Part shown: piece after piece, positions 1-64,000 of the stretch
How positions within the stretch are numbered: position 1 is the first letter of the stretch
How the letters are laid out: each line of letters begins with the position of its first letter
NCBI GenBank assembly: GCA_000004985.1
Contig: GG738898.1
Reading direction: 5' to 3' (one strand)
Source of the DNA: Naegleria gruberi
Taxonomy: Eukaryota
Length of the DNA stretch: 64,000 bases
Position numbers and translations under genes: made by a program
Notes under the pieces: generated by a model
Seen by the model: the letters and a program-made list of their open reading frames with translations, nothing else
What the model was told of the DNA's origin: nothing
Database searches by the model: none

Positions 1-426
1 ATTATCATTTGTTAAACCACACACTGCAACGGAGCCATCAGGTTTGAGAGTTAGTAAGTTTTGACCTATTCTTAAATGTTGAGTGTGGATGTTGTTTTCT
101 TTCACTTTAATCATAACGATTTGATTGTCTGCAGTGATTCTTGAGAGCCAAGAAACACCATCTCTTTCATAGTACATTGGTTCATCACTTTGCAACCAAT
201 AGTATTGTGCAGTGCCATTAGCTAGCTTTGTATTAGAGTTTGCTCCATATGAAAGAGTAGTAAGGCACCGACAACTATTCCCTTCTGGATTACAGAATCC
301 TCTTCCGTTACACGATTCTGGTCCGGTACACTTGAATGAAGTACCACCATTCACCAAGCCTACCAACAACAATGAAAGCACTCCAAGGAGAAGTACACCT
401 TGAATTTTCCCCAATGCGAGAGTCAT
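1..426 (-). CDS. secreted Cys-rich protein, partial (3' end lies beyond window start)
   Basis: Minus-strand ATG at 424..426 opens a frame running off the window edge. Product begins MTLALGKIQGVLLLGVLSLLLVGLVNG (classic signal peptide) and is Cys-rich. The ORF track misses it because it has no stop inside the window. Confidence 0.45.
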   Translation of the reverse strand, partial: MTLALGKIQGVLLLGVLSLLLVGLVNGGTSFKCTGPESCNGRGFCNPEGNSCRCLTTLSYGANSNTKLANGTAQYYWLQSDEPMYYERDGVSWLSRITADNQIVMIKVKENNIHTQHLRIGQNLLTLKPDGSVAVCGLTNDN

Positions 427-682
427 GATGAGGCTTTGAGAATTTTTTTAAGGGTATTTTTATAATGCACAAGTTCATTGCATATTGGTGAGAAGCAGAA
501 TAGATATCCAGTAGTGTGCCAAGAATAGAAAGTTGATCCAAGAAGGAGGATTTTAAACAATTTGCTTAATTCTCTCTGAAAATATAGCAGATCTTGGTTA
601 TAATCTTTTTGCATGGATAAATTAACCATCAGCTTTCATTGTGTAGAGCTGGTCTGTTCCTTTCGTTTTTCACTTTAAAAAA

Positions 683-1873
683 ATGGTGAAACTTGTTTCC
701 ATTGCCACTTGTTGCTTGATCACTCTCTTTTTCTATCAAGCTGTGGTCAACTGCCAACAATATGTAAGCAAGACAGTTTATTACACCTCTGAAAATTGCA
801 CAGGAGTTGAATATGCCACTTTCTACGTTGCTTCCCCATCTGTATGTACCTACACAACTCCAGCAGACAAATGTGCCACCCTTCATCAAGCAGACAACAC
901 TACAATCTATTTCAAATATGAATGTGCTGCAGAGGTTCCAACTGTGGCATTATCAAACACATTCAATGCCTATTTATGGAAGAACACAACTGGAATGTGC
1001 GTTGGTAAACCGAATTCAGTCCAAATCACTCCTATCAATAAGTGTGTGCAAAATTTTGGGTCGAGTTTTTATGTTTTCATTGGAAGTACTGAAATGACAT
1101 ACTATTCTGATAGTCAGTGTACAAAAAAGATGTATTCCCTGTCGTTTGAATTGAACAAGTGTTTGACTGGATATTTCATGCAAATTATTGGAGGAAGTTT
1201 ACCTCAACCTTCTCCAACTCCAAATCCTCCAACTCCAGTTCTACAACAATATGAAAGATTGATGTTTTATAATGGAAGTGTTCAAGGAGGATCTTCTTGC
1301 TTGAATGGAGTTAGTGGTCAAGTTTATAGACCTAGTGTAAATAATTCATGTGAAAGTGTCAATTGTCAAGGTGGTTCAAATGGAATTTACCAAAGAAAGG
1401 ATTGTACAACTTCTATCCCAACTGATCCAGCAACTGGTACTTTTCACATAACTACCTATTCAGATCAATCTCTCTGCACCTTACAGAAATCCTTATTGAA
1501 ACTAGAAGTTTATCCAATTGACTCATGTTCTCCATACTCACCACAGGAGAATAATTCAACAACAGTTTTTCCTCAAATTTATATCAAATCAGATGGATGT
1601 AAAACATTAAGAAAGTTCAATGATTCCTCCTGTTCACAACTCCTTGCACAATTTGACTTGAGTGCTAACTTGAATATTTGTGGTTACGGTGGTGTTAAAT
1701 ACACATGTAAGTCAAATACTGGAGGTGGTGGTGGAGGTGGTGGAAATAATGGAGGAATTACTGGAGGAAATAGCACAAGAGCAAACTCTTCCTCTACTTT
1801 CCATCTAAATTCATTCTTTTCCCTTGCCTTAATTTTATTCGCAACCATGCTTGGAATGCTTTCATCACTGTAG
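683..1873 (+). CDS. GPI-anchored Cys-rich cell-surface glycoprotein (PsA/csA-like organisation)
   Basis: 396-aa ORF with ATG in aaaaaaATG context. It has an N-terminal signal peptide, many Cys and N-x-S/T sequons, a Pro/Thr linker (LPQPSPTPNPPTPV), a Gly run, then a Ser-rich omega region and a C-terminal hydrophobic tail (FFSLALILFATMLGMLSSL) typical of a GPI signal. Confidence 0.7.
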   Translation: MVKLVSIATCCLITLFFYQAVVNCQQYVSKTVYYTSENCTGVEYATFYVASPSVCTYTTPADKCATLHQADNTTIYFKYECAAEVPTVALSNTFNAYLWKNTTGMCVGKPNSVQITPINKCVQNFGSSFYVFIGSTEMTYYSDSQCTKKMYSLSFELNKCLTGYFMQIIGGSLPQPSPTPNPPTPVLQQYERLMFYNGSVQGGSSCLNGVSGQVYRPSVNNSCESVNCQGGSNGIYQRKDCTTSIPTDPATGTFHITTYSDQSLCTLQKSLLKLEVYPIDSCSPYSPQENNSTTVFPQIYIKSDGCKTLRKFNDSSCSQLLAQFDLSANLNICGYGGVKYTCKSNTGGGGGGGGNNGGITGGNSTRANSSSTFHLNSFFSLALILFATMLGMLSSL

Positions 1874-2173
1874 GACATGAAAAGGGTAATACATAAATTC
1901 TAATTGTCTGTACATGCCATTCATTAGCCATAATTTCAAAGATGTCATTTGCCAAAGTCCATTCATTCAATAAAACCACTCTTTGAAATCATTTGGAATG
2001 CTCACTGTAGATGTATCCGTTGTGAATCACATATCCCACCCAAAAATCTTCAATACCTTTATAATAATTTTCCAAGATCTCATCCCAATTCTGAATTGTT
2101 TAACATTTTCACTTCTAGAACGAAGCAATTTCTAGCTAATGAACTTGGAAATTGCAAAGAACTTAAAAAAAAA

Positions 2174-4640
2174 ATGTCTTCATCATCCACCACGCGAATT
2201 GTTATTGGTGATGATTTTGGAGGCGATAACGACACGAAGAACAACAAGAATGGATCATCATCATCGGATGAATCCACATCAGAATTACATGATTTGGCAC
2301 AGATTCTTAGGCTCATGTTGATCGCCGAGAATGAAAATGCCTTTAGGGATGTTAATGTTGAAACTCTTGAACAAATGATCATGATGAATGATGAGAGGGA
2401 TTTGATTGCGAGCTTTGAGATGGTGAGTGGAATGAGACCAAGTTCTAGGGTGAATGTTCAACAAATTAAAGAGGAATATAAGAAGAGTAAGAAAATTCCT
2501 TCTTCTTCTACTCTTAATAATAGTGATAGTATTATTATTGTTGATGATGAGGAGAAGAGCAAGACGGATAACCTAGTTGTGGTTGAAAATCAACATCCGA
2601 TTGCTGATGATTCTATTGAAATTATAATGGAAGATTCTGGTGTAAGAATTCCAGAACCACCAGTATTGGAAGTGGAACAAATTCCTATCGCTGTTCAAAT
2701 GAAGTTGAGAGTGTTAAAGTTAAAATTGAACGATGCAGAACTTTTGAAGGAATATTCAGATCATCAACTTGCACAAGTATTGGCAGAACATGAAAATAAT
2801 GTGCAATCTTCAGCTGATTATATCATGCAACAGTATGTCAAGAAGACTGTGCAGAGTACTCTATCCGATAGTGATTCTGAGGACACTGGTAAATATTCAC
2901 AATTCACAAAGGATGTTTTGAGAAAGAGATTGAAAATGGGTGGATTTACCGAATATGAAAATGCAACTGATGAAACGCTATCTATTCTGCTTGATGTTGG
3001 AGGTGGTGATGTTGAATGTGCATTGCAGAATATCAGAGGAACAAATTCAGGAACACCTAATGTTATTCATACTGCAAGATACATTTCAGATCCTAATTTA
3101 CCATGGGACAAAAATCCAACAAAACCAATAACGGAAGAGGGTAAAGAGGCATTACAAAAGGAAGGAAGATCTGTAACCACCATTAATCAACTTCCTTATG
3201 ATACTCTTGAACATGTAAGTTTTAATTCATCAAAATTTGGTTGACACTTTACATAGGTTTTTGAATATTTGGGAAGAAAAGATGTTCTGGTTTCGTCCTC
3301 TGTAAATCAATATTTCAATAAGGTATCAGGCTCTGATTATTTTTGGACTACTAAACAAGAAAAAGGAAAAGCTGGATTGATTGACAATTACGAAATGGAA
3401 AGATATAACACCTTTACAAAAAATCAAACACATTACGGGAATTGGAAACTTTGGAGATTAGATAATTTATTTTACACAAAAATTAAGCAACCACCATATG
3501 TTACCACAGAAAAAGAAGTGACAGAAGAGTCACCAATAATAGAATTAGAGGATGGAAGACCACCATTCAAACAAAAGTATGCTAAATACAGAAAACAAAA
3601 ATTGATTAGAGAAAGAGTTGATATAATAGAAAAGAAAATACGAGATAGCAAATTTAATGAACGACAAAATGTTGGATATGAATTTGGAGAGCATGTATAC
3701 AGATCTTGGATTGGATTTTTAGTGGTACTGGCAATTTCAGCCATTATAGGACTTATATTAGTCCCACTTTCTATGGACGAGTTTATTCCAAACGATATTG
3801 GCACCTACTATTGGTTGATTTCATGGTTGAGTCTTGGTGTTATCACAATTCCTTACTTTTACATAATGTTATTCCATCACTCACACAGATTTGATTTCTA
3901 TCCTATTTGGAGTAAGAGACAGTTGAATGGTGAGGAAAGAATGGATCATGGAGGTGAAATGTTCATTCTCTTCTCTTCAACATGGACTTGGCTTCCATAC
4001 ATTTTCCTTGTTGCAGGTCTGAAATATGCAGTCTATGCGGAGCAACCAATATTGAGCTATATTGCCATTCCAGGGTACGTGTTGGCCATGATGTCTTTCT
4101 TTTGCAGTGCACCAACTTTAGGATCAACGTAAGTTTTTCTTTGTTTGTGTGAAATAACACCCTCAAAGGTTAAAAGGTAGTGATAAGGAGCGAGCAGCAT
4201 TCTTTATTTCTTCATTCTTCTATGGAACCATGTTACTTTCCCTGCAGGTATTCCTCATATTACTCTTTGCTAAAATTGATGGCTTAGAATATGCACTCAA
4301 TATTCCATTCTCAATAGTGTTCATTCCAGGATATGTTTCGTTATTGTGCTTCCCAATGGGATTTTTCTTCACTGCCTTTTTTGCCATGGTAATGGGATCT
4401 GACAGTTGGTGGTCAGCATTATTGTCAGCTTCAGGTTTTGGATTTGTTGTAGCACTCGTTATCAGTCCTCTCTTAATTACAGCTCCATTTGTGGCAGCTG
4501 TTTTGGACTCGTTCATTCTCCAATCCATTTTCCCATTCGTTGCGATCTTTTCCATTACCTATGGACTGGGTATTATAATTCTATGCATTGCTTTGTCTGT
4601 TGTTTGCTTCATTATGTGTGTTTGTAGAGATTATGATTAA
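2174..4640 (+). CDS. multi-pass membrane protein with Ser/acidic N-terminal cytosolic region (possible UBA/CUE-like helices); join(2174..3214,3257..4128,4169..4640)
   Basis: Three track ORFs (1949.., 3269.., 4230..) join through two micro-introns, GTAAGT...TTTACATAG (3215..3256, 42 bp) and GTAAGT...CAAAG (4129..4168, 40 bp). Both are phase-consistent and remove in-frame stops. The likely start is the ATG at 2174 in an aaaaaaaaaATG context. The C-terminal half is strongly hydrophobic with an internal duplicated TM module (AIPGYVLAMMSFFCSAP vs FIPGYVSLLCFPMGFF). Confidence 0.5.
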
Positions 4641-5088
4641 ATTATTGAAATCTTTGTTTCAGCATCAATTTATTTGGAACGTTTCAACTTGATGCCTTAA
4701 AATATCTATTTATGACATTACACAGTATTTCTAATAGTTGTGAAGAATAACACTCTGGAAAGAAAGAATAATCAAGGAAATCAGAGGAATCAAGCCGAAT
4801 TCTAAACCTTAATTACCCATTGTTGTGGATAGGGTCGTGTTGCCAACTCTATTCGAAACAGCACACACAAATTATTCAATTTATAATTGAAATTTATCCA
4901 TAGATATTTATCAGATCAAATCTGATTACATTGCCGATTAATGGTGGAGAAACCTGAACTATTCAACGAAACTAGTCAATTCAAAGATTATTCTCAATCA
5001 GATCCAAAATTTGCCATTTATCTCTCATGTCAACATTGTGTGATATAATTTCTAACATGTCATTACACTTTGAGATTCGACTTTGAGA

Positions 5089-5129
5089 TTGGCTCAGATT
5101 TATGTTTTTACAAAATAAATCTGAGCCAA
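5089..5129. repeat. perfect 15-bp inverted repeat (hairpin with 11-nt loop) in the 5' leader of the WD40 gene
   Basis: ttggctcagatttat (5089..5103), loop gtttttacaaa, then ataaatctgagccaa (5115..5129), an exact reverse complement. An adjacent direct repeat ctttgagatt occurs twice (5071..5090). Confidence 0.7.
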
Positions 5130-5200
5130 TAATTTGTATTACAATAAAGTTGTCAATTAATTGATTGATTCATTTCAATCTAACATCAATTCAATTAACC

Positions 5201-5986
5201 ATGCCANNNNNNNNNNNNNNNNNNNNNNNNNNNNNNNNNNNNNNNNNNNNNNNNNNNNNNNNNNNNNNNNNNNNNNNNNNNNNNNNNNNNNNNNNNNNNN
5301 NNNNNNNNNNNNNNNNNNNNNNNNNNNNNNNNNNNNNNNNNNNNNNNNNNNNNNNNNNNNNNNNNNNNNNNNNNNNNNNNNNNNNNNNNNNNNNNNNNNN
5401 NNNNNNNNATGATAAAAGAATAAAGAATAGACCAATTTCAAGTTATCACCAGAATGGAGAAATAACTTGTTTAGAACGATCCTCAAATGGCCTGTTAGCA
5501 AGTGGTTCAACAAATAATTGTGTTAATGTTTGGGATGAAAGATCCTATAACAAGCCATTAAGCATCTACAAACATCCTAGTGTTGTTGAAAGCATGGCTT
5601 GGACAACAAGCAACATTCTATCAACTGCAATGAATAGAGAAGGAAGAGTTTTATTTTGGGATATTTCAACAGGTAATCTTTCATCAAATTTGCATACTAT
5701 TGACACACGTAGAGCAATTTCCTCTCTCGTTTGGTCAGGAAAGGATATTATAACATCATATAAGGAGTGTTTTTATATTCAATTGTGGGATGGTTTTGAC
5801 CAATCTCAAAAAAACAAATATCAAGCTTGTTTTTTGAAAACACCAAAAAATACCTATTTAACATATGGTCCAGAATCTTCCCTACTAATTGGTGCATCTT
5901 ACAATCAAATATTGTGTTGGTCATGTGAGGATAAAACAAAGAAAACCAAAATAATTGATTCATCCTTCTTAAGAATGTTAAGATAA
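5201..5986 (+). CDS. WD40-repeat protein (body interrupted by assembly gap 5207..5408)
   Basis: ATG at 5201 sits immediately before the N run. Downstream frame encodes WD-repeat-like blocks (LLASGSTNNCVNVWD, RVLFWDISTG, LVWSG) and runs to the stop at 5986. Confidence 0.45.
   Translation: MPXXXXXXXXXXXXXXXXXXXXXXXXXXXXXXXXXXXXXXXXXXXXXXXXXXXXXXXXXXXXXXXXXXXXDKRIKNRPISSYHQNGEITCLERSSNGLLASGSTNNCVNVWDERSYNKPLSIYKHPSVVESMAWTTSNILSTAMNREGRVLFWDISTGNLSSNLHTIDTRRAISSLVWSGKDIITSYKECFYIQLWDGFDQSQKNKYQACFLKTPKNTYLTYGPESSLLIGASYNQILCWSCEDKTKKTKIIDSSFLRMLR
5207..5408. other. assembly gap (202 N)
   Basis: Run of n characters in the sequence. Confidence 1.
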
Positions 5987-6054
5987 TGTTGTTGTCTCCT
6001 TGTATGAGTTGTTTTGTTTCAAGAAAAAATCAAGATGTTAATAAATTCCAATTT

Positions 6055-8052
6055 TCATTGTAAATCAGAAACATAGGTATTCATGGGCAATTTGCAGACT
6101 CCTTGTTTTTCCAAATATATTTCCTGATTGGCTCTATATCTTGGTGTGAAAAGAAATGAAAGTTTTTCATTCGATTTGATGGCATTAAAAGATGTTTCAC
6201 TCAAATGAACTTGTCCTGGTTGACCTGTTGCTTCTATTAATTGTGTTACCAAAACATCACTTCCAAACAAGTCATATGTTCTCTTCATATGTCCAACTAC
6301 AGCTGCTGTCACTCCTCTATGTGAGGTGTGAATACCAATTCTAACCTGTAATGAAGAATCTCCAATCAGATCTGAATTTTTCGAAACCAATTGTTCCAAT
6401 TCTTGAATCATTGACAATCCTGCTCGAACGCAACACATTGTTCCATTGGTACTTGGTATTTCATTTGTGGGTGAGGTTAACATGTTATTTACATTGGAAT
6501 TTGTCTTGGAAATTTGTTTCTTATTATTAGTGGATGAATCATTATCCAATCCAGAAGCAACAAAATAACAATCACCAATAGTCTTGATCTTTTCCAGTGT
6601 TGAATTATGTTGTTTCGAATAAACAATATCATCAAAGCATGAGAAAATATCATGCAACATATGTACAACAATTGAAGGTGATTTTCCATTGGCAAGCTCT
6701 GTAAAACCCACAATATCACAATACATCATTGTGCAATTCTGTAACTCATCAATGACCTTCTCTCCTGCAGTCAACCGATGAACAATATTCTTTGGAAAGA
6801 TCTTTTCCGTAATTTTAGTAATTTGCTCCTCATGTGTAACCATTGATTTGGTATCTCTCACAAATGCAACAAAAGATGATTTCTTACTGATTGGATCAAT
6901 AATTTCTGAAACTCTCAATTCAATTGGAATGGGTTTTCCCTCTTTAGTTTGACCTTTCACAGATCTAACACAATCTACGACTCGTTTCTCTCCGGTTGTC
7001 AAGTATCTCTTCAGGAAATCATCATGGTTCATTCGAATTTTAGGTGTGCACAACATTTTAACATTCTTTCCAATGACTTCCTTTTTAGAATAGTGAAATG
7101 TGGCAGTGGATGCCGAATTGAATATTTGAATAGTTCCCTGTTCATTGATGGAAATAATTGGAATGACTGAAATCTCTGTAATGGCTTCTCCAAATTGAAT
7201 AGATGCCAATTTCTTGATATCTTCCTCACTTTGTTCTAATTGGTTAATGTAGGCAGCAAAGTGAAGTTGTTCTAATTTTCTAAAAACCATCATTTTCAAC
7301 TTGATTGGGAATGCTTTCTTTTGTAAAGTGTTTTTTCCATTTAGGAATCGTGTTTTCATGACTTCTTTCTTTCTTCGTTCCTTTTCTTGTTGACTCACAA
7401 GTACATATGGAATTTTCAAATCTTTCATAGATGTTGACAAGCTCACTGACATGTTCAAATCCAATGATGTATCACCAATGAAATCTTCAATGGCTCTCTT
7501 GATTTCCATGGTTGATTCATGAGATAATAACTCACTCAAATATTCTCCCATGACTGCCAGAGAATAAAATCCAAACACTTCCTCTGCCTGATTATTAAGA
7601 TATTCAATAGTGAGATTGCTATCGAATACAATAATTGGACAACCACACGACTGAAACTGTTCTACCAAATCGTTCAGTAATGAGTATTCCTCAAGAGTTG
7701 TAATTACAAATGCCTCCTCTTCCATTTCATTTCTCTCTGCCTCTGAAGTGCTATCAGTACTGTATTCGGATGATTTATAAGTGCTCGAATAGTTGGATGT
7801 TGACGCAATACTGGAACTATTACTGATTGTACTGTTGGTCTTGTTTAGTTTGCTCAACATTCGAGAGCTTATACCTCTGGAATTGTTGTGTTGTAGCTTT
7901 GCTTGTAAGTTTGGTTTCGAATTGAATTTTGAAGAGCTGACATTGCGTTTGTTTAGTGTTGCCAAGGAGTGTGTGTTTTGATTGGCGACCTCATCTCCAT
8001 CATTATCATTAGTTGTTGGTTTGATAGGAACTAGCTTTTGTTTGCTGGACAT
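6055..8052 (-). CDS. PAS-PAS-class III nucleotidyl cyclase (adenylyl-cyclase-like specificity residues, transition-state residues degenerate)
   Basis: 665-aa intron-less ORF with ATG at 8050..8052 (minus). It has an N-terminal Asn/Ser-rich low-complexity region, two PAS-like blocks (IIVFDSNLTIEYLNNQAEEVFG and IQIFNSASTATFHYSKKEVIGKNVKML...FVAFVRDTK), then a cyclase domain with MMYCDIVGFT, KIKTIGDCYFVASGL and RIGIHTSHRGVTAAVVGHMKRTYDLFG. Confidence 0.85.
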   Translation of the reverse strand: MSSKQKLVPIKPTTNDNDGDEVANQNTHSLATLNKRNVSSSKFNSKPNLQAKLQHNNSRGISSRMLSKLNKTNSTISNSSSIASTSNYSSTYKSSEYSTDSTSEAERNEMEEEAFVITTLEEYSLLNDLVEQFQSCGCPIIVFDSNLTIEYLNNQAEEVFGFYSLAVMGEYLSELLSHESTMEIKRAIEDFIGDTSLDLNMSVSLSTSMKDLKIPYVLVSQQEKERRKKEVMKTRFLNGKNTLQKKAFPIKLKMMVFRKLEQLHFAAYINQLEQSEEDIKKLASIQFGEAITEISVIPIISINEQGTIQIFNSASTATFHYSKKEVIGKNVKMLCTPKIRMNHDDFLKRYLTTGEKRVVDCVRSVKGQTKEGKPIPIELRVSEIIDPISKKSSFVAFVRDTKSMVTHEEQITKITEKIFPKNIVHRLTAGEKVIDELQNCTMMYCDIVGFTELANGKSPSIVVHMLHDIFSCFDDIVYSKQHNSTLEKIKTIGDCYFVASGLDNDSSTNNKKQISKTNSNVNNMLTSPTNEIPSTNGTMCCVRAGLSMIQELEQLVSKNSDLIGDSSLQVRIGIHTSHRGVTAAVVGHMKRTYDLFGSDVLVTQLIEATGQPGQVHLSETSFNAIKSNEKLSFLFTPRYRANQEIYLEKQGVCKLPMNTYVSDLQ

Positions 8053-8504
8053 TGGTGTTTTTTCTTTGTTATTCGAAATTGAACATCACCACAGAGCACT
8101 GCCACTATTTCCCCAACACGGCCAGTACACACCAACTGAGATAGAGATAGATGCTCTAATGCAGAAGGGTCAAAAATGTATCACATTTGTTCCAAATTAA
8201 TGAGCTTGCCCAGAATATTTAAGTTCTCTCTACATGCTGACCAAAAAGATGATGTATGTTGAGTGAATTTATCCACATGTAATTGACAACACATCACGAG
8301 TTGTAAGATGGAGAGTACTTGATATCTTTCGATAACTATCAAATTATGATGTGTTGTTGTGATTTCTACTGATGTTTGGTTGCTTTTGTAGAAAATTATG
8401 AAGAGGTGTTTGGTTTGATGTCTATCAGTTGTAATCAACCTAAATTGGCTAATAATTAACCACTCAATTGTTTAAGAAAGCAATTGAGAGCTGGTTGTGT
8501 ATTT

Positions 8505-9725
8505 TTAAAGATTGCTATAGTAATTTTCATAATAATCATCAACATTCTCATAGCTATAGATATACTGAGAATCGGTAAAATCTTCCTCCCTCTGACTGTC
8601 ATCCAAATAATCTTTAAATACATTGAGAAATGGCTCAATGTTTCCATCTGGATTATGACCTTTCTTTGAGTTGTGATCTTCAATAATGGCAAAGTAAATT
8701 CTATCGAAATAACCTTCATACTTTTCCAGTTGAGTTTTAAAAGCTTTTGCCATCTGATTAGGGTTATTCTTAAAGGCCCCACATCCAAACGCAGACAATA
8801 CCAAATTTCTAACACCATTCAAAATGGCCACCTTGAATATTGCCTCAATAGTTCCATTGTTTCGTCCATCAATTTTTTCTGTATTTTTCGATTTGTTTGG
8901 TACAGCAGCTGCAGTAATGACATCCAATAATCTTGGAACTTGCAAGAGTGGATAACCTTTTGCTTCGCACCCTCTGAAAAACAATACATTTGGTGAGAAG
9001 CATGCACTCTCATGCCCAATAGGATAGCTCCACTTTCTATGTTTATCCAATTGATCAACCTTATTATCCAAACATTGATACAAGTTAGATCTTCTGAATA
9101 GATTTTCCTCCTGAGCTCCACCTATTTTCATTCAAATAACTTGGTTATTAAACTACTTACAACCTGATTGATAACCACCTCCAGGAGTATTTGGATTGGC
9201 CATATTGAGAATGGCTACTCTCTCATTTTGCATCTTTCCACTCTTTACCAATTCATCCTGGATCTTGAATGCAACATCCACACAATCTCCATTAATTACC
9301 AAAACTCTAGTCTTTTCCTGAATACTATTATCAGAAGAATTCAATGTAGGAATCACCTGCCCCTCATTTCTAATAAACAGTGTTCCAACACTCGACTGAA
9401 TCATCAACTCTTCCTTCAATGAAACCTTTTCTACAATTTCATCATCATCAATTCGATTTTTAGAATTTCTATGATTTTTAAAATTGTACAAATAGTATTG
9501 ATCCCTACAAATATCAATCGTTTGTCTCTGAACAAGTATTCGGAGCCTTTTAATTTTCTTATAATCAGCCTTTTCTAGACAATCATCATATTGATTTCGG
9601 AATTGAGAGGGATCATAGGGATAGGTATTAAAAGTTGAATGTTTCTTGTGGAAATCATCAACTTGAAAGAAAGAGGTGGGACAATTCGAGTGTTTTTTGG
9701 TGGAGAAATTGTTGGAGGTGATCAT
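8505..9725 (-). CDS. bacterial-type poly(ADP-ribose) glycohydrolase / DUF2263 macrodomain protein; complement(join(8505..9121,9161..9725))
   Basis: Two track ORFs join through a 39-bp intron (minus strand GTAAGT...AATAG, + coords 9122..9160). Spliced product carries the PARG signature [34 protein letters not shown] (GGG-x3-G-x2-AQEE). ATG at 9723..9725. Exon lengths sum to 1182 nt, in frame. Confidence 0.7.
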
Positions 9726-9842
9726 TGTTGTGATTTTTTTAACTTTGTTTGTGACTGTTGTCGATTTTGAAATTGATTTTGTAACAGTTCAACTATTCAA
9801 TAACTTTAGTTCTCGATGAAGAGTGTAAAGAATGAATGTGAA

Positions 9843-9885
9843 GCGTCGATGGTTTAGTGGTAGAATACGGCGTTGCGGTCGACGC
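9843..9885 (+). other. tRNA-Gly-like 5' half folded back on its own acceptor strand (tRNA-derived remnant or minihelix, not a canonical tRNA)
   Basis: GCGTCGA-TG-GTTTAGTGGTAGAATAC matches the acceptor stem plus D-arm of tRNA-Gly. After ~30 nt it runs straight into TCGACGC, the exact complement of the acceptor stem. No T-arm (GGTTCGA) is present. Confidence 0.25.
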
Positions 9886-10644
9886 AGTCAGAAGTAAATT
9901 TTTAGATAGCTGTATGCACTCTGCTCTTACTATTTTAGAAATCAGTTTCATGCATGTATTTACGTAAATGGGCAAATTTTTAGGTATTGAATAAGTATAA
10001 TTATTGAAAAAATAATCTCGGCTTGATCCTCATTTTTTACTGAAATAGTCCACCTCAAAAAAATTTTGAAAATGCATTTCATACTAAACTGCAAAAAGAC
10101 TACAGCACCACAGGTTCCCAAGTTGTCTCCAACCTCAGTACTGATGTGGCTCGACGATGCTTAACTTCTCAAATCGGACGGGATGAGGTGCATTCATCGT
10201 GATATGGCCGTAGCCATCCATTACATTAAAATATGCAATTTCAATACGTTTTACAATTTTGCAACAATGGTAACAACCAAATTTTGAGCTAATTCGTTTA
10301 AACTGTTGTACCCACCACCAAAGGAATAATAAAATATTGTAATTGAATATTCTATTCAATATTCCTTTTTCTTCCTTGCTTCCTTTTCGCCAGAAGGAAT
10401 TTTATGGCTTTTTTAAACCACCGTACATAAAAAAATAATTTGCCGCTCTTTTTGCACTCCAAAAGGCAAGTTGAATCTTAACTCTCGCATGATAAGCAAG
10501 TTGTATTGTTTTACTGTGTAGTTTAGCACAGTACTGCGGTGCCGGATTTTCTTCGAAGGCATGACCACAATGAGCTCATACCAATCAATGTAACCCAACA
10601 CAAACCTTTCGAAATATTCAACAACAATAGAAAAAAAAAATATC

Positions 10645-12012
10645 ATGACTACTTCCACCACTGTTCTTACATTAATGGAAGATATTTCCAATGATAATAC
10701 TGGTAGCAATGCTGCTGCTGCTCTTAGAAAGCAACCTGCTGTTAATGATGAATTGATTATGAAGAATGTTACTACTACTAGCAATAATAGTAACAAACTT
10801 ATTATCAAGGCAACTTATGAACCAACAGAGGAGTACTTGAGAAAGGTTAAATATGCTGATGAGAATCAACTCTTCCTTTCTGAGAAGGATACTCGTTTGG
10901 CTGTCAAGTCTATTAGAAATACCATCAAGAATGAAGAAGCTCGTTTGAGAAAGAGACATTCTTTCCTTCAATATCAAGATTTGTTAGGATTGACCATCTT
11001 TTTGACAAGTCTTTTGACTATTGTTGGTGTTTCTGCCTTGTATTTGAAGGGAAATCTTCATTGGGCTCTTGCTGTTCCTTTGCTTGCTCTTCCAATTTCT
11101 GTCTTGCATGAATTGGAGCATGATTTGATTCACAATTTGTACTTTAAGACTCACCAATGGGTTCAACATGTTATGTACTTTTTCATTTATCTTGCCAAAT
11201 GTCATGCTTTGCCATGGTACAGAAAGTATGTCCATCTTCGTCATCACGTAACTTCTGGTTCCAAGAGAGACTTTGAAGAAAGAGCTATTGGTGGCGGTTT
11301 GGAAGCTGGCTTTTTGAGATACTTGCTCACTACCAGTCCATGGGCTGTCTTTTTAGCAATTACAGATGTCAAGAGGGATAATCCACAAGATTTCAGTGTC
11401 TTTCTTGCTCTACTCACCAATGCACCTTCCATGATTGGTTTCACTGTTCTCTGGTTTGTATTCACTGCGTACTTGTTCATGTTTGGTGGTTTTACCTTCT
11501 TGTCCACCTACTTGCCAATTGCTTTCTGGCCTTTAGTTAGAGATTTGAGTGTTATTATTGTTTTACCAAATCTTGTTAGACAAACTTGTTTGAATTTGAT
11601 GGCCAGTTATTGTCACTATTATGGAGATGTTCCAGAAGGTGATGTTTTCTATCAAGGTTTGTATTCTTTTATTTTCATAACATTCCAATAACTTTTCATT
11701 ATTTACTTTATTCGAATCTAATTGTGAACAGGACAAGTTATTGATCACTGGTCCATGATTCCATTCCAATTATTCAGTTTCAACTTTGGATCCTCACACA
11801 TTATTCACCACTTTGTTCCAAATCAACCATTCTACATTCGTGAGGCAATCTCAAGAAAGGCCAATGCTGAAATGATTAAACAAGGTGTCAGAAATAATGA
11901 TTGGGGAATTGTTGCTCGTGCCAATCGTTTCCATGACAAATCCAAGCATTTGCTTGAAGCTGACAAGACTCAAGTGATCCCAGCTGATCAATGGGTCAAT
12001 TTGAAGTATTAA
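10645..12012 (+). CDS. membrane fatty-acid desaturase/hydroxylase superfamily protein (three His boxes); join(10645..11656,11732..12012)
   Basis: Exons join through a 75-bp intron (GTTTGT...TGAACAG, 11657..11731), phase-consistent. Product is about 430 aa with several TM helices and His boxes HELEHDLIH, HLRHH and HIIHH. Confidence 0.65.
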
Positions 12013-12334
12013 TTTCATCATTTGTATGATGTAATACTTCTTTTTTTTGTAATGGTTGTATTCATGTTAATTAGTTTTTGTAATAAATATTCAAACCATT
12101 AACAAAAAGCTTTAATTAAAACATACTTCTTCAAGATGGAACAAAAATGGAGAAAATAACAAAATCGGACCGATGATAAGGAAGGTCAAATTGCGAATGG
12201 ATTAAGTTCACAACCAGGAAATTCTGCTCTTTCAATTTACAATGATATTTCATTTGGAATTTCAATTAAACGCATCCATCCTTCGACCCAATAATTTGTG
12301 CATTGCCAAAATTATTTAAGAATTTGTTCCAAGA

Positions 12335-13111
12335 ATGCAATTTTCAAACATAAAGAAAATGCAAAACACAAGAACACTCTTACTGGGCAATAATGCTCCC
12401 ATTAGAAACAATTTACAGGCCAGATTAGGATCCTCTGCAATGGTTGCTGGAGAATCTGATGATTATGAACAAATAGTTAAATCTATTACGACAATAATTG
12501 TAACGAGTATTGAATTGAACACTCAGCACGAACAAGTACTGCAACTAATTCTCAACACGAGCACGAATCACTTATCAATCATTAGAATTGTGTCATTACA
12601 AGATTCGTTACTGACTAGATCAACCAATTCACTGGAGAAAATTCTAAGAAATGGTCAATTGAATGGATTGATGGATGTGATCACTATTCATGCTCCATTC
12701 TTCTATGAAGATCTGATCACTGACAGAGATTCATTCTTCATTAATGACATAAATACTACTTTGCATATTGTAAAATACTATGGAGATGGCGACATGAGAC
12801 TGCCAATCATTTCAAGAGGTGATTTGATTTCATACATTGAATGTTGTTTGGTGCTACTCAATGAAAATCATATTGCAACGACTGAGAAGAAACACTTGTA
12901 CATCAGAGGCGATCTCATTCGATTGGAATATATCATTGCAACTCTCTTTGGAAGAGGATTTCAATATGAAAATGTGAGTGGAAGACCAGGAGAGGAACGA
13001 CTTGCAGTGAAATGCTCTCGTCTTGTACAAAAGTATGAAAGTGTGCGAGTGGATAATCTCCTCTTTCCTTCAGTGCATCCATTGAGATGGATTGAATTTC
13101 TCTCTCACTAA
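12335..13111 (+). CDS. hypothetical protein (possible NAD(P)-binding Rossmann/NmrA-like fold)
   Basis: 258-aa ORF whose codon usage resembles neighbouring genes. A TLLLGNNAPIRNNLQARL segment near the N-terminus may be a degenerate nucleotide-binding loop. The true ATG may be at 12359. No strong motif. Confidence 0.4.
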   Translation: MQFSNIKKMQNTRTLLLGNNAPIRNNLQARLGSSAMVAGESDDYEQIVKSITTIIVTSIELNTQHEQVLQLILNTSTNHLSIIRIVSLQDSLLTRSTNSLEKILRNGQLNGLMDVITIHAPFFYEDLITDRDSFFINDINTTLHIVKYYGDGDMRLPIISRGDLISYIECCLVLLNENHIATTEKKHLYIRGDLIRLEYIIATLFGRGFQYENVSGRPGEERLAVKCSRLVQKYESVRVDNLLFPSVHPLRWIEFLSH

Positions 13112-13377
13112 TATTATAAATCCTAACTTGATATTCAACAATTTTTCATTCAATATATATTTCCACAAACTAATTGTTCCACCAATTCCAAATCCAAAAT
13201 TACTAGAAATACTATTATATTTTAAAGTATTATATTTAATTAGGTTACATTCGTTTAGATTTTTGTTGTTCTTTCACTTCCTCAACCTTATCATACCAAG
13301 CATCTACTCCATTACTCAAATCTTCGAGTTGATATGTTCTTCCAGGCTATTATTATGTGAATATTCCAATAAAACTA

Positions 13378-15160
13378 TTACAATATACTTACTGTTTGAA
13401 TGTGGAACTCTCTCGAATTTTTCTTAACAACATATAATTCATTACTCCATGGTATGATACCCTTTACAATCATCTTTTCTGGGTCAATATAGAGGATACG
13501 AGGTTTATCCGTCAGTATGAGTTGTCTCTTCTTGGCAGTGAATCTTCTTCTCTTAATGACCAATGCAGTATAGACAACATTTTCATTCTTCATCAAGAAT
13601 TTACTCCATCTATCATTTAAAGAGACTGTCAAATCACTACTAGAAGCTCCCGATATTGTGCTTCTCAAATTTCCATCCAGAACAATGCCAGAAGTAGTTG
13701 GTGAAGGAGAAGATGAAGATGCAGTGCTCACTGAAGAGCGGAAATTTCTTACATTGGTATCAATACTGTCATTTGAGACATGAGATCCATTGATAAATGA
13801 AAGATTAGGACCTGCATATCTTTCATTAATGAGTGGTGGAACCATTTGTTGGAGAACATCAAAATTAATTCCCTCAAAGAATGGATGTTGTTTGAGAGAG
13901 CTCATTCCTCCTCTTTGTCTACTTCCTAATCTATTTTCTGCTTCAAATGCACAAACTTGTCTTATAAAATCAACTGCAACTGGATCCAAATCTTCTTCAT
14001 CGTCAATTATCAATCCTTCTCTTTCTATTGCTGTAATCTTTTGGAAAATTAAATATTGTGACTCTCCATCGAATAATTGTTTACCAGTCAAAAAATTATA
14101 TAAAATACAGCCAAGTGCCCAAATATCTGAACTTTCAGATTGTGGCAAATCTTTAAGAATTTCTGGAGAAACATAGTGAGCTGTACCAACAAAAGTACCT
14201 TTCACATAAAGAACTGGTTCTTCAAATTCTTCGCCATCAGATGTTAGTGGTTTTGTCAACTTTAAAATCTTGGCAGTACCAAAATCTGTTATTTTCAAAT
14301 GTAAATCTTCACTCAAAATTAAATTTTCCGGCTAGTTTTCAACAATTGCATATTAGAATCAATATACGAAACTAGAAGAAACCTACTTTTAAATCTCTGT
14401 GCAATATATTCTTCGAGTGTATATGTTCAAGACCCATTATCAATTCGGCCATATAGAATCGTGAAGCATCTAACGAAAGTGGTCCATACTTTTCTATTAT
14501 TCCTGCTAATTCGCCTCCAGGAGCCAATTCCAACACAAAATCTGTTTTTTTCAAAGTATGACGTTAAGTTATATATTTAATTTATATATGATGATATGAT
14601 GATGAACGTAATAATTATTATAATATTAAAGAGTATTATATAGTATTATATTGTAATAAAAATCAAAAAGTTGTTATAATGTTGATGATGATGATGAAAA
14701 TATTCATATTTGGTTATTCCATCATCCACGCAAAAACAAAAAATCATATATAATAGTTTTTTGATCGGTATTATAAACATGTATATTCATCCGCCAGAGT
14801 TTCATCATTACCATCATCATCATTAAAATTATTAAATAATATATTAAATAATATATTAAATATTAAATATATGAATAAATATCACAAAGCCTTTGAAAAA
14901 AACAACAACCTACACAAATGATCCTTATCCTGATAGGTACAAAACAATGAAATTATATTCGGATGACTCAACATGTTGAGAACTTCCTTCTCCATCTTGA
15001 CCGTATTGATTTTCTTCTCCTTAATGACGAAATCCTTCTTGATGACTTTTGTGGCGTAGTGTGTGCCGGATTTCTTGTATTTGGTTAGGAAAACTTCGCT
15101 GTAGGCTCCCTTGCCGAGTTGTTTGAGAAAGTCAAAGTCTTCTCGTGTGTATTTGGACAT
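13378..15160 (-). CDS. pdk1: 3-phosphoinositide-dependent protein kinase 1 (PDK1) homolog, kinase plus C-terminal PH domain; complement(join(13378..14331,14387..14541,14914..15160))
   Basis: ATG at 15158..15160 in an aaaaaaaaaaATG context. Motifs are MSKYTREDFDFLKQLGKGAYSEVF (Gly loop), HRDLKPEN (restored by splicing), DFGTAK, HYVSPEIL and a PDK1-type PH domain (DKPRILYIDPEKMIVKGIIPW). Introns are 14542..14913 (372 bp, GTAGGT...CAG) and 14332..14386 (55 bp, GTAGGT...CTAG). Total 1356 nt, in frame. Confidence 0.8.
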
Positions 15161-15873
15161 TTTTTTTTTTGTGTTATTGCTTAAATGTTGCCGTTGTGAA
15201 GTTGGACGAAAGTGGACGAATTTTTCTAGAGTGGACTTTTTGGGTTTTTGACAAGTTGAATTACGAGAATGTTTTCTTATCTTGGAAATATAGGAAAGGA
15301 GTGTTTCGGAAGAGAATGATAGATCTGGTTGAATGTAGTTCCAAAGCATTTCCACAAAAGTTTATTCGAAACTATAGAAAATATTAAAAATATCAACAGA
15401 TCTATTGTTTTTATGCAAAATGATACATCTATATCTTTGCAGAAATTGGATTTTCAATTTAAAACCTAACAAACTTTCATTCTTTTCCTCAATTTTTGTT
15501 TTAAAAAGAGTTTCGTATCTCTATTGAGCTCCTTAGTGAACAAGAAATTTAAATCTCTTTTGTATAAACATTACCATTGATGTTTCTTCCATAAAATTGC
15601 ATTTGACAGAGTCCATATTTTGATTTTGCTTTACAATTCAAAAACTTGCAAGACCAATAAATCTCTCAAAGATGTTGATTTACTATTTTTAGCTCGCAAA
15701 TTGAAAAAAAAAGTTTAAACGTTCATTGACAATTTTTCTCTCCATGGAATTTATTCAATCTTCTTCTTGTAAATAATAGAACACACATCAGCAATATATT
15801 AAAACAACGACAACAAATATTTGTAGTAGTAACTTTATATTAGTAATTATTAATTTATTAATCGTCTGAGAAA

Positions 15874-16470
15874 ATGATTGGAAAGTTGTTAATGAAAAAG
15901 CAGAGTAGAACCAATTTACTGGATAATTCATCATCACCCTCTAGTAATACTGTTATTCATTCTAATCCTTCGTCACCTTCATTAGATCTTCATTCTAATT
16001 CTTTTCATCACCATCAACAGGAAGCAGCAACATTTGTCAATTTGGTGGTGGATCAGAGTAAGGATTCATCTTCTCTAGAAAAGCAAAAGCGAATAGAAAA
16101 GCTCAAGATACAATATCCCAAATTGTTTGAGGAGGTTTTTGAGGAGGAAGATGAGGCTGACATTTGTCCAATTTGTTTGGAGTTGTATACGAGGGATAAT
16201 CCTCAGATATTGTGCAAGTGCTCTCATGGATTTCATTTTCAATGTAGTGAGGAGTGGAAACAACGTTCGAATGAATGTCCTGTTTGTTTCAGAAAGTTGA
16301 TTTACATGTATGAGGATGAAGAGTTGCCACCAGTTGAAAAGAATCGAAATGAAAAGAAGCAAAACCCAACAATCATGATGAGGGAACCTCTCTATTATAG
16401 TGAAGATAGACCAAGAAGAGGATTCTTTGGAACTATACTTTCAAAGTATGTAATAATTGTCAGTGATTGA
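15874..16470 (+). CDS. RING-H2 finger protein (putative E3 ubiquitin ligase)
   Basis: ATG in aaaATG context. C3H2C3 pattern CPICLELYTRDNPQILCKCSHGFHFQCSEEWKQRSNECPVC. Ser/His-rich N-terminus. Confidence 0.75.
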   Translation: MIGKLLMKKQSRTNLLDNSSSPSSNTVIHSNPSSPSLDLHSNSFHHHQQEAATFVNLVVDQSKDSSSLEKQKRIEKLKIQYPKLFEEVFEEEDEADICPICLELYTRDNPQILCKCSHGFHFQCSEEWKQRSNECPVCFRKLIYMYEDEELPPVEKNRNEKKQNPTIMMREPLYYSEDRPRRGFFGTILSKYVIIVSD

Positions 16471-17063
16471 AATTTACATTTTTCTGTTGTTTAGATTATG
16501 TTGCTGTTGCTTTTAATTATGCGAGCTCAATATGTATTATTGAGATATTAACCTATTTCTATTTATTGTTCATTTCAAACTATTGCAATTTAACACTATG
16601 GATATTATAAGGATTGTGGGCACTTTTCAAATTACTATTATTTTTCAGTATTAATATTGCTTGGCCTTCTGTATTCCTTCTGAAAATTTTTAAATTGTTT
16701 CCAAACACCACAATCTTCTGAATGTTGTTCATTTTCATTGTTCATAAACTTTGGTTTGTAATCCTTGACGATTCTTTCAACATCGTAATTCTTGTATACG
16801 TACAAGCCACTTGCAAATCCAGCAAGAAAGCACCACATTTTATTCTATTCAATTGATTTATTAAGGAGGTATTTTTTTGTGAATTACATTGCTACTTGAC
16901 AGATTAACTATTTATACTTTCTGTAATCTTTGAAAATGATTGAATTATAGGATTGTGAATTTTTGATAGAGGTCAATCTGAAACACGTGTTCTGTTTGGA
17001 ATCATAAATAGAAGCGCACATTAAGCAAACTGTGTTGGAAAATTGAATCAAATTGATAGGTCC

Positions 17064-17546
17064 TTATTCATTCTTTAAGAGTTTATGAATGTGTTGTTGT
17101 AAGGTTACAATATCCTGAGTCAATTCATCAATTCCATCCTTTGCATTGGTTCTGGAATTATCATCATCTGATTGTTTGCTATAATCACCATTTTTAATCT
17201 GATCAATTTCACTTGTTGTAGCAACCTTTCTAATACCTGAATGATATTCCAAATCTCTTTGTAACAATTCAATAGTGTGATCCTTTTTGAGTAATTCAAT
17301 TTCATGTTGATGGTGCACTTGGAGAAGATGAATTTCAAACTCCCTTTGGAGTAGCACAATCTGATGATGAGCATTTTCCAATTGCTTTCTTAATTCACTG
17401 ATAAGAAGTGAATTATCAGCCAATGAATCATTCAATAATTCAATTGAAGATACCGATGATTGCATTCCCATCATAGGATAATTTTCCTTAATGGAAAAAC
17501 AGCAGTTAGTTAGAGTTTCATCTTGCTCTTTTGTTTCAACGATCAT
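17064..17546 (-). CDS. small coiled-coil protein
   Basis: 160-aa ORF with ATG at 17544..17546. It has heptad-like Leu/Glu/Gln periodicity (LRKQLENAHHQIVLLQREFEIHLLQVHHQHEIELLKKDH). Confidence 0.4.
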   Translation of the reverse strand: MIVETKEQDETLTNCCFSIKENYPMMGMQSSVSSIELLNDSLADNSLLISELRKQLENAHHQIVLLQREFEIHLLQVHHQHEIELLKKDHTIELLQRDLEYHSGIRKVATTSEIDQIKNGDYSKQSDDDNSRTNAKDGIDELTQDIVTLQQHIHKLLKNE

Positions 17547-17881
17547 TTTTGTGAGTTTCTTTAAGGTTAATTGAGGATATTTTTTAAATATGAAAATTCT
17601 TCAACAGCTCTTTCACACTGTAATACATCTTATCGGCATGTATCTCTTTAAGAATTGAATTAATTGCTGTTATTTGGTGGAAACTAAAGCTCTATTATTT
17701 ATTTGGCAACGTAAATCACATGGTTTTACAATCAAACACAATATATACAATAAGCAAATACTACTTACCTTTTCAATGTAATGAATTGTTCAAGCATAAC
17801 CAGAATAATGCTCGATTTCAATTATTTCATCAAAGAATCCTTCCCAACTAACCGTTACTCAAACTTAAAATTTGAAAAAAA

Positions 17882-19868
17882 ATGCCGCCAAAAAAAAGTA
17901 AATCTGTTGCTGTTGTTGATAATGAAAATTCTTCATCACCAACCAAGAGAGTTTCCTGTGCAAAGAGTTTTCTTTTTTCTCATGATGAGAGAGGACACAT
18001 CTGGAGGAATTTAATCAATTGGTACGATAATAATAAGAAGGATTTACCTTGGAGAAAAACAATTAAAAGTGCCGATGATGAAGATGATGATGTAAAGGCT
18101 ACGGAAGAACTTCATCAGAGAGCCTATGAAGTGCTGGTGAGTGAGATTATGTTGCAGCAAACTCAGGTAGAAACAGTCAAGACTTACTTTCTCAAGTGGA
18201 TGAAAAGATTTCCGACAGTTAAGGATTTGGCTGATGCTACTGTTGATGATGCTGTTGGAATTTGGAGTGGTCTTGGTAAGTTTTATTCAATGATTTATCA
18301 ATATTAATTTGAATATATATTTAACTATTTAATTATTGCCAATAATATTAAATATATTAAAATTGAAACTCTTTGGAAAATTAATTTATATTAATATTAA
18401 TATTATAATAGGATATTACAGAAGAGCCAGATATTTGTACAATGCTGCAAAGTATATAGTGGAAAAGATTAACAAACCAATTAAAAACGAGGAAATAATA
18501 TCCGATGATGAAGATGATGATGAGGAAAAGAAACGAATCATTTACAAATTACCAGACAATGTGAAGGATTTAATGCAATTACCAGGTGTTGGAAGGTATA
18601 CTGCTGGAGCTATCGCTTCCATTGCATTTTCAAGGACTGCCTCTGTGGTGGATGGTAATGTTTTTCGTGTATTTGCCAGATTAAAGAGGATTGAGGAAGA
18701 TATTGCAGTTAACAAGACAGCCAATACTGTATTTTGGCCAATGGCAGACAATTTAATTCAACACTATAGAGATATTGAAGATACAGTGCTGGAGAAGGAA
18801 GATTTGGAACTCAAACATAGATACAATGTGACTGGAGATTTTAATCAGGCTGTTATGGAGCTGGGAAGAACAGTATGCATTCCAAGAAATCCTAAATGTA
18901 CAGAATGTCCTCTTGCTGAGGTTTGTGAGGCAAATAAGGCATTGGAAAAGGAGGAAATTGCCACTGTTGAAATTTATCCAGTGAAAAACAAAAAGACCAA
19001 AAAGAGAACTCAAGTTGTTTCATGTTGCATTTTCTATAAGGAGGGAGATGTTGATAGTTGCCTCTTTGAAAAACGACCAAAGGAGACTCTATTGGGTGGA
19101 ACGTGGCATTTTCCATTTGTTATCATTCAAGATACCAAAGCAGAGGAAGAAGAAAATGAAGAAGATAGTGAGGATGAAGAGGGATCTAAAAAGAAGAAAC
19201 CAAAAAAGCAAGCCAAAAAGACTAAGGCAACAACAAAAGCAGCAGCCTCCTCATCTGAATCAGAACATTTTATCAAACTGAAAGAATTTCTTGTGAAGGA
19301 GGGATTTGTTCAAGACAAGTCGATACCTTTCGAATATCATGCCAGTGTGGATCATGTATTTACTCATATCAATCAGACAAATCATATTTACAGTTGCAGT
19401 GACAAGTATCTGATAAAGGATTTGGAAGATTCAAACAGTGAAGAAGATCAATGGAAGTGGTTTGCAAACTCACAAAGAAAGAGCCAAGGTATTTCAACTG
19501 TTGCCTCAAAGATTTTCAAACAATTCAAAAAGACTTTCAAGAATCAAGATGCTTCACCAATCACTCCTCCAAAGGTCAGATTCAAGACTAAATCTCCATT
19601 CAAATCAACAAGTGCAGAGACAAAGGAAGAAAATTCAGAATCATCTAGTTCTGATGAAGAAGTAATGAAGGATGATGAAGTTGTGAGGATAAGTAAACAG
19701 GAAGTAAAAGAGAAAGTCAAAGATGAAATTAAGCAAGTCAAGATGGAAACTAGACTGTCCAAAAGAGTTGCTAAAAGAACAAGTGAAGAATCAGCCAATC
19801 AATCTGCCAATGAAACACCATCTAAGAAGAAGAAACAAACCAGCATTTCTTCATTTTTCAAGAAATAG
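17882..19868 (+). CDS. mutyh: MutY/MUTYH adenine DNA glycosylase homolog with Lys/Ser-rich C-terminal tail; join(17882..18275,18412..19868)
   Basis: Exon 1 ends ...VGIWSGLG. After a 136-bp, ~90% AT intron (GTAAGT...AATAG, 18276..18411) exon 2 continues YYRRARYLYNAAKY, restoring the MutY W-GLGYY-RAR motif. Downstream are a HhH-GPD block (LMQLPGVGRYTAGAIASIAF), a Cys cluster (CIPRNPKCTECPLAEVC) and a NUDIX-like MutY C-terminal domain. Total 1851 nt, in frame. Confidence 0.85.
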
Positions 19869-19937
19869 TAACTAGTGAATGTAAATAAACCCTTAATTTA
19901 TTTCTTAAAGGTTTTTTTTAATTCAGAATTTAATCTT

Positions 19938-22900
19938 CTAATGATGATTTGGATCAAAAACGATTGGACCAATACAATTGACAAGATTTTGGTAATTAGG
20001 ATCACGAGTATTGTTTGCATGACTTGCACTGGCCTTTTTCTTTTCACAGGCCTTTCCCAACATCATCATTAAAAGTTCCTTTGAAAGATCTTCATCAGAT
20101 TCATCATCTGGAGCAATCATTTCGAATACTCTTTCCATAATGGAAGGATACAAACGTAAAAGATCGTATGAATCTACAGAATGACCGTACATGGCCTCAT
20201 CGAATGGTTCTCCTTCTCCATAACTGTCACAATCAGGAGCAACAAAGCATAATGGTAAGACACTTTCAATAAATCTCAAAATACAATGTTGATGACTTGT
20301 AAGACCAGTAATTTGCCATGTTGGATGTAATTCATCATCTTTTTCTTGGTCATATCTTTGAGAAGATAATTCTGCTTGTCTCTTTCTTGCATCCTCCTCT
20401 TCAGTTTCATTAAAGAGTTTTTTCACACGATTGGCTTCAGATCTTTCAATTTTAGAAATTATCAATTTGACACAAGTATCATGGAAAATGTAGAGGAATC
20501 TCTTGTGTTTTCTTTCAGATGAAGGAATGGACTTGATCTCAGGGAGATGTTGATACAATGCTTGTTCAGTCATTTTAAAAACACCCAATGCTTTCATAAA
20601 AGATTTCTCATTAACCTCTTGCATTTGCTTCTTTGTGAGCTTGGTAACTCCTTCAATGTAGAGAATTGGAAGATCATTTTGAGGAGCACACTTGCAAATT
20701 CTATCAGAATGTCCAGTACAGCATTTTCTATAAAGATCATGAAGGGACATGTCCGACAAGTGAAGGAATTTACAATTCTTTCCATTACCACATGATTGAA
20801 TAGAACTGTGCTTCATGCAAACCTCGGTCTTTTTTTGAGGAGCTTGAGGTTCAGGAATAATTTCTACAACTTCCTTCTTTTTGCTCTTTGGTGTGGTGAG
20901 TGGAGGAAATTCGTCAGGATGTTCCTGTTGATACTTGATATAGAATGATCTGTCGTGTGAGTATGGGCAAATTCCAGATCCAAATTTACACTTTCCTTTA
21001 AAGTGATCTCTACAAGGTTTGTTATAACCCTCCTCTTTAGCTTCAGTTTTAGTTTTGGTTTCAACCTTTTCCACTTTCTCAGGTTCAGGTTTTTCCTTCT
21101 CTTCCTTTTTAGGTTGTGGTGTTGGTTCATTCTTCTTCTTGTTCTTATTTTTCTTGGAATTTTTGGAAGAAACTGGTTGTGTTTGGGTTTGTTTTTTGGT
21201 AGTCTTTTCACTTGATTGAATTTCTGCAGGAACACTCTCAAGCACACTGAAAGAGTTTGATGAAGATGCTAATGGTATCTTGTCTGGAATTTCCTCGAGG
21301 ACTTTCTTCTTCTTACCAGAAGATGAGGTTGTAAACGAATTATTTTTGGATTTGGAAGAAGTGTCCAAATTTCTCAAATATTCCAACTCAAATTCTCTTT
21401 GAAGCTTTTTAGCCAACTCTTCATCAAGTTTCTCTTGTTCACTCTTTTCCTCCTTCTCTAGTTTTGGTGTTTCCACGAGCGGCTTTACTTCCTGGGCAGC
21501 TTTGGCTTTATCATTCTTTTTCTTGGATTTGGATTTTTGTGAAACTGGTTGTGGCTCTGGTTTTTTCTTGGCTGACTCCTTATTCTTATCACTAGGTGTT
21601 GTAGAATTGATTTCAGGGGTGCTGACTACTGTTNNNNNNNNNNNNNNNNNNNNNNNNNNNNNNNNNNNNNNNNNNNNNNNNNNNNNNNNNNNNNNNNNNN
21701 NNNNNNNNNNNNNNNNNNNNNNNNNNNNNNNNNNNNNNNNNNNNNNNNNNNNNNNNNNNNNNNNNNNNNNNNNNNNNNNNNNNNNNNNNNNNNNNNNNNN
21801 NNNNNNNNNNNNNNNNNNNNNNNNNNNNNNNNNNNNNNNNNNNNNNNNNNNNNNNNNNNNNNNNNNNNNNNNNNNNNNNNNNNNNNNNNNNNNNNNNNNN
21901 NNNNNNNNNNNNNNNNNNNNNNNNNNNNNNNNNNNNNNNNNNNNNNNNNNNNNNNNNNNNNNNNNNNNNNNNNNNNNNNNNNNNNNNNNNNNNNNNNNNN
22001 NNNNNNNNNNNNNNNNNNNNNNNNNNNNNNNNNNNNNNNNNNNNNNNNNNNNNNNNNNNNNNNNNNNNNNNNNNNNNNNNNNNNNNNNNNNNNNNNNNNN
22101 NNNNNNNNNNNNNNNNNNNNNNNNNNNNNNNNNNNNNNNNNNNNNNNNNNNNNNNNNNNNNNNNNNNNNNNNNNNNNNNNNNNNNNNNNNNNNNNNNNNN
22201 NNNNNNNNNNNNNNNNNNNNNNNNNNNNNNNNNNNNNNNNNNNNNNNNNNNNNNNNNNNNNNNNNNATTAAAAGTTGTCCTCCATTTGGGTTATTGTTCA
22301 TTAAACCACCACTAGCCGAGTTACTCACTCCAAGACCATTGTTGCCTGTTGTATTAAATCCAACAAGATTATTTCCACCACCAATATTATTATTCCATCC
22401 AAGAGCACTATTTGTATTGCCCATAGATAGATTTAGATTATTAAATTGTTGTTGTTGCTGTTGTTGAAAGGCTCTATTTCCAAAATCATTGTGAAATGAT
22501 GATAACAGGGAGCTAGAAGGATTGTTCAAATTATTGACCAATCCGCCATGTAAACCACTACTTCCACCAGTGTTTAAATTACCAGTCAGGCCATTATTAA
22601 AGGAGTTGTTACCCAAATTATTATTCACAAGGCCATTGTTGACCATATTTCCCATGGGAGGAGCATTCATTACATGATTCCTTGTGCCAATAGGTTCTGT
22701 TGTAGAGGAACCCAACAAGGACAATCCAAATGGATTTGAATTTGTATTTGTCAAATTACTATTGGATAAATTATTATTATTTCGTAAGAGATTGCTTGCT
22801 AAATTGTTATTATTACTCGGAGAATGAGAGAATAACTTGTTATTTCCCAATAATTGAAAGCCATCATTATGTGGATTATTCGTTGATATTGGTTGTTGTT

Positions 22901-23372
22901 GAGAAAGATTCAACAGAGAGTTATTATTATTCGTATTATTGTTTGTATGTGGCTGTACAAAGTGAGAATAATTCATTCCTGGAATGAGATTATTTCCTCC
23001 CAGAATTGAATTGTTGTTGTTATTATTATTATTACTATTAACATTATGATTGGTATTAGTGTAGAATAGACTACTTTGAAATCCATTCATCATTCCGTTC
23101 GTTGCTGCTGTTGGAGATGAAAGACTTGAATTTGGTGTAATATTATTATTATTTGGTTGTTGTTGATGAAGGCTATCGAGGAGACTTTTTCTATTGTTAT
23201 TCATCATGATGGAGGATGGGGAGGAATTATGTCCAATGATACCTTGTTGTACACCAACATTCAAATGAGGTGTTGTCTGTTGTGTTGGTGGTGCTCCCGA
23301 GATTGCATGTTGTTGTTGCTGATGATTTGGATTTCCAAAGGGATGAAATCCTGCTGTTGAAGGATTGAACAT
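19938..23372 (-). CDS. CCCH zinc-finger protein with N/Q-rich low-complexity N-terminus (contains assembly gap)
   Basis: ATG at 23370..23372. N-terminal poly-Asn/Gln/Gly region. After the gap the frame continues into a Lys/Glu-rich region and two C-x8-C-x5-C-x3-H type fingers (CRDHFKGKCKFGSGICPYSH and CMKHSSIQSCGNGKNCKFLH), then a conserved C-terminal domain. Frame across gap 21634..22266 is unverifiable. Confidence 0.6.
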   Translation of the reverse strand: MFNPSTAGFHPFGNPNHQQQQHAISGAPPTQQTTPHLNVGVQQGIIGHNSSPSSIMMNNNRKSLLDSLHQQQPNNNNITPNSSLSSPTAATNGMMNGFQSSLFYTNTNHNVNSNNNNNNNNSILGGNNLIPGMNYSHFVQPHTNNNTNNNNSLLNLSQQQPISTNNPHNDGFQLLGNNKLFSHSPSNNNNLASNLLRNNNNLSNSNLTNTNSNPFGLSLLGSSTTEPIGTRNHVMNAPPMGNMVNNGLVNNNLGNNSFNNGLTGNLNTGGSSGLHGGLVNNLNNPSSSLLSSFHNDFGNRAFQQQQQQQFNNLNLSMGNTNSALGWNNNIGGGNNLVGFNTTGNNGLGVSNSASGGLMNNNPNGGQLLXXXXXXXXXXXXXXXXXXXXXXXXXXXXXXXXXXXXXXXXXXXXXXXXXXXXXXXXXXXXXXXXXXXXXXXXXXXXXXXXXXXXXXXXXXXXXXXXXXXXXXXXXXXXXXXXXXXXXXXXXXXXXXXXXXXXXXXXXXXXXXXXXXXXXXXXXXXXXXXXXXXXXXXXXXXXXXXXXXXXXXXXXXXXXXXXXXXXXXXXXXXXXXXXXXXXTVVSTPEINSTTPSDKNKESAKKKPEPQPVSQKSKSKKKNDKAKAAQEVKPLVETPKLEKEEKSEQEKLDEELAKKLQREFELEYLRNLDTSSKSKNNSFTTSSSGKKKKVLEEIPDKIPLASSSNSFSVLESVPAEIQSSEKTTKKQTQTQPVSSKNSKKNKNKKKNEPTPQPKKEEKEKPEPEKVEKVETKTKTEAKEEGYNKPCRDHFKGKCKFGSGICPYSHDRSFYIKYQQEHPDEFPPLTTPKSKKKEVVEIIPEPQAPQKKTEVCMKHSSIQSCGNGKNCKFLHLSDMSLHDLYRKCCTGHSDRICKCAPQNDLPILYIEGVTKLTKKQMQEVNEKSFMKALGVFKMTEQALYQHLPEIKSIPSSERKHKRFLYIFHDTCVKLIISKIERSEANRVKKLFNETEEEDARKRQAELSSQRYDQEKDDELHPTWQITGLTSHQHCILRFIESVLPLCFVAPDCDSYGEGEPFDEAMYGHSVDSYDLLRLYPSIMERVFEMIAPDDESDEDLSKELLMMMLGKACEKKKASASHANNTRDPNYQNLVNCIGPIVFDPNHH
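21634..22266. other. assembly gap (633 N) inside the CCCH zinc-finger gene low-complexity region
   Basis: Run of n characters. Confidence 1.
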
Positions 23373-23439
23373 TTTTTTGTGTATGTTTTACAATTTTAAT
23401 TAATATTATTTGGTAAGGAGTATTTGAAAACAATGTTAT

Positions 23440-25846
23440 TTATTCCAATTGATCAAAGAGATCATTATCACCAATCTTTTCATCCTCACTCTCTTCTTGA
23501 ATGACAGCAGCAATAACGGCTTCAGTGAGGAATTTCTTGGCTTCATCTTCTGTTACCTCACTTTCATCACATTCATCTTGAGTGATGAGGGAAATGTTAT
23601 TTTGTACAATGAAGGAACACCAGAAATCTTCTCTCTTACCCTTAGAATAGGATTGTTTGAGTTTCTTTAAGAAGTTATTGAACTGATTAGGTTCAGCTTC
23701 TCTGATACAACCTTCTCTCAATGTCTTGATACAGGCCAAGACTTTTTCATAGTATTGATCTTCAATAGAATCATTGACCAATTTAAATATGACAACTTGC
23801 ATTTCTTGAATGGCTTTATCGACCATATCCACATCCTTTCTGTTGAGCATTTCTGAGAAATCCTTTGTTGGATTTGTTGTCTTGACAGAGTTGGCTTGTT
23901 CCATAAATAAATTATTAAGACCAACACGTTGTTGTACTTCATTGAATTGAGCATCACTCATACCATCATAGGCACCATCCTTGAGACGTTTAACAACCTG
24001 TCCAACATGATCTGATTCCAGAAGGGCTGTGCCTTGTACATTTTCTGCTACTTCTTCCAAATTGTAAGAATCGAGTGTAATTTCATTTTCTCCCATAGCA
24101 AACCAATATTTTCTCTTTCCTAGTTTTGAGTCAGCTTCAACTTCCTTAGTTGGGAATAGTGATTTGAATTTAAGTCTATGTTCCTTAGTTTTTTCCATTA
24201 ATTTGTAATAGAATGATTCTGGATTCATTTCAGGATAACAAAACTTTGTAATGAGTGGTTCAACAGGAGGCAGTGGATCATTAGGTTTGAGAGCTCTCAC
24301 ATGAAGACAATCATAAAAGTGTTGTACAAGTGGATTATAAATACAGGTTGGTTTCATAGCTTCGGATTTTTCACCATTCTCATCTTCATCAGCATCCATC
24401 AAGTCCATTGATTTGATTAAATCTTCAGCTGCTTGAAGTTGTTCCTCAGAATGTTTAACTGTAGAGAAGGATTTGAATGGATACTCTCTGATATCTTCAG
24501 CAAATGGAAGTGCATTGAAATATAAACATTCAGAATTTGTACCAATGTGTGGGTACAAGAATCCAAGTTTAGGTTCAAGATCGTCTCTATATACATATGT
24601 AATAATCATGACCATTTCCAATTCAGAAAGGGCTCTGATAAATGATGATAATGCAATTTGTGCAAATGGATCATCTGGTTTGGCAATGAATGAATAGGTT
24701 TCTGCCATAAAGTGAGATCTATCTATATTCTTTTCATCTGTAAATCCCAATACAGTAATACCCTTAGATGATTTGTATTTGAGTGCCTTTTCGTTAACAA
24801 TATTGAAAGGAACAAAGTTTTTACCATACTTGTATGCTTTAACAGTCTTATCCTTTTCAATTTGATTATCTGGATCATCGTATGAATAGTAACATCTTTC
24901 CATTTGAACATCTCCATCACCACCTGTGTTGGCTCTTCTAGAAACAAGGGAGAGACGTTTAGCTGTTGGAAGAGAGGTCTTTTCGGTTTTTTTGTAAACC
25001 CAAACTGGTATCTTGATATTTCCTGCAATATCTAAATTTCCTCTAAAGGTTGTTCTTGACAAGACCTTTTTACTCTTGAATAGTAAAAGAGTATCGATGG
25101 CTTGTTGAATTGGAATTACAATACCACCAACATTTTTACACATATCACATAAGAAGATTTCATTTCTCAATTTTGGTGTCTTTCCAACAATCTTTCCATT
25201 ATCATCTTCAAGTTTAACTTCTGTATTTACAAAATCCAAACCAATAACATTAACTTTAACATCTTGATTCCTCATTCCTTGATAAATATTTTCTCTAGTG
25301 TCATTATCAACTGAAATTTCAGTTCCACCAGCATCTGAAACAATAACAATTCTCTTGGCATATTTACGTTTACCACATCTGTCCTTGATCATGTCTGTTG
25401 CAACAATAACAGCATCAAATAAATCACCTTCAGGTGACATTCCGATAGTGTCAATATTAATACTATCAACAATTTTAAAAAGATCCAATGATACCGTATC
25501 AATAGCTTGTTCAATATAAATATTTTCATATTCTCCTTCGTATTCATCATTGAGATGATTTTTAGTTTTCTTTGTACCAACAAGAACAAATCCTACTTCA
25601 TCCTTTGGACTATATCTCATCTGTTTCATTCGAATGATAAATAGATATTGATCGTGATGATGAATTTGGTGATGATAATGAATTTCCTATTATTAAATTA
25701 CTAACCTTCATTTTGATGAGAAGAGTAATGGCTCTTTTAGCCTTCTCAAATTCATCCCGCGATCTTGTTCCCAACGATTTACCAACATCAAATATAATAA
25801 CCAAGGCTTCTTTAGCTGGTGGAGGTGCAACCGAAGAAGCGCTCAT
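23440..25846 (-). CDS. ku80: Ku80 (XRCC5) homolog; complement(join(23440..25620,25706..25846))
   Basis: Exon 1 (MSASSVAPPPAKEALVIIFDVGKSLG...AITLLIKMK) is a vWA-like Ku N-terminus. An 85-bp intron (GTTAGT...AAACAG, 25621..25705) joins it to MRYSPKDEVGFVLVGT..., which is collinear with human Ku80 (VFAENKDEIALVLFGT, VLGF, conserved core). The C-terminus EDFWCSFIVQNNISLITQDE...EDEAKKFL matches the Ku80 C-terminal region. Total 2322 nt, in frame. Confidence 0.85.
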
Positions 25847-26123
25847 TTTTTTGTTTTTTGAATTTTTTAAATTAAAACGGATTGTTTTTATTTTCTTTTA
25901 AATGGTGGAAAATATTTGGCGCCAAAGTTTTCCTTTCAATAGTTGAACAAAAAACAATGGATTCAAGTCGGTTGGTTTATTAAGGTGGGACGAATTGAGA
26001 ACATAGAGAAATGACCGTGAAGGAGCAATCCTTGAATCAGTAAAACAAAAAAATATAGTATGAATATAGTATGAAACTATTTCTTCATCAGTTTTATTCG
26101 ATAGTACAACAAATGATGATCTG

Positions 26124-26700
26124 ATGGTCGGAATAGGTTCCCCATTTCCTGATGATATTTGTTATGAAATTGCATCATTTCTTGATTCTTGGTTTATTTT
26201 GAAAAATTGTTTATTAATTTCCAAACAATGGTTTCGAATAATCAAAGAAAATGCGAAACTTTCTCTCACCTTTACCAAATGCATCACCAACCAATCTATT
26301 GAACTATTTTCCCATAGTCCTTTTTTAAAGAATTTAATTTTCTTGAATGTTGAAAGTGTTGGAGGAAATTTCTGGAATTCTCTTTCATTGATTAAAGATT
26401 TAAAAACTTTATTCATAGGACGTGAAAATGTTTGTTTAGATAATTTGAAAATATTGAGAGAATTGAAACAGTTAACGAAACTTGAGATTAAGAAGCTGTC
26501 ATGAAGGAGCAAAGGCAATTGGTGAATTGAATCAATTGACTGAACTTGTAATTGAAAATAATGGAATTAGGAATGGGGGAGCTGGTGCTATTGGTGGATT
26601 TTCTCAATTGAAATCGCTGAATATTAAACATAATTGTTTAGATTAAGAAGGAGCCAAAATATGATAAGAGAAATGAAACAAGTCTTTTCAAATGATGAAT
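26124..26700 (+). pseudogene. F-box-like/RNI-type LRR paralog, truncated, with frameshift and premature stops
   Basis: ATG at 26124. N-terminus DDICYEIASFLDSWFILKNCLLISKQWFRIIKE is paralogous to the intact gene at 27983. The ORF stops at 26504 (LTKLEIKKLS*). The LRR continues in another frame (SCHEGAKAIGELNQLTELVIENNGIRNGGAGAIGGFSQLKSLNIKHNCLD*), then hits further stops. Confidence 0.55.
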
Positions 26701-26759
26701 TTATCCAGTGCGTTCAAGTTGAAGAGGATTTAGAATAAGAAAAGTTAGTTTATTATGAT

Positions 26760-27782
26760 TTAGACGAATTTTCCCTTTGTAAGAGAATCCATTAGTGTAT
26801 CTTGAGGTAAATTCAATTCCTTCTCAATAACTTCAACACCCATTTCGTCTTCATCTTCTTTCGAATCTATCATGTACGAATCAACTTCTTCATGAGCTTC
26901 TTGTTCCAATTCCAAACTCCATTGTTGAACAGTTCTATCATTTGAGTCGAGTGTTGTTCCTATCAATAATAATTGCATTTCCTCAATGCTTAATAAGGAA
27001 GGTGGGTTTGCAGAGTGAAACTTTCTCTCACCGAAAATCTTTTTAATTTCCTCTTCCTTTCCATGAATTGAAATATCTTCTCTTGGATTGTACAAGTTTG
27101 AAGTACTTTGACCTTTCGAATAGTTTAGATTAGTTTGAGGATTTTTTACACTCACTACCATCGTACCAGCATGTTCAATTCCAAATTGAGTTTGAATCTT
27201 GTTTGGAGATTCATTTTCTAAGAATTTCGGAAATTCAATCACATACGAAAGGTGAGTATGATTCTGATTGTGTTCAATCAATTCATACAATCCGAAAGCA
27301 AGTGGTCTACTCGAGTGAATGACTCTATCTCCTCTCGTAAAGGTTTCATAATGTTCTTCTGACAAACTTTCGTTTACAATCGAATCAATAGACGAATCTA
27401 CTTGACTCACAATAGCAAGTCTTTTCTCTCCCTGTTTAGGAAGTGTCTTCTTTGGAATAATAATCACTCTATTCTTCAATTCTCCTTGAGATTGATCTGG
27501 TTTCAGTACCATTAAGAGTTTCTGAACTTGATCCAAATTGTTGACATGTTCTTGCATGACTTTTGGCTTGTAAAAGAAGTAAATATGACCAAATTCTAAG
27601 AGTTTAACGTTGATATGTTGAGGTTGTTGATTGGGAATTTCGATTCGAGGTGATTGTTCAGTGGATTGATTCGAATAGCTGGACGATTCATGTTGTGGAA
27701 CGAGGTTGAGTGGATGTTTGGTATGCTCCTTGTTGTAGTGAGCATGTTTTGGATGATACATGTAGGGATAGGTTGGATTCAT
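26760..27782 (-). CDS. hypothetical protein (His/Gln-rich N-terminus, acidic C-terminus)
   Basis: 340-aa intron-less ORF with ATG at 27780..27782. Composition resembles neighbouring genes. No recognisable domain. Confidence 0.5.
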   Translation of the reverse strand: MNPTYPYMYHPKHAHYNKEHTKHPLNLVPQHESSSYSNQSTEQSPRIEIPNQQPQHINVKLLEFGHIYFFYKPKVMQEHVNNLDQVQKLLMVLKPDQSQGELKNRVIIIPKKTLPKQGEKRLAIVSQVDSSIDSIVNESLSEEHYETFTRGDRVIHSSRPLAFGLYELIEHNQNHTHLSYVIEFPKFLENESPNKIQTQFGIEHAGTMVVSVKNPQTNLNYSKGQSTSNLYNPREDISIHGKEEEIKKIFGERKFHSANPPSLLSIEEMQLLLIGTTLDSNDRTVQQWSLELEQEAHEEVDSYMIDSKEDEDEMGVEVIEKELNLPQDTLMDSLTKGKFV

Positions 27783-27982
27783 TTTTTTCTGGCAGTTTTT
27801 ATTAGAAATATTGAGTTTGGATTTTGAGAATTATTAGAAATTATCCTTATTTGGAAAATTCCAAAATTAGTCGTTCATCATAAATCAGAACTTATTACAA
27901 GAGAGAGGAGGATGATGCAGCTGTCAACTAATATACTATTCCTTCAACAATTAAAATTTTTATTAGAAATTATTAAAAAAAA

Positions 27983-29053
27983 ATGGACGAAACCATCACA
28001 ACCAATTCACACACCGACTCGACACATATTTTCTCCGATGATATTTGTTTTGAAATTTCCACGTTTTTAGATTCGTGGATAGTCTTGAATTATTGCACAA
28101 AAATCTCCTCACAATGGTTTCGGGTTATCAAGGAACGGTGCAAATTTTCTCTCAATTTCGAACATAAAATTAATAATGAACGAGTTGATTACTTGATGAA
28201 AAGCGAATTTTTGGATAATATTATGGAGGTTACAGTTGAGAATCCAGGATTAATTGCAGATGTTCGATTTTTACAAGCTGTGAAAAAATTAACACGGCTC
28301 TCAATTGACTATAATCGAGTTGGAGTGGAAGGAGCAAGTTTTATTGGGGAAATGAAAAATTTAACATCACTTTCAATATTATTTAATGGGATTGGACCAG
28401 AAGGAGCTAAATCAATAAGTAAATTGGAAAATCTGACAAGTCTTTTCATTAATGTCAATCAATTGGGATCAGAAGGAACAAAGTCTATAAGTGAATTGAA
28501 GCAATTGACATGTTTGGATATTAGTGGAAATCATTTGGGACCAGAGGGTACAAAGTATATTGGTAAACTGACTCAATTGACTCAATTAATTATTTGTAAT
28601 AATGAAATTTATTCAGAGAGATTAAAATTTATAGGTGAGCTTAGACAGCTGACAATTCTTAATGTCAGTTACAATTATATTGATTCAGAGGGAGCTAAAT
28701 ATCTGAGTGAAATGAAGCAATTAACCACTCTACGTATTGATTCGAATAATATTGGACCAGAAGGAGCCAAATCAATTTGTACTTTACAAAATTTAACAAA
28801 TTTAAATGTCGATTCGAATGCAATTGGAGATGAAGGAATTCTATCCATAAGTGAAAAGATGAAAAATCTCAAGTATTTGAATGCTTCCATGAATGGAATT
28901 GGAGATGAAGGAGCTCAATCAATTCTCTCAATGACTCAACTGACGAATTTGAATATAAGTTGTAACAAGATTGGAGAAAATGTATTGAAACTATTTGGTG
29001 GAATGAAACAATTGGTAATATTAGAAATAGGTTTCAATAAGAGTGATTATTAA
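27983..29053 (+). CDS. F-box-like plus RNI-type leucine-rich-repeat protein (intact member of local paralog family)
   Basis: ATG in aaaaaaaaATG context. F-box-like SDDICFEISTFLDSWIVLNYCTKISSQWFRVIKE is followed by about eleven 24-28-residue LRRs of ribonuclease-inhibitor type (LT.L.I..N.IG.EGAK.I..L). Confidence 0.75.
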   Translation: MDETITTNSHTDSTHIFSDDICFEISTFLDSWIVLNYCTKISSQWFRVIKERCKFSLNFEHKINNERVDYLMKSEFLDNIMEVTVENPGLIADVRFLQAVKKLTRLSIDYNRVGVEGASFIGEMKNLTSLSILFNGIGPEGAKSISKLENLTSLFINVNQLGSEGTKSISELKQLTCLDISGNHLGPEGTKYIGKLTQLTQLIICNNEIYSERLKFIGELRQLTILNVSYNYIDSEGAKYLSEMKQLTTLRIDSNNIGPEGAKSICTLQNLTNLNVDSNAIGDEGILSISEKMKNLKYLNASMNGIGDEGAQSILSMTQLTNLNISCNKIGENVLKLFGGMKQLVILEIGFNKSDY

Positions 29054-29596
29054 CGAATTGTATATGAACTGATGATGATTATTCCACACTTTCCATATTG
29101 TACTCTCACACACAAACATTCAAAAAATGTTCAAACGTGTTGACTTGATTGAAATGTTTTTTTGTGCGATTTCTTCACTTTCCTTAACAAGACTCATGAT
29201 TAAATAATTTATTTTTGGGTTTTTTCCCCAATTTCCGTGAAGTATTACGTAAACGTGTTAAAACACACCAAATTACCCACACACCAACGCAACACTGAAA
29301 AAAATGTTGTTCAACAATGAGACTCTTGATACAGAGAGTGTTTTTCATTGGTGTGGCATTATTTCTCTTTCGTGGATGATGATTGTGTTTTTCTTCTCTA
29401 AAAAGTCTACCCTGTTTTCCCATCATGAAAAGTTTGCCTTCTCCTTTGGTAGTCTCTTGGAAAGTGCTCGAAGGAATTCTGTAGATCGTTGAGATGGTGG
29501 GAATGTGTTGTTTTTGTGCTCGGATTCATTAGATTTATGGAAATTAGCTTGATCTTTCTATGTTTTTGCATTTGTGAGAGAGTTGTTCATAAATTG

Positions 29597-30943
29597 ATGA
29601 TGGAGATTGAGGATGGAAAAGCCAAATCATCACAAAAAGAAGAAGTGATGACTCGCTTAGAGAAATCAAGTGGAAAATTGCAGAGAACGAACGAAGCATT
29701 GCAAGAACAATTGAAACAGGAAAGAAACAAAGCAGAAGAGCAATACCAAAAGGCAAAACAAGAATTTGAGCAGATTCGTCTTGCAATAGATTCTTGTAAA
29801 AAATCCACGACAAGAAATGATCAACTATTCGCATTGTTAAAGGATGGTTTAGAACAAAAGGTTGAAATATTGCAAGAACAATTGGCTCAGGAAGTTGAAA
29901 AAACTTTGAATCTTGTTGATGATCTGGCACGCAATGAGAAGGAGTGCACTAAACATAGAAATATGAATGAGAATCTCAGTGAAAAAATCAATGAATTGCA
30001 AGATGAAAACAAATCATTGATTCAATCCTCTGAAAAAGATAAGGCAGAATTGAATCTGTTGAATCAATTGTGTGAAGAATTGAGGGAAAAGAATGAAATT
30101 GTTCAAAAGACAGTTCAACTAAATGAAGACCAATTTCAAATGCTGAAAGAACAACAAACTGAGAATTTGAAAAATCTGGAAGAAACTCGTTCTTGGTACA
30201 ATGCACTTATTTCTACAAAAGAAAGTCTTTTTGAATCACGTAAAAATTCGTATCAAAAAATAATTACCGTGCTTGAAAATCAAATTGAGAGTGCAACGAA
30301 AAATATGAAAGAACAAGAGAAGAAAAGTGCCAAATATAAAAAGGCATATTTGGAATTAAGGCAAAAAAACGAGCAGTTGGAAGGGGAAATCAAAGTTTTA
30401 ACACATGCCTCACAAGATAGAGATTTATTGAGAGACAGAGTGGTTGAATTGACCAAAACGGCTGAGAATGAAATGTTGCTTACTACTCAAAACATGGAGA
30501 AGTTAATGACAAGATTTGGTAATTTAGATGAAAAGAGCACTCAACTTGAAACAAGTGAACTCAAAGCTTGTTATGAACGTGATAGATTTGCTGAAGAAAA
30601 CAAGGAATTGAAAAACAAGGTTTCTGATTTAAATAGCAAGTACGAAACACAAATGAAATTGGTGAATGAATTGACTAGTCAACTAAAGTCCTTGAAAAAA
30701 AAGAAGAATGATTATAAGGAAAGCTCAAAAAGAAATCAAGAATTGGTTTTGGAATTGGAAGAGCAAGTCAATAGACAGAATTCTCTGAATTCAATTGCAT
30801 CACCAATTAAGGAAATTCTTACAAATATTGGAAATGATTCACAACAAGAAATTGAAGATCAATCGTTGTGCAATATTTTGTTATCTACTTCCAATCAAAA
30901 CGAAAACAACCAAAATTCACATCATAACACAACTACTGAATAA
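29597..30943 (+). CDS. coiled-coil protein (Glu/Lys/Gln-rich)
   Basis: Long ORF with heptad periodicity throughout (EALQEQLKQERNKAEEQYQKAKQEFEQIRL...). The start is chosen at ATG 29597 (MMEIEDG). The upstream in-frame stretch back to 29489 starts at a TTG and looks like leader. Start is uncertain by about 60-110 nt. Confidence 0.55.
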   Translation: MMEIEDGKAKSSQKEEVMTRLEKSSGKLQRTNEALQEQLKQERNKAEEQYQKAKQEFEQIRLAIDSCKKSTTRNDQLFALLKDGLEQKVEILQEQLAQEVEKTLNLVDDLARNEKECTKHRNMNENLSEKINELQDENKSLIQSSEKDKAELNLLNQLCEELREKNEIVQKTVQLNEDQFQMLKEQQTENLKNLEETRSWYNALISTKESLFESRKNSYQKIITVLENQIESATKNMKEQEKKSAKYKKAYLELRQKNEQLEGEIKVLTHASQDRDLLRDRVVELTKTAENEMLLTTQNMEKLMTRFGNLDEKSTQLETSELKACYERDRFAEENKELKNKVSDLNSKYETQMKLVNELTSQLKSLKKKKNDYKESSKRNQELVLELEEQVNRQNSLNSIASPIKEILTNIGNDSQQEIEDQSLCNILLSTSNQNENNQNSHHNTTTE

Positions 30944-31029
30944 TCACTGAAAATATAAAAATCCTCTCATTGTAATCTTATTCGAATCTAAATCAAAATG
31001 ATGAACTTGGCAAAAAAAATTTAAAAAAA

Positions 31030-32700
31030 ATGGCTCAACATCTACCACACGAATTATTGCACCACATTTTCACATTTCTTCCCAAACACACGGATCACGA
31101 TATTTTACGAGTCTGTAAAAATTGGCATGATTTAACAAATTATGAAATGTTTTGGTTTTCCACTTTGAAATTTCTAATAGCGCACGAATTTTACAAAATT
31201 CAACAAGAAATTGAGGAATTTAAATGGGTGATGAATGAATTGATTGATTTGGAAGTGGAGAGGAAAATGTACTTGTCAAGATTGAGATGGAAAGAGAAAG
31301 TTTTGATTATTGACAGAATGCCATTGAAAAAGAGAAGACAATTGAGTGAAATTTATGGAGATTCGTATAGGAGAGCAACTAGACAGTTTGTAGAGGAAAA
31401 TAGGAGAAGAGATTTACTGTTGGAGGTTATTCGAATGTTAACACAATATCAAATGAATGAAACTAATAAGGGAACGACAATTTGGAAGAAAGTAATCAAA
31501 TTATTAGAAAGTAATCAGAAATATTCTCTCAAGTCAATTGGAAAAATGAAATTTGGTAAATTAAGTTTAGCAGATATTTTCTCTTCGTATTTCGTGCTCA
31601 ATATTAGAAACAGAGATTATAGAACTAGAGATTTGACAGAGATTTTGGATTTTTTATTTAATAAGTGTGAAATTTCAGTACTGAAATGTATAGAGGGTTT
31701 GTTTCGAATGGGTCATTATTCGATTTTTGATAATGAGGAGCTAGGATTACTTCAAAAGTTCAAAAGAGAGTTGAGTGATCGTAAGGGATTTGGAGTTTCG
31801 AATAATTTCTTGAAAACTCTGTTTTCCCGTGCTGACTTGAGAAAGCTACAACATTTAGAGCTTTCGACCAAGTTTGTAGAGTTGGTAAAGAAACGAAACC
31901 CTGAACGATTTAGAAAATACTTACTGGAACCGCACTTTAATAAGTTCATTAGCCAAGCTAATGGATCTTGGGAATCTTTCGAATTTTATTTCAAGACATT
32001 AGAAATTCAAACATTGCCAAAGTATGAAGAAAGTTTCTTTATCAAAAAGTTACTCTCAGACGAAACTCTAAATGATATTTCAGTGTTAAGGAGAGCCACT
32101 AAGGAATTCTCTCTCAAATTAGATTCACTTCCATATTTTATTCGAAACTTTGGGAAATTCAACTATGAAATGCTATTGTTTCTTGTTGAGGAAACTAATC
32201 ATGCTGTGAATGAACCCATTTATGGATGTTCTCTGCTGTGTGAAATGATTTACAATGCACATTTGAATAATATTTCAATAGCAAATGATATTCTCTCAAT
32301 GGTGGAGAAGGGTGCAATAATTTCAATAGAAACTCAAGACGAAAGATATTCAACCGATGAAATTCTAGAATATTTTTACGAAGAAGAGGAATTTTATTTA
32401 CCAATTATGGAAATATTAGTTGATATTTGTGGAGTTAGATTTAAAAAATTGGATCATTTCATACGAAGAGTGGCTAATAATTGTCGAAACTCTAAATGTT
32501 TCTCTCCCACTGGACTAATCTCTGTAATTGAATTTGCTGGTAAATATTTAAATGTTCAATCCATTTCTACAAGAATATTTCAAGATGCTATGAATCATTA
32601 TTATGACATGTATGTGGAAGAGAAATTTAATGAAAAACAAGCAGAAGAATTCAAGAATTATATTAATGGAAAGTTTGGTGGAAATACCTTAATAAACTAA
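31030..32700 (+). CDS. F-box protein
   Basis: ATG in aaaaaaaATG context. Canonical F-box LPHELLHHIFTFLPKHTDHDILRVCKNWHDL at the N-terminus. 556-aa intron-less ORF. Confidence 0.7.
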   Translation: MAQHLPHELLHHIFTFLPKHTDHDILRVCKNWHDLTNYEMFWFSTLKFLIAHEFYKIQQEIEEFKWVMNELIDLEVERKMYLSRLRWKEKVLIIDRMPLKKRRQLSEIYGDSYRRATRQFVEENRRRDLLLEVIRMLTQYQMNETNKGTTIWKKVIKLLESNQKYSLKSIGKMKFGKLSLADIFSSYFVLNIRNRDYRTRDLTEILDFLFNKCEISVLKCIEGLFRMGHYSIFDNEELGLLQKFKRELSDRKGFGVSNNFLKTLFSRADLRKLQHLELSTKFVELVKKRNPERFRKYLLEPHFNKFISQANGSWESFEFYFKTLEIQTLPKYEESFFIKKLLSDETLNDISVLRRATKEFSLKLDSLPYFIRNFGKFNYEMLLFLVEETNHAVNEPIYGCSLLCEMIYNAHLNNISIANDILSMVEKGAIISIETQDERYSTDEILEYFYEEEEFYLPIMEILVDICGVRFKKLDHFIRRVANNCRNSKCFSPTGLISVIEFAGKYLNVQSISTRIFQDAMNHYYDMYVEEKFNEKQAEEFKNYINGKFGGNTLIN

Positions 32701-32745
32701 TAGGATTAATTACTGATTTCAACAAACTGTTTATATTTTGAATTC

Positions 32746-33948
32746 TTAAAAGTATACTGAAATAGATGACGCACTTGTCATTGTAAGAATCAATTCTTCG
32801 TCCTCTTCACTTATTTCATTATCTATCAATGAAAGACTAGATAAATGTTTCAATTCTTGTATAAGGTGGAAAGCTCCTTTTCCAATTAAATTTCCTTCAA
32901 CACTGAGGTTAAAAGTTTCCAATACATTCTGATCCTTCGCGACCAATCATGTTACTAGAAACATCAAGTTTTGTTAAATTTTCGAGTTGGCAAATGTATC
33001 TTATACCTTCCTCTCTTAATTGACAGTATGAAATATTGAGTCTTGTTAAATTGTTCAAATTACCAATGAACTGGGCACCCAAAGCACCAAATTCATTTGT
33101 TCCAATGTCAAGATCCGTCAAATTGGTTAATTTTCTTATTGATTTGGCTCCTTCTTCACTCAAACTATTATCTAACACATCCAGTGTTCTCAATTAAATC
33201 ATCTCAGATATAATTCGAGCTCCAACATCACCAATTCTACATCCTGACATTTTAAGTCTCTAAATTCTTCATTTTACTAATCAATCTCATTCCCTCAATC
33301 CCAATTTCATTGTTACTAACATTGAGGTATCTTAATTGTTCTAATTGGCTAATTGTACTTGCTCTGTCAACATTAATTCCACATTCTTCAACGTCAAGAC
33401 AGGTCAATTGCTTTGGTAGCTTTATGGATTCAATATTCATGCAATTCATACTCATTCTTAATGATTTCAATTGTTCCAGTTTTTGTAAAAACTCTCCCTT
33501 ACGAATACTATTGCAGGAAATTGATAAATGTTCCAAATTTATCATCCTTTCAAGACAATCCAAAAACAATTCACCATCAATTAGTGGCTGATCAAAGTCT
33601 CCATCAATTATTAAATCGACAATATTTTCTAAAAATTGACTCTTTAAGAGGAACGTTGCTCTTTGGTTGTCCATTTCGGAATGCAAATTAAGGCAGAGTT
33701 TTGAATGATTCCTCACCACTCTAAGCCACTGCTTGGATACCAATACAATACTATTTAATATGAACCATGATGATGATGAACTGTCGTTCATGGTTAAATA
33801 GGTTAATATTTCACTACATATTTCATCAGGAACATTAAACCCTAAACAATTAATTATACACAAAGTTATTAATACCTTAAATAATAAACAATAAACAATG
33901 AAAATTACAATTACTTGATGATTTGCTGCTTTCAATTCTAACGACCAT
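32746..33948 (-). pseudogene. F-box-like/RNI-type LRR paralog with 73-bp 5' intron, two frameshifts and one in-frame TAA (track shows three separate ORFs)
   Basis: ATG at 33946..33948 (MVVRIESSKSS) is followed by intron GTAATT...GTTTAG (33842..33914). Next comes RFNVPDEICSEILTYLT...SKQWLRVV, paralogous to 27983. The LRR reading continues across the junctions at ~33250 (KNLET/LKMSGCRIGDVGARIISEMI), ~33200 (TAA inside ...SEMI*LRTLDVLDN) and ~32930 (frame change) only by shifting frame. These cannot be introns because LRR sequence continues uninterrupted. Confidence 0.55.
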
Positions 33949-35198
33949 TTTTCTGATGATTAATTAAATATTTTTTTTATCCACTAATCTGCCGATTAAG
34001 GATCGCAGTAATGTACTAGTGATCGATATTATACTCATTGAGAATTAGGAAGTGCTAGATTGGATAGTATTAATATCATGATCCTTAATATATTCTTTTA
34101 AGATAACTTTATTTCGTCAGGTGTGTGGGAACCAAAGGTATTTAAATTGATGAGTAATCAGTGAAGTGCACAATTAATAATAATCAAATTAAACTCCAAG
34201 CCAATCAAATTATTTGTTCCAAGCTAGATAAAAATCCTAACGCAATTCTAGAATAATGGACATGTTAATTATCAAATAATATGATCAATCATTACTGTTG
34301 ATGAAAACTTGTAGTTTAAATTTACGGAACACAAAAGTTGCAAAATTACCCTGACACAATTAGTTTGGTGAGGAAATTGTTGTCGTTTTCTCAACAAAAA
34401 TCAAGATGAAAATCCAATATTATGTTCAAAATTCTATTCACAATGAAGACATCACATCTAATTCAATTTTTGCATTCTCTTTTATTTTTTAAAACAACAA
34501 AATTAACTTCAGCACTAACAATTATTATGGAACCCCTGAACAGAGCAATGCAGTGGACAACCTTCATGAAGGCTTTTCCAATATATATTATCCAACAAAA
34601 CAACAAGAAAGGAACTTTGATATTTAATGTATTTAAATGGTTGAAATGCAATTACAATCTATACAACAACATTTTCGATATTGAATATTCAAAACCCATT
34701 ATCGCTATGAAGTTGATGATATCTAACCCGATGTCATTTACTGTGGTGTCACCTTATGAAAGTCACAGCTCTTATTGTGCTTTGGTAACCGAAAATAACT
34801 CATCTCACCTGCCTTTAAATCCCTTCCGAATCTTGCCTTCCTATTTGTATTCATTTGGCCAATTTCATTCCTCAATAGAAAATTATCATTTTGCCTCAAT
34901 AAGATAATCATTAACAAAACGGAACCTATTATCAAATATTTGGTGACTTACAAAACCTCAGCGAATCAACAAGAGAAGCAAATTTCAATATCAACCATGC
35001 GAGCTTTCAGTTTCAACCTGTCAGTGTCGGAAATGCAACAGGTTAAAATCCATCATCTATCCCACCATCATGAGGCGAGTCATCCCAAATAACGACTTGG
35101 AATCGTATGAGTCACCTATTAGCTGTTTCCTTTCTTTTAACGGCATCCATTATTATCATAACCATTTCTTCATCATTAAAAAAAAATCAGAATATTAT

Positions 35199-36192
35199 AT
35201 GGCTAATACTGTACTTGGTAGCACAACCGCTGCTAAACATGCAGTTGGTTTCAACCTTTCATTGTTGGTATGTAGATTTCACTTTGTTTATTGTCTGACA
35301 CTTGCTTGCGCACTATACTTTTGACATTTGGCGTTCAATAATTTTTCACACTCCATGCGAAAATGTTTAATATACACAAATATCTATTGCGAATTCGAAT
35401 TAACAGAAAGGTGGTACTATTACCCAAACAATTATTGGTGCAATTATTACAGCTTTGGTAATTGCTTCAACCGTTGCAACCATTATCTTGGTTTCTGTTG
35501 GTGTTGGTTACAATCCACCAGTTGCGTAAGTATTATCTAATTTATTCGAATTAATTTACGAATCTAAATTCTTTTTCACAGTGCCAATGACTTTGCTTCT
35601 ACTTATAAGAGAATGCCAGTCACTGTCGATGTACTCATAAATGATAACGATCCACGTGGTGGTAATCTTACTTTGACTCAAATTGTTAATCAACCAAAGT
35701 ATGGTACTGTCAAGATCCTTTCTCGTTCCCAAGTTGTTTATCAATCCATTGGTTCTTTCTCTGGAAATGACACTTTCAGTTATGAAGTTAGTAATTCCTT
35801 TGTTACAGCCAATGCTACTGTTACTGTTCAAGTTTTGAATAGACCTCCTCAAGCTGTTCCAATCTATAAGAAGATTTCCAAGAATGCTCATAAGGCCCTT
35901 GTCGATATTTTCAATTATGTTGGTGACAATGATGAAAGAATTAGTGATATCGATAATGATGTCTTGTATGTTACTGGCTTCGCTGATCAACAAGTTATCA
36001 GTGGTAATGCTCAAAGTTTGGGATCCATTGAAGTTGACACTTACAATGGTTTCTTGTACACTCCTGTTACTGGTTTCAATGGTATTGAAAAGTTTAATTA
36101 CACAATCTCAGATGGTAATGACACTGCTTCTTCAACTGTTACTGTTGAAGTTGAAAATGATGCTCCTATTGCCGTTGATGATTACTTTAGAA
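35199..36192 (+). CDS. signal-anchored protein with bacterial-type cadherin-like tandem repeats, partial (runs into assembly gap); join(35199..35267,35407..35525,35582..>36192)
   Basis: ATG in ttatATGG context after an A-run. Exon 1 (MANTVLGSTTAAKHAVGFNLSLL) is followed by a 139-bp intron (GTATGT...AACAG). Exon 2 is a TM helix (KGGTITQTIIGAIITALVIASTVATIILVSVGVGYNPPVA), then a 56-bp intron (GTAAGT...TCACAG). Exon 3 encodes ~95-aa repeats VDVLINDNDPRGGNLTLTQIVNQPKYGTVKI...GSFSGNDTFSYEVSNSFVTANATVTVQVLN and ...FNGIEKFNYTISDGNDTASSTVTVEVENDAPIAVDDY. Confidence 0.65.
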
Positions 36193-36558
36193 NNNNNNNN
36201 NNNNNNNNNNNNNNNNNNNNNNNNNNNNNNNNNNNNNNNNNNNNNNNNNNNNNNNNNNNNNNNNNNNNNNNNNNNNNNNNNNNNNNNNNNNNNNNNNNNN
36301 NNNNNNNNNNNNNNNNNNNNNNNNNNNNNNNNNNNNNNNNNNNNNNNNNNNNNNNNNNNNNNNNNNNNNNNNNNNNNNNNNNNNNNNNNNNNNNNNNNNN
36401 NNNNNNNNNNNNNNNNNNNNNNNNNNNNNNNNNNNNNNNNNNNNNNNNNNNNNNNNNNNNNNNNNNNNNNNNNNNNNNNNNNNNNNNNNNNNNNNNNNNN
36501 NNNNNNNNNNNNNNNNNNNNNNNNNNNNNNNNNNNNNNNNNNNNNNNNNNNNNNNNNN
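36193..36558. other. assembly gap (366 N)
   Basis: Run of n characters. A 39-bp island at 36559..36597 separates it from the next gap. Confidence 1.
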
Positions 36559-36597
36559 TCTGTAAACATGACACTTGTGTGAGTATTGACCATCCCT

Positions 36598-36802
36598 NNN
36601 NNNNNNNNNNNNNNNNNNNNNNNNNNNNNNNNNNNNNNNNNNNNNNNNNNNNNNNNNNNNNNNNNNNNNNNNNNNNNNNNNNNNNNNNNNNNNNNNNNNN
36701 NNNNNNNNNNNNNNNNNNNNNNNNNNNNNNNNNNNNNNNNNNNNNNNNNNNNNNNNNNNNNNNNNNNNNNNNNNNNNNNNNNNNNNNNNNNNNNNNNNNN
36801 NN
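36598..36802. other. assembly gap (205 N)
   Basis: Run of n characters. Confidence 1.
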
Positions 36803-37999
36803 GCGAAATTGTTGGGATGTATCCATTTTCGACAGTGGAAATGATTAGAATCCAATCTAAACCATTATCCTTAATGGTTGTCACACTAATTCTCCTACCA
36901 TCATATTGAAAAGATGAACTGTTAACTTTCAATGTCAAACTTTGAATATCATTAACTTTTTTTGAGTTATTTAATCGTAAAATATCACGTTTGTCAAGCT
37001 CGTTTGCTAATCGTTCGTTTCTACTATCTATTTCAGTCATTTGAAATCGTTTTCCATCTACTATATTCGGTTGAGAAAATGAATTCGAAACTAACATTCC
37101 ATTACGCTCAACCAAGACAATATCAATACTGTTGGTGTTCATGTCTAAGTGTCTACAGACTGTATTATTGAGTAATTGATCCATGTAGAATAGATCATAT
37201 TGCATTCCAATTATTTCTTCCACAAGAATCATTTCAGTTCCATTTTTAATAAATATTGGAAAATCCAATTTAGTAACTGCTGAAATTGATGGTGTGTTGA
37301 ACAGGTAGTGAATCCAAATATCTGTCCAAACGTATTGTGGGTATGTGTATTGATTAATATACCAAGGTCTTGTCGTGCAATCATACCCTCCTTTTTCAGT
37401 TGTCGTATTCGAAATTGGTTGAAAGTATTCGTCAAAATCAGACGATTTCAGTATGAGATCAGGTCCACTAGATTGAACTCTACTTCTATTCTTTGAAATT
37501 TCCAAACTAAACAATTGTTTTTGGCTATTTCCATAGGTTATTTCAGAGAAAGTCCTCGTAGACGAAATAATTGGTGCCAATTGACTCACCACTCGTTTAT
37601 AATTCTCAGTAAAATTCCCAATTTCATTGCCATAGATGTGTTGATGTAAAAAGAGAGAAGTTCTCAGATTGGATAAAATCTGTCTCGAAGTATGTACGAA
37701 ACCTTCCACCTCCCTTACAATATTTTCTTCTCTAATTTTGGAAGTGTTTGCAAGAGCTGTTTCTCCACTTTCCAATTTTGGATTTTGATTAAATTGTTGA
37801 AAACTAACCTCGAATAAATAATTATCAGCATGCACCCAATGCAGACGAATGTTTGTATGAGGAAAATTGAAAGGAAAATATTTTGAATGGTGTTACATTT
37901 CGAACAGGGAATTTTCCTTGGTGAAACAATTGTTTTTTCAATGTCGTCCGATTTTTCACAGGAGGACGATTCTGGTGGTGAGGTTATGCTTGTCTGCAT
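36803..37999 (-). CDS. signal-anchored protein with extracellular Cache (dCache-like) sensor domain, partial (3' end lost in gaps); complement(join(<36803..37767,37809..37999))
   Basis: ATG at 37997..37999 in a tacaaaaaaaATG context (track start 38059 is a GTG). Exon 1 is MQTSITSPPESSS... plus a TM helix (IFLSIFLIQTFVCIGCMLIIIY). A 41-bp intron (GTTAGT...GGAAAG, 37768..37808) is phase-consistent. Exon 2 encodes an extracellular domain carrying the Cache hallmark RPWY (CTTRPWYINQYTYPQYVWTDIW). The ORF runs into gap 36598..36802. Confidence 0.55.
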
Positions 38000-38524
38000 T
38001 TTTTTGTATATGTGGGGGAGGTACCGTTTGTCCTTCTGTTGTCCAAAACCATTATCCACTGTTGTCTTTCTAAATATGGAAGTATTCCATTTTGGTTACA
38101 ATCGTTCCACTACCATTTGTGAATGAAATTAATCATATAATTCGGCACAAAAGATGATATCTATCTCTTCTTGATGATATTGCTTTAGAGGAAATGTTTA
38201 GAGGTAATGAAACCCATAAACATGTTTAGTCATGTCCAAATTAAGGTCGGCAAATATCTTAATCAATGTACGTTATTTCTTTGAATTTACTTCAAGTTGA
38301 GATTGAGAATCTTGTATGTTTCCTTTAATAACCAGTTGTATCTCTCTTACTGAGGACTAATGGGGCTCATTAAATGTTTTTCCTTTCGTTATAATCACAA
38401 CATTCGATTAGTTTCCAATAGTTGTTGCATGTGATCACACATCTATGGCATCTAGACTAAATATCAGTTTGACGGACTAACCAAACCAGAAACATGATCG
38501 GCACTCAAAGTATCACTACTAAGA

Positions 38525-38881
38525 TCACTGATTACCACTACTCATCAATGAACTATTAGCACTACTACTACTACTGCTGCCACTATCCACTGACACCACT
38601 GACACCATTGCACTACTACTACTACTACTGCTGCTTGTTATCATTGAAGTGGAAGATTGATTTGGATTGATAATTGGCCGCACAACCATAGCTCCCATTA
38701 CAATTTGAGATTTTGGAGGTTTGTAATTAATTGTTGGCAAATGACTGATTGGTGTTAAGGGAGTAAATGCAATGCAATTTCCCTTTTCCAAATGAGATTT
38801 GAAATCAATCATGTTATCGACCAAGTAAACATGCTTCTTGCATGCTTTACAATATTTGGTAGAGTTTGATTTGGATTTCAA
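38525..38881 (-). CDS. Ser-rich ORF with C-x5-C...C-x2-C zinc-ribbon-like motif; status uncertain (separate small gene or terminal exon of the giant gene)
   Basis: Frame is open from the TAA that ends the post-gap remnant of the giant ORF (ENCEWLYECPLKFEKLKSKSNSTKYCKACKKHVYLVDN...SSSSSSSS...). The track start is a TTG; the first ATG lies at DNMIDF. Coding-like composition. Confidence 0.25.
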   Translation of the reverse strand: MKSKSNSTKYCKACKKHVYLVDNMIDFKSHLEKGNCIAFTPLTPISHLPTINYKPPKSQIVMGAMVVRPIINPNQSSTSMITSSSSSSSSAMVSVVSVDSGSSSSSSANSSLMSSGNQ

Positions 38882-38994
38882 TTTTTCAAATTTTAATGGA
38901 CATTCGTATAGCCATTCACAATTTTCAATAAATTCTGAGCCTTTAAAAGAGGGAAGGACGTGTTTAGTTTCTTGAAATGGAATTTTGATTGAAT

Positions 38995-41900
38995 TTAAAT
39001 GTTGAATTCTCCTTCTAAGAATGTGTAAATAATTNNNNNNNNNNNNNNNNNNNNNNNNNNNNNNNNNNNNNNNNNNNNNNNNNNNNNNNNNNNNNNNNNN
39101 NNNNNNNNNNNNNNNNNNNNNNNNNNNNNNNNNNNNNNNNNNNNNNNNNNNNNNNNNNNNNNNNNNNNNNNNNNNNNNNNNNNNNNNNNNNNNNNNNNNN
39201 NNNNNNNNNNNNNNNNNNNNNNNNNNNNNNNNNNNNNNNNNNNNNNNNNNNNNNNNNNNNNNNNNNNNNNNNNNNNNNNNNNNNNNNNNNNNNNNNNNNN
39301 NNNNNNNNNNNNNNNNNNNNNNNNNNNNNNNNNNNNNNNNNNNNNNNNNNNNNNNNNNNNNNNNNNNNNNNNNNNNNNNNNNNNNNNNNNNNNNNNNNNN
39401 NNNNNNNNNNNNNNNNNNNNNNNNNNNNNNNNNNNNNNNNNNNNNNNNNNNNNNNNNNNNNNNNNNNNNNNNNNNNNNNNNNNNNNNNNNNNNNNNNNNN
39501 NNNNNNNNNNNNNNNNNNNNNNNNNNNNNNNNNNNNNNNNNNNNNGAGTGTGGATAGGAACAGGATTTTCATAGTGATGATGTTCCATATGTAATTCCAC
39601 ATCTGCTGATGAAATTATTGGCTTGTGATGAGAATCATCTTCCACTTGTGGAGTTTGTGGAATTTGTTCCTCTCCTTCCCATGCTCGTTTCACATTGGCA
39701 ACAAATGTTGTTGGAATACCAGTTGCTTGTTGCATAGTACCATCCACTTTGAGTGTTCTTGTTGATGATTGCTTCTCAAAGAGGTTACTAATATTGTACG
39801 TAGTGGTGGTTGTGGTGGCTGTGGTAGCTGTGGTGGCAGGTCTTTCTGAAATACAGTCTTGTGCATTCAAACTTTCCAAATTAACTTTAGAATTAATTGG
39901 TAGGATACTATTGATAGAGTATTTGAGTGATCTTGAAGTTGCTGGTGTTGATGGTTTAGTTGATGATTGACTGTAAATAGAACTAGATGGTTGAATAACA
40001 TGATGGTCAATCAAGTCTATGGAATCAACAACTTGTTGTGGAACAACCGAATTCTTCTTAATCAGGTCCAAATTCAATTCCTTGATAGAAATGACAGAAT
40101 TTGCAGTGGATGGCCTCTTGTCTTCCTCTTCAGTTGGACGAGTTGGTGTAGATGGTATTTCTTGATCGGGATTATATTCCTTTCTAGGAATGTAAAAATT
40201 TCCTTCAATATCTTCATGACTTGGAACAGCAATTTCACTTTCGTCACCATAATGTTTCTTTGAAGGAAGCTTAATCTTTTGTGGTTTGAGGTCATCATGA
40301 GTAACATAGGACAAGTGACGAAGAAGTTTTGGAATAGGACGTGGTCGAATAGGTCTGACCGGTCCAGAACCTTCCTTTGGGTTGGTGGAACCATGCTTAT
40401 TCTTTGAATTCTTGGTATTTCTCTTTCTCATAAAGAAACATACAAGGAAAAGCAACAAGAACATGCAGGACAATCCACATACTATGGCTGCTGAAAACAC
40501 AGCTGCTGCAACGTACATGTACGAGTAGTGAGAAACTGTGGCAGTCTGGATGACAAAGACATTGGTAAAGTGAGAACATTTACAATAGGCATGTGTATCA
40601 TTCTTCAGTTGGAGGGAACATGAGTAGGTAACTTCAGTAGTTCCATCTAAAAAGTCTGCACATGCATAACTGTCTGTTTCCTCTGTAAAATCGAATGAAC
40701 TTGCTGTACTAGATGTAAGAGTACTTGTAGTATTGATGGGAATAATGTAAATGAGGCCATCTTCCTTCATAGGAACACTCAAGTCCGTGAATTCAACCGA
40801 GACAATTGGAGAAATAAGACTTGACGTTCTAGTTGTCGAGGCAGAAAGTTTTTGTGAAAGTTTTAGCTTTCTATCAAGAGAAAACACATCATCTGTTACT
40901 GTCATTACGTACGTGAATGGTTTTTTAACAAGTGATGATACCTTATTTTCAAAAACAAAGAAATTGTCTGGAATTAGAACAGAAGTAGATCTTTCAGAGT
41001 CAGTAATGATATTCTCATAATCATAAATGGTACTTTTACCCATAATCATGGAGAAGAATGGTCCTTTGGTTCTAGTAATAGTACGAGAAATGTACATGTC
41101 TCTGGTTTGAAGATTTGACGACATTTTGAGTGCGGATAATAATTTTCTAGAATTGGAAGTTTGGTCAGTAATGTACTGTCTTTCCATAATGTAGTCATGG
41201 ACAGATTCAACACAAGCATTCAATAGGTTTTGCACACCTGGAGATAATTTGATTTTTCCAGAATCTTGGGCAGTTGTTAAAAACCTATTCAGGGTGCATA
41301 ATGCCTCTGAAATTGTCTTGGAATTGAGGAAATGATAATTAACAAGGATTGAATCAACAGCAAATGAGAGTAGAGAAATGTAATCCTCATTCAAACCATC
41401 AGTCTTATTCATACTTGTAGTAATATCATTTAGGACAGTTAATTTGCTCTTTTGGATGTTAGAAAAATCTCTAATGGAGGTTTCACAATGAGTACCAATA
41501 TATCCATCAGCACACTTGCATTCGCCTGAAACTTCTACACCACTTATACATTGAAGATACTTGGTTGATCTTTCATTTATGGAACGCTTAAATGATAAAT
41601 CTCCAAGGGTTTCTTTCAATAGAACCGAATCTGTTCTAGAAGTAGAGGCAGATTGATAGATGCTCTTACTGAAATGACCTTCGGACATGTAGGTTGCACT
41701 CACCCCTGACCAAGTCGATACAATTTCTTGAACTTGTTCAATGTCTGTTACTGTTGGTTTGGAAATTGTAATATTCTTCTCCATAAGAGTTGTACCGCCT
41801 GTGACAGTATTGATAATTTCAAAGAAACAAGTCACTGTATCACCATAGAATGGTGCAGGTAGTTTGGAGGCAAACACTTCACCAAGGTTGTACAGATAAA

Positions 41901-44900
41901 TCTTGGATCCTGATCTATCATCCAAAAAGCCATACTTAAAGTCAATATTTTCATCTGGATTTTTACAATTGGTACAATAGAAATCAAATTCAGTTTCAAG
42001 TGCAATACCTGTTGATGGATTAATGGAGCAATCACATGGTTTTGGAATGGAAGCCATTGAGAATGCATACGCTGTTCTCACAGTAACACCAGAAGAAGTA
42101 TCTCTTGCTGCAATAGTAAGAGTATTGGTTGAACCCTGCACAAGCAAGGTTGTATCTATGACTCCTGTCACCATTTCTGCAGCACCAACTTGCTGTACTA
42201 TGAATTTAGACTTGTCAAGAATCATTCCATTGAGAACCCATGTGGTTTCTGTGGAGGAAGTTATTTCTGATGAGATTAAAGTTTGAACGGAAAGTTTTTG
42301 CCCAGGAATCAAGTATTGAGTAGTAGGATTAATATCAAGGATATTCACCACAGGTGGAATATTATTAAAGTAAACAATGGTGGACTTTTCCACAATTCTG
42401 TCAGTTTTGGAGACTCTTAATCGAAGTTGAAGTGATGAAGGAACAATCATGCTTCCAAACAGGGCTGAATCAATGGTGAATAGCTTGGCTTTTGTGCTTG
42501 AAATGGATCGAAGCAAACTGAGCAAATCAGGATTGCCACTATCTAAGCAACTCCATGTCCATGTTTCCACTGATTCATAATTGATGGCATCCTCTGGATC
42601 ACTGTATTCCACTTTAATGACTGTATATGTCTTTCTGGATTCTAATTGAACAAGATTTAGATAGAGGTCTGGAGATTTTGTTGTCAATGTCACAGTAGAG
42701 GTTGAGGAGAGTGTTGGATTTGAAGCATAGTAAGCTTTCACTGTGAATGAGTAGCTCACACTTCCAAAAGTTCTCAATCTAGAAATGTACAAATTGTTAA
42801 ACTTGTCTACAGTGAATTCTATGGCAGGCCCTGATGTTTGAGCCCAATCAATTGTAACAGATTCTGATGCACATGTTGACTGAGTAACAACCTTCTTGAT
42901 TGAAGAAGGAAAATCTGTTGTGAGCTTTTCAACCAAGGATGGAGCCATCACTAAAGGAAGAGGTTTCTCAGACTTGACAAATTCCCTCGAATATACATAA
43001 GGACTAATAGTATTCAATGAAGGGCTATGGACCTGAAGCATCATTCTATATCTTCCAGCTGGAAGTGATGCTTCCAACTTGATAATAGCTTGATTGGGAT
43101 AACTATTAGATACAATTTCAAAGGTAGTTGCATCGAGTAAGGACCAATAATAGCTCAATTGCTTTCCATCATTGGAGTGGCTCAGAGTGCCATCTACACT
43201 AATTTCATCACACGAACTAAACATGTCTATATTGGCCATACTAATGAAGGCAGTTGGGGTGTTATTCTGTAAGGGCATGACAACTGGAATGGAAATATAT
43301 TCCTCTCTGGTTGTTAAGTTATTGTATCTATCGTAGACGAGTGTATTCAATTTGATTGATTGACCACTTTCTAATGTATAATCAATTGAACCAAAAGTGA
43401 TCATGAAAGCATAGCTTGCCTTATTCAAATATTTACATTTCACATTAGAGAAGGAACCATAAACATTTCTGGACCTATCTTCTGAACTGATAAGATTCGA
43501 GCACGGAATTTCCACACCAGTAAATGCTGTTGGGAGGTTGAGTTTAAATACTAATCCAGAAAAATCGGAAAGAATAGTGGCAGGTCCTTCAATCTTGGTT
43601 GCACAATTAATTCCATAATAGCCATTCAAACAAGTGTCACATAAGGAGCCATTCCAGAATCCACGTTCAAAACTTGAATAACATTTGCAAGTCAAATCAG
43701 ATTTACATTCTCCATTATTGAAACAATTATTTGCACAAGTACTATTTACAACAGTTGTTGGAGTACTGCTTGAATTATTGCTAGTATTGCTAGTTGCATT
43801 GTTTGAAATCGGTGGAACTATAACCTCGTTACTTGTGTTGTTTGTTGGAGTGGTTGAGTTTTCATTGGGAATGGTAATGTTTGGATGTAATTGTTCTGAA
43901 CAATTAAATCCCAAGTATCCATCCTTACATTTACAAGTGTCAAAATCAGTACACTGACCATTACCAGAACATACTAACTCAGATGTGGATTTAACAGAAA
44001 AGCAAGTTGTGAAATTACAGTTTGGTCCAAAATATGGCAAGTTACAGTCACAATGATTGAAAGATTCACACCTACCACGGGATTGACAAACAAGGGATTC
44101 ATTACTCAATACACCAAAACAACTTGTCACAGAGCAATCACTTCCAAAGCTATTTGGTTCACATTCACAAGTGTCCAAGTCTGAACAAACTCCTCTTTGA
44201 GAACAAACAGTCATATCTAACTTGGATTTACCGTAGCAATAAAAGTGAGAGCAATCTGGGCCAGAGTATCCTTTGTTGCAGACGCACGTATCATGACTTG
44301 TACAACTACCACGGCCAGTACACGTCTCAGAGCTATTGGACGATTTTGAAAAACATGTAGTCAACTCGCAATTCATTCCAAAATAGTTTTCAGCACATTC
44401 ACATTGGTCGAACTCAACACATTTTCCTCTGGAATTACACACAGAAGAGGAATTTGATGGAATATTGTGGCATAGAGGAATTTCACAATTAGATCCAGTA
44501 TATGAAGAATTGCAAGAGCAATGATTTAAGGTGGAACAATTTCCTCTTGAATTGCATACATTTGGATCATGAGAAGAAATTCCAAAACATGTAGTGTACT
44601 GACACCAAGGTCCTGCATACTCTGATGGACAATGGCACTCATCAACCTTTGAGCAATTTCCAACAGAATTACATACTTTGGAAGAGTTTGAGGCAATTCC
44701 AAAACATGTAGCCAACTCGCAATTTCTTCCTGTATACTTTTCATTACATGTACAATTATCTGGTGAATGGCAAGGGCCGTGATAGCTACAAACTGAAGAA
44801 TTACTATCCTTAATACCAAAGCATAGAGAACCAAAGCAATTATCACCATAAGAGCCGTGGTTACAAATACATGTATTCGAATCGGTGCATGAACCATGTC

Positions 44901-47900
44901 CAGAGCAAACACTGGATTGGTTATTCATTACACCAAAGCACTTGTAATTTTCACAATTGGATCCATAATAACCTGATTTACATTCACACAGATTGTAATC
45001 TTTACAAGAACCATGCGCAGAGCAAACATAAGAATCATTAGAAGCAATACCTGCACAATAGCTCTTTTCACAGTTGGTTCCAAAGTAGTGAGCTGAACAA
45101 GAACACTTATCGGCAGAGATACATTGGCCATGAGAGGAACAAACTGAGGAAACATTACTTAAAACTCCATTACATTGTGTTACTTCACAATGCTTGCCAA
45201 AATAATCCTTTAAACATGAGCAAGTCTCAATGTCAATACAAGTGCCCCTTCCTGAACAAACTTTAGTATCGGTACTGAGTGTACCATTGCATTTGAATAG
45301 TTCACATTTGCTTCCTGAGTAACCACTCTTACATGTACAGTTATTGAAATTAGAACAGGTACCATGAGAAGAACAAACTGAAGAGCTATTAGAAAGAGTT
45401 CCATAACATGAAGAAACCTGACAAGTTGAACCATAGTAATTTGCTGAGCAGATACAATTATTGAATGAGCTGCAATAACCATGTGAGTTACAAACACTTG
45501 GAGATGTTGAAAGTTGAGAGCCGCAGGTTGTAATCTCACATCTAGACCCCGAGTAATGATCTTGACACGTGCAAGTGTTTGGGGATGTACAATTTCCATG
45601 TGAGCTACACACAAGAGATGAATTGCCTGTTGTACCATTACATATTGGAATTTCACACCTACTTCCCAATGAATTTGATGAACAAGCACATGTATCAGTA
45701 TCTACACATGTTCCATAACCAGTGCACACTTTTGGAGATGTATTCTTGATGCCAAAACAATAGTGTTCTGAACAATTTTGCCCAAAGTTACCTTGAAGAC
45801 AAGAGCAATTATTAAACTCTCCACAAATTCCCTTTCCAGAACAAACAGAGCTAATGTTTGATAGGAATGAATAGCAAGAAGTAATTTCACATTGACTTCC
45901 CATGTAATTATTCAAACATGAGCATGTATTGAATCCAACACATGTTCCCCTTGATGAACAGACAGATGTATCATTACCAAGTTTTCCGTAACATTTAGAG
46001 ATGGAACAATTATTTCCGTAATAATTATTGGAACAAACACAAGTGTCAATATCCACACATGTTCCTCTTCCAGAGCAAGTCTTGTTCGAATAGTAAGGAA
46101 TGTCGTAGCACTTGTAATCAGAACATGTGCTGCCATAGTAGGTGTGATTACATTGACAATTATTGTAACTAATGCAGGAACCTCTTCCAGAGCATACATA
46201 CTTGCTGTTAGAGAAAACTCCAGAACAAGTAGTCAATTCACACCATTGTCCCAAATAGCCAGTTTTACAAAAACAAGTATCAGGTGCTATGCAACTACCA
46301 TGCGAATTACATACAGTGGTATCATTGGAAAGTGTTCCATTACATTGAACCACACTGCAATCCATTCCAGAATAGCCAATATTACATTTGCAAGTATCAG
46401 GACTAGTGCATGATCCTTGACCACTACAGACAAAGGTAGAATTGGATGAAGAAATTCCATAGCAACTTGTCTCCTCACAATACTCTCCAAAATATCCACT
46501 ATTGCATTCACAAACTTCGTTGGCAATGCATGAACCCCTTCCTGAACAAACAAAAGATTCATTATTACTTAGCATGCCATTGCAAATGTAGAGCGAACAA
46601 TCTGTTCCATAAGCTCCATAATTACACTTACAGCTGTTGTAGTCGATGCATTGTCCATTTCCAGAACATGTACTATTGTCATTGGAGTTGATACCATAGC
46701 ATTTTGTAAAGTTACAGCTGTTGCTTAAATATGGCTCAAATGGATCGAAACTCTTTGGTGGTTCAAATATGACACTCTCTAAAATAACATACGAGTTGAG
46801 AGCCCATATAGATCCAGCAACTGTTCCATGCACGTATAGATAGTCATCCTTGGTGGCTGATATAACAGTACCAGCTATTGGTTTTGTGGAAGAACCCCAC
46901 ACTTGTGATGAAGATCCAACCACCCAGTATAAATTTCTATGTGAGGCACAATTTAAAAAGGTAATACTTGAATTTGCATAATAGAGTGACGGAACCTTAA
47001 TTACTACTGGCTCTGTTCCAATAATAACAATATTTTGAGTTGGTTTTACAAACCAATTTGTTAAAAAACAAAGAACAGCTCCATTTCTAATGATTAGAGT
47101 TGAAGAGACATTGGTTGAGGTTAAGTATTGTGTACATGCCATATTTTGAATGAGATCAATTGATTTTGTCATTTCATCAACAAGCATCTGGCCAATTGGC
47201 TCAGAGGTCAAAACAATTGAAGCATTCTTATTTGGCAAGTACGGGAAGTATGAATATTCTTGTAATTCTAAAACCATACTAGCTGTCAATAACTGATACT
47301 CTCTTCCTATTGAGGAAATGACATGTTTTGAGCAGATCACTTTGTAACCGGCGAATATATCAGTCTTGAGTTTTTCGCAATTTTCACCTCCAAATCTATT
47401 TCCACATTGGCAAGAATTGAAATCAACACATTTTCCATTTCCAGAGCAAACATTGCTATCATTGGATGGGATACCGTGACATGAATTAATTTCACAGAAA
47501 GGACCATCATAATTAAGAAAACATTTGCAAATGTTGTAGTCTGTACAAGTACCATGTGAGCTACAAACTGAGGAAACATTTCCAAGAGTTCCATTACATG
47601 TTGTAATAGAACAATTTAAACCTAATCTGTTAGCTCCACATTGACATGTGTCTGGACTTGTGCATGAGCCATGGCCAGAGCACACTGAACTATTAAAATT
47701 ACTCACTCCAAAACAGTCATAATTGGAGCAATGGTTTCCATAGTATTTGTCTGAGCAGGTGCAATTTTCAAAAGAAGAACATTTTCCATGAGTAGAGCAA
47801 ACCAAAGAATCATTTGAAAAGATGTTTCCACATTTTGTTATATCACACTCCTGTCCATAGTAATGTTCTTCACAAGAACAATTGTTAAATGGCCAACAGA

Positions 47901-50900
47901 TTCCTCTTCTGTGGCATACCTCACTGTGATTGGAGAGAATTCCAAAACACAATGTCATTTGACAGAATTCTCCAAAATAATTTGAGGAACAATTGCACAT
48001 ATCATTAGCTGTACACGATCCATAACCATTGCAAACATTAGTGTCATTACTAAAAGTTCCATTACATTTAGAAATTTCACACTCATATCCAATGTAATGC
48101 TCAAAACAAGAACATGAATCTTTTTGAGAACAATTTCCTCTTCCACTACAAACAAAACTATTATTCATATTACTCACACCAAAGCATTCGAAATATTCAC
48201 ATTCAGAACCCGAATATCCAGGTTGGCAAGAACAATTATTGAAATCATTGCACTGCCCAAATCCCTTACAAACGAGTGAGGAGTTTTGTTGAATACCAAA
48301 GCAGGTTACAAACTCACAATATTTTCCGTAATACCCTTCTTTGCATTGGCATGTTTCTGGTGCAATGCAAGTTCCTCTTTCTCCATGACATTCTCCTATC
48401 GTACCATTACAAAGAGGTATTTCACACTCTGATCCTCCGTAGCCCAAAGTTGAATTGCAAGAACAGTTATTGGATGATATGCATTTACCTCGTTCATTAC
48501 AAACAAGTGGAGAGCTGTATGAATAATTTCCACACACATAGTCAGGCGCAATTTCCAAAATCGTAGTATTGGTACTGTTTGAAGGTTCTGAAATATTAAC
48601 CGAAAATGAACAATTCCCACACAAAGTTTGATTCCAATAAGTTTCATTGAGGGGATTGCTATTATTCGAAACTGTAATGTTTTGCTGCGTATTGGTACTG
48701 TTCATAGTAATGGTTTCATTTGAGAATAGAGTGGAAGAATTTAAAGTATAGTTTTCTGAGGGTGTACTATTGAAACCTAAAGTAGTACTATTGGTTTCCA
48801 CACATGATGAACAATTAGCTGTTGTATTGGAAGAAATACTCTCATTATAGATTGTAGAGTTGGATATTTCTAATGTGCTACTACTGGTTTGATTGTTAGA
48901 GATTTGATTATCAGAATTGTCTTCATGTTTGGTTTGATTGTTAGAATGGCTGGTTTGATTTTCACTTGAGGAGGAAAAATTCGATAGAATATTTGTGGAA
49001 TTATTTGTGAGAGTTTCATTCAAGGTTTGGTTGAATGTTTGAGAATTATCTTCCAATTCTCTTCCAAATTTGTGCGCTGAGTTGTTCAAAGTGCAATTAC
49101 TTCCCACTGGACAGTTTTCTAAAGCTGTCGCATTTTCCAGCAGAGAGCTAGTTGTCTCATTGAGTGATGAGGTATTAAGAGTGGTGGAGTTCTGAGAGAA
49201 TACAGTTCCATTCACTGTGTTATTTGACTGGAAAGAAGTGTTCCACGAAGCAATTTCACTACTGGAATTAGTTGTGCTCTCAAAAGTAGTGTTGAACGTG
49301 AACGTATGATTCGACAGAATTCCAGTGCTGTTCTCCAGACCTGTTTGATTGAAAATAATTGATGAGTTCATGCTGTTATTACAATCGGGAGATGTTACAT
49401 TGAGAGAGGTATTGATCCAAATCGTGCTGTTTCCTCCTTCATACGTATCAGAACTGTTGTAATGTTGAAGGATTGTTCCATTTGAGGTACTAGCATTATA
49501 ATTTTCACTGCTTGTAGTATTTTCCCAAACGGATGAATTGGAAAAGATAGTCGATTCGTTAGAGTAGGAAGTGAAATTCGATTGTGTGCCATTCCCCATG
49601 AACCATTCAGTTGAATTAGTAACAGATGTACTGTTCTTGTCTAAGGTTTCATTTGTACCATAAAGACAAGTATCACATGTGATGTTCAACACTGTGTAAT
49701 TGGAAAAGTTTGAAGAGTTACTAGTCAAACTCTGATTGGTGGCCAATTCGGTGTTGTTAAGACGAACATTTGAAAAATTTCCTGTAGAATTGCTTCCTAC
49801 TTCTAAGGAATTGTTGGTTACATTATTTGTACTGGTAGAATTATCAGAAATGGTGGTATTAGTATTAGTTCCAGTAGAATTATCCGAATCAGTTCCGTTT
49901 GTTTGACCAACAAAGTTAGTTCCATTATTTGATTCAGTAGTATTACTTGAAGAGGTGCCATTTGATGGAGTATTATTAATAGTTGAATTAGTGTTTGTTT
50001 CATTAGTATAAATAGTTCCATTATCCAATTCAGTAGAATTAGAAGAGAAAGGAATGGTTTCATTGAACGAAGTATGTTCGTTTGTAAGATTGTGATTTGT
50101 TATATTACTTTTGGTATTTTCTAACTTGGTTTGATTTACCATATTTGTAGCATTGAGCTGTGTATTGTTTGCTAAATTCGATGAACTATTAAGGGACAAG
50201 CTATTTGTCTCATTTGAAAGGATTGTGGAATTTATGACAGTTTGATTTTCTCCTTGAAATATTTCAGTTACTGTCCCATTATTGAATGGAGAGGTACTAT
50301 TCTCATAACTTTGGTTGTAAAAGCTTTGATTAGTGACAACGGAATAGTTTACAGTGGTGTGATTAAAGTCGTGAGTTATGTTGCCATGTACTACACTACT
50401 GTTGCTCACTGAATTATTCTCAGCCCTTTCAGTTATATTTAACACTGTAGAATTTCCTTCAGATTCACTAACTTTTCCTTTTGTTGGTATTGAATCATTA
50501 AGATTTTCACTGCCATTCTTTGAAATAGGATTACTTGAATTTGTAAGTTCCGTATTGTTTTCTGCTATTAAAGAAGTATTAGAAATACTGTGGTTTGTTT
50601 TTTCATGGTTTGTATTATTCAAAATGGTGCCATTAATTGTTTCATTCAAAGATATAATAGAGCTGTTACTACTTGTAAAGTTATGCATTTCTGTATCATT
50701 AAGCTGAGATCTGGTAATATTATTATAAATAGACTCATTAACAAATGATATCTGTGTTGCATTAAGAGATACAGAATTGTTAGACAATAGAGTATTATTC
50801 TCTTCGGAGTATCTCGTAAAGTTAGCATGGGTTTGATTAAGATTAGTACTATTTATCAGTGTGGAATTATTTTCATTCACTGTTCTATTCAATTCAGAAT

Positions 50901-53900
50901 GGTTATGTGGAGGTGTTTCAGTGCTGTTTTCTACAACTTTGTTTGAACTATTGCTGAATGTTGAATTCCACTGGTCAGTGACATTGAACGAAGTATTTGA
51001 AAGTGGATTTGTTGAATTGAGTAGACTTGAATTTGATACAGTACTTTGGTTGCCAAGGGAGGAGCTGTTCCCAAAGGTTTCTGTTCTGTTTACAAATTCG
51101 TTTGTGTTGTTATCCAAAGAGTTTGATCCTGTTATGTTACAGTTTGTATTATTTAAAGCAGCTGTAGTATTACTATTCTCTGTTGCATTAGCAAATCCGA
51201 AAGTGCCATTAGATAAGGAATTGTTGAAAGTTGCAGTATAACCCAAGTTTAGGGAATTGTTTGAATTTGTATTGGTGATGTTTCCTAATTGTGTACTTTC
51301 TGTGTAATTTAAATCATTCGTAGAATTAGAAGAAGTGAAATTCTGATTTGTACTGTTATTGGTATGTTCATTACTTGTATGGTTTGTTGTTGTGTTATTT
51401 TCCACCAATGAATTATTTAGTGCTGTAGTGTGATTTTGAACAAAAGTCTCATTGTTCAAGGTTTGTGTGTTATTTACACCAAATAAAGTCTCATTATTCC
51501 CTGATTTTCCTTCCAAAGTTTGATTCCTGGTTTCGTTTAAAAAACTTGAATTAGTGATAGCAGTATTATTTTCCAATACTGAAGATTGATTGTGTAACTT
51601 TGTGTTATTCTCAAATAGAGTGGTATTAATTGTCTGAGAATCGTCGATCATAGACGTTGCGTTAGTGTTAATTGTGAGATTCTCATTATTAACTGTAGAG
51701 TTTGTTTCAATACTGGGTACAGATGAGCTATTCTGATTCTCAGTTTGGTTGTACCTACTATGAAGAGACTCGTTCCCTATCATTGTTTTGTTTTCATTTA
51801 TCAGGGTGTCATTATTTACAAGAATTGTAGAACTAATAGATCCATTGAGGTACGTATCATTGAGTTGAAAGGTAGATTCATTAAGGAAGTTTAGACTTGA
51901 ATTCAAATTTGTATAGTTCACAGATATTGAAAGTGTTTGATTTTGTGATTTGATATTGACAAAAATGGAACTGTCATTCCTCAGAGTTTCGTTCAATGTT
52001 ACATTACCAACTGTGGTGACTTTGGTAGAATTTTCTGAAGAATTTCCATTCAAGAAACCGGTTTGGTTACTTATTGCCGTTCCATTTTCGGCAGGCATTG
52101 TTTGCTTTTCGAAAGTTGTAGTGTTGTTTTCAGCAAAACTATTATTTTCGGGCCTTGTGGTATTTTGAGTGGAAACTGTAATAGACATATTGCTAGAAAT
52201 TTCTCTGGTGATGTTGGAGTTTGTCATATTAGGATTAGTATTTGCCAAGTTATTAACCACTGAGCCGTTTTCCTGCAACGTTTGATTTCTTGTTTCCAAG
52301 CTGTCATCAGATCTAGATGTCGAGTTACTAGCAATACTGGTATTTGTTATTGAAATAGTTGTGACATTACTTTGTTCAGTGTTGTTCCAATTGGTTGAGT
52401 TCATTGTTTTGTTGCTTTCAAGGTTTTCTAGTGTTAAGTTCTTTGAAGACGTTTCATTAAGAAAAACGGTTTTGTTTGTAATAGTATCTTGTGAAGAATT
52501 ACCTCCGTTAGTATTATTGCTAGTGGTGATATTGAAAGATTCTGTGCGATTGATAAATAAATCAGAAGTGTTGTTTAGCACAAGCAATGAACTGTTAAGG
52601 TTAGTGGAGTTCTCAAGTGTTATGGTTGAATTGATTGAGATTGTTGAATCATCCAAAACAAACTGGTTTGTATTATTCAAATCTGTTGAATTACTTGTTT
52701 CATTCACCAATAATACGGAGGTATTAGAATAGCTATTGGAGAGTGTGTTATTCTCAATAGCATCAGTTGTATTTAAGCCTGTTGAATTCACAATTGATAA
52801 ACCTGATTCGTTAGAATGGTTTGAATAGTTATCAAACTTTGAGCTGTTGCTCCCGGTTAATGAAAAGTTGGCTACATCATTAAAAGTTGAATTATTAACA
52901 AGACCATGTGATTGACCCGAGGGACCGCTAATTGTTTGGTTTTCTGGGAAATGACTAGTGTTGAGCCTTGTTGTATAATTTGAATCAAGAGTGTTATTAG
53001 AAATAATGTCTGAACTAGCATTATTGGAAATTCTTGTACTATTCCCAGTGGTCATGGTACAGTTATTTGAATCATTAGAAGTAATATTTGAAACAGTACT
53101 ATTTGAAATTGTTGAATTGTTCACTGTTTCATTTCCTTGCTTAGTAGCTATGGTTGCATTCAAATCAACAGAGGAGTTGGATGGAACACTTGGAATATTA
53201 GATTCGTTTGAAAAATTTGTAATATTATCAAACCTAGAGCTGTTTCTCCCATTCAAAGTTGAGTTTGTAAGGTTATTAAATGTTGAATTCTCGAATGTCG
53301 ATAGGTTACTCCCACTCAGTGACGAGTTGGTAACATCTTTTAAGGTTGAATTATTAACTGAAGTAATGTTGGTTTCATTCTCAATACCAAATGATTGATT
53401 TGAGGGACTACCACTATTTGATAATGTTTGGTTTTCGGAGCTATAACTCGTGTTCACACTAGTTGCATTTTTTGAATCAACAGTGTTATTATTAGTCATG
53501 TTTGAACTAGTATTAGATAGTATTGTATTGTTAAAAGTTTCATTTCCTTTTTGTATAACAGTTGAATTCAATTCTAAAGTAGTATAGTATATACTTGTAT
53601 CATTTTGTTCAATAGATGAATTATTTGATAAGACGGTCTCATTTAGAATAACAGATCGATTATTCCAAGTACTGTCACTTGCATTTGTTTCATTTAGTGT
53701 GACAGTTACGTTATATGTCAGACTTGTATTGAAACTGGTCTCATTCTTAATTTGTCCATAAGAATTGTTCATTGAGGATGTTTCATTTGGATGAATTAAA
53801 GTCTCATTAACATTTACATCTGATTGGTTTGATGCTGTGTAAGTACTATTCCTTCCTGGACCAGTAGAGTTATTGAAAGTCGTCTCGTTGTTAGATGTTG

Positions 53901-54945
53901 AATTGTTTGATGTCAATTCACTTTCGTTGAATGTTGTATTTGAAGATGATCCAGTATCGTTTTGTCCATTACTGCTAACATTTAAACTTGTTTGGTTTGT
54001 TAAAGAAGTATTGGAATACATAGAAGAGTTGGAAACTGGTTCGTTAGTAAAGGGTGTATGTTGATCGGTTGCATTGTCCAGTAATGTCGAGTTATTAACG
54101 ACGTACGAGGTAGTATTGCTCTCAAAATAGGATGTATTGCTCTCTACATTTAGCTCCGTAGTGCCATTACTGACTTGTGAATCAGTTGTTTGGTTATCTT
54201 CTCTAAATATTCCAGTACTATTTGTTGAACTAGTATTATTTACAAGACTACTATTATCGCTAGAAATAGTAGCATTATCAAAACTAAAGTTCTTGGCGGA
54301 TGAGGTATTAACTGCCTCTGTGATTGTGGAAGTATTACATGCCAAACCGGTGTATCCATCTGTACAATTGCAAGTATTAAAATCAACACAGGTTCCATAT
54401 CCACTGCAAGTTGATGAGCTGTTCGATTCCACATCAAAACAGTATGTATATTGACAATGTGTTCCAAAGAACTGTTCCTCACATGTACATGACGACGTTT
54501 CATTACTGAGCCAAGAACAGTTACCATGTCCTGAACATGTGATCATGGTACTGTTATTATACTCACTTTCATTCCATGTCTTGGCTATCGAAGAACACTC
54601 CACATACTCGCACTCTTCTCCATAAAATCCCAACTGGCATTCACATTCAGTGTCATTTGTACAATTTCCTCGTCCAGAGCATATATTTATGCTAAGATTA
54701 TCATCAGTGAATAGCCTTAATTTGCAACTGTTGTGTCCCGATGATGATGTAGCAATTACTTTCGATAAAATTGCTCTCTGAATTATTAAGCATTGTATCA
54801 CCAATATTATCATGATCATAATATTTGTTATTGTTGTTATTCGCGTTTTCCATTTTACTCGCCTCCACACTTTGAATTTCTCATCCAAAAAGGTTGCTCC
54901 TTCACACGTATGATGATGAGAGTGAAGATGAACACGAATCGGCAT
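38995..54945 (-). CDS. giant single-pass surface protein (~5,300 aa): signal sequence, 3-4 EGF, ~1,500-aa N-glycan-sequon stalk, two arrays of tenascin-type EGF repeats (>55), REJ/GAIN-like region with GPS motif, TM helix, long cytoplasmic tail (3' end uncertain because of gap)
   Basis: Single ~16-kb open frame with no candidate introns. In-frame ATGs lie at 54945 and 54819 (MIMIILVIQCLIIQRAILS, signal-peptide-like). EGF consensus C.G.G.C....C.C...Y.G..C recurs from ~49600 to ~43900. The GPS-like motif is ...YSCSLQLKNDTHAYCKCSHFTNVFVIQ at ~40545..40600. TM helix YMYVAAAVFSAAIVCGLSCMFLLLFLVCFF at ~40440..40530 is followed by RKRNTKNSK stop-transfer. The tail runs into gap 39035..39545. Confidence 0.85.
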   Translation of the reverse strand: MPIRVHLHSHHHTCEGATFLDEKFKVWRRVKWKTRITTITNIMIMIILVIQCLIIQRAILSKVIATSSSGHNSCKLRLFTDDNLSINICSGRGNCTNDTECECQLGFYGEECEYVECSSIAKTWNESEYNNSTMITCSGHGNCSWLSNETSSCTCEEQFFGTHCQYTYCFDVESNSSSTCSGYGTCVDFNTCNCTDGYTGLACNTSTITEAVNTSSAKNFSFDNATISSDNSSLVNNTSSTNSTGIFREDNQTTDSQVSNGTTELNVESNTSYFESNTTSYVVNNSTLLDNATDQHTPFTNEPVSNSSMYSNTSLTNQTSLNVSSNGQNDTGSSSNTTFNESELTSNNSTSNNETTFNNSTGPGRNSTYTASNQSDVNVNETLIHPNETSSMNNSYGQIKNETSFNTSLTYNVTVTLNETNASDSTWNNRSVILNETVLSNNSSIEQNDTSIYYTTLELNSTVIQKGNETFNNTILSNTSSNMTNNNTVDSKNATSVNTSYSSENQTLSNSGSPSNQSFGIENETNITSVNNSTLKDVTNSSLSGSNLSTFENSTFNNLTNSTLNGRNSSRFDNITNFSNESNIPSVPSNSSVDLNATIATKQGNETVNNSTISNSTVSNITSNDSNNCTMTTGNSTRISNNASSDIISNNTLDSNYTTRLNTSHFPENQTISGPSGQSHGLVNNSTFNDVANFSLTGSNSSKFDNYSNHSNESGLSIVNSTGLNTTDAIENNTLSNSYSNTSVLLVNETSNSTDLNNTNQFVLDDSTISINSTITLENSTNLNSSLLVLNNTSDLFINRTESFNITTSNNTNGGNSSQDTITNKTVFLNETSSKNLTLENLESNKTMNSTNWNNTEQSNVTTISITNTSIASNSTSRSDDSLETRNQTLQENGSVVNNLANTNPNMTNSNITREISSNMSITVSTQNTTRPENNSFAENNTTTFEKQTMPAENGTAISNQTGFLNGNSSENSTKVTTVGNVTLNETLRNDSSIFVNIKSQNQTLSISVNYTNLNSSLNFLNESTFQLNDTYLNGSISSTILVNNDTLINENKTMIGNESLHSRYNQTENQNSSSVPSIETNSTVNNENLTINTNATSMIDDSQTINTTLFENNTKLHNQSSVLENNTAITNSSFLNETRNQTLEGKSGNNETLFGVNNTQTLNNETFVQNHTTALNNSLVENNTTTNHTSNEHTNNSTNQNFTSSNSTNDLNYTESTQLGNITNTNSNNSLNLGYTATFNNSLSNGTFGFANATENSNTTAALNNTNCNITGSNSLDNNTNEFVNRTETFGNSSSLGNQSTVSNSSLLNSTNPLSNTSFNVTDQWNSTFSNSSNKVVENSTETPPHNHSELNRTVNENNSTLINSTNLNQTHANFTRYSEENNTLLSNNSVSLNATQISFVNESIYNNITRSQLNDTEMHNFTSSNSSIISLNETINGTILNNTNHEKTNHSISNTSLIAENNTELTNSSNPISKNGSENLNDSIPTKGKVSESEGNSTVLNITERAENNSVSNSSVVHGNITHDFNHTTVNYSVVTNQSFYNQSYENSTSPFNNGTVTEIFQGENQTVINSTILSNETNSLSLNSSSNLANNTQLNATNMVNQTKLENTKSNITNHNLTNEHTSFNETIPFSSNSTELDNGTIYTNETNTNSTINNTPSNGTSSSNTTESNNGTNFVGQTNGTDSDNSTGTNTNTTISDNSTSTNNVTNNSLEVGSNSTGNFSNVRLNNTELATNQSLTSNSSNFSNYTVLNITCDTCLYGTNETLDKNSTSVTNSTEWFMGNGTQSNFTSYSNESTIFSNSSVWENTTSSENYNASTSNGTILQHYNSSDTYEGGNSTIWINTSLNVTSPDCNNSMNSSIIFNQTGLENSTGILSNHTFTFNTTFESTTNSSSEIASWNTSFQSNNTVNGTVFSQNSTTLNTSSLNETTSSLLENATALENCPVGSNCTLNNSAHKFGRELEDNSQTFNQTLNETLTNNSTNILSNFSSSSENQTSHSNNQTKHEDNSDNQISNNQTSSSTLEISNSTIYNESISSNTTANCSSCVETNSTTLGFNSTPSENYTLNSSTLFSNETITMNSTNTQQNITVSNNSNPLNETYWNQTLCGNCSFSVNISEPSNSTNTTILEIAPDYVCGNYSYSSPLVCNERGKCISSNNCSCNSTLGYGGSECEIPLCNGTIGECHGERGTCIAPETCQCKEGYYGKYCEFVTCFGIQQNSSLVCKGFGQCNDFNNCSCQPGYSGSECEYFECFGVSNMNNSFVCSGRGNCSQKDSCSCFEHYIGYECEISKCNGTFSNDTNVCNGYGSCTANDMCNCSSNYFGEFCQMTLCFGILSNHSEVCHRRGICWPFNNCSCEEHYYGQECDITKCGNIFSNDSLVCSTHGKCSSFENCTCSDKYYGNHCSNYDCFGVSNFNSSVCSGHGSCTSPDTCQCGANRLGLNCSITTCNGTLGNVSSVCSSHGTCTDYNICKCFLNYDGPFCEINSCHGIPSNDSNVCSGNGKCVDFNSCQCGNRFGGENCEKLKTDIFAGYKVICSKHVISSIGREYQLLTASMVLELQEYSYFPYLPNKNASIVLTSEPIGQMLVDEMTKSIDLIQNMACTQYLTSTNVSSTLIIRNGAVLCFLTNWFVKPTQNIVIIGTEPVVIKVPSLYYANSSITFLNCASHRNLYWVVGSSSQVWGSSTKPIAGTVISATKDDYLYVHGTVAGSIWALNSYVILESVIFEPPKSFDPFEPYLSNSCNFTKCYGINSNDNSTCSGNGQCIDYNSCKCNYGAYGTDCSLYICNGMLSNNESFVCSGRGSCIANEVCECNSGYFGEYCEETSCYGISSSNSTFVCSGQGSCTSPDTCKCNIGYSGMDCSVVQCNGTLSNDTTVCNSHGSCIAPDTCFCKTGYLGQWCELTTCSGVFSNSKYVCSGRGSCISYNNCQCNHTYYGSTCSDYKCYDIPYYSNKTCSGRGTCVDIDTCVCSNNYYGNNCSISKCYGKLGNDTSVCSSRGTCVGFNTCSCLNNYMGSQCEITSCYSFLSNISSVCSGKGICGEFNNCSCLQGNFGQNCSEHYCFGIKNTSPKVCTGYGTCVDTDTCACSSNSLGSRCEIPICNGTTGNSSLVCSSHGNCTSPNTCTCQDHYSGSRCEITTCGSQLSTSPSVCNSHGYCSSFNNCICSANYYGSTCQVSSCYGTLSNSSSVCSSHGTCSNFNNCTCKSGYSGSKCELFKCNGTLSTDTKVCSGRGTCIDIETCSCLKDYFGKHCEVTQCNGVLSNVSSVCSSHGQCISADKCSCSAHYFGTNCEKSYCAGIASNDSYVCSAHGSCKDYNLCECKSGYYGSNCENYKCFGVMNNQSSVCSGHGSCTDSNTCICNHGSYGDNCFGSLCFGIKDSNSSVCSYHGPCHSPDNCTCNEKYTGRNCELATCFGIASNSSKVCNSVGNCSKVDECHCPSEYAGPWCQYTTCFGISSHDPNVCNSRGNCSTLNHCSCNSSYTGSNCEIPLCHNIPSNSSSVCNSRGKCVEFDQCECAENYFGMNCELTTCFSKSSNSSETCTGRGSCTSHDTCVCNKGYSGPDCSHFYCYGKSKLDMTVCSQRGVCSDLDTCECEPNSFGSDCSVTSCFGVLSNESLVCQSRGRCESFNHCDCNLPYFGPNCNFTTCFSVKSTSELVCSGNGQCTDFDTCKCKDGYLGFNCSEQLHPNITIPNENSTTPTNNTSNEVIVPPISNNATSNTSNNSSSTPTTVVNSTCANNCFNNGECKSDLTCKCYSSFERGFWNGSLCDTCLNGYYGINCATKIEGPATILSDFSGLVFKLNLPTAFTGVEIPCSNLISSEDRSRNVYGSFSNVKCKYLNKASYAFMITFGSIDYTLESGQSIKLNTLVYDRYNNLTTREEYISIPVVMPLQNNTPTAFISMANIDMFSSCDEISVDGTLSHSNDGKQLSYYWSLLDATTFEIVSNSYPNQAIIKLEASLPAGRYRMMLQVHSPSLNTISPYVYSREFVKSEKPLPLVMAPSLVEKLTTDFPSSIKKVVTQSTCASESVTIDWAQTSGPAIEFTVDKFNNLYISRLRTFGSVSYSFTVKAYYASNPTLSSTSTVTLTTKSPDLYLNLVQLESRKTYTVIKVEYSDPEDAINYESVETWTWSCLDSGNPDLLSLLRSISSTKAKLFTIDSALFGSMIVPSSLQLRLRVSKTDRIVEKSTIVYFNNIPPVVNILDINPTTQYLIPGQKLSVQTLISSEITSSTETTWVLNGMILDKSKFIVQQVGAAEMVTGVIDTTLLVQGSTNTLTIAARDTSSGVTVRTAYAFSMASIPKPCDCSINPSTGIALETEFDFYCTNCKNPDENIDFKYGFLDDRSGSKIYLYNLGEVFASKLPAPFYGDTVTCFFEIINTVTGGTTLMEKNITISKPTVTDIEQVQEIVSTWSGVSATYMSEGHFSKSIYQSASTSRTDSVLLKETLGDLSFKRSINERSTKYLQCISGVEVSGECKCADGYIGTHCETSIRDFSNIQKSKLTVLNDITTSMNKTDGLNEDYISLLSFAVDSILVNYHFLNSKTISEALCTLNRFLTTAQDSGKIKLSPGVQNLLNACVESVHDYIMERQYITDQTSNSRKLLSALKMSSNLQTRDMYISRTITRTKGPFFSMIMGKSTIYDYENIITDSERSTSVLIPDNFFVFENKVSSLVKKPFTYVMTVTDDVFSLDRKLKLSQKLSASTTRTSSLISPIVSVEFTDLSVPMKEDGLIYIIPINTTSTLTSSTASSFDFTEETDSYACADFLDGTTEVTYSCSLQLKNDTHAYCKCSHFTNVFVIQTATVSHYSYMYVAAAVFSAAIVCGLSCMFLLLFLVCFFMRKRNTKNSKNKHGSTNPKEGSGPVRPIRPRPIPKLLRHLSYVTHDDLKPQKIKLPSKKHYGDESEIAVPSHEDIEGNFYIPRKEYNPDQEIPSTPTRPTEEEDKRPSTANSVISIKELNLDLIKKNSVVPQQVVDSIDLIDHHVIQPSSSIYSQSSTKPSTPATSRSLKYSINSILPINSKVNLESLNAQDCISERPATTATTATTTTTTYNISNLFEKQSSTRTLKVDGTMQQATGIPTTFVANVKRAWEGEEQIPQTPQVEDDSHHKPIISSADVELHMEHHHYENPVPIHTXXXXXXXXXXXXXXXXXXXXXXXXXXXXXXXXXXXXXXXXXXXXXXXXXXXXXXXXXXXXXXXXXXXXXXXXXXXXXXXXXXXXXXXXXXXXXXXXXXXXXXXXXXXXXXXXXXXXXXXXXXXXXXXXXXXXXXXXXXXXXXXXXXXXXXXXXXXXXXXXXXXXXXXXXXXIIYTFLEGEFNI
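39035..39545. other. assembly gap (511 N) in cytoplasmic-tail region of giant gene
   Basis: Run of n characters, flanked upstream by a Thr-rich low-complexity tract (TTATTATTTTTTY). Confidence 1.
43900..49600 (-). repeat. two tandem arrays of tenascin-type EGF-like repeat units (~31-33 aa each) inside giant gene, separated by a ~230-aa non-repeat insert (~46700..47390)
   Basis: The same 6-Cys unit recurs: CxGxxSNxSxVCSGxGxCxxxxxCxCxxxYxGxxC. Confidence 0.7.
49650..54300 (-). repeat. low-complexity coding tract: Asn/Ser/Thr-rich stalk saturated with N-x-S/T sequons (inside giant gene)
   Basis: About 4.6 kb in which nearly every 4-6 codons forms N-x-S/T (e.g. NTSSTNSTGIFREDNQTTDSQVSNGTTELNVESNTSYFESNTTSYVVNNSTLLDNAT...). 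Codons are dominated by AAT/ACT/AGT/TCA. Confidence 0.7.
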
Positions 54946-55564
54946 TCTATATTATTATCGTTATGTTGTTTTTATTTGGGCGCTTAATGGTCCAAAACAG
55001 AAGCAACACTTCGTGGTTATATTATTTTTAAGGCTCTGAGGAAAATGAAGATGCGCACTATACCCTTCCTTAGGTTCGAGTTGGGAGAGATGATTTTTTA
55101 CTCGAATGGAAAACACAAGCGATGGTGGTGGTTTTGTTTGTTATTTTCTCTTGTTGTTGTTTATTTCATTATTGATTCAAGTGCAAGATAATGGTTGTAA
55201 CTAACTTAGCCATTTGGTTAAAGGAAGATATTGAGGAAGTTTTGCTGTAGACCTTCGGAAGATGTGCTTAATTAAAGGAATGGATATGGCGAAGTGTTGA
55301 TGAAAGATTCACCAAAAAGGAGCTGAAGGGAAATTGCATTTGGCCTCTTTGAGAAAAATCTAATCGTAGAGGGGCAATTAAATTAAAGATGTGTCGTAAA
55401 GTTGATAAGATTATAAGATACAATCTTGCAAGATTGGAATTCATCACAGCAAAGGTAAATAACCAAGTGAAAAATCAATCAGTAATTCTACAAAGTTTAT
55501 TGGAAAAGTGAATGTGGACATGTTGCAATAGTTTTTGATAATTTCCATTCAATACCACAACCTA

Positions 55565-58121
55565 TTACAGTTTAGAAATTTGTTGTTTTGCAAGATTGAT
55601 CAAGTGAACTTCATCAGGACCGTCAGCAAGTTGCAATTGACGAGCACCAATCCAAACACGAGCAATGCTGAATGCTGATTCTTCGATTGGTGATGTATAG
55701 TCAGCAGGGGATGTCATTAATCCTTCAGCCCCAAATACTTGAATAGCTCTGTCTGCAACTCTTTTAGTGGCTCTTGGAACGGCAATCTTAATCATGGCAA
55801 TTTCAGCACGAGCATGTTTAGCTCCCACCTTATCAATCATGTAAGCTGCCTTTAAAACCAATAGTCTTGCCTGTTCAATGTCAATTCTCGATTCTCCAAT
55901 GTATTGTTGAATGATGGCATGTTGTGAGAGAGTCTTTCCAAATGTTTTTCTGGCCTTTGCTCTTCTAACCATCTGTTCAAATGTTCTCTCTGCCAAGCCA
56001 ATCATTCGCATGGCGTGGTGAATTCTTCCAGGACCAAGACGGGCTTGAGCAATGTTAAATCCTTGTCCTTCCTCGAAAATCAAATTCGATACTGGAACCT
56101 TGACGTTATCAAATGTGATTGACCAATGCCCAGATGGTGCATCATCAAGACCAAATGTAATGGCAGCTCTCTCCAATTTAACACCAGGTGCATCCAAAGG
56201 AATGAGAACCATTGATTGTCTGTGGTGGACGCTTGGATGTTCTGGATTAGTTTGACCCATGAAAATGGTGAATTTACATCTCTTATCACCAGCTCCAGTA
56301 ATGAACCACTTGACACCATTGATAATGTAGTGCTTTCCATCCTGTGTCTTTTTAATGGTGGAACGTACATTGGTAGCATCAGATGAACTGTTATTGTATT
56401 CAGTCATGCTAAAACATGATCTGATTTTGCCGTCCAATAGTGGTTTCAAATACTTTTCCTTTTGTTCTGGTGTTCCAAATTTCATCAAGACTTCCATATT
56501 TCCTGTATCTGGTGCATTACAATTGAATACTGAAATATGAAATAATTATTTAACATTTTCTTAAGAATGAAAAAAACAAACCTTCTGGTGCAATAAATGA
56601 TCTTCCCATAATTTCTGCCAAAACTGCATATTCCACATTTGTCAAGTGTTCAGTTGGATGATGGTGCACGAGGAAGAAATTCCACAAACCTTCCTTCTTT
56701 GCCTTTTCTTTTAATTCTTCGAGAATTGGAGGAGTATCCCACTTGTCCTTCATTTCGTGAATTTGATTTTCAAAAATCTTTTCACCTGGATAAATGTGTT
56801 CATTCATGAACTTTTCCAATTTTTCCTTGAGACGAAGAGCTTTGGTAGAGAGACCAAAATTCAATCCAGAATCACTCACTGTCAAATTGTCCTTCTCTGA
56901 ATTTACAATCAATTCCCAGGCAACATCTGATAATGAACCAGCTAACAAACCAACTTGAAGAGCATAATCACTGCTTGCATTTCCTTGTTTGTATCGTTTA
57001 TAGACTCCCTGAGTAATTCCAACAAGTCTGAAAATTGAAAATGCCAAATAGAAATGCCACTTGTCGATTGGTTTACGCTTGGCAAAGGTAGTGTACAAAT
57101 TTAAGCATTCAGCCTCTGTTAAAATACCAGTCTTTTGGAAGTTTACATCCTTGAGACCAGTAAATCCAGGCATTCTTGGAAAATGATAATACATGCAAGA
57201 GTAGGCCAAATCAGCAATTGGATGACCCAAAGTTGACAATTCCCAATCCAAAACAGCAATTACTCTATTCTCGGTAGGATGGAATATTACATTATCAAAC
57301 TTGTAGTCACCATGTGTAATACATGAAGATTCTGTCAAAGTCTCTTGTGGAATATTTTGAGGCAACCACTTGATCAATCGATTCATAGTTTCATTTTCAT
57401 GAGTTTCAGAAGCAACATATTGTCTAGTCCAAGTTGTAATCTGTCTCTCATAGTAATTCTCCTTCTTTTGTCCATTATTATTATTCAATGATGATGCTGC
57501 CTGTTTATACAATCCATTCAACAATTCAAAATCTCTAAAATTCACACTATGCAATCTGGATAAAGTTTTCACAAAATCAATCATCATTTCTCTTCTATCA
57601 TCGGCAGTCAATTGATCTGGTCCCTTTGCATCTGAAACTCCTCCTCCAACAACTTTATGCATTTGAGTAAAGGTAGCATCCTTGAAAATTCTACCTCTCA
57701 CAAACTCCATCAAGTAAAATTCAGTGCCAATCACTTCAGTTTCCCTGCAATACAAGTACATGTTCGGCACTGGAAATCCAATCGAGTGCAAACTCTTCAT
57801 GATGGCATATTCTCTGTAAATATCGTGAGCTGAAGGTAGGAGTTTTCCAGGTGGTTTCTTTCTTAAAACCAATTCAATTGTATTTACTTGTTGTTGTTGA
57901 TCCTTTGATGATGTTGTTGTTGGTGCTAATTGAATAACAACTTTAAAAGAAGGATTTGATTGCCCATCCGAAAATTGTACAATGCTCTGTAGGGAAAGGC
58001 TTGTTGTATGATGATTATTGTTGGTCTTGTTGAAAACATGAACGTTTTGTGAAAGATATTTGGCAAAGGCCTCCACATTGAACATGTGTTGAGGTCGAAT
58101 TTGAATATTATTGCTGATCAT
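55565..58121 (-). CDS. ACAD10/ACAD11-type fusion protein: N-terminal aminoglycoside-phosphotransferase (APH) domain plus C-terminal acyl-CoA dehydrogenase; complement(join(55565..56529,56582..58121))
   Basis: ATG at 58119..58121. The APH-like region carries HGDYKFDNVIF and VLDWELSTLGHPIADL. A 52-bp intron (GTTTGT...ATTTCAG, 56530..56581) joins ...IMGRSFIAPE to [28 protein letters not shown], collinear with human ACAD10 ([23 protein letters not shown]). ACAD motifs RSCFSMTE, DGPDEVH and GAEG are present. Total 2505 nt, in frame. Confidence 0.85.
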
Positions 58122-58267
58122 TTTGTTTTTATTTGATTATTTTATTATTTGATCATGTTGATGATGGAAGGACAAGTAAATTGATCCGTATCGTTGCTTT
58201 GATTTTCTCTCCGATTCTTATTGAGTACAACAAGAAGAATATTGCTCCGTTACTATTTGTTGTTTTC

Positions 58268-61200
58268 TTAAATATTGCAATTGATGGAATGTTTTTCCAA
58301 GAGTGGAATTAAATCATTCTTAAACTTCTTCTCAAGATAGACACTCATTTGGAGATTTTGCTTACTGACATGTTTTCTACGTTGTGTGAGACCTTCTTTG
58401 AGTTGGTAGGCAAGTTGAGAGAGTCTGGTCTTGTATTTCTCAATTAAGAGTTGATTTTCCTCAGTGAGATTTTCGAGAGCCTCTGGTGATAGGTAGCGTT
58501 CCACATCCTTGTAGATTCCTCCGTGAATTCTTGGATCAATTAGGCCAGTCAGCTCAGAATCAAGAGAGGCTGTTAGTAAATTACTTTCATTCAATTTGTG
58601 GCTAACGACCAATTCCTGAACAGCATGAATTCTCAATTCTAAATAGTAAATGGCCACTTCAAGACTGTTCAATTTGAAGAGCTTCTTTTCACGAACTTCC
58701 TGAATGGTGTACATGTTAGGGAATGGTTTCTTGATGGCAAAGAAGAAAATTGAGCCATCTTGATCATCCATTGATTGTTTTGGTTCATCCATATTGCCAG
58801 CACTTGCTGATTTTTCCTCTGTTTGTTCTCTCTTAACTTTGACTCTTTTGAAAACTTTGATATTGTGACTCTTGTGATATTGTTGAATCTTTGGTGAGAT
58901 AGTTGGATCTAATAATTTGAAACTATCCTCCCCAGTAGTTTCATCCATGAAAGAGTTAATTTCCTGTTGACTGGATGGCTCAACTGGGGCCAAAAAGATA
59001 ACTTGCTGTTCACTGGTTCTGAATTTAGTCTCATCGAAACTGGATGGAATTTCTCTCTTAATAGTAGCTCCCTTGAATTTGAGTTTGATAAAGTTGACAA
59101 AATCTGCAAGTTTTTGATGATGAGCATTAAAGATAAAGTTTGTGTTCGACATGGATTTACCATAAAATCCAACAAAGTAATACTTGTTGTACTCTCTGAT
59201 GGAGGTGACAATCTTCTTGTAGAGCTTACTCTCCTCTGAGTGAACCACTGACAATTCGGCATAATTCATCTTGTTCTTGTAAATGACACGAAGCTCCTCA
59301 TTGAGAGAGATGGCTCTTTCCCAATCCTTACCCTTCTCGAACAAGTCAATAACTTCCTTGTAGAGTTTAATCTTTCTTGTACACTCTGGCTCTTCTGGAT
59401 AATTGTCAGAGAAGAGAGGCAACTCAATGTTACTATTAAAGTTTAACATTTGTGCATGTTGGAAGATGGCAAGACCAGCTTCAATATAACGTTTTCTACT
59501 CTTCTGCATACTAGCCAACAAGTGCAAATACTTGAAATACAATTGAACATTGCTATTCTTCTTGAAGGATTTGAGAGCGTTCTTGAAGGACTTTTCTTGA
59601 TTTTGGAAATTCATGGTATTTGGATCATTGGTGCTGGCAGCCTCGATATCTCTAATTTGTTTGAGCAAGTGATGAAGAGATTCCATTAAAACATCCATCT
59701 TGTTTGCAAATTCATCCTCTGCCTCAGGTCCCAACAATTCTACCATCAGTTCCTTGTAAGATTTGAGCTTGGATTCAACACATGAAATGAATGTTCTCCT
59801 AACTCCTTCAAGACCAGAAACTTCACTGAAAAATCTTTCAGTTGCAGCTTCACACAATGACAAGGAATTTCTAGAAATATGCTCCAATTTCAATAAATCA
59901 AAGAATAAATTCTTGGCCACTGATGCAATTTCAGAGACATGAATCTTGAACAATTTGATTGTCTTTTCGATTAAATCAGGAAGGAGACTTTCTTGCAGTT
60001 GTAGTGGTGAAAAGCTCCAAATACAATCATAAAAGACCTGTAGAATTCCGTGACGAGTATCGTTTTGACTGAGGAAGAGTTTTCTGTCATAGGATGGCAT
60101 CTTTTCTGGTTCAAAACTAAAGATGGCATCAAACAAGTGCCTAACCAACAATTGAGAGAGTTTAACAATTCTATAAACATTAAACTCAGCAGGAGGTGAA
60201 TTAGTTGACACGGATCGTTCTTGTGACAAGTTGTGAATGGTAGTGATGGAGCAACCTTCCATGGTTGTAATGTACTTTTTCAACTTTAGGAAAATCATTA
60301 GAATAATGTTTGCAATTGTGCCGTATTGGTAAATGTTGAGTTGTGTCCAATTCTTTGGGAGTGGGTTCTTCTTGGATAGCACAATAGAAATCAAATCCAA
60401 GAGAAGGTCCTTTGTATCGAGTTCGGCAAGTTGTGAATTTTCATTCAAATTTGCAAAGATAGTATCCAAAACTCCCTTGAATGTTAAAAGATCTAAAAAG
60501 TTAACAATGGTGAGAATAATATCACAACTGATACGTTTGGCTTGGTTGATTTCTGGTTCAAATTTTTTGGCAATCAATGAATTATTTGTCCTGGCATCTC
60601 TAGTAGTGGAATCCAAAGTTTGAGTGGCTGTCTCTTGTTCAGTTCGCTCTCTGGAATATTCTGCCTCCAATTCTTCTGTTCTCTCCAGAGAAACATCAAA
60701 AGCCTCCTTCAACATGCTCAGTAAACCGAAAAAGTCAATCAAACTTGTGGCACATTCTTTCATCTTCTCTCTGTGCTCCTTGCTTAGAAGAGCAGTGTCA
60801 GTTTCCTCCTCACTAACAACAGTCATTCGTTCCGTTTGATGCTCGGAAGTTGTGGAGATGTTCAAATCACCCAGTCCAAAAGTACTCTTAAATGACTTGC
60901 CATCGTGTGACATACGAGTTTTGAAGAGATGAATAATCTTGTTCATGATCGATATTGATTTTGGTTCGAGGAAACATTCACTATAACCCTCAAGTGCCTC
61001 TAAAACTATTGGATAGAGAGTTTTAGATAGTGTTCCTTTTTGGAAAGGTTCTGAGGAAATGATATTATCAAAAAAGTGTAACTTTCGGTAAGATTCTTCT
61101 GCAGGTATGGCAGAGGAAAACTTTTCAATAATTCTTCCTAATCTATGTTCATTGAACAAATCTCGTACTGTTGTGAAAAAGTCTGGTGTCATTGTATCAA

Positions 61201-64000
61201 AGAGGGCATTCTTGACAGACTTGAAGATTGTTATTGTTTCTGTTTCTGGCTTTTGAATGAGCTGGTTAAGTTTTACATTTATCAGAGAAAGCTCATTCTG
61301 GAAAAATCTCAACTCCTCCTCAGCAAATTGTGGATATTTACGTTTAAAGTTGGTGAGGGAACTCTCAGCAATTTTGAGTAAATAATTAAGAGATTTGATG
61401 GCACGTATAAGTTTTTCTTTTGTTCCTACAGTCATATCATCAAGCTTAATCAAATCAAAATGCTTATTCAGGTAGAAAAGTATGAAACGATGACTCAGAC
61501 TGTACTGAAGAGACTTCTTGAAATCCTCAATGATAGAGATGGATGTTTCTGGAGAATCAACAAACTGAGCCAACAAAATACAAATCTTTTCAAAGACCTT
61601 CTGTAAAAGTTGACTCTCTTTGAATTCAAATGAATCACTTGTCTTTGGTTTGCCATACTTGTTGGCAATTCCAAGGAATGATGTCATTATCTCACGGAAA
61701 CATATAGTCGTATCGACTGTCTTGAAGTCAATATTGTTAATAATTGATTGAATGTTAGTTTCATCCATAATATCCCACTTTAAAAAGTCTCTCAGATTAG
61801 GATTGATCGCAATTGAAGTAGAGACAACATTAACAGCAAGACAGAGCTTGGCATTCTTTTGACACTTTTGTTTGATTGGTTCATTTTGGTCAAATTCATG
61901 AATATTCGTAAAGCCCTTTGTGAAATCATAGCATGGAAGAGGATCAATTTGAGTTTCATTTCCAAGTGTTAGAGTTCTGGTTCCATCATCAACATGGAAG
62001 TAAGCGAAAAAGTCTGGTGAAATTTCATATGCATTCTTCTTGGTATTTACAACATAAAATTCGAATACAATGATGGCAGATTGAAGTTGATGAGAATTTA
62101 CATTGACTAACAGAATTTCACTCCATGATGGGTTTTTCATTCTCACAATAGCACTATTAAAGAGTAAATTAAATTGTTTGATTATTCCTACTTACGATCT
62201 GTAAACTCTCTGCTTTCTATTGATATCACATTGAATAGTCATACCATCTTTGCCCTTTATGTACATCTTAGCTTCGACAAAGAGAGTCTTGACATTCTTG
62301 TTCAGAACATTCTTAACATTGATATAGATATCATTTCTAATATCGTCCGATATGATAGAACTGCTGAATCTTGTCATTGGAACGAGAGGAAGTTGAGAAA
62401 GTTGAGGATATTGCTTGTATGCTTTGTGATAATCTCCTGTGACCATACTGAGTGAAACATCAATTCCCATAATATCCTCTCTCTCAAGATTTTGATCATC
62501 ATTCATTACTTGATCGAGGAAGGAATCCAAATTGTCATTGCTCTTGAAGTTGAAAAAGGTAACCTCATGTTTAAGAGTGACACCACCAGCAAGTTCAGAA
62601 ACCACAGACTTGGTAAGTTTTGGTGAAACACCAACCGCCATAGGTATTCTGCAATCCAAAAAGGTCTTTCCATTGACTGGTGTGTCCAATTTAACTCTCT
62701 CCACTCTGAAGGCACGTACAAGAATGAGCATTTGTTCCCTCTCTATGAAAGCTCTTGAAACATCCTTGAAGAGTGCATAGAGATTTTGTCGTTGTCTAAG
62801 AGTTGCATCTTCCTCATCATGGTTGCCTGAGGAATTAATAGAAACATGTCNNNNNNNNNNNNNNNNNNNNNNNNNNNNNNNNNNNNNNNNNNNNNNNNNN
62901 AACTTGTCGCTATCTTCAAAACCTCTTCAGGGCCAGTAACACTCACTCTAGAATGATGCATGCTCGATGTGAAAATAACCAAATCTTCAGAAAGGAATGA
63001 TTTGGTAGAAATATCAAACAAACTAAATCTCCACTCCACTTTCAAATAGTAGGAACAGCCTCCAATTTCTATGGCCAATTGAGAGTTTCCTTCAGGTATT
63101 CTACTATATGATCTTCTCTTAGTCTTTAAAATGCTAAGGGCCAAATTACTCTCCTCCTTGTCAATAGTTTCCCAGTACATTTTGTACAAGTCGAAGAGAG
63201 GAGTATTGAGAGGTGACAATTTTTCGCCATTCTTCTTAATAACAACATCTTCACTAAAGAGAGATGCCCCCTCCTCTCTCAAGCTTACTTGAGATTTGAG
63301 AATTTCCTTCATTCTGGATTTGTAATTTTCCGAATCTTCTCTCCTCTGATAGGAATAATAATCAATGAGATAATTGATCATTCTAGCTTCAATTTCGAAT
63401 ACTCTCATGAATCGATCTCTGTTATCTTCCTGAGTTACCAAGGATTCAAAGTGACTCAAATTCCACTCATACACAGTTTCAATCATGGACTTGCAGAAAG
63501 GAACAGCCAAAAATGGTGAGAACCAATTATCCTCCAAGAAGGGAACAATTTCTCGTTGATAGTGTTGTGACATGTTTTGCAAGATTTCAACACTAGCTCC
63601 CAAATAGTTCGATTGTGCATAAATTTGTTCTGGAAAGACATTTCCAAGAGCTATCAATGCATTCGAAATGATAATATTTGCATTCTTTGGAGCTATGGCA
63701 AAAGCTGCATTGGAAGCAATGCTTTGGCTTCTTTTTCTGTCATGATTGCTACCTTTTGGAGAGAGTAATTTATCATTGTCATTACCACCACTGGAAAAGA
63801 TGTTATCTGCAAGGGAAGAAGTTCTCTGATTGGAAAATTCTTCTCTGCTAGCACTTGCTGAGAAAACATTTGACAAGTTCATACCTGACAAATTCAAACT
63901 AGCTCTCTTATTCTTTGAGGAATCATTGATAATACTTTGTCTCTTATCCACTGTTGGTGTGAGTGGCTTTCTTTCTGACTTTTCTGAAGGAGTTGGTGAT
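58268..64000 (-). CDS. DOCK-family Rho/Rac guanine-nucleotide exchange factor (DHR-1 C2-like and DHR-2 catalytic regions), 5' end beyond window; complement(join(58268..62153,62196..~62850,gap,62901..>64000))
   Basis: The C-terminal 1,290 aa contain a DHR-2-like region (…SLEVAIYYLELRIHAVQELVVSHKLNESNLLTASLDSELTGLIDP...). A 42-bp intron (GTAAGT...AATAG, 62154..62195) joins ...NRKQRVYRS to AIVRMKNPSW. The upstream exon carries a DHR-1/C2-like block (RNDIYINVKNVLNKNVKTLFVEAKMYIKGKDG). The frame changes across the 50-N gap at 62851..62900. The ORF is still open at 64000. Confidence 0.8.
62851..62900. other. assembly gap (50 N) inside DOCK gene
   Basis: Run of n characters; coding frame differs on the two sides. 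Confidence 1.

What the first reader, a model, noticed from the sequence alone, without database searches (positions are those of the whole stretch)
6055..8052. PAS-PAS sensor fused to a class III cyclase domain that keeps metal and adenine-specificity residues but lacks the transition-state Asn/Arg
The cyclase domain has both metal-binding Asp (CDIVGFT, TIGDCYF) and the Lys/Asp pair that specifies ATP (KIKTIGD, YDLFG). Where active cyclases have G-x-x-V-N-x-A-S-R-x-E, this protein has GSDVLVTQLIE (~6240..6300), so Asn is Leu and Arg is Leu. The gene may therefore be a sensor-regulated pseudo-cyclase or an obligate heterodimer partner. PAS-cyclase architecture is bacterial/cyanobacterial in flavour and unusual for a eukaryote.
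Basis: partly seen in the sequence, partly recalled or inferred. Interest (0 to 1): 0.7.

Follow-up and report, generated by a model that had tools for sequence, protein, structure and literature searches.

The report
Half-cyclase with FixL-type haem sensor
This Naegleria gruberi gene joins a probable haem-based oxygen sensor to an adenylate cyclase domain that keeps only the metal-binding half of the active site, so it most likely needs a complementary partner subunit, much like animal soluble guanylate cyclase.

Summary
ORF 6055-8052(-) is an intact 665-aa Naegleria gruberi gene with the layout PAS-A, PAS-B, linker, class III cyclase. It keeps both metal Asp (D446, D494), the phosphate Arg (R571) and the adenine pair (K490, D594). 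The transition-state Asn and Arg are Leu (L601, L605).

This is a family trait. All 13 relatives from Naegleria and Willaertia lack Asn/Arg, whereas 17 outgroup haem-PAS cyclases are canonical or nearly so. The cyclase domain of one paralogue is under strong purifying selection (omega 0.06).

A second, slowly evolving paralogue family ("beta-like") in N. fowleri, N. lovaniensis and Willaertia keeps Asn/Arg. In Willaertia it has lost exactly the two metal Asp and the phosphate Arg.

Best reading: this protein is a C1/sGC-alpha-like half of a heterodimeric, haem-regulated adenylate cyclase. Two gaps remain. No beta orthologue was recovered for N. gruberi itself, and nothing has been tested biochemically. 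The claim that the architecture is unusual for a eukaryote is wrong, because it also occurs in chytrids, diatoms and other heteroloboseans.

The parts
6055..8052 (-). Whole gene: single-exon ORF of 665 aa plus stop, N. gruberi 'predicted protein'
   Evidence: (100% identity, 100% coverage).
7738..8052 (-). N-terminal Ser/Asn-rich low-complexity region (residues 1-105), predicted disordered
   Evidence: pLDDT below 50 for residues 1-103. It has no counterpart in the alignments.
7237..7695 (-). PAS-A (residues about 120-272) with an inserted charged loop of about 40 residues; cofactor unknown
   Evidence: PAS_4 at 135-189; confident PAS-like helix/strand pattern over 140-271; the tandem matches the FixL PAS-A/PAS-B dimer 8js5.
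6853..7188 (-). PAS-B (residues 289-400), FixL/DosP-type haem-PAS candidate
   Evidence: all 13 PDB hits are haem-PAS O2 sensors; RmFixL 1d06 scores E 5.5e-19. BjFixL H200, R206, I215/I216, R220, L236 and I238 align to H343, R349, V358/V359, R363, L379 and V381.
7024..7026 (-). His343 codon (CAT), predicted proximal haem ligand
   Evidence: It is invariant in all 34 aligned relatives.
6748..6852 (-). Helical linker or cyclase-transducer-like element (residues 401-435, ...EEQITKITEKIFPKNIVHRL...)
   Evidence: helices 407-418 and 421-428. P420 is invariant. It aligns to the pre-catalytic linker of sGC alpha and GC-A.
6073..6747 (-). Class III nucleotidyl cyclase domain (residues 436-660), C1/alpha-like
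   Evidence: PF00211, E 2.9e-34; it scores higher against the C1 halves of AC9 and AC8 than against their C2 halves.
6715..6717 (-). Asp446, first metal-binding Asp (CDIVGFT)
6571..6585 (-). K490-T-I-G-D494: adenine-specifying Lys and second metal-binding Asp
   Evidence: The guanylate-cyclase-type fungal relatives have Glu at the position of 490.
6445..6543 (-). Low-complexity insertion of 33 residues (504-536) inside the cyclase domain. It is full-length only in this paralogue; P0002 has a shorter one.
   Evidence: pLDDT below 50 for residues 517-529.
6340..6342 (-). Arg571, phosphate-binding Arg (VRIGIHT)
6223..6279 (-). T592-G610, TYDLFGSDVLVTQLIEATG: D594 is kept; Leu601 and Leu605 replace the transition-state Asn and Arg
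   Evidence: helix 598-609.

Best explanation
**What it is.** The gene encodes the metal-binding half (C1-like, or sGC-alpha-like) of a heterodimeric, haem-regulated adenylate cyclase.

**Proposed mechanism**
- PAS-B binds haem b through His343 and senses O2 or another diatomic gas, as FixL and DosP do.
- The signal travels through the helical linker to a cyclase dimer.
- In that dimer this subunit supplies D446, D494 and R571, which bind the two metal ions and the triphosphate.
- A second subunit supplies the adenine-reading Lys/Asp and the transition-state Asn/Arg, giving a single competent ATP site.
- The symmetry-related site contains this protein's K490, D594, L601 and L605. It is catalytically dead and may serve as a regulatory pocket.

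**Likely partner.** The best candidate is the orthologue of a conserved 'beta-like' haem-PAS cyclase paralogue found in N. fowleri, N. lovaniensis and Willaertia. Other C2-like Naegleria cyclases are also possible.

**Shown versus inferred**
- Shown here: the domain anatomy, the residue states, their conservation across the family, purifying selection, and complementary paralogues in sister species.
- Inferred: haem binding, the ligand, heterodimer formation, the identity of the partner in N. gruberi, and cAMP as the product.
For: 1. **Residue pattern.** The C1-type residues D446, D494 and R571 are kept, while Asn and Arg are replaced by Leu.
2. **PDB similarity.**
   - Sequence similarity is higher to metal-binding halves: AC9 C1 scores 30.8+29.9 bits against 19.4+14.2 for C2.
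   - sGC alpha1 scores E 3.9e-17.
   - The whole-chain Foldseek top hits are full-length sGC beta and alpha chains, at E about 5e-18.
3. **Family-wide trait.**
   - The 13 alpha-like sequences come from N. gruberi (5), N. fowleri (4), N. lovaniensis (2), Willaertia (1) and one environmental contig.
   - None has Asn or Arg/Lys at positions 601 and 605.
   - Twelve of 13 keep D494 and R571. D446 is kept in 11, is Glu in P0172, and falls in a gene-model gap in P0009.
   - All 13 keep K490 and D594.
4. **Not decaying.**
   - Within the family the cyclase domain is as conserved (0.54/0.49 identity) as PAS-B (0.56).
   - Between N. fowleri and N. lovaniensis orthologues of one alpha paralogue, the cyclase domain has dN 0.053, dS 0.92 and omega 0.058. 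This is the lowest omega of any domain.
5. **Complementary paralogue.**
   - The beta-like family (P0267, P0382, P0383, P0384) has the same PAS-PAS-cyclase layout and always keeps TVNFASRMQ (Asn and Arg) and K/D.
   - All members change the phosphate-loop Gly449 to Asn.
   - The Willaertia protein has Asp1 to Gly, Asp2 to Glu and Arg571 to Lys. It is encoded by one uninterrupted genomic ORF.
   - An environmental Naegleria-like beta also has Arg571 to Lys.
   - In Willaertia, therefore, neither an alpha/alpha nor a beta/beta dimer could build a complete site. Only alpha/beta could.
6. **Copy number and rate.** Beta is single-copy per genome and slowly evolving (CTE 97%, cyclase 78-79% identity). 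Alpha is multi-copy and evolves faster. This fits one hub subunit with several partners.
7. **Ancestral state.** Acrasis and Percolomonas relatives are fully canonical. The split therefore arose within Heterolobosea.
8. **Other half-cyclases in Naegleria.** A receptor-type cyclase directly upstream of an alpha-like gene in N. fowleri and N. lovaniensis lacks both Asp and the Arg but keeps Asn/Arg.
9. **Haem PAS.** All 13 PDB hits to PAS-B are FixL or DosP, with the His and Arg ligand residues conserved. A published analysis identifies the F-alpha His as the primary determinant of haem binding in this PAS cluster (PMC10468136).
Against: - **No N. gruberi partner found.** The last protein search returned no beta-like orthologue from N. 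gruberi. The word prefilter of that tool is demonstrably lossy, because searches missed known members. The N. gruberi genome could not be searched directly.
- **Imperfect complementarity.** In N. fowleri and N. lovaniensis the beta-like protein still has both Asp and the Arg. It could therefore work as a homodimer. Strict complementarity is seen only in Willaertia, and partly in one environmental sequence.
- **Unexplained conservation.** This protein's K490 and D594 are conserved in 13 of 13 family members, although a pure C1 role does not obviously require them.
- **Divergence.** Alpha and beta share only 27-31% identity.
- **No direct evidence.** No physical or co-expression evidence for pairing exists. 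No partner gene lies next to this gene.
Confidence: 0.5

Rival explanations
1. Non-catalytic pseudo-cyclase. The protein forms homodimers, or dimers with other alpha-like paralogues. These bind Mg-ATP with adenine specificity but cannot cyclise it. It would act as a haem/O2-regulated ATP-binding switch or scaffold, or as a dominant-negative modulator of active cyclases.
For: - Asn and Arg are missing in all 13 family members.
- The ATP-reading K490 and D594 and the metal and phosphate residues are strictly kept, which fits nucleotide binding without turnover.
- One family member, N. lovaniensis P0172, has gone further: D446 to Glu and R571 to Lys.
- No N. gruberi partner was found.
- Strong purifying selection is compatible with any conserved function.
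Against: - Twelve of 13 members keep the precise catalytic metal ligands and the phosphate Arg, which a mere scaffold would not need.
- The Willaertia beta-like protein has lost exactly the complementary residues. That loss is hard to explain unless the two types complete each other.
Confidence: 0.25
2. Self-sufficient homodimeric adenylate cyclase with low or unconventional activity. The transition state would be stabilised by other residues or by the metals alone.
For: - All substrate- and metal-binding residues are present.
- From my own knowledge, not checked here: mutating Asn or Arg in mammalian and mycobacterial cyclases lowers kcat by one to two orders of magnitude rather than abolishing activity.
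- Some positions are invariant only in this family, for example H467, H575, Q614 and H616.
Against: - The residue at the Asn position varies freely within the family (L, A, E, S, T, Q). The Arg position is simply hydrophobic (L, I, M) or Ser, so no replacement catalytic residue sits at either position.
- No compensating basic residue conserved only in this family was found near the motif.
- Both residues are missing at once.
Confidence: 0.17
3. A decaying pseudogene, a sequencing error or a gene-model artefact.
For: The database entry is only a 'predicted protein'. The window contains assembly gaps, for example N runs at 5207-5408.
Against: - The ORF of 665 codons is intact.
- Each Leu codon is at least two base changes away from any Asn or Arg codon.
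- The same substitutions occur in 13 genes from four species.
- Omega is 0.058 for the cyclase domain of a paralogue.
- The AlphaFold model is confident, with pLDDT above 90 over all three domains.
Confidence: 0.03

Closest known systems
Soluble guanylate cyclase alpha1/beta1 (animal NO receptor)
   Same: - It has the order haem sensor, PAS, helical linker, class III cyclase.
- It is an obligate heterodimer in which one subunit (alpha) gives the metal Asp residues and the other (beta) gives Asn/Arg and the base-specifying residues, so there is one active and one degenerate site.
- Full-length sGC chains are the best Foldseek matches to the model, and sGC alpha1 is a strong sequence hit.
   Different: - The haem domain here is a FixL-type haem PAS, not an H-NOX. 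No H-NOX is present.
- The base-specifying pair is Lys/Asp (ATP), not Glu/Cys (GTP).
- Both putative subunits carry the haem His.
- The alpha-like subunit is multi-copy.
- The phylogeny places the split within Heterolobosea, so the resemblance would be convergent.
- Heterodimerisation is not demonstrated.
Mammalian membrane adenylate cyclase C1 domain (for example AC9, AC8, AC5 C1)
   Same: - These are among the best sequence matches to the cyclase domain.
- C1 keeps the two Asp and the Arg and lacks the Asn/Arg pair. AC9 C1 reads ...DVNLANLME, with Leu at the Arg position as here.
- C1 often keeps the Lys/Asp equivalents in the degenerate site.
   Different: C1 and C2 lie on one polypeptide with 12 transmembrane helices and are regulated by G proteins. 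Here the half-domain is a separate soluble protein with its own PAS sensors.
FixL (Bradyrhizobium, Sinorhizobium) and DosP (E. coli) haem-PAS O2 sensors
   Same: - PAS-B is about 45% identical to the RmFixL haem PAS (E 5.5e-19).
- The proximal His, the propionate Arg, the O2-contacting Arg and the distal hydrophobic residues are conserved.
- The PAS-A/PAS-B tandem matches the FixL dimer structure 8js5.
   Different: The output is a class III cyclase instead of a histidine kinase or an EAL phosphodiesterase. The organism is a eukaryote. Haem binding is untested.
HemAC-Lm, the globin-coupled O2-sensing adenylate cyclase of Leishmania major
   Same: It is a protist haem-based gas sensor fused to an adenylate cyclase. 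It is cited as the known O2-sensing haem adenylate cyclase in PMC11259077.
   Different: It uses a globin, not a PAS, as the haem domain. I know of no complementary half-site degeneration reported for it; this is my own knowledge and was not checked here.
Heterodimeric rhodopsin-guanylyl cyclases of chytrids (NeoR with RGC1/RGC2)
   Same: They are sensor-cyclase paralogues of a protist that act only as heterodimers, with one subunit pairing with alternative partners (PMC8815786).
   Different: In that system RGC1 and RGC2 keep all catalytic residues, and the cause of obligate pairing is thought to lie outside the cyclase core (PMC8815786). Here the cyclase cores themselves are complementary. 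The sensor there is a rhodopsin and the product is cGMP.

Membership tests
Class III nucleotidyl cyclase (Pfam PF00211) | Sequence and fold match to the catalytic domain | tested here: met
   E 2.9e-34, profile positions 5-179 of 183. TM-score about 0.8 (normalised to target length) against isolated cyclase domains.
Class III nucleotidyl cyclase (Pfam PF00211) | Two metal-binding Asp residues | tested here: met
   D446 and D494.
Class III nucleotidyl cyclase (Pfam PF00211) | Phosphate-binding Arg (equivalent of the C1 Arg in RxGIHxG) | tested here: met
   R571.
Class III nucleotidyl cyclase (Pfam PF00211) | Base-specifying pair (Lys/Asp for ATP) | tested here: met
   K490 and D594. The guanylate-cyclase-type fungal relatives have Glu plus Cys or Thr at these columns.
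Class III nucleotidyl cyclase (Pfam PF00211) | Transition-state Asn and Arg (VNxASRxE) | tested here: not met
   L601 and L605. The protein is a structural member, but it is not a complete catalytic protomer for a homodimer.
Class III nucleotidyl cyclase (Pfam PF00211) | Gamma-phosphate Lys of the C-terminal KGKG hairpin | tested here: inconclusive
   The local alignment is ambiguous because of an insertion: EKQG against KGKG. K649 is conserved in 10 of 13 alpha-like sequences but is offset by one column.
Class III nucleotidyl cyclase (Pfam PF00211) | cAMP or cGMP synthesis | not testable with these tools
   Needs an enzyme assay.
FixL/DosP-type haem PAS | Sequence similarity to solved haem-PAS domains | tested here: met
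   13 of 13 PDB hits are FixL or DosP/EcDOS; best E 5.5e-19.
FixL/DosP-type haem PAS | Proximal His on the F-alpha helix | tested here: met
   H343 aligns with BjFixL H200 and is invariant in 34 relatives. PMC10468136 names this His as the primary determinant of haem binding.
FixL/DosP-type haem PAS | Distal Arg that contacts bound O2 (BjFixL R220) and propionate Arg (R206) | tested here: met
   R363 and R349.
FixL/DosP-type haem PAS | Haem b binding and ligand-dependent switching | not testable with these tools
   Needs spectroscopy of purified protein.
Heterodimeric class III cyclase (sGC alpha/beta or tmAC C1/C2 type) | This subunit keeps one half of the catalytic set and lacks the other | tested here: met
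Heterodimeric class III cyclase (sGC alpha/beta or tmAC C1/C2 type) | A partner with the complementary half is encoded in the same genome | tested here: inconclusive
   A partner was found in Willaertia (fully complementary), in N. fowleri and N. lovaniensis (Asn/Arg kept, phosphate loop altered) and on an environmental contig. None was recovered for N. gruberi, whose genome could not be searched.
Heterodimeric class III cyclase (sGC alpha/beta or tmAC C1/C2 type) | Physical heterodimer with activity only on pairing | not testable with these tools
   No multimer prediction or assay was available.
Soluble guanylate cyclase proper | N-terminal H-NOX haem domain and Glu/Cys GTP specificity | tested here: not met
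   No H-NOX hit; Lys/Asp at the specificity positions. It works like sGC but is not a member.

The most novel reading that the evidence does not exclude
Vahlkampfiid heteroloboseans (Naegleria, Willaertia) independently evolved an sGC-like gas receptor built from FixL-type haem-PAS cyclases.
- One conserved beta-like subunit carries a MGxxxS/T start that resembles an N-myristoylation signal. It supplies Asn/Arg and base recognition.
- It pairs combinatorially with four to six faster-evolving alpha-like subunits. These include this gene and supply the metal site.
- The result would be a set of O2-tuned (or NO/CO-tuned) adenylate cyclases, each with one active and one regulatory site.

This would be a convergent origin of heterodimeric haem-regulated cyclases outside animals.
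Probability: 0.4. Interest if true: 0.75.

Novelty: new variant of a known kind. Interest (0 to 1): 0.62.

Why it matters
**If the model holds**
- It would show that the sGC design arose more than once, here from FixL-type parts in a free-living amoeboflagellate. That design is a haem sensor driving a heterodimeric cyclase with one live and one dead site.
- It would give a molecular handle on how Naegleria, including the pathogen N. fowleri, senses oxygen.
- It would help explain why Naegleria keeps roughly 80-100 cyclase genes: some may be halves that must pair.
- It would provide a natural, soluble, two-gene system for studying half-site complementation and possible pseudo-site regulation in class III cyclases.

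**If it proves to be a pseudo-cyclase instead**
- It would be a well-conserved case of an ATP-binding, haem-regulated dead enzyme.

Tried and rejected
- **Second cyclase in the window.** tblastn of the protein against all 64 kb found only the gene itself. The neighbours are a WD40 gene and a split microbial-type PARG gene.
- **N. gruberi paralogue loci.** P0002, P0005 and the query itself are not in the contig index. N. gruberi gene neighbourhoods, and a direct search for a beta orthologue, were therefore impossible.
- **Neighbours of other alpha-like genes.** The Willaertia alpha gene (L001) and N. fowleri alpha Aa (L002) have no adjacent cyclase. The 6 kb without called genes upstream in L001 holds no ORF of 120 aa or more.
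- **Exhaustive HMMER search.** The search with residues 120-665 was swamped by giant proteins with 13 or more FixL-like PAS repeats. It gave few cyclase relatives. It did yield P0172 and P0223, and P0223 led to Percolomonas and then to the beta-like family.
- **Literature.** Searches found no description of a Naegleria haem-PAS cyclase or of these half-site families.
- **dN/dS of the linker.** The value for the linker segment was discarded because tblastn mis-threaded an intron there (27% identity).
- **Gamma-phosphate Lys.** I first thought it was lost as well. The alignment around an insertion is ambiguous, so I do not claim it.
- **Pseudogene or sequencing error.** Rejected on conservation and selection.
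- **Neighbour-joining tree.** The tree supports one heterolobosean-type clade (96%) that holds alpha, beta, Acrasis and Percolomonas. Internal branching order is poorly supported, so I do not claim that alpha and beta are sister groups.
Full report
**1. What is in the window**

The minus-strand ORF 6055..8052 is intact and encodes 665 aa. It is identical over its full length to a public entry named only 'predicted protein [Naegleria gruberi]'. The window is therefore N. gruberi nuclear DNA, about 34% G+C with assembly gaps. Pfam finds PAS_4 at 135-189, PAS at 289-400 and Guanylate_cyc at 436-660, the last with E 2.9e-34.

An AlphaFold2 model built on a 50-sequence alignment has a mean pLDDT of 80. 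Three domains are confident: PAS-A at about 130-271, PAS-B at about 295-400 and the cyclase at 434-662. They are joined by helices 407-428. Residues 1-103 and a loop at 517-529 are disordered.

**2.

HMMER alignments to solved structures place CDIVGFT and KIKTIGDCYF on the two metal-Asp motifs. They also place YDLFGSDVLVTQLIEATG, without gaps, on YDIWGDTVNIASRMDTTG (AC9 C2) and YDIWGKTVNLASRMDSTG (AC8 C2). The resulting residue states are:

| Role | Residue | Window coordinates |
|---|---|---|
| Metal Asp 1 | D446 | 6715-6717 |
| Metal Asp 2 | D494 | 6571-6573 |
| Adenine-specifying Lys | K490 | 6583-6585 |
| Adenine-specifying Asp | D594 | 6271-6273 |
| Phosphate Arg | R571 | 6340-6342 |
| Transition-state Asn position | Leu601 (TTG) | 6250-6252 |
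| Transition-state Arg position | Leu605 (TTA) | 6238-6240 |

Both Leu codons are at least two base changes from any Asn or Arg codon. Both residues lie in helix 598-609 of the model.

**3. The substitution is a family trait under selection**

Protein searches recovered 13 close relatives with the same architecture:
- five from N. gruberi, including the query
- four from N. fowleri
- two from N. lovaniensis
- one from Willaertia magna
- one from an environmental contig

In a 34-sequence alignment none of them has Asn or Arg/Lys at positions 601 and 605. The Asn position is L, A, E, S, T or Q, and the Arg position is L, I, M or S. All keep K490 and D594. Twelve keep D494 and R571. D446 is kept in 11; it is Glu in N. 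lovaniensis P0172, which also has R571 as Lys, and it falls in a gene-model gap in P0009. By contrast, 16 of 17 outgroup PAS-cyclases carry VNxASR.

Within the family the cyclase domain is as conserved as PAS-B, at 0.54/0.49 against 0.56 mean pairwise identity. I also compared the N. fowleri and N. lovaniensis orthologues of one alpha-like paralogue by a Nei-Gojobori estimate. The cyclase domain gave dN 0.053, dS 0.92 and omega 0.058 over 193 codons, the strongest constraint of any domain. A pseudogene or artefact is therefore excluded.

**4.

All 13 PDB sequences hit by PAS-B are haem-PAS oxygen sensors. They are Sinorhizobium FixL 1d06 (E 5.5e-19), Bradyrhizobium FixL and E. coli DosP/EcDOS. 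The alignment pairs these residues:

| BjFixL | This protein | Role |
|---|---|---|
| H200 | H343 | proximal haem ligand |
| R206 | R349 | propionate Arg |
| I215/I216 | V358/V359 | distal hydrophobic |
| R220 | R363 | contacts bound O2 |
| L236 | L379 | distal hydrophobic |
| I238 | V381 | distal hydrophobic |

H343 is invariant in all 34 relatives. A published PAS survey names this His as the primary determinant of haem binding in the FixL/DosP cluster (PMC10468136). The PAS-A/PAS-B tandem of the model matches the FixL PAS dimer 8js5, and the whole chain matches full-length sGC beta and alpha best, at E about 5e-18. Haem binding itself remains an inference.

**5. The cyclase domain looks like a C1 or alpha half**

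It scores higher against the C1 halves of AC9 and AC8 than against their C2 halves. For AC9 the scores are 30.8+29.9 bits against 19.4+14.2 bits. sGC alpha1 also scores well, at E 3.9e-17. From established structural work on class III cyclases (my own knowledge), each active site lies at the dimer interface. One protomer gives the two Asp and an Arg. The other gives the base-specifying pair and the Asn/Arg. A homodimer of this protein would therefore have two sites that both lack Asn/Arg. A review in the library notes that in many heterodimeric class III cyclases the missing catalytic residues are what make pairing necessary (PMC8815786).

**6. A complementary paralogue exists in sister species**

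A search seeded with the canonical Percolomonas relative found Willaertia P0267. A search seeded with P0267 then found N. lovaniensis P0382, N. fowleri P0383, two environmental Naegleria-like genes (P0384, P0385) and a canonical Acrasis kona protein.

These 'beta-like' proteins share the PAS-A, haem-type PAS-B (His kept), linker and cyclase layout. Their catalytic pattern is as follows:
- All keep Asn and Arg (TVNFASRMQ) and the Lys/Asp pair.
- All change the phosphate-loop Gly449 to Asn.
- The Naegleria proteins also change Thr451 to Asn.
- The Willaertia protein has Asp1 to Gly, Asp2 to Glu and Arg571 to Lys.
- The environmental P0384 has Arg571 to Lys. This was seen after joining its second exon across a 38-nt intron.

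P0267 is encoded by one uninterrupted genomic ORF. In Willaertia, therefore, neither type can complete a site alone, but together they can.

Beta is single-copy per genome and highly conserved, with the linker 97% and the cyclase 78-79% identical across Willaertia and Naegleria. Alpha is multi-copy and evolves faster.

A neighbour-joining tree puts alpha, beta, Acrasis, Percolomonas and some environmental sequences in one clade with 96% support. Alpha sits on a long branch, and the deeper order is unresolved. Because the Acrasis and Percolomonas proteins are fully canonical, the ancestral state was a complete homodimer-type enzyme.

**7. Other half-cyclases exist in Naegleria**

In N. fowleri (L009) a 798-aa receptor-type cyclase lies 265 bp upstream of alpha-like gene Ac on the same strand. 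An orthologous gene occupies the same upstream position in N. lovaniensis (L008). The N. fowleri gene has a weak dCache match, a transmembrane segment and one intron. Aligned to P. aeruginosa CyaB, its domain has Gly at both Asp positions and Thr at the Arg position, but keeps YTVIGENVNIASRLQ. It is another possible partner type. At the least it shows that complementary degeneration recurs in this genus.

**8. Best explanation and its limits**

I judge it most likely (about 0.5) that this gene encodes the metal-binding half of a heterodimeric, haem-regulated adenylate cyclase. The main weaknesses are these:
- No beta orthologue was recovered for N. gruberi. That tool's word prefilter is lossy, since searches missed known members, and the N. 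gruberi genome was not searchable.
- The two environmental betas are as far from N. fowleri (67-72% identity) as N. gruberi proteins typically are. This suggests beta is widespread in the genus, but it does not prove the point for N. gruberi.
- The Naegleria betas still have both Asp and the Arg, and so might also work alone.
- K490 and D594 of the alpha family are conserved beyond what a pure C1 role requires. They may line a regulatory pseudo-site, or they may point to ATP binding in a non-catalytic homodimer.

The rivals are a pseudo-cyclase (0.25), a weak unconventional homodimer (0.17) and an artefact (0.03).

**9. Comparison with what is known**

In operation the protein resembles sGC alpha and tmAC C1. 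By sensor it resembles FixL and DosP. It is not an sGC, because it has no H-NOX and has Lys/Asp specificity.

The only haem-based O2-sensing adenylate cyclase named in the reviews I could read is the globin-coupled HemAC-Lm of Leishmania (PMC11259077). I found no paper on these Naegleria families. The library is incomplete, however; I did not find the N. gruberi genome paper in it.

The architecture is not unusual for microbial eukaryotes. FixL-like PAS plus cyclase fusions occur in Percolomonas, Acrasis, Allomyces, Synchytrium and the diatom Conticribra weissflogii.

**10. Verdict**

I classify the finding as a new variant of a known kind, namely heterodimer-type class III cyclases, here coupled to FixL-type haem PAS sensors. 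Interest is moderate to high, and rests on the untested pairing and on haem binding.

Noticed in passing
window 8505-9131(-) and 9153-9725(-): Two adjacent minus-strand ORFs each match part of the microbial-type PARG catalytic domain (profile positions 39-97 and 97-145). They probably form one gene split by a roughly 20-nt intron or a frameshift. A bacterial-type poly(ADP-ribose) glycohydrolase in Naegleria may be worth a look.
   Followed up: partly
window 5165-5986(+), N run 5207-5408: A WD40 (CDC20/Fizzy-like) ORF is interrupted by an assembly gap. Further N runs lie at 21634-22266, 36193-36558, 36598-36802, 39035-39545 and 62851-62900.
   Followed up: partly
public proteins P0121-P0165: There are dozens of giant proteins of 2,000-5,500 aa that contain 13 or more tandem FixL-like PAS repeats, each repeat about 35% identical to PAS-B. 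Their sources are mostly unnamed assemblies.
   Followed up: no
public proteins P0166 and P0204: Shorter multi-repeat FixL-like PAS proteins end in a canonical cyclase domain. The P0166 cluster includes the diatom Conticribra weissflogii, and both the P0166 and P0204 clusters include MMETSP transcripts.
   Followed up: partly
P0172, N. lovaniensis C9374_000900: This alpha-like family member has degenerated further: the first metal Asp is Glu (CELLG), the phosphate Arg is Lys, and the PAS-B Arg363 equivalent is Thr. It may be a fully non-catalytic offshoot of the family.
   Followed up: partly
P0212, N. gruberi NAEGRDRAFT_82220: This relative of paralogue P0008 has PAS-A and PAS-B followed by an unrelated C-terminal region of about 400 aa that ends in a hydrophobic tail, instead of a cyclase. 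Its contig is listed with the same length (158,571) as that of P0008. It could be a tandem duplicate, a domain swap or a fused gene model.
   Followed up: no
L009 7227-9736(+) (N. fowleri); orthologue ends at L008 1-61 (N. lovaniensis): A receptor-type cyclase with a C2-like degenerate domain (no metal Asp, no phosphate Arg, Asn/Arg kept) lies directly upstream of an alpha-like haem-PAS cyclase gene on the same strand in both species.
   Followed up: partly
N termini of P0267, P0382, P0383, P0384, P0385, P0262, P0265, P0015 and P0194: The beta-like proteins and the canonical relatives start with MGxxxS/T or MGxxC, which resembles N-myristoylation and palmitoylation signals. No alpha-like protein does. 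If real, only the beta-type subunit would be membrane-anchored.
   Followed up: no
P0021, Allomyces macrogynus: This guanylate-cyclase-type haem-PAS cyclase (Glu/Thr at the specificity positions) has Ala and Lys at the Asn and Arg positions. It is a second, independent departure from the canonical pair.
   Followed up: no
L001 and L009: TANGO2 and RRM genes lie near the alpha-like gene both in Willaertia and in N. fowleri. This suggests conserved local synteny around one alpha paralogue.
   Followed up: no

Follow-up and report, generated by a model that had tools for sequence, protein, structure and literature searches.

The prototype of the bacterial-type poly(ADP-ribose) glycohydrolases (bactPARGs) is TcPARG of T. 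curvata (3SIG, 3SIH, 3SIJ), in which a ribose cap formed by the Asp261-Arg268 pair makes the enzyme an obligate exo-glycohydrolase. In DrPARG of D. radiodurans (DRB0099, 5ZDA-5ZDG), the cap arginine is replaced by Thr267, and the enzyme has endo as well as exo activity (Cho et al. 2019). DrPARG also removes ADP-ribosylation from the 2′-OH of RNA. Both the mechanism and the motifs that define the family have been described (Rack et al. 2020, Cho et al. 2019), the G[A/V][F/Y] motif of the diphosphate loop being defined in Rack et al. 2020. Among eukaryotes, bactPARGs occur in every supergroup but Plantae, with examples in filamentous fungi, Adineta vaga, Monosiga, Bigelowiella and N. gruberi; the latter has up to seven bactPARG genes, three of them with an intact GGG-X6-8-QEE motif, and also has recorded PARPs (Perina et al. 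2014, PMC4245714). 'Some protozoan species' are listed in later papers among the eukaryotes with bacterial-type PARGs (Cho et al. 2019).

Here we describe a locus at positions 8505 to 9725 of the window, that is, of the whole 64,000-nt stretch of Naegleria gruberi DNA that was analysed. This locus is very probably a two-exon nuclear gene for a bacterial-type PARG, with a PAR-hydrolysing mechanism inferred from the family. Since the gene model is public and multiple bactPARGs of N. gruberi have been on record since 2014, the finding is already known and carries little weight as a discovery; it does confirm that a catalytic motif interrupted by a 39-nt intron, and the intron itself, can be recovered from raw sequence.

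Gene Structure and Public Record

The open reading frame listing of 8505-9725 contains two minus-strand ORFs in the same frame, 9153..9725 and 8505..9131, which the gene model joins across a short predicted intron:

9161..9725, minus strand: exon 1, 565 nt, from the ATG at 9725 to the first base of Cys189; its product is the N-terminal helical extension, the first macrodomain strands and PGGGYQSG(C)
9122..9160, minus strand: predicted intron of the spliceosomal type, 39 nt, GTAAGTAG...AAAATAG, phase 1, GC 23%
8505..9121, minus strand: exon 2, 617 nt including the TAA stop at 8505-8507; its product is (C)GAQEENLF..., the remaining macrodomain and a conserved acidic Tyr-rich C-terminal tail

The full intron, 9160..9122, reads GTAAGTAGTTTAATAACCAAGTTATTTGAATGAAAATAG. 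It has GT...AG ends, with the consensus donor GTAAGT and the acceptor ATAG, and its GC content is 23%, compared to 35% for the coding sequence and 33.5% for the window. Removing it joins GGT T|GT GGA, so that the codon of Cys189 is split in phase 1, and gives a coding sequence of 1182 nt for 393 amino acids, in which the exon-exon junction 9161|9121 reads …CAATCAGGTT|GTGGAGCTCAGG…. A retained intron would bring an in-frame TAG two codons past the junction, ahead of the QEE glutamates, and QEE is therefore reached only by splicing. The initial annotation had given the coordinates and the 39-bp intron exactly, as the excision of 9160..9122 yields the 393-aa frame, and its claim that splicing builds the GGG-x3-G-x2-AQEE signature agrees with the presence of this signature only after intron removal. 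The peptides that it placed at the exon ends were right apart from the cysteine, which is incomplete in exon 1: this exon ends with GGGYQSG and one base of the Cys codon.

Over all 393 aa, the spliced protein matches with 100% identity a 'predicted protein [Naegleria gruberi]' (XP_002672409.1, EFC39665.1, D2VUB9, NAEGRDRAFT_72608). The public model lies on a 310-kb scaffold and has the same exon-intron structure, intron included, and PF10021 is already recorded for D2VUB9 in the protein collection. In this collection, there was no other sequence at least 90% identical to the window protein, and no sequence identical to the 393-aa product was found in Logan or ENA. A lookup of genomic loci by exact product for the N. 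gruberi proteins P0001 and P0003 returned none on record, and a literature search for the accessions of the window gene found no citing paper. From its intact motif, we infer that the gene is one of the three intact-motif N. gruberi bactPARGs of Perina et al. (2014), the main text of which gives no accessions.

Family, Catalytic Signature and Fold

The initial annotation had named DUF2263 and TIGR02452 as the families to search, and the spliced protein scored above the curated cutoffs of both, with E 7.9e-27 and 94.9 bits (cutoff 23.5) for PF10021 (PARG_cat_microb, formerly DUF2263) and E 8.3e-41 and 140.3 bits (cutoff 50) for TIGR02452 (NCBIfam). In a Pfam scan at E <= 0.01, PF10021 was the only match, and the canonical PARG family PF05028 was not matched. 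A sequence search of the PDB returned only bacterial-type PARGs, namely 3SIG of T. curvata (8e-17) and 5ZDA with related entries of D. radiodurans (~1e-15). The two motifs that carry the family assignment are encoded as follows:

9105..9182, minus strand: coding region of the PARG catalytic signature, interrupted by the intron, G182-G183-G184-YQSGCGA-Q192-E193-E194
8766..8786, minus strand: diphosphate-binding loop, G301-C-G-A-F-K-N307, which contains the G[A/V][F/Y] motif

In the spliced protein, the signature has the form GGG-X6-8-QEE with X = 7. The alignment to TcPARG and DrPARG is ungapped through the splice junction, where the counterpart stretch in the PDB is PGGGFLSGAHAQEE, and the consecutive glutamates E193 and E194 are aligned with Glu114 and Glu115 of TcPARG. 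E194 is the residue at which the alignment to the E115A mutant 3SIJ departs from that to 3SIG, and it thus lies opposite the catalytic Glu115. The diphosphate-binding loop is aligned with GCGVFGN in TcPARG and GCGVFRN in DrPARG. Across 84 homologues, there is no variation at G183, Q192, E193 or E194, and the GCGA(F)..N loop is nearly invariant.

An AlphaFold2 model built with the homologue alignment (pLDDT 91.7, pTM 0.92) has helices at residues 17-75, strands from residue 77 on and an alpha/beta core. When this model was compared with the PDB by Foldseek, the TcPARG entry 3SIH came first (1.1e-16, TM 0.77 on the target), followed by DrPARG and then by generic macrodomains, and no canonical PARG structure was among the top 50 matches. 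The profile of the 84 homologues matched TcPARG over nearly the full length, from residue 2 and with the N-terminal extension included (E 4e-48). Together, the model, the Foldseek search and the profile describe a macrodomain fold with a small N-terminal helical extension and without the canonical accessory domain. This bears out the first reading of the locus as a compact microbial PARG fold rather than a canonical one, with PF10021 as the sole Pfam match and TcPARG and DrPARG as the top structural matches.

TcPARG, which belongs to the same Pfam and TIGR families, is the best match in both sequence and fold. It shares with the window protein the GGG-X6-8-QEE motif with the aligned catalytic Glu, the GCG[AV]F loop, and the macrodomain with its N-terminal helical extension. 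However, the identity is only ~25%, and the window protein is ~115 residues longer, owing to a longer N-terminus, an insertion at ~83-135 and the acidic Tyr-rich C-terminal tail; unlike that of TcPARG, the window gene is eukaryotic and intron-bearing. DrPARG, with the same family assignment and motifs, ranks second in both structure and sequence. The canonical eukaryotic PARGs (PF05028; human, Tetrahymena) share the catalytic signature and the proposed mechanism with the window protein, but the latter lacks both their accessory domain and their tyrosine clasp.

C-Terminal Region

The alignments to TcPARG end at FAIxD, which corresponds to E336/D337 of the window protein, and the cap segment with Asp261 and Arg268 lies beyond the alignable part. 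Seven residues past E336/D337, in a register that is not established, stands G343 or H344 and not an arginine. In what appears to be the place of the TcPARG ribose cap, the subfamily has a conserved tail of its own, DHNSxKxHNPxGNxxPF, which in the heterolobosean proteins is followed by an acidic Tyr-rich end that is confidently placed in the AlphaFold2 model. A ribose cap is not needed for membership of the bacterial-type PARGs, because DrPARG, a genuine member, is without it. As the C-terminus is unlike that of the two solved bacterial enzymes, the exo or endo mode and the substrate range of the window protein are a question for specialists.

Proposed Activity and Substrate

In the mechanism that we propose from the family, the macrodomain cleft of the protein made after splicing of the 39-nt intron would bind the terminal ADP-ribose of a PAR chain, the GCGAF loop (301-305) would strain the distal ribose, and E194, the counterpart of TcPARG Glu115, would protonate the leaving group of the ribose-ribose O-glycosidic bond. 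A water molecule would then resolve the oxocarbenium intermediate, and ADP-ribose would be released. In the cell, the enzyme would act as one of several paralogous N. gruberi bactPARGs and would reverse the PARylation made by the N. gruberi PARPs. To our knowledge, no heterolobosean bactPARG has been characterised so far.

It is possible, but rather unlikely, that the fold and the chemistry are as proposed and that the physiological substrate is ADP-ribose linked to the 2′-OH of RNA or to another ribose, rather than protein-bound PAR. Bacterial-type PARGs also remove ADP-ribosylation from the 2′-OH of RNA, and protein PAR may therefore not be the sole or main substrate. The enzyme would then, for example, detoxify RNA that had been ADP-ribosylated by toxins of the bacteria on which this amoeba feeds, and the set of paralogues would be a defence or housekeeping repair module. 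The unusually large bactPARG family of N. gruberi is in line with such a role, as is a C-terminal region that differs from those of the characterised TcPARG and DrPARG. However, nothing specific to the window protein points there, no toxin or immunity genes are linked to the gene within the surrounding 22 kb, and the classical substrate is supplied by the N. gruberi PARPs. Moreover, activity on RNA is compatible with PAR hydrolysis, since the same bacterial enzymes cleave PAR too.

Hydrolysis of PAR remains the preferred reading, and it is improbable that the protein instead binds ADP-ribose or PAR as a reader macrodomain or serves as a regulatory pseudo-enzyme. Several of the N. gruberi bactPARG paralogues do have degenerate signatures and an uncertain function (Perina et al. 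2014), but the window copy keeps GGG-X7-QEE, both glutamates and the GCGAF loop, which are invariant or nearly invariant family-wide.

Predicted Splicing of the 39-nt Segment

The removal of a GT...AG segment restores both the reading frame and the homology, as is expected of a U2-type intron. The excision restores GCGAQEE, a string common to five of the six heterolobosean relatives, the remaining one (L005, an environmental contig) having GSGAQEE. From its boundaries, the restoration of GCGAQEE, the public model and the related genes, the 39-nt intron is predicted to be spliced out, and TTTAAT within it is a possible branch site. A donor 3 nt upstream (CAG|GTTGTA, 42-nt intron) was also considered; it has a poorer donor sequence and would remove the conserved Cys, and it was dropped in favour of GTAAGT, which yields the GCGAQEE of most relatives.

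It is very improbable that the 39-nt segment stays unspliced and that the locus is a disrupted gene, a pseudogene of two ORFs or an assembly artefact. Such a reading would fit the very small size of the intron and its length divisible by three. However, the ends of the intron are the canonical GTAAGT...YAG, its GC content of 23% is typical of non-coding sequence, its excision gives GCGAQEE exactly and without gaps relative to the homologues, and all conserved residues are kept in both halves of the gene. In addition, GT-AG introns interrupt the same signature in related Naegleria genes, and the window contains a second candidate mini-intron (42 nt, GTAAGT..ATAG).

Intron Positions in Naegleria Relatives

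In the N. lovaniensis gene (L001, 6001-7446), a 79-nt GT-AG intron interrupts the signature at GGA G|GT TGT GGA, 3 nt upstream of the position in the window gene. In a Naegleria-like gene of environmental origin (L004), which is 79% identical to the N. gruberi paralogue, a 57-nt intron (259-315) lies at TGT GG|A GCT, 4 nt downstream of it. In three Naegleria genes, the signature is thus interrupted at three different points that fall within 7 nt of each other (phases 1, 1 and 2), and there is no intron at the signature site in either of the two Willaertia genes or in L005. None of the orthologues or paralogues compared (N. lovaniensis, L004, Willaertia, L005) therefore has an intron at the same position as the window gene. 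The position is thus not under strict conservation, and the shift is no argument against splicing.

The three near-coincident positions, which are a small new point of this analysis, reflect either sliding or repeated gain, and these non-identical introns provide a small case for the debate between sliding and recurrent gain. A broader conjecture, which we regard as doubtful, is that the PARG signature is an intron hot spot in Naegleria, where introns would have slid or been gained repeatedly, and that the subfamily would act mainly on non-protein ADP-ribosylation, such as RNA modified by toxins of prey, over the PAR made by PARPs.

A further intron, of 128 nt, splits the diphosphate loop of the N. 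lovaniensis gene (SAFG|CGAF), a site at which the window gene is uninterrupted. In the heterolobosean-like environmental sequence L005 (protein P0007), a single in-frame TGA lies at ~4868-4870, a position occupied by Gly in most close relatives (RNI*SIEAILKIA). The frame is intact for ~100 codons past this TGA, which may be a sequencing error or be read through, or the gene may be a young pseudogene.

Relatives and Origin

Relatives with 44-52% identity to the window protein are a second N. gruberi paralogue, the N. lovaniensis protein, the products of two Willaertia magna genes and sequences from two environmental contigs. JGI metagenome contigs scanned with the heterolobosean alignment gave only relatives of at most 43% identity and no added intron information. 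In a neighbour-joining (NJ) tree of 84 homologues with 100 bootstraps, the heterolobosean relatives and the window protein form one clade in 100 of 100 bootstraps. Support for the internal nodes of this clade is 7-58%, and that for its sister group 20%. Since Naegleria and Willaertia share a single clade, any transfer from bacteria, and the gene family itself, must be older than the split between them. The clade may be either ancient or acquired, and the tree does not resolve its placement relative to Balamuthia, Adineta, Anaeramoeba, pandoraviruses and bacteria. Only two of the up to seven N. gruberi bactPARGs fall into the heterolobosean clade here.

Bacterial contamination or a very recent horizontal acquisition is effectively refuted: although the family is mainly bacterial and many relatives lie on long human-gut metagenome contigs, presumably bacterial, the gene has an intron, its GC content (35%) is like that of the window (33.5%), its neighbours are eukaryotic and include a 5S rRNA gene, and its relatives in N. 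lovaniensis and Willaertia magna, which are further heterolobosean species, join it in the clade with 100% NJ support, all of which upholds the original description of a nuclear gene.

Genomic Neighbourhood

The gene is flanked by the following features:

10097-10215, minus strand: complete 5S rRNA gene (Rfam RF00001, 105 bits, full model)
6055-8052, minus strand: PAS-PAS-adenylate/guanylate cyclase, 665 aa, with two PAS domains and a cyclase catalytic domain; the immediate downstream neighbour
18336-19868, plus strand: MutY-like DNA glycosylase (HhH-GPD, HHH, EndIII 4Fe-4S and NUDIX_4), ~9 kb from the PARG gene

The 5S rRNA gene is on the same strand and lies ~370 nt upstream of the PARG start codon, so that the promoter region of PARG has little space next to a Pol III gene. 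Nothing points to a functional link between the MutY-like gene and the PARG gene. Other eukaryotic neighbours are a WD40 protein and a PDK1-like kinase with a PH_3 domain. No second PARG copy was found in the window by tblastn, and no PARP or other ADP-ribosylation gene was found among the ten long ORFs scanned with Pfam in the first ~23 kb of the window.

Upstream of the PARG gene, at 9843-9886 on the plus strand, lies a tRNA-like stub. It has a perfectly paired 7-bp stem that resembles an acceptor stem (GCGTCGA...TCGACGC) and a D-arm-like element, TAGTGGTAGAAT, but neither an anticodon arm nor a T arm. It scored 19.6 bits with the Rfam tRNA model, below the gathering score of 29, and ARAGORN found no tRNA. 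The stub could be the remnant of a tRNA or a hairpin formed by chance.

The second candidate mini-intron, at 3215-3256 on the plus strand (42 nt, GTAAGT...ATAG), joins in frame the ORFs 1949-3244 and 3269-4132, neither of which has a Pfam match. This candidate suggests that mini-introns of ~40 nt with a length divisible by three may be ordinary in the N. gruberi genome.

Follow-up and report, generated by a model that had tools for sequence, protein, structure and literature searches.

In the stretch of Naegleria gruberi DNA analysed here (the window, 64,000 nucleotides of GCA_000004985.1 GG738898.1), about 8 kb hold three members of one gene family, A, B and C, together with an unrelated F-box gene. 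Sequence and profile comparisons support A, B and C as homologous genes that encode an F-box-like domain followed by leucine-rich repeats (LRRs), with one copy intact and two decaying. Very probably, A, B and C belong to a family restricted to Naegleria and diverged long ago, and B has stayed intact whereas A and C have become non-processed pseudogenes by ordinary turnover.

Results

A tblastn search of the whole window with B returned A (26073-26658, E 5.8e-21, over the N-terminal 143 aa) and C (33830-32918, E 3.8e-24) as the only further copies, with no fourth family member, and this significant similarity bears out the three paralogues that a first-pass annotation of this DNA had placed here (Table 1). 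The N-terminal motif by which it had grouped them is real and is also present in about 20 Naegleria proteins; copy C reads QWLRVVR in this motif, not QWFR.

Table 1. Features of the locus (positions counted from the first nucleotide of the window)
Feature	Position	Strand	Description
Copy A	26071/26124-26738	+	Pseudogene, F-box-like/LRR family; six-frame translation, tblastn, Pfam
A, first open piece	26124-26504	+	126 aa
A, F-box-like motif	26142-26252	+	PFPDDICYEIASFLDSWFILKNCLLISKQWFRIIKEN
A, second piece	26482-26646	+	Other frame
A, frameshift 1	26490-26502	+	Frame +1 to +2
A, in-frame TAA	26644-26646	+	x position of NCLD*EGAK
A, frameshift 2	26659-26661 (approximate)	+	EGAK / MIREMKQV
A, third-frame piece to final stop	26736-26738 (stop)	+	Six-frame translation
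Copy B	27983-29053	+	Intact gene, 356 aa; Pfam, AlphaFold, Foldseek
B, divergent F-box	28028-28138	+	Residues 16-52, then 11 LRRs of 24 residues
Canonical F-box gene	31030-32700	+	556 aa, no LRR; Pfam above cut-off
F-box of the canonical gene	31036-31158	+	Residues 3-43; Pfam
Copy C	33948-32746	-	Unprocessed pseudogene, same family as A and B; tblastn, Pfam, contig L001
C, exon 1	33948-33915	-	34 nt, ATG at 33948
C, intron	33914-33842	-	73 nt, GT..AG
C, exon 2	33841-32746	-	
C, F-box-like motif	33836-33708	-	
C, frameshift	33252-33258 (about 33256)	-	GAG A/CTT AAA ATG; stop TAA 33254-33252
C, nonsense TAA	33196-33194	-	Private to the window
C, deletions of 10 nt and 4 nt	32903-32919	-	Private to the window; jointly frameshifting

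The family motif was found in N. gruberi, N. lovaniensis and environmental proteins, and 39 clusters (50% identity) matched A in 1.84 billion proteins (HMMER). As all named relatives are Naegleria proteins, the family appears to be restricted to this genus, and we found nothing specific on a Naegleria F-box/LRR family in the literature. Against the curated F-box profiles (Pfam PF00646 / PF12937; gathering thresholds of 24.3 bits for F-box-like and 20.5 bits for F-box) the three copies are all sub-threshold: A scores 18.1 bits (E 0.0023) and C 21.1 bits (2.6e-4) with F-box-like, and the N-terminus of B has no F-box match at E<=0.1. Among 19 aligned N-termini of the family, 14 match F-box or F-box-like (best 1.3e-7), and a profile of these N-termini gave nine weak PDB matches, seven of them to F-box proteins. 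The F-box proteins so matched were FBXO42, FBXW11, beta-TrCP, FBXL2 and Cdc4. The repeats are detected as LRR_8 in A (3e-6) and as LRR_6 in B (1.7e-35) and C (8.7e-14). Each member is thus best described, from its sequence and from the predicted fold, as a putative divergent F-box joined to a 24-residue GALA/CC-type LRR solenoid, in an FBXL-type architecture.

The repeats follow the consensus LTxLxIxxNxIGxxGAKxI, with a 24-residue period and NxIGxEGAKxI. RI-type repeats, by comparison, alternate 28 and 29 residues. The first-pass annotation had labelled the repeats RNI-LRR, that is, of the ribonuclease-inhibitor type; we reject this type on the 24-residue period. The RI type does share the horseshoe alpha/beta fold, with RNase inhibitor among the Foldseek matches and the LRR_6 model matching, but no RI protein is among the best 60 PDB sequence matches and a GALA protein scores far better by sequence. 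Among solved structures, the closest by sequence is this Ralstonia GALA protein, RipG4 (9j7j, phmmer E 4e-35). GALA-LRRs form a branch of the CC-LRR subfamily, and the repeat pattern of the family matches their description (Kajava et al., 2008; PMC2244805).

Copy B, which had been described as intact with about 11 LRRs, indeed consists of a single ORF of 356 aa, a length that would stay open in random sequence of this composition with a probability of about 1e-12. In its AlphaFold model (pLDDT 88.8, pTM 0.86), three N-terminal helices (residues 21-28, 31-36 and 43-52, with pLDDT of 54-86) precede the first LRR strand and are followed by 11 strand-helix units. The 11 beta-strands are spaced at 24 residues, with one repeat of 25, which gives 11 LRRs and the strand spacing of the GALA/CC type. 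Foldseek superposes the model over nearly its full length on FBXL17-SKP1 (TM 0.71-0.73) and FBXL2-SKP1 (TM 0.72) and also matches it to RipG4 (1.4e-16), so that B has, in the predicted structure, a three-helix F-box fold ahead of a substrate-binding domain. The sequence and the predicted fold lead us to infer a role as SCF adaptor: most likely, B would work as an SCF substrate receptor, whose F-box would dock on Skp1 while the LRR arc would bind a substrate for ubiquitination.

Copy A had been called truncated and frameshifted, and its reading confirms this, with two frameshifts, an in-frame TAA and only about 4.5 LRRs left. Across the first frameshift the LRR register is unbroken (LTKLEIKK / CHEGAKAIGEL), which points to a lesion of +/-1 nt and not to an intron. 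With B or the N. gruberi protein P0004 as query, tblastn gives a single protein alignment over A that is split between frames +1 and +2 and holds an internal stop. Upstream, there is an out-of-frame ATG at 26071, and ETISSS aligns with ETITTNS of B; tentatively, these few residues suggest that the original start codon of A may have been lost.

For copy C, a second sequence is at hand in the contig L001 (2.5 kb), which comes from an unrelated metagenome in ENA (Illumina/MEGAHIT), spans all of C and is 97.1% identical to the window over 31455-33958; we found no literature on the metagenome project PRJEB11402. The window copy carries a frameshift, a TAA and a loss of 14 nt and has kept its 5' intron, in line with the frameshifts, nonsense codon and intron ascribed to it in the first-pass annotation. 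Since the frameshift sequence at about 33250 is identical in L001, the frameshift is the ancestral disabling lesion. At the nonsense site, L001 has CAA (Gln), which suits the EMxQL repeat position, and it retains the 14 nt lost from the window, where it reads a regular LRR (GREGSECIANKLKLLTSLSVEGNSIGKGAF). L001 has in turn private lesions, a GAA to TAA change at 33677 and a 7-nt deletion at 33293, and the GT..AG of the intron is kept in both strains. The shared frameshift, together with these strain-private lesions, indicates that C is a real pseudogene, still in decay, rather than an error of the assembly.

The comparison with L001 also shows relaxed constraint. There are four indels in the exon of C (about 1.1 kb) against none in the 1.24 kb of the neighbouring F-box gene that were compared, and the pN/pS of C is 0.65 (13 nonsynonymous and 5 synonymous changes, with 2 nonsense changes besides). 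This ratio fits neutral evolution (p=0.38) and would be unlikely at the omega of 0.17 that the neighbour shows (p=0.006). Copy C thus joins real lesions and relaxed constraint to a retained gene structure, as a non-processed pseudogene does. Its exons diverge by 1.8% overall, less than the 5.3% seen at synonymous sites in the F-box gene (p=0.004). As divergence along the contig is U-shaped whatever the coding status, mosaic ancestry is a more likely cause than constraint, and we dropped the synonymous value of the F-box gene as a neutral reference for C. Because the N-terminal 205 codons of C are still open in the window strain, this strain may make a truncated product with the F-box and four LRRs.

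The gene at 31030, reported earlier as a canonical F-box gene between B and C, scores above the gathering threshold with both Pfam models (F-box-like, 34.6 bits, 1.6e-8; F-box, 26.2 bits, 7.1e-6). Beyond the F-box it is without LRRs and without any known domain, and the only homologues detected are its near-identical counterpart P0184 on the ENA contig (98%) and the N. gruberi F-box protein NAEGRDRAFT_70409 (25%). With a pN/pS of 0.17 and no indel against L001, its sequence identifies it as a bona fide, functional F-box-only gene under purifying selection. Since it is from a different family, its position beside A, B and C is probably coincidental.

Discussion

Our results describe a locus of normal gene-family turnover and no new kind of system. 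A and C would have lost their function through frameshifts and nonsense mutations. In C, the succession is directly legible: the frameshift at about 33256 came first, before the split of the two sampled strains, and after the split each strain gained lesions of its own under relaxed selection. As a whole, this fits the ordinary turnover to which a large F-box family of one lineage is subject; the loss is seen here and no recent birth is visible.

An alternative, which we consider highly unlikely, is that both A and C are intact and that errors of sequencing or assembly, such as homopolymer indels, produced their frame breaks. Two of the breaks do adjoin short A/T runs (GACTTAAAATG at about 33250 and AACTTTTAACC at about 32915), and the lesions of A are clear in one assembly, otherwise clean, with no independent second sequence of the locus among 1.84 billion representatives (HMMER), where only paralogues were found, at no more than 61% identity over 49 aa. 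For C, however, the independent assembly L001 refutes an error: it has exactly the same sequence at about 33250, where the first-pass annotation had wanted one excluded, and it carries different lesions of its own. Moreover, the break at 32903-32919 is a difference of 10 and 4 nt and no homopolymer slip, and nonsense codons are not indel errors. For A the answer is indirect: as 42.4 kb of the window lie in unbroken ORFs of at least 300 aa, one of them of 5316 aa (15.9 kb), it is very unlikely that five or more indel or stop errors fell within 1.8 kb. Nor do we see any real prospect that A and C are functional and that their lesions are bypassed by small introns, by stop readthrough or reassignment, or by programmed frameshifting. 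Introns in Naegleria are short and C has one genuine small intron, but the LRR register runs through every lesion, so that there is nothing to splice out, and a GT..AG pair of plausible length is absent around any of them. TAA is the commonest true stop in the window, terminating 11 of 17 long ORFs, and the lesions differ in site between the two strains, with the 7-nt deletion and the TAA of L001 lying in a segment where the window copy is still open. The continuous register, the use of TAA as the main stop and the strain-specific lesions lead us to reject such a rescue.

If A and C are pseudogenes, it could be asked whether they are recent failed copies of B at an active site of tandem duplication, in line with the first-pass annotation, which had called the family locally duplicating. 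Within 8 kb there are three family members and a further F-box gene, and for a family that appears restricted to the genus, with only 39 clusters matching A, three members in so short a distance are unlikely by chance, which suggests an old local origin. We nevertheless regard recent tandem duplication as improbable and reject it on the identities and on the NJ tree: A-B, A-C and B-C identities are just 32-35%, and the N. gruberi protein P0004 is 42% identical to A and 47% to B, both above the identity of A and B to each other. In the NJ tree of the N-terminal 95 aa, no window copy has another one as its nearest neighbour in most bootstrap replicates, and at its N-terminus C is closest to the intact gene P0003, from a different contig of the metagenome that yielded L001. 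The neighbouring copies are, therefore, not each other's closest relatives; in addition, unrelated genes separate them and C is inverted. At best, the cluster is an old array and not an active duplication site. Of the birth-and-death process put forward for this family, the death is documented in C, with its strain-specific lesions on top of a shared one, while the birth finds no recent duplicate to support it.

Plants and nematodes have large, fast-turnover F-box families, with birth-and-death evolution and many pseudogenes. The Naegleria family resembles these in its lineage-restricted expansion, its clustering and its pseudogenised members beside intact ones, but it differs in that the window holds no recent duplicate and documents only loss. 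In domain arrangement, it resembles the FBXL type of substrate receptor in SCF (Skp1-Cul1-F-box) ubiquitin ligases, such as human FBXL2, FBXL17 and Skp2, in which an N-terminal three-helix F-box is followed by an LRR arc, on which the predicted structure of B superposes; several members of the family also pass the Pfam F-box models. Unlike this type, the family has (F/V)(S/P)DDIC.EI in place of LPxE, B is below the Pfam threshold, and the repeats have 24 residues instead of 26 with a Cys; there is no sequence-level orthology to the FBXL proteins of animals, plants and fungi.

The GALA/RipG type III effectors of Ralstonia solanacearum and the 'Gala' LRR proteins of Legionella likewise combine an F-box with 24-residue LRRs, and they share Asn, Ile-Gly and Gly-Ala at repeat positions 3, 5-6 and 9-10, respectively. 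RipG4 is the best solved match by both sequence and fold. These proteins, however, are effectors that bacteria secrete and that imitate the F-box proteins of the host, whereas the window genes are endogenous to a eukaryote; one of them has a spliceosomal intron, and the genes around them, Ku80 and a DOCK-family gene among them, are eukaryotic. It is an improbable speculation that an amoebal F-box + GALA-LRR family of the Naegleria type, and not plants (the origin proposed in 2008), was the source of the bacterial GALA effectors, and that its turnover is an arms race. If true, the Naegleria-type family would be the eukaryotic source of the Ralstonia RipG/GALA effectors, and the rapid gain and loss, with null alleles that differ between the two strains, might be the outcome of such a contest with intracellular bacteria. 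The family may thus be of interest for effector mimicry between amoebae and bacteria.

The chief value of the locus lies in annotation, where the fitting labels are pseudogene for A and C, F-box/LRR (GALA-type) protein for B and F-box-only protein for the gene at 31030; no long-standing question is opened by it. Copy C also offers a small and clean example of a pseudogene early in decay, in which strains about 3% apart have one common lesion and later, different ones.

Copies of the family and their state

Tblastn of the copy B protein against the whole window recovered, besides B itself, two loci only, namely A (26073-26658(+), E 5.8e-21, in the N-terminal region) and C (33830-32918(-), E 3.8e-24), and the homology of three loci described in the first-pass annotation is therefore upheld. 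The N-terminal motif said to unite them is also genuine, and about 20 Naegleria proteins carry it with the consensus FxDDICxEILSFxxDxxFIxxxCxLVSKQWxNVIxERxKL. Copy B is intact, as had been proposed: an open frame of its length is expected by chance at about 1e-12 at the base composition of the window, and its AlphaFold model (pLDDT 88.8, pTM 0.86) shows 11 beta-strands at a spacing of 24 residues, in agreement with the 11 or so leucine-rich repeats (LRRs) originally counted.

Features of the window, and the intact metagenome relative of copy C
Feature	Coordinates	Strand	Remarks
Ku80	23440-25846	-	small intron present
Copy A	ATG 26124; final stop 26736-26738	+	frame switches in alignment to B and N. 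gruberi P0004
340-aa gene	26760-27782	-	intact; between family members; sole domain signal a weak DUF3105 match
Copy B	27983-29053	+	single ORF, 356 codons
Coiled-coil gene	29598-30943	+	about 450 aa; intact; between family members; no informative domain
F-box-only gene	31030-32700	+	556 aa
Copy C	ATG 33948	-	exon 1 of 34 nt; intron 33914-33842 (73 nt, GT..AG)
5316-aa ORF	38995-54945	-	unbroken; mostly EGF / teneurin-type EGF repeats
P0003	24-1127 of contig L002 (ENA ERZ929261, 2114 bp)		367 aa; intact; absent from the window

Copy A is truncated and frameshifted, as first described. Its first frame is open over 26124-26489, alignment to B and to the N. gruberi family protein P0004 resumes from 26503 in a different frame, and an in-frame TAA (26644-26646) and a second frame change at about 26660 follow, so that only about 4.5 repeats are left before the stop; the stop of the neighbouring convergent gene is 22 nt away. 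A search with HMMER for a second sequence of locus A among 1.84 billion representatives returned paralogues only. We consider A a probable pseudogene because the LRR register is unbroken across each lesion and because the quality of the assembly is evident (42.4 kb of the window are uninterrupted ORFs of at least 300 aa, the longest of 15.9 kb). Immediately upstream of A, an 11-nt tandem duplication occupies 26055-26076 (ATAGTATGAAT / ATAGTATGAAA), with an out-of-frame ATG in each unit, and the residues ETISSS after the second ATG align with ETITTNS at the N-terminus of B. There are hints in the sequence that the original start of A may also have been lost.

In copy C, all of the features first reported (inversion, frameshifting, a nonsense codon and a retained 5' intron) could be located: the frame shifts at about 33256, is interrupted by a TAA at 33196-33194 and breaks once more at 32903-32919. 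Rescue of the broken frames of A and C by introns was rejected, since any splice would destroy a repeat, as was rescue by readthrough, since TAA ends 11 of the 17 long ORFs in the window; both, together with programmed frameshifting, were rejected also because strains carry different lesions.

Decay of copy C in two strains

A homology search with the protein encoded at 31030 found a 98%-identical metagenome fragment in ENA. This contig, L001 (2505 bp, MEGAHIT k127, sample ERZ929261), matches 31455-33958 at 97.1% identity and spans the 3' part of the F-box-only gene and the whole of C. Around the frameshift at about 33250 the two sequences agree base for base, which makes the lesion genuine and older than the split of the strains; the resequencing that had been advised for the ttaaaa run at about 33245 is thus supplied by an independent sequence, and the frame is not restored. 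The TAA of the window is CAA in L001, encoding the Gln expected at that repeat position, and 10 + 4 nt missing from the window are kept in L001, where a regular repeat is then read (GREGSECIANKLKLLTSLSVEGNSIGKGAF). L001 has private lesions of its own, a GAA->TAA change at 33677 and a 7-nt deletion at 33293. After a single ancestral lesion, copy C has decayed independently in the two lineages, and the evidence of ongoing decay is unusually direct. Its first 205 or so codons (the F-box and four degenerate repeats) are open in the window strain and broken in L001, and a truncated product may be made from C in the window strain.

The selection measures agree with the decay of C. In C, 5 synonymous and 13 nonsynonymous differences from L001 were counted (omega 0.65), besides 2 nonsense changes, and about 1.1 kb of exon carries 4 indels; against the same contig, the F-box-only gene has pS 0.053, pN 0.009, omega 0.17 and 0 indels in 1243 nt. 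The ratio of nonsynonymous to synonymous changes in C is compatible with neutrality (p=0.38) and improbable at omega 0.17 (p=0.006). Taken at face value, the low total divergence of the C exons (1.8%), which lies below the synonymous (5.3%) and four-fold (5.1%) divergence of the F-box-only gene (p=0.004), would speak for residual constraint on C. However, divergence along the contig is U-shaped in coding and pseudogene sequence alike, with 3.6-4% at both ends of 31455-33958 and 0.8-1.6% in the middle, and substitutions within C itself are strongly heterogeneous (11/233, 3/629 and 6/233; p=1.4e-4). This profile more likely comes from mosaic ancestry, with recombination between strains, or from errors near the ends of the contig.

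Origin of the cluster

The first-pass annotation took the cluster for a locally duplicating SCF-adaptor family undergoing birth-and-death. Its observation is confirmed and its interpretation holds in part only, as recent local duplication is unsupported: the reconstructed proteins share 35% (A-B) and 32% (B-C) identity, C is inverted, and the loci are kept apart by three unrelated genes (the 340-aa opposite-strand gene, the coiled-coil gene and the F-box-only gene). N. gruberi P0004 is nearer, with 42% identity to A and 47% to B. A neighbour-joining tree built from the 95 non-repetitive N-terminal residues placed A with the N. gruberi proteins P0004, P0006 and P0017, C together with P0003, and B in a loose association with that pair. 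In most of the 100 bootstrap resamplings, the closest sequence to each copy came from outside the window. P0003, the nearest N-terminal relative of C, is encoded on another contig of the L001 metagenome, which means that the window's genome, or one nearly identical to it, has intact relatives at other loci. The presence of three members in 8 kb probably reflects an old local origin. The cluster is an ordinary one, made up of old paralogues from an F-box/LRR family that is specific to the lineage; B is live, C is dead and A is probably dead as well.

The F-box-only gene is canonical, as had been noted, with both Pfam F-box models above the gathering cut-off. It has no LRRs, and just two homologues were detected, the ENA contig's version of the gene (98% identical) and one N. 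gruberi F-box protein (25%). It belongs to a different family, and its position among A, B and C looks coincidental.

Family assignment

The LRRs of B match Pfam LRR_6 at 1.7e-35. Family repeats are 24 residues long (NxIGxEGAKxI), and the RNI label given at first is right only loosely, since the 28/29-residue RI period is absent. The closest solved relative is the Ralstonia GALA protein RipG4 (4e-35 by sequence, 1.4e-16 by fold). That this amoebal F-box + GALA-LRR family was the eukaryotic source of bacterial GALA-type effectors seems to us very improbable.

The N-terminal motif is predicted to be a divergent F-box. Scores with the Pfam F-box model are slightly under the cut-off for A and C, and B alone is without any match; F-box or F-box-like models are matched singly by 14 of 19 family N-termini (best 1.3e-7). 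A profile of the 19 gave nine weak matches in the PDB, seven of them to F-box proteins (FBXO42, FBXW11, beta-TrCP, FBXL2 and Cdc4). In the model of B, helices at 21-28, 31-36 and 43-52 precede the solenoid, and B superposes almost full-length on FBXL17 and FBXL2 from SKP1 complexes (Foldseek, TM 0.71-0.73). From this architecture, intact B would most likely be an SCF substrate receptor, in which the F-box docks Skp1 and the LRR arc takes the substrate.

The family appears, from database matches, to be confined to Naegleria and its relatives: the N-terminal ORF of A found 39 clusters only (50% identity) at E<=1e-3, and the named ones are all from N. gruberi or N. lovaniensis, some labelled F-box domain-containing by UniProt.

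Among the matches to B that rank next after Naegleria are LRR proteins encoded by bacterial metagenome-assembled genomes, including a Solimicrobium protein (34% identity, covering 73% of B) and an alphaproteobacterial one (41%), along with numerous planctomycete "TIGR02996 family" proteins. The LRR subtype of B is common to amoebae and environmental bacteria.

Genomic context

The window has 33.5% G+C and densely packed genes, eukaryotic in kind, with a few short introns. Besides Ku80, it encodes a PAS-adenylate cyclase, a MutY-like glycosylase, a DOCK-family protein and a 5316-aa EGF-repeat protein, the last a giant repeat protein of extracellular type. The top matches of the window proteins are from Naegleria gruberi, at an identity of only 25-47%, and exact look-ups of window proteins in the protein collections returned no entry; the source is accordingly read as a heterolobosean resembling Naegleria. 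Between 34000 and 38000, G+C is very low (24-26%) and long ORFs overlap on both strands; this is probably repetitive coding sequence. One ORF, 35613-36848(+), matches bacterial Ig (Big_9) and cadherin-like domains.

What the first reader, a model, noticed from the sequence alone, without database searches (positions are those of the whole stretch)
35199..36192. Gene with introns and an N-terminal signal anchor that encodes bacterial-type cadherin-like (VCBS/RTX-adhesin-style) repeats
After a TM helix the protein consists of ~95-aa units with the bacterial cadherin-like consensus (vLiNDnDp.Gg.Ltl...v..P.yGtv.i...g.v.Y.p..gfsG.DtFsY.vsdg..tanatVtV.V.N) and the inter-repeat motif NDAPIAVDDY. These domains are typical of bacterial surface adhesins. 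Here they sit in a gene with two spliceosomal introns, suggesting an old horizontal acquisition domesticated as a surface adhesin.
Basis: partly seen in the sequence, partly recalled or inferred. Interest (0 to 1): 0.65.

Follow-up and report, generated by a model that had tools for sequence, protein, structure and literature searches.

The report
Bacterial-type adhesin repeats in Naegleria gene
This is the front end of a real, intron-containing Naegleria gruberi gene for a membrane-anchored surface protein built from repeat domains otherwise found almost only in bacterial adhesins; it looks like an old bacterial gift, and the assembly gap hides about nine tenths of it.

Summary
Window 35199-36192 is the 5' part of Naegleria gruberi gene NAEGRDRAFT_72622 (XP_002672350.1). 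It has three exons, two canonical GT..AG introns, a 31-residue N-terminal tail and a 26-residue membrane helix. Two complete repeats (90 and 106 aa) follow, then the start of a third, which runs open into the N gap. The repeats pass the Pfam cut-offs for Big_9, Cadherin_4 and Cadherin_5. They do not match classical cadherin, VCBS or RTX models. AlphaFold2 gives two beta-sandwiches (pLDDT 95).

Outside the genus, every named relative I found is bacterial, at about 29-46% identity. The family has about 32,600 cluster representatives. Inside the genus there are at least three paralogue groups. The full-length N. fowleri orthologue (FDP41_006209) has 2,312 aa: the same anchor, about 20 repeats, a VWA domain and a Cys-rich tail.

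The nine Naegleria-family sequences compared form one clade (100/100 NJ bootstraps). Composition is host-like, and some intron positions are shared between species. This fits one old bacterial acquisition, re-anchored by a eukaryotic signal anchor. The transfer is inferred, not proven, and the adhesin function is untested.

The last exon of the public gene model (37908-38126) is an artefact of bridging the gap. Verdict: new member of a known kind, moderate interest.

The parts
35199..35267 (+). Exon 1: MANTVLGSTTAAKHAVGFNLSLL. It encodes most of the short cytosolic N-terminal tail, which is conserved in all Naegleria paralogues.
   Evidence: the start position agrees with orthologues (MPEQITLGSTT.., MQENVIKGSST..)
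35268..35406 (+). Intron 1 (139 nt, GTATGT...AACAG, phase 0). An intron sits at the same position in metagenomic relative L001. It is absent in L002 and N. lovaniensis.
35407..35525 (+). Exon 2: end of the tail, the membrane helix and the first residues of repeat 1 (KGGTITQT-IIGAIITALVIASTVATIILVSVGVG-YNPPVA).
35431..35508 (+). Single membrane-spanning helix (aa 32-57, 26 residues). It reads as a signal anchor (type II topology inferred), not a cleavable signal peptide.
   Evidence: hydropathy 2.56; helix conserved across three paralogue groups
35526..35581 (+). Intron 2 (56 nt, GTAAGT...CACAG, phase 2, 20% GC). It was not found at this position in the other species examined.
35582..36192 (+). 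Exon 3. It is open to the last base before the gap, so the true exon continues into the gap.
   Evidence: orthologues continue ..NNAPTAVDDNFKVPKY..
35512..35837 (+). Repeat 1 (aa 59-148, interrupted by intron 2). It begins directly after the helix with the linker motif NPPVAAND. It carries VLINDNDPRGGNLT in place of the bacterial consensus VLxNDxDPDGDxLT.
35838..36155 (+). Repeat 2 (aa 149-254, 106 aa), more divergent. It matches the C-terminal part of Cadherin_5.
36156..36192 (+). Start of repeat 3 (NDAPIAVDDYFR), cut by the gap.
36193..36802 (.). Two N runs (366 and 205 nt) around a 39-nt island. They hide the 3' ends of this gene and of the convergent minus-strand gene. By comparison with the 2,312-aa N. 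fowleri orthologue, about 2,050 codons are missing, so the gap length must be understated.
37908..38126 (+). Terminal exon of the public model XP_002672350.1 (GIFLGETIV...TTICE*). It is joined from a fortuitous GT at 36174 and is judged spurious. It has no counterpart in any orthologue and lies antisense to the 5' part of the neighbouring gene.

Best explanation
The region is the 5' end of a bona fide Naegleria gruberi gene (NAEGRDRAFT_72622). It belongs to a Naegleria-wide family of single-pass type II membrane proteins.

Shown:
- A 31-aa N-terminal tail and one membrane helix are followed immediately by tandem beta-sandwich repeats of the bacterial tandem-95 / Big_9 / RapA2-type cadherin-like family.
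- Full-length relatives carry about 6-30 such repeats. Groups A and B end in a VWA domain plus a Cys-rich region. The VWA has an intact DxSxS and TDG metal-site signature. No VWA end was seen in the group C sequences retrieved.

Inferred mechanism:
- The helix acts as a signal anchor, leaving the N-terminus in the cytosol.
- The repeats, stiffened by Ca2+ at the ND.D.DGD-type linker sites kept in most repeats, form a long stalk. At 4-4.5 nm per domain this would be roughly 80-90 nm for the ~20-repeat orthologue.
- The stalk holds the distal VWA domain away from the plasma membrane to bind substrate, prey or host ligands. This is the geometry of a bacterial fibrillar adhesin, with a eukaryotic membrane anchor replacing the bacterial outer-membrane retention module and type I secretion signal.

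Inferred origin: one transfer of a bacterial repeat (possibly repeat + VWA) gene into an ancestor of the sampled Naegleria species. Anchor addition, intron gain and loss, compositional amelioration and duplication into at least three paralogue groups followed.

In this assembly only the anchor and 2.1 repeats are present. The rest lies in the gap.
For: Gene structure and identity. Splice junctions are validated by the uninterrupted orthologous ORF in L002.

Domain family: Pfam Big_9 89 bits, Cadherin_4 60 bits and Cadherin_5 58 bits, all above cut-off. NCBIfam tandem-95 scores 79 bits.

Fold: AF2 pLDDT 95.1, two 7-strand sandwiches. Foldseek matches bacterial GH107 accessory domains, phage collar Ig-like domains and cadherin EC tandems.

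Bacterial affinity: in two indexed searches all non-Naegleria named hits are bacterial, at 26-39% identity. The exhaustive phmmer search found 32,617 representatives. The named top hits are Mycolicibacterium, Desulfobacteraceae and Thermodesulfobacteriota, and unnamed ones sit on contigs of 4.7-7.8 Mb. The GTDB genome scan hit Burkholderiaceae, Gammaproteobacteria, Eubacteriaceae, Pirellulaceae, Eudoraea and Paraglaciecola.

Residency in the eukaryote: introns are present. GC is 36% and GC3 25%, like the neighbouring Ku80-like gene. The flanking genes are Ku80-like, DOCK-like and EGF-rich eukaryotic genes on a 310-kb scaffold.

Family and architecture: N. lovaniensis C9374_005925, N. fowleri FDP41_006209 (2,312 aa; 14 Big_9 stretches; VWA at 2032-2141), and paralogues FDP41_012619, FDP41_012608, C9374_011070, FDP41_003925 and C9374_007811. 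Metagenomic relatives L001, L002 and L019 carry introns and a VWA end.

Single origin: the Naegleria family splits from the 40 best bacterial segments in 100/100 NJ bootstraps, and group A in 95/100.

Functional precedent: RapA2 CHDL domains are Ca2+-dependent lectins (PMC5061743). Big_9 repeats serve as extenders in Ca2+-dependent bacterial adhesins (PMC12153261).
Against: - No experiment or transcript data were available, so expression, surface location, Ca2+ binding and adhesion are all untested.
- Horizontal transfer is argued from distribution. I could not survey all eukaryotes. The search for homologous proteins appears to return only hits up to about 1.75 times the query length, and the exhaustive library carries no names. 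A short repeat domain gives weak phylogenetic signal.
- Vermamoeba, an unrelated amoeba, is reported to express a gene that best matches a bacterial tandem-95 protein (PMC7125106). The domain may therefore be less rare in eukaryotes than my hit lists suggest.
- Repeat 1 has lost two acidic positions of the putative Ca2+ motif (DPRGGNLT).
- N-glycosylation sequons are not enriched.
- For N. gruberi itself the distal part, including the VWA domain, is not in the assembly. No other N. gruberi protein carrying it appeared.
Confidence: 0.7

Rival explanations
1. The domain was inherited vertically. Tandem-95 / Big_9 repeats would be an ancient family present in early eukaryotes and kept in Heterolobosea, or exchanged among eukaryotes. 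The bacterial look would simply reflect the overwhelming number of bacterial sequences in the databases.
For: Best-hit lists are biased by database composition. More than 32,000 bacterial-type representatives swamp anything rare. Another amoeba, Vermamoeba, has a tandem-95 gene (PMC7125106). The indexed searches had an apparent length filter. Some intron positions are shared between species, showing long residency.
Against: No non-Naegleria eukaryote-labelled protein appears among the 120 best hits of either informative search, although the database includes EukProt, UniRef and nr. The Naegleria sequences are one tight clade. Their nearest outside relatives, at 35-46% identity, are bacterial wherever a name exists. 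Pfam and NCBIfam curate these models as bacterial families.
Confidence: 0.12
2. The repeats themselves are the business end. Like RapA2 of Rhizobium, they would act as Ca2+-dependent lectins for acidic bacterial exopolysaccharides. The protein would then be a prey or biofilm capture receptor for phagocytosis, not a stalk carrying a distal adhesive domain.
For: Cadherin_4 (the RapA2-type model) is matched above its cut-off. UniProt names the N. lovaniensis orthologue 'RapA2 cadherin-like domain-containing protein'. RapA2 is a Ca2+-dependent lectin for exopolysaccharide (PMC5061743). Naegleria feeds on bacteria (general knowledge).
Against: The match is at domain-family level only (about 30% identity), and sugar specificity is not predictable from it. 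Groups A and B keep a distal VWA domain with an intact metal site, which suggests that the tip is the ligand-binding module. In most large bacterial proteins these repeats serve as extenders (PMC12153261).
Confidence: 0.2
3. The N. gruberi copy is a truncated remnant or pseudogene. Only the anchor and a few repeats survive, and the stated gap of about 610 nt is roughly right.
For: The N runs total only 571 nt. No other part of the gene is found elsewhere in the window. No further N. gruberi protein of this family appeared in the searches. There is no synteny with the N. lovaniensis locus.
Against: The frame is open for all 266 codons up to the gap. Identity to the N. lovaniensis orthologue is 65-69%, with the tail and helix almost unchanged. 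Codon use is host-like. The convergent neighbouring gene also loses its 3' end in the same gap, where its membrane segment and output domain would be expected. The gap therefore cannot be as short as written. Long arrays of similar repeats are a classic cause of Sanger assembly failure (general knowledge).
Confidence: 0.12
4. Bacterial contamination or a chimeric assembly: the repeat-coding stretch is bacterial DNA wrongly joined to an amoeba scaffold.
For: The domain family is bacterial, and the locus abuts assembly gaps.
Against: There are two spliceosomal introns with canonical ends. GC is 36% and GC3 25%, like neighbouring amoeba genes. The N-terminal exons are contiguous with upstream amoeba sequence. 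Orthologues occur in independently sequenced N. lovaniensis and N. fowleri genomes, and in intron-bearing metagenomic contigs next to eukaryote-like genes.
Confidence: 0.01

Closest known systems
Bacterial tandem-95 repeat / Big_9 (PF17963) proteins, including large Ca2+-dependent biofilm adhesins such as BapP of Pseudoalteromonas tunicata
   Same: The repeat family is the same (scores above Pfam cut-offs). The period is about 90-106 aa and the linker motif is N-x-x-P-x-A-x-D-D. The ND.D.DGD-type acidic motif is kept in many repeats of the orthologues. The repeats form long tandem arrays, sometimes combined with VWA domains.
   Different: The host is a eukaryote and the gene has introns. The protein is anchored by an N-terminal membrane helix instead of a Sec signal, beta-propeller, retention module or T1SS signal. 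No RTX nonapeptide repeats are present. Repeat 1 has a family-specific DPRGGNLT variant.
RapA2 CHDL (cadherin-like) lectin of Rhizobium leguminosarum (Pfam Cadherin_4, PF17803)
   Same: The domain family matches at 59.6 bits against a cut-off of 25.1, and the predicted fold is a cadherin-like beta-sandwich. RapA2 is Ca2+-dependent and extracellular (PMC5061743).
   Different: RapA2 is a small secreted two-domain lectin exported by a type I system. The Naegleria proteins are membrane-anchored, have about 6-30 repeats and end in a VWA domain in groups A and B. Glycan binding is untested here.
RTX / fibrillar adhesins of Gram-negative bacteria (LapA, MpIBP type)
   Same: The overall design is the same: an N-terminal anchor at the cell surface, a long extender of tandem beta-sandwich repeats, and ligand-binding domain(s) such as VWA near the C-terminal far end.
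   Different: No retention module, no RTX repeats and no T1SS signal are present. Export must use the eukaryotic ER/Sec61 route through a signal anchor. This is an analogy of design, not membership.
Classical eukaryotic cadherins (PF00028)
   Same: They share the beta-sandwich fold class, and tandem EC domains are among the Foldseek matches. Ca2+ at inter-domain linkers is the likely shared principle (inference).
   Different: There is no match to PF00028 at E <= 1. The topology is opposite (N-terminal instead of C-terminal anchor). There is no catenin-binding tail.
Tandem-95 repeat gene of the amoeba Vermamoeba vermiformis reported as bacterial-like and highly expressed (PMC7125106)
   Same: It is a free-living amoeba with an expressed gene whose best match is a bacterial tandem-95 repeat protein, interpreted as gene trafficking.
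   Different: It belongs to a different supergroup (Amoebozoa versus Heterolobosea). I did not compare the sequences, so the relationship to the Naegleria family is unknown.

Membership tests
Pfam Big_9 (PF17963) / Cadherin_4 (PF17803) / Cadherin_5 (PF17892) domain families | Profile HMM score above the curated gathering cut-off | tested here: met
   Big_9 89.1 bits (cut-off 23.6), Cadherin_4 59.6 (25.1), Cadherin_5 58.2 (26.5)
Pfam Big_9 (PF17963) / Cadherin_4 (PF17803) / Cadherin_5 (PF17892) domain families | Beta-sandwich (Ig/cadherin-like) fold for each repeat | tested here: met
   AF2 model pLDDT 95.1 with two sandwiches of 7 strands. Foldseek matches Ig-like and cadherin tandems at E down to 3e-9.
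NCBIfam tandem-95 repeat protein (NF012211) | Whole-protein score at or above the curated cut-off of 90 bits | tested here: not met
   The score is 79.1 bits with only 2.1 repeats present, so the shortfall is expected for a truncated protein. Two paralogues of the window gene (group C: N. lovaniensis C9374_007811 and N. fowleri FDP41_003925) are named 'Tandem-95 repeat protein' by UniProt.
NCBIfam tandem-95 repeat protein (NF012211) | Head-to-tail repeats of about 95 residues | tested here: met
   The repeats are 90 and 106 aa, with a third starting. The N. fowleri orthologue has 14 Big_9 stretches.
Ca2+-dependent CHDL lectins (RapA2 type) | Ca2+ binding and specific recognition of acidic exopolysaccharide | not testable with these tools
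   Only motif-level resemblance is available. Repeat 1 lacks two acidic positions of the consensus.
Bacterial RTX / T1SS fibrillar adhesins | C-terminal RTX nonapeptide repeats and a T1SS signal | tested here: not met
   No HemolysinCabind hit in the window protein at E <= 1, nor in the full-length relatives P0384, P0125, P0121 and the L003 ORF at E <= 0.01.
Bacterial RTX / T1SS fibrillar adhesins | N-terminal retention module plugging an outer-membrane pore | tested here: not met
   The N-terminus is a 31-aa tail plus one hydrophobic helix, followed directly by repeat 1.
Bacterial RTX / T1SS fibrillar adhesins | Long repeat extender with a distal ligand-binding domain | tested here: inconclusive
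   This is met in orthologues and paralogues (VWA at 2032-2141 of FDP41_006209). The corresponding part of the window gene lies in the gap.
Classical cadherins (PF00028) | Match to the cadherin EC profile, a C-terminal membrane anchor and a cytoplasmic catenin-binding tail | tested here: not met
   PF00028 is absent from the hit list at E <= 1. The anchor is N-terminal.
Bacterium-to-eukaryote horizontally transferred gene | Stable integration in the eukaryotic genome (introns, host-like composition, eukaryotic neighbours, presence in sister species) | tested here: met
Bacterium-to-eukaryote horizontally transferred gene | Closest relatives outside the recipient lineage are bacterial | tested here: met
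Bacterium-to-eukaryote horizontally transferred gene | A well-supported tree nesting the eukaryotic clade inside bacterial diversity, with absence from other eukaryotes | tested here: inconclusive
   Only monophyly of the Naegleria family against the 40 best bacterial segments was shown (100/100 NJ). There was no rooted placement, no donor and no eukaryote-wide survey. Vermamoeba has a tandem-95 gene.

The most novel reading that the evidence does not exclude
Naegleria has taken a whole bacterial fibrillar-adhesin design (repeat stalk plus VWA tip) and re-engineered it for the eukaryotic secretory pathway. A conserved type II signal anchor would replace the bacterial secretion and retention parts. 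The resulting multigene family would be the amoeba's main long-reach, Ca2+/metal-dependent adhesion or prey-capture system. In N. fowleri it could be the molecular basis of the so far antibody-defined 'integrin-like' binding to host matrix, and so a virulence and vaccine candidate.
Probability: 0.2. Interest if true: 0.65.

Novelty: new member of a known kind. Interest (0 to 1): 0.4.

Why it matters
Naegleria has no well-defined adhesion molecules. Adhesion of N. fowleri to host matrix is ascribed to 'integrin-like' proteins known mainly from antibody cross-reaction (background cited in PMC9928731).

This locus points to a genus-wide, unstudied family of very large surface proteins. They are built from bacterial adhesin repeats, and most members carry a VWA tip. 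That gives concrete candidates for substrate, prey or host binding. It is also a clean example of how a bacterial surface protein can be refitted with a eukaryotic membrane anchor and introns.

Two practical corrections follow:
- The public model XP_002672350.1 has a spurious last exon.
- Two adjacent N. lovaniensis models (C9374_005925 and the next gene) are probably one gene split by assembly frameshifts.

None of the gene identifiers appears in the searchable literature.

Tried and rejected
1. Searched the rest of the window for more of the gene with tblastn, using the 827-aa L002 orthologue. Nothing was found beyond 35407-36191. The 39-nt island in the gap matches nothing recognisable.

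2. Tried to close the gap with near-identical DNA from metagenomes. The scan gave only bacterial-like loci at 29-34% identity. The viral contig scan found nothing.

3. Looked for synteny with the N. lovaniensis locus. None was found within +/-10 kb.

4. A single-sequence search of PDB sequences gave only chance SH3 hits at E > 0.1.

5. Tested N-glycosylation sequon enrichment as a sign of adaptation to eukaryotic secretion. There are 5 observed against 3.1 expected in the window protein. The long Naegleria relatives fall below expectation and below the bacterial homologues. I dropped this line.

6. The third indexed protein search used the VWA-containing C-terminus of the N. lovaniensis ORF. 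It returned one hit because the tool seems to return only proteins up to about 1.75 times the query length. The origin of the VWA part therefore stays unresolved.

7. The search for related loci with alignment A1 on bacterial genomes failed for lack of conserved columns. The single-protein scan gave six scattered bacterial phyla and no donor.

8. A first bootstrap script timed out. It was redone with a faster distance routine.

9. Literature searches for the locus tags and for Naegleria with cadherin-like, adhesin or von Willebrand terms found no description of this family.
Full report
**What is in the sequence**

The window is about 33% GC, has several N runs and carries obviously eukaryotic genes.

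At the stated coordinates an ATG at 35199 opens a 69-nt exon. A 139-nt intron (GTATGT..CAG) follows, then a 119-nt exon and a 56-nt intron (GTAAGT..CAG). The third exon is still open at 36192, the last base before a 366-nt N run.

The spliced product is 266 aa. It is 100% identical to the public protein XP_002672350.1 / NAEGRDRAFT_72622 of Naegleria gruberi as far as ..NDAPIA. A metagenomic orthologue (L002) reads straight through both junction sites in one ORF. This independently supports the splice sites.

The protein has four parts:
- A 31-aa tail.
- A 26-residue hydrophobic helix, aa 32-57, with a Kyte-Doolittle 19-residue maximum of 2.56.
- With no spacer, a 90-aa repeat and then a 106-aa repeat.
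- The first 12 residues of a third repeat.

**Is it the claimed domain?**

Yes. Three Pfam models are all well above their cut-offs:

| Model | E-value | Bits |
|---|---|---|
| Big_9 | 3.7e-25 | 89 |
| Cadherin_4 (RapA2-type) | 4.4e-16 | 60 |
| Cadherin_5 | 7.5e-16 | 58 |

The NCBIfam tandem-95 model gives 79 bits against a whole-protein cut-off of 90, as expected for a truncated protein. Classical cadherin, VCBS and RTX models do not match.

An AlphaFold2 model of exon 3, built on a 68-sequence alignment, has pLDDT 95.1 and shows two seven-stranded beta-sandwiches. Foldseek finds Ig-like accessory domains of a bacterial GH107 enzyme, phage collar proteins and cadherin EC tandems.

That test does not refute the claim.

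**Relatives**

Two indexed searches returned only bacterial names among the non-Naegleria hits, at 26-39% identity.

An exhaustive phmmer search of 1.84 billion representatives found 32,617 proteins at E <= 1e-3. The best are giants of 2,000-7,900 aa with up to 46 matched stretches. Those that carry names are Mycolicibacterium, Desulfobacteraceae and Thermodesulfobacteriota. A scan of GTDB species genomes hit six scattered bacterial lineages at 29-34% identity. No donor can be named.

Within Naegleria the family is sizeable, with at least three paralogue groups:
- **Group A** contains the window gene and N. lovaniensis C9374_005925 (69% identical over the 266 aa). It also contains N. fowleri FDP41_006209 and the metagenomic contigs L001 and L002.
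- **Group B** is about 1,175 aa: FDP41_012619, FDP41_012608 and C9374_011070.
- **Group C** is 2,482-3,547 aa: C9374_007811 and FDP41_003925.

All groups share the tail and helix almost unchanged.

FDP41_006209 is a complete 2,312-aa protein. It has the anchor, 14 Big_9 stretches (about 20 repeat units), a VWA domain at 2032-2141 and a Cys-rich end. The VWA reads DSSGS...TDG in FDP41_006209 and DASGS...TDG in other members, matching DxSxS.

It runs continuously across the point where N. lovaniensis C9374_005925 stops and the next annotated gene begins (Big_9 x6 + VWA). The two N. lovaniensis models are therefore most likely one gene broken by frameshifts. A second frameshift was skipped by a false 32-nt 'intron'.

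Contig L019 comes from the same metagenome as L001. It carries the repeat-VWA end with its own GTAAGT..TAG intron.

**Origin**

The gene is resident, not contaminant:
- It has introns.
- GC is 36% and GC3 25%, like the neighbouring Ku80-like gene.
- It sits on a 310-kb scaffold.

In an NJ analysis of the first two repeats, nine Naegleria-family sequences separate from the 40 best bacterial segments in 100/100 bootstraps. Group A separates in 95/100.

Intron positions differ between species:
- N. gruberi has two introns, at SLL|KGG and PPVA|AND.
- N. lovaniensis has four, at other sites.
- L001 has four.
- L002 has none in the 827 aa on the contig.

The SLL|KGG site is shared by N. gruberi and L001. 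The QTI|VG site is shared by N. lovaniensis and L001.

Together this indicates one acquisition before the divergence of the sampled species, followed by duplication and intron turnover.

It remains an inference. I could not survey all eukaryotes, and the indexed search seems to limit hit length. The exhaustive library has no names. An unrelated amoeba, Vermamoeba, is reported to express a bacterial-like tandem-95 gene (PMC7125106).

**Mechanism (inferred)**

The helix starts 31 residues in, is 26 residues long and is conserved across paralogues. It is therefore a signal anchor, not a cleaved signal peptide. This gives N-in/C-out topology.

The ectodomain starts at once with the inter-repeat linker motif. 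Most repeats in the orthologues keep the ND.D.DGD-type acidic motif of the bacterial consensus. Repeat 1 has a family-specific DPRGGNLT variant.

By analogy with cadherins and with bacterial Ca2+-dependent adhesins that use Big_9 extenders (PMC12153261), and with the Ca2+-dependent CHDL lectin RapA2 (PMC5061743), the repeats probably form a Ca2+-stiffened stalk. That stalk would present the VWA tip. A lectin role of the repeats themselves is the main functional rival.

**State of the locus**

By comparison with the 2,312-aa orthologue, about 2,050 codons are missing.

The convergent minus-strand gene (36803-38059, with a weak dCache_1 match at E 0.009) also loses its 3' end in the same gap. 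The two N runs (571 nt in total) must therefore understate the real distance.

The public model bridges the gap from a fortuitous GT at 36174 to an AG at 37906-37907. It adds 72 residues (GIFLGE...TTICE) that no orthologue has and that lie antisense to the neighbour's first exon. That exon is an artefact.

**Novelty**

The proteins are in public databases with automatic names ('predicted protein', 'RapA2 cadherin-like domain-containing protein', 'VWFA domain-containing protein', 'Tandem-95 repeat protein').

No paper in the searchable library mentions the locus tags or describes the family. The Naegleria pangenome paper counts VWA genes but never mentions cadherin-like repeats.

Bacterial-type surface domains in protists acquired by transfer are a known phenomenon. 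I therefore rate this as a new member of a known kind, of moderate interest. The interest lies mainly in providing candidate adhesins for Naegleria, including the pathogen N. fowleri.

Noticed in passing
window 38995-54945 (-): A single uninterrupted ORF of 5,316 codons, with an N run at 39035-39545 inside it. Its C-terminal part carries many teneurin-type EGF repeats (EGF_2, EGF_TEN, EGF_Teneurin). The first ~2,200 residues have no Pfam match. It is a second giant, probably extracellular protein gene, 2.8 kb from the finding.
   Followed up: partly
window 36803-38059 (-): A convergent neighbouring gene. A likely first exon has a hydrophobic segment (ORF 37715-38059). A 344-aa region follows with a weak dCache_1 match (E 0.009, below cut-off). 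Its 3' end is lost in the same gap as the cadherin-like gene.
   Followed up: partly
window 36174-38126 (+): The public model XP_002672350.1 joins ..NDAPIA (GT at 36174) to an exon at 37908-38126, across both N runs and over the opposite-strand gene. The added 72 residues have no counterpart in any orthologue. This is a likely annotation artefact.
   Followed up: yes
L003 10001-17403 (N. lovaniensis PYSW02000025.1): The models C9374_005925 (1,070 aa) and the adjacent 1,184-aa gene are most likely one gene of about 2,250 aa. It is split by frameshifts near L003:11430-11460 and near L003:13700. The N. fowleri orthologue FDP41_006209 is continuous across the matching points.
   Followed up: partly
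window 35268-35406 and 35526-35581; L001 2342-2591 and 3198-3229; L003 10035-10859: Intron positions in this one gene differ strongly between congeners (2, 4, 4 and 0 introns in the 5' region). Only two positions are shared pairwise. This suggests brisk intron gain or loss in Naegleria.
   Followed up: partly
L002 about 785-795: The intron-free metagenomic orthologue has a 1-nt insertion that shifts the frame (..GSVN*/KVISRS..). A 722-codon open frame follows. This is probably an assembly error, not a pseudogene.
   Followed up: no
protein aa 1-57 (window 35199-35508): The short cytosolic tail (..S-S/T-T...G-x-N-x-S-L-L/I-K..) and the membrane helix are conserved across all three paralogue groups, more strongly than the repeats. 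This hints at a sorting signal or a partner within the membrane.
   Followed up: no
window 23440-25629 (-) and 58268-62146 (-): These are ordinary eukaryotic neighbours: a Ku80-like protein (Ku, Ku_PK_bind) and a DOCK-family protein (DHR-2). They confirm the chromosomal context.
   Followed up: yes
window 36559-36597: A 39-nt island of real sequence lies between the two N runs. It matches nothing in the orthologues or in the rest of the window.
   Followed up: partly

What the first reader, a model, noticed from the sequence alone, without database searches (positions are those of the whole stretch)
36803..37999. Convergent neighbour encodes a membrane-anchored Cache (dCache-like) extracellular sensor domain; output domain lost in gap
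The ectodomain carries the Cache hallmark RPWY plus flanking aromatic residues, and follows a signal-anchor helix made by a 41-bp intron splice. Cache domains are small-molecule sensors that usually feed kinases, cyclases or channels. Whatever lies C-terminal is hidden in gaps 36193..36802. Adjacent to the cyclase-rich neighbourhood, this could be a novel ligand-sensing receptor.
Basis: partly seen in the sequence, partly recalled or inferred. Interest (0 to 1): 0.55.

Follow-up and report, generated by a model that had tools for sequence, protein, structure and literature searches.

The report
Naegleria double-Cache receptor adenylate cyclase gene
This is a gap-broken, apparently unannotated Naegleria gruberi gene for a membrane receptor whose outside part is a bacterial-type double-Cache small-molecule sensor and whose inside part, mostly hidden in the assembly gap, is a class III (most likely adenylate) cyclase; this receptor type is already catalogued in this species, so the find is real but ordinary.

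Summary

The output domain is not entirely lost. A 39-bp island between the two N-runs (36559..36597) encodes GMVNTHTSVMFT on the correct strand and in frame. This is the first strand of the class III cyclase domain in every relative (11/12 identical to N. lovaniensis; 0 of 20,000 shuffles match). All full-length relatives, from N. lovaniensis, N. fowleri, Willaertia magna and one metagenomic contig, are TM–dCache–TM–linker–cyclase proteins with intact adenylate-cyclase-type catalytic motifs.

The window is N. gruberi. dCache_1–cyclase proteins are already listed for this species (Upadhyay et al. 2016). The gene is therefore a new member of a known kind. Its ligand is unknown: it has the carboxyl-binding half of the amino-acid motif but not the amino-binding half.

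The parts
37809..37999 (-). Exon 1. It holds the start codon (37997..37999), a 40-aa cytoplasmic N-terminus with juxtamembrane cysteines (IPCSKCNTIQN), and the signal-anchor TM1 helix IFLSIFLIQTFVCIGCMLIIIY (37879..37814).
   Evidence: Exon 1 matches the N-terminal TM regions of P0005, P0006 and P0009 and of L001.
37768..37808 (-). A 41-bp GT..AG intron, inserted after the second base of the Ser64 codon.
   Evidence: L001 has a 40-bp GT..AG intron at the same codon position, with conserved flanking protein (IIIYS|SGETALANTSKIREEN against IIIQS|SGNTAINTSSNIREEK) and a diverged intron sequence.
36803..37767 (-). Exon 2, open to the gap edge. It encodes the 322-aa extracellular double-Cache (dCache_1-type) sensor domain: a long stalk helix, a membrane-distal PAS-like module and a membrane-proximal module.
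37359..37385 (-). YDCTTRPWY in the membrane-distal module. It corresponds to Y121, R126, W128 and Y129 of PctA, the carboxyl-binding half of the published amino-acid-binding motif. The amino-binding half is absent: the Y144 equivalent is W215 (within 37314..37328) and the D173 equivalent is Q253 (within 37191..37214).
   Evidence: Alignments, coordinates, motif definition in PMC8915833.
36837..36863 (-). GLDWILIIS, the conserved last strand of the membrane-proximal Cache module (GLDW is nearly invariant from the bacterial kinases to this family), lying just before TM2.
   Evidence: The family's GLDW-to-MFTD spacing is fixed at 128-129 residues.
36598..36802 (.). An assembly gap of 205 N. By inference it hides TM2 and the ~75-aa linker. 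The nominal length is about 93 bp (31 codons) shorter than the family's fixed spacing requires.
36559..36597 (-). An island of real sequence between the two gaps. Codons 36596..36561 encode GMVNTHTSVMFT, which is the first beta-strand of the class III cyclase catalytic domain and ends one residue before the first metal-binding Asp. At the nominal gap length it is in frame with exon 2.
   Evidence: tblastn: 8/12 identical to P0001, 9/12 to P0006 and 11/12 to P0012, collinear and on the same strand. 0 of 20,000 shuffles reach the score in any frame. Frame check.
36193..36558 (.). An assembly gap of 366 N. By inference it hides the rest of the cyclase domain and the C-terminal tail (at least ~261 aa, or ~786 bp, in relatives), as well as the 3' end of the convergent + strand gene. 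The gap must therefore be underestimated by at least ~420 bp, unless the gene is truncated.
   Evidence: No other cyclase exon of this family lies elsewhere in the window.

Best explanation
The locus is a Naegleria gruberi gene for a type-II-anchored, two-TM receptor cyclase. It belongs to a Heterolobosea-restricted family of bacterial-type dCache_1–TM–linker–class III adenylate cyclases. No gene model for it was found.

**Proposed mechanism.** The protein forms a homodimer. A small molecule binds the membrane-distal module of the extracellular double-Cache domain. The conformational change travels through the C-terminal TM2 helix and a ~75-residue helical linker that is not a recognisable HAMP domain. 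This alters the geometry of the two cytoplasmic class III catalytic domains, which form their active sites at the dimer interface, and so changes cAMP synthesis.

**Shown here.**
- The gene structure, the TM1 anchor, the double-Cache fold and homology.
- The start of a cyclase domain downstream, on the same strand and in frame.
- The complete architecture and intact catalytic motifs in every full-length relative.

**Inferred.**
- TM2, the linker, the rest of the catalytic domain and the C-terminal tail of this particular gene, all of which lie in gaps.
- ATP rather than GTP as substrate. This rests on the Lys (DKFIGD) and Thr (YTAIGD) substrate-position residues in relatives and on their best matches to CyaB, photoactivated cyclases and CyaC.
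- The transmembrane signalling mechanism, by analogy with bacterial dCache receptors.

**Ligand.** It is unknown. The pocket keeps the carboxyl-binding Y/R/W/Y residues but lacks the amino-group-binding Tyr and Asp, so a canonical amino-acid ligand is unlikely.
For: - **Organism.** Two window ORFs are exact matches to N. gruberi proteins NAEGRDRAFT_72607 and _72613.
- **Gene model.**, with the intron position conserved in L001.
- **Homologues of the ectodomain alone.** P0001 at 2e-68. The exhaustive profile search finds 23 relatives, 9 at E <= 1e-10. Named members come from N. lovaniensis, N. fowleri and Willaertia magna. Every full-length member carries PF00211 C-terminally.
- **Distant hits.** They are dCache_1 proteins above the gathering score (51-76 bits), matched over their dCache_1 regions. 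Shared motifs run across the whole domain: YDxxxRPWY, W[ST]xI[YFW], ERxGxLV, GLDW.
- **Output domain.** The island peptide GMVNTHTSVMFT. The family's GLDW-to-MFTD spacing is fixed at 128-129 aa and the island is in frame.
- **Catalytic motifs.** [ST]x[MI][FI]TD, [IV]DKFIGDG and FxYTA[IL]GDxVNxxxRLE are intact in 7 of 7 relatives. The best solved matches are bacterial adenylate cyclases: CyaB 3r5g at 4e-25, OaPAC and CyaC. The nearest non-Heterolobosean relatives of the cytoplasmic half are bacterial adenylate cyclases, many with the same dCache_1 + cyclase architecture.
- **Literature.** N. gruberi dCache_1 + Guanylate_cyc proteins D2V3A4 and D2VLR9, described as a 'bacterial-type adenylate cyclase' (PMC4822843). 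A TM/HAMP/Cache1/cyclase subfamily related to N. gruberi genes (PMC6366073).
Against: - Only 12 residues of the cyclase domain of this gene are visible. None of its catalytic residues can be read.
- The nominal gap (366 N) is at least ~420 bp too short to hold the rest of the domain plus the end of the convergent gene. Either the gap is underestimated or the gene is truncated or rearranged.
- Single-sequence Pfam dCache_1 is far below the gathering score.
- No HAMP domain is detected in the linker of any relative, so the transduction module is uncharacterised.
- No expression data are available.
- The closest named relative at the island, N. lovaniensis P0012, is itself a 5'-truncated copy in a non-syntenic locus. 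This shows that members of the family do decay.
- No N. gruberi protein covering this locus was retrieved. That fits an unannotated gene but would also fit a gene that annotators rejected.
Confidence: 0.85

Rival explanations
1. The gene is a decaying or truncated copy (pseudogene). The sensor exon and a scrap of the cyclase survive, but the gene is disrupted inside the unsequenced region and makes no functional receptor.
For: The 366-N gap is too short by at least ~420 bp for a full-length C-terminus plus the neighbour's 3' end. No gene model was retrieved from databases that do hold other N. gruberi proteins of this window. A related copy in N. lovaniensis (P0012) is clearly 5'-truncated.
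Against: 385 codons are open (P ~ 8e-12 by chance), and family-invariant residues are retained throughout. The island is in frame and 11/12 identical to a relative. Scaffold N-runs are size estimates, and gaps are a sufficient reason for a missing gene model.
Confidence: 0.1
2. The sensor is a canonical amino-acid receptor (dCache_1AA), as the RPWY hallmark suggests. It would couple extracellular amino acids to cAMP.
For: Y192, R197, W199 and Y200 reproduce PctA Y121, R126, W128 and Y129 exactly (PMC8915833). Amino-acid chemoreceptors (PctA/B, Mlp24/37, Tlp3, CtaA) are among the best fold and profile matches.
Confidence: 0.12
3. The output is a guanylate cyclase, or a catalytically dead regulatory cyclase-homology domain, rather than an adenylate cyclase.
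For: The substrate-defining and catalytic residues of this gene itself lie in the gap. Pfam PF00211 does not discriminate AC from GC. Database names of the relatives say 'Guanylate cyclase domain-containing', but this is only the Pfam family name.
Against: All seven relatives examined carry Lys in DKFIGD and Thr in YTAIGD, plus both metal Asp, the Asn and the Arg. That they mark adenine specificity and catalytic competence is my reading from general knowledge of class III cyclases. Their best solved matches are adenylate cyclases.
Confidence: 0.1
4. The link between the sensor exon and the cyclase island is an assembly artefact. The 39-bp island would belong to a paralogous cyclase gene and was placed in the scaffold gap by mistake.
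For: The island is very short and flanked by Ns on both sides. N. gruberi has other cyclase genes, including dCache-cyclase paralogues.
Against: The strand, order and reading frame all agree with exon 2. The peptide matches this specific subfamily (LGMVN.HTSVMFTD in P0012). Every full-length relative of the sensor has exactly this domain at a fixed spacing.
Confidence: 0.05

Closest known systems
N. gruberi dCache_1–Guanylate_cyc proteins D2V3A4_NAEGR (745 aa) and D2VLR9_NAEGR (894 aa), listed by Upadhyay et al. 2016 (PMC4822843) as a 'bacterial-type adenylate cyclase' with a Cache domain
   Same: Same species, same domain architecture (extracellular dCache_1 followed by a class III cyclase), and the same inferred bacterial origin.
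   Different: They are different loci. No protein containing this window's sequence was retrieved. The window gene is so divergent that single-sequence Pfam misses the gathering score. I could not fetch the D2V sequences, so the degree of paralogy is untested.
Heterolobosean family members: N. lovaniensis C9374_010876 (P0005) and C9374_004051 (P0012), N. fowleri FDP41_008636 (P0029) and FDP41_006369 ('Cache domain-containing protein', P0027), Willaertia magna ABK040_005169 and ABK040_010255, and the metagenomic P0001
   Same: 28-49% identity across the ectodomain. The same TM1, a fixed 128-129-aa GLDW-to-MFTD spacing, the same cyclase motifs, and the conserved ...TEK C-terminus. The intron position is identical in L001.
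   Different: None is a demonstrated positional orthologue. The P0012 locus is not syntenic and is 5'-truncated. Ligand-pocket residues differ between members. The window copy is incomplete because of the gaps.
Bacterial dCache_1–class III adenylate cyclases (for example M. tuberculosis Rv2435c, cited in PMC4822843, and many metagenomic examples such as P0069, P0096 and P0116 from Ruegeria)
   Same: The same architecture and the same catalytic-domain type. The cytoplasmic half is 31-42% identical to bacterial adenylate cyclases.
   Different: This is a eukaryotic gene with a spliceosomal intron, a cytoplasmic Cys-rich head and a lineage-specific C-terminal tail. No detectable HAMP domain is present.
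Ligand-binding domains of bacterial chemoreceptors PctD, PctA/B, Mlp24/37, Tlp3, TlpQ and McpU (solved dCache structures)
   Different: The output is a cyclase rather than a methyl-accepting signalling domain. Sequence identity is only 9-16%. The Y144/D173 amino-binding pair is missing.
P. aeruginosa CyaB (3r5g) and the cyanobacterial or photoactivated class III adenylate cyclases (OaPAC, bPAC, CyaC)
   Same: They are the closest solved catalytic domains to the family's output (E = 4e-25 to 2e-16), and they share the DKF[IV]GD and YT.[IL]G..VN.ASRLE motifs.
   Different: Their sensor modules differ (MASE2, BLUF and others). The comparison was made with relatives, because the window's own domain lies in the gap.
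Animal alpha2delta calcium-channel subunits and CACHD1 (eukaryotic dCache_1 proteins)
   Same: An extracellular dCache_1 fold in a eukaryote. They appear as weaker matches.
   Different: Those carry a VWA insertion and have no enzymatic output (PMC8915833). The window protein has neither feature and resembles bacterial receptors instead.

Membership tests
dCache_1 (Pfam PF02743; Cache superfamily) | Single-sequence match to the Pfam model above its gathering score | tested here: not met
   E = 0.018 and 15 bits against a 45-bit cut-off. The match does cover aa 131-374 against profile positions 36-240 of 240.
dCache_1 (Pfam PF02743; Cache superfamily) | Sequence homology to true dCache_1 domains at profile level | tested here: met
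   A profile built from the window and P0001 ectodomains only hits proteins whose matched regions are dCache_1 above the gathering score: P0013 at 9e-9, and P0015, P0016 and P0018 at 4e-7 to 3e-5. The mixed profile A3 hits the PctA ligand-binding domain at 2e-14. A3 includes bacterial rows, so that last value is not independent.
dCache_1 (Pfam PF02743; Cache superfamily) | Fold: a long N-terminal stalk helix followed by two PAS-like alpha/beta modules | tested here: met
dCache_1 (Pfam PF02743; Cache superfamily) | Extracytoplasmic location between two TM helices, with TM2 directly C-terminal to the domain | tested here: inconclusive
   TM1 is present, at 37879..37814. TM2 lies in the gap at 36598..36802. 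It is present at the equivalent place in all relatives (SSPxLLxxSIxLIxLGT...).
dCache_1AA (amino-acid-binding subclass; Gumerov et al. 2022, PMC8915833) | N-terminal half of the motif: Y121, R126, W128 (carboxyl contacts) | tested here: met
   Y192-D-C-T-T-R197-P-W199-Y200.
dCache_1AA (amino-acid-binding subclass; Gumerov et al. 2022, PMC8915833) | C-terminal half of the motif: Y144 and D173 (amino-group contacts) | tested here: not met
   The Y144 equivalent is W215 (WTDIW). The D173 equivalent is Q253 (IIGMQYDL). The mapping rests on sequence alignment to PctA. It was not checked on model coordinates.
Class III nucleotidyl cyclase (Pfam PF00211) | Catalytic domain present C-terminal to the sensor | tested here: inconclusive
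   Only the first 12 residues are visible (island 36596..36561, GMVNTHTSVMFT). The match is highly non-random (0 of 20,000 shuffles), and it is collinear and in frame. All full-length relatives have PF00211 at 64-76 bits.
Class III nucleotidyl cyclase (Pfam PF00211) | Two metal-binding Asp, substrate-defining Lys plus Asp/Thr, and transition-state Asn and Arg | not testable with these tools
   These residues lie in the gap for this gene; the island ends one residue before the first Asp. They are intact in 7 of 7 relatives. The assignment of roles to residues comes from general knowledge of class III cyclases together with the alignment to CyaB.
HAMP-linked receptor cyclases | A HAMP domain between TM2 and the cyclase | tested here: not met
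   There is no Pfam HAMP match, even at E <= 10, in the TM2-to-cyclase linkers of five relatives. The window's own linker lies in the gap.
Heterolobosean dCache–cyclase family | Shared gene structure and family-specific motifs: a Cys-rich head, TM1, a phase-conserved intron, SGE..., ERNG, GLDW and the LGMVN.HT..MFTD junction | tested here: met
   The family's C-terminal ...TEK tail cannot be checked for the window because it lies in the gap.

The most novel reading that the evidence does not exclude
The receptor may define a eukaryotic dCache_1 ligand class that keeps the carboxylate clamp (Y/R/W/Y) but replaces the amino-group contacts (Tyr to Trp, Asp to Gln). Such a sensor would detect a non-amino carboxylate, for example a bacterial organic acid or another prey-derived metabolite. 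It would convert the signal directly into cAMP in an amoeboflagellate, without G proteins, through an uncharacterised non-HAMP linker. If so, the Heterolobosean family, with pocket residues that vary between paralogues, would be a diversified set of one-component 'smell-to-cAMP' receptors acquired from bacteria.
Probability: 0.15. Interest if true: 0.5.

Novelty: new member of a known kind. Interest (0 to 1): 0.25.

Why it matters
The practical value is modest. The work rescues a gene that annotation apparently missed because of assembly gaps. It shows that the 'lost' output domain can be read from a 39-bp island. It also defines a small family of bacterial-type dCache receptor adenylate cyclases restricted to Heterolobosea (Naegleria and Willaertia), which includes members in the pathogen N. 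fowleri.

These are among the few eukaryotic proteins in which a bacterial-style extracellular small-molecule sensor is wired directly to second-messenger synthesis. That makes them tractable candidates for learning what free-living amoebae sense chemically.

The architecture was already catalogued for this species in 2016, so a specialist would not be surprised by it.

Tried and rejected
- **Single-sequence searches.** Pfam and PDB sequence searches with the protein alone gave only sub-threshold or meaningless hits.
- **Named-database search.** With the single sequence and with the family alignment it returned one protein each time. Its word index is patchy, so absences there are weak evidence. 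The last search, with the cytoplasmic half, found no N. gruberi fragment carrying the missing 3' half.
- **Other exons in the window.** tblastn of six relatives against the whole window found no other exon of this gene and no paralogue.
- **Synteny.** The N. lovaniensis P0012 locus is not syntenic, and that copy lacks the distal sensor half. P0012 was therefore rejected as a positional orthologue.
- **HAMP.** Searched for in the linkers and not found.
- **Sequon enrichment.** N-glycosylation sequons as topology evidence looked suggestive for the window (8 in the ectodomain, 0 before it) and for P0001 (8 against 1), but not across the other relatives. I do not rely on it.
- **First structure submission.** It was redone with exon 2 only.
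- **First shuffle test.** It timed out and was redone in vectorised form.
- **'Cyclase-rich neighbourhood'.** Rejected after scanning all ORFs of at least 120 aa.

Full report
**1. What is in the sequence.**
The window is AT-rich eukaryotic DNA with six N-runs. A gene lies on the minus strand between 36803 and 37999. ATG 37999 is the first ATG after an upstream in-frame stop.

- Exon 1 (37999..37809) encodes a 40-aa hydrophilic head and a 22-residue hydrophobic helix, IFLSIFLIQTFVCIGCMLIIIY.
- A 41-bp GT..AG intron (37808..37768) shifts the frame.
- Exon 2 (37767..36803) stays open for 322 codons until the assembly gap.
- A 344-codon stop-free stretch has a chance probability of about 8e-12 at this composition.
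- RPWY lies at 37370..37359.

**2. The splice is real.**
The only close homologue in the first search, P0001 (46% identity, E = 2e-68), comes from a 5.2-kb metagenomic contig, L001. Upstream of its truncated prokaryote-style gene call, L001 has the same arrangement. An exon ends ...IFLTIFLLQTIVCVASLLIIIQS, a 40-bp GT..AG intron follows at the identical codon position, and the next exon begins SGNTAINTSSNIREEK. The window reads ...IIIYS | SGETALANTSKIREEN. The protein is conserved across the junction while the intron sequence has diverged. Exon 1 also aligns with the N-terminal TM region of the full-length relatives P0005, P0006 and P0009.

**3. Organism and neighbourhood.**
Two window ORFs are exact matches to Naegleria gruberi proteins: NAEGRDRAFT_72607 and NAEGRDRAFT_72613, on a 310-kb scaffold. 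The neighbours are ordinary eukaryotic genes:

- Ku80, F-box/LRR proteins and a Big_9/cadherin-like repeat protein that converges on our gene and also runs into the gap;
- a teneurin-type EGF-repeat ORF of more than 5,000 aa upstream;
- an ACAD10/11-like enzyme, a DOCK-type GEF, a PDK1-like kinase, a MutY-like glycosylase and a microbial-type PARG.

Only one other cyclase was found, a PAS-PAS-cyclase at 6055..8052 about 30 kb away. 'Cyclase-rich neighbourhood' is an overstatement.

No protein containing this gene's sequence was returned from databases that do hold the other N. gruberi proteins. The gene seems to lack a model, most plausibly because the gaps break it.

**4. Is the ectodomain a Cache domain?**
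Pfam dCache_1 gives E = 0.018 and 15 bits against a gathering score of 45, although it covers residues 131-374 against profile positions 36-240 of 240. Three stronger lines of evidence settle the question.

- *(a) Profile homology.* A profile built only from the window and P0001 ectodomains was searched against 1.84 billion representatives. It found 23 proteins. The distant ones (P0013, P0015, P0016, P0018 and others) are bacterial-type sensor histidine kinases. Their matched regions are dCache_1 domains above Pfam's gathering score, at 51-76 bits.
- *(b) Shared motifs.* The alignment shows shared motifs along the whole domain, not just RPWY: YDxxxRPWY, W[ST]xI[YFW], ERxGxLVxxS and GLDW[ILV].

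That first alignment contained bacterial dCache_1 rows, so I repeated the prediction with the nine Heterolobosean sequences only. It gave pLDDT 79.7, pTM 0.80 and the same order of secondary-structure elements. The top 50 Foldseek hits were again all dCache.

**5. The output domain.**
The 'gap 36193..36802' is really two N-runs with 39 bp of true sequence between them (36559..36597). On the minus strand this island reads GMVNTHTSVMFT.

| Relative | Sequence at this point |
|---|---|
| P0001 | GMVNSRTTIMFT-D |
| P0006 | GVVNANTSVMFT-D |
| N. lovaniensis P0012 | GMVNIHTSVMFT-D (11/12 identical) |

This is the junction into the first beta-strand of the class III cyclase domain. None of 20,000 shuffles of the island, translated in all six frames, reaches the observed score anywhere in the C-terminal 388 residues of P0001.

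The island is on the right strand, in the right order and in frame with exon 2 at the nominal gap length. The family's GLDW-to-MFTD spacing is fixed at 128-129 residues. That implies the 205-N run is about 93 bp (31 codons) too short.

Every full-length relative of the sensor carries PF00211 C-terminally, at 64-76 bits. The gene therefore continues into a cyclase domain. At least ~786 bp more are needed to complete it, whereas the second N-run is 366 bp and must also hold the end of the convergent gene. Either that gap is underestimated by at least ~420 bp or the gene is truncated. No further exon of this gene lies elsewhere in the window.

**6. The family.**
Named members come from Naegleria lovaniensis (C9374_010876 and C9374_004051), N. 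fowleri (FDP41_008636, and FDP41_006369, which UniProt already calls 'Cache domain-containing protein') and Willaertia magna (two genes). There are also unnamed metagenomic and Logan sequences.

All seven members examined keep [ST]x[MI][FI]TD, [IV]DKFIGDG and FxYTA[IL]GDxVNxxxRLE. By alignment to CyaB and by general knowledge of class III cyclases, these motifs hold both metal-binding Asp residues, the adenine-specifying Lys, a Thr at the second substrate position (as in the CyaB, CyaC and soluble-AC group), and the transition-state Asn and Arg. A protein carrying all of these residues in one chain is expected to act as a homodimer.

The best solved matches are bacterial adenylate cyclases: CyaB at 4e-25, then OaPAC, bPAC and CyaC. 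Outside Heterolobosea, the nearest relatives of the cytoplasmic half are bacterial adenylate cyclases, many with dCache_1 + cyclase architecture.

Pfam detects no HAMP domain between TM2 and the cyclase. The segment just before the catalytic domain (F[MIV][KH][YF][IV]P.[ED][IL]V) resembles, from memory, the signal-transducer element that precedes many class III catalytic domains. I did not test this.

**7. Ligand.**
The published amino-acid-binding motif of dCache_1 domains consists of Y121, R126 and W128, which contact the carboxyl group, and Y144 and D173, which contact the amino group. Numbering follows PctA, and D173A abolishes binding (PMC8915833).

Using the PctA alignment and the family alignment, the window protein has the first half intact (Y192, R197, W199, plus Y200). 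It has Trp at the Y144 position and Gln at the D173 position. It therefore fails the dCache_1AA definition. These pocket positions also vary among paralogues (W/F/Y and Q/G/H; P0005 even lacks R and W), as expected for a family with diversified specificities. An invariant Asp sits two residues after the D173-equivalent position. I could not test on coordinates whether it reaches the pocket.

**8. Comparison with what is known.**
Upadhyay et al. 2016 state that in Naegleria the Cache domain occurs in 'a bacterial-type adenylate cyclase'. Their supplementary table lists D2V3A4_NAEGR and D2VLR9_NAEGR as dCache_1 + Guanylate_cyc proteins. Ebenezer et al. 2019 describe a TM/HAMP/Cache1/cyclase subfamily related to N. 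gruberi genes. The architecture is thus already known in this species.

What is new here is limited to four points:
- this particular, divergent and apparently unannotated locus;
- recovery of its output domain from the inter-gap island;
- delineation of a Heterolobosean subfamily with a conserved intron, a fixed linker length and a conserved C-terminal tail;
- the half-motif state of its ligand pocket.

**9. Verdict.**
The gene is a receptor cyclase of a known kind, with confidence about 0.85. The main residual doubt is whether this copy is intact across the unsequenced ~1.1 kb.

Noticed in passing
Relatives P0001, P0005, P0006, P0008, P0009, P0012, P0029 (C-termini); the window equivalent would lie in gap 36193..36558: Every member of the Heterolobosean dCache-cyclase family ends in a conserved tail, ...[FY][ST]L[TN][LVM]xEK-COOH (for example LTLTEK, LTLHEK, LTVNEK, LNMTEK). 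A conserved extreme C-terminus suggests a sorting or docking signal, but its function is unknown.
   Followed up: partly
Window 37880..37912 (minus strand); L001 ~430..480; P0006 and P0009 N-termini: A cluster of cysteines lies just before TM1 on the cytoplasmic side: IPCSKCNTIQN in the window, CCRPSPCACNSLQT in L001 and CCPAI[HN]SLQN in Willaertia. These are candidate palmitoylation sites. This was not tested.
   Followed up: no
L002 (N. lovaniensis PYSW02000001.1) 1976..10000 and 10001..11485: The N. lovaniensis relative C9374_004051 (P0012) begins in the middle of the membrane-proximal Cache module (MERNGLLVS...). The 8 kb upstream has stops in all frames, no called genes and no similarity to the window's first 282 residues. 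It is a 5'-truncated copy in a non-syntenic locus, and possibly a pseudogene annotated as a protein.
   Followed up: partly
Window 6055..8052 (minus strand): A PAS-PAS-class III cyclase (665 aa) identical to N. gruberi NAEGRDRAFT_72607. It is the only other cyclase in the window.
   Followed up: partly
Window 38995..54945 (minus strand): A single open reading frame of more than 5,000 codons, interrupted only by the N-run at 39035..39545. It is packed with teneurin-type EGF repeats (EGF_2 and EGF_TEN at E = 1e-75 or better) and lies immediately upstream of the receptor gene. The metagenomic homologue contig L001 also carries a teneurin-type NHL hit next to its receptor gene, which may hint at conserved linkage.
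   Followed up: no
Window 35613..36192 (plus strand): The convergent neighbour encodes bacterial-type Big_9 / cadherin-like repeats (E = 2e-22) and also runs into the gap. Both genes therefore lose their 3' ends in the same unsequenced stretch.
   Followed up: partly
Window 8505..9725 (minus strand): A microbial-type poly(ADP-ribose) glycohydrolase catalytic domain is split across two adjacent ORFs (8505..9131 and 9153..9725). An intron is the likely cause, though a frameshift is possible.
   Followed up: no
Window 38545..38640: A run of ACT/GCT trinucleotide repeats (a Ser/Thr- or Ser/Ala-rich low-complexity tract, depending on strand) lies in the region between the receptor gene and the giant EGF gene.
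   Followed up: no
Window 55565..58121 (minus strand): An aminoglycoside-phosphotransferase-like domain and an acyl-CoA dehydrogenase lie in adjacent ORFs. This is the ACAD10/11-type fusion architecture, apparently split by a short intron.
   Followed up: no
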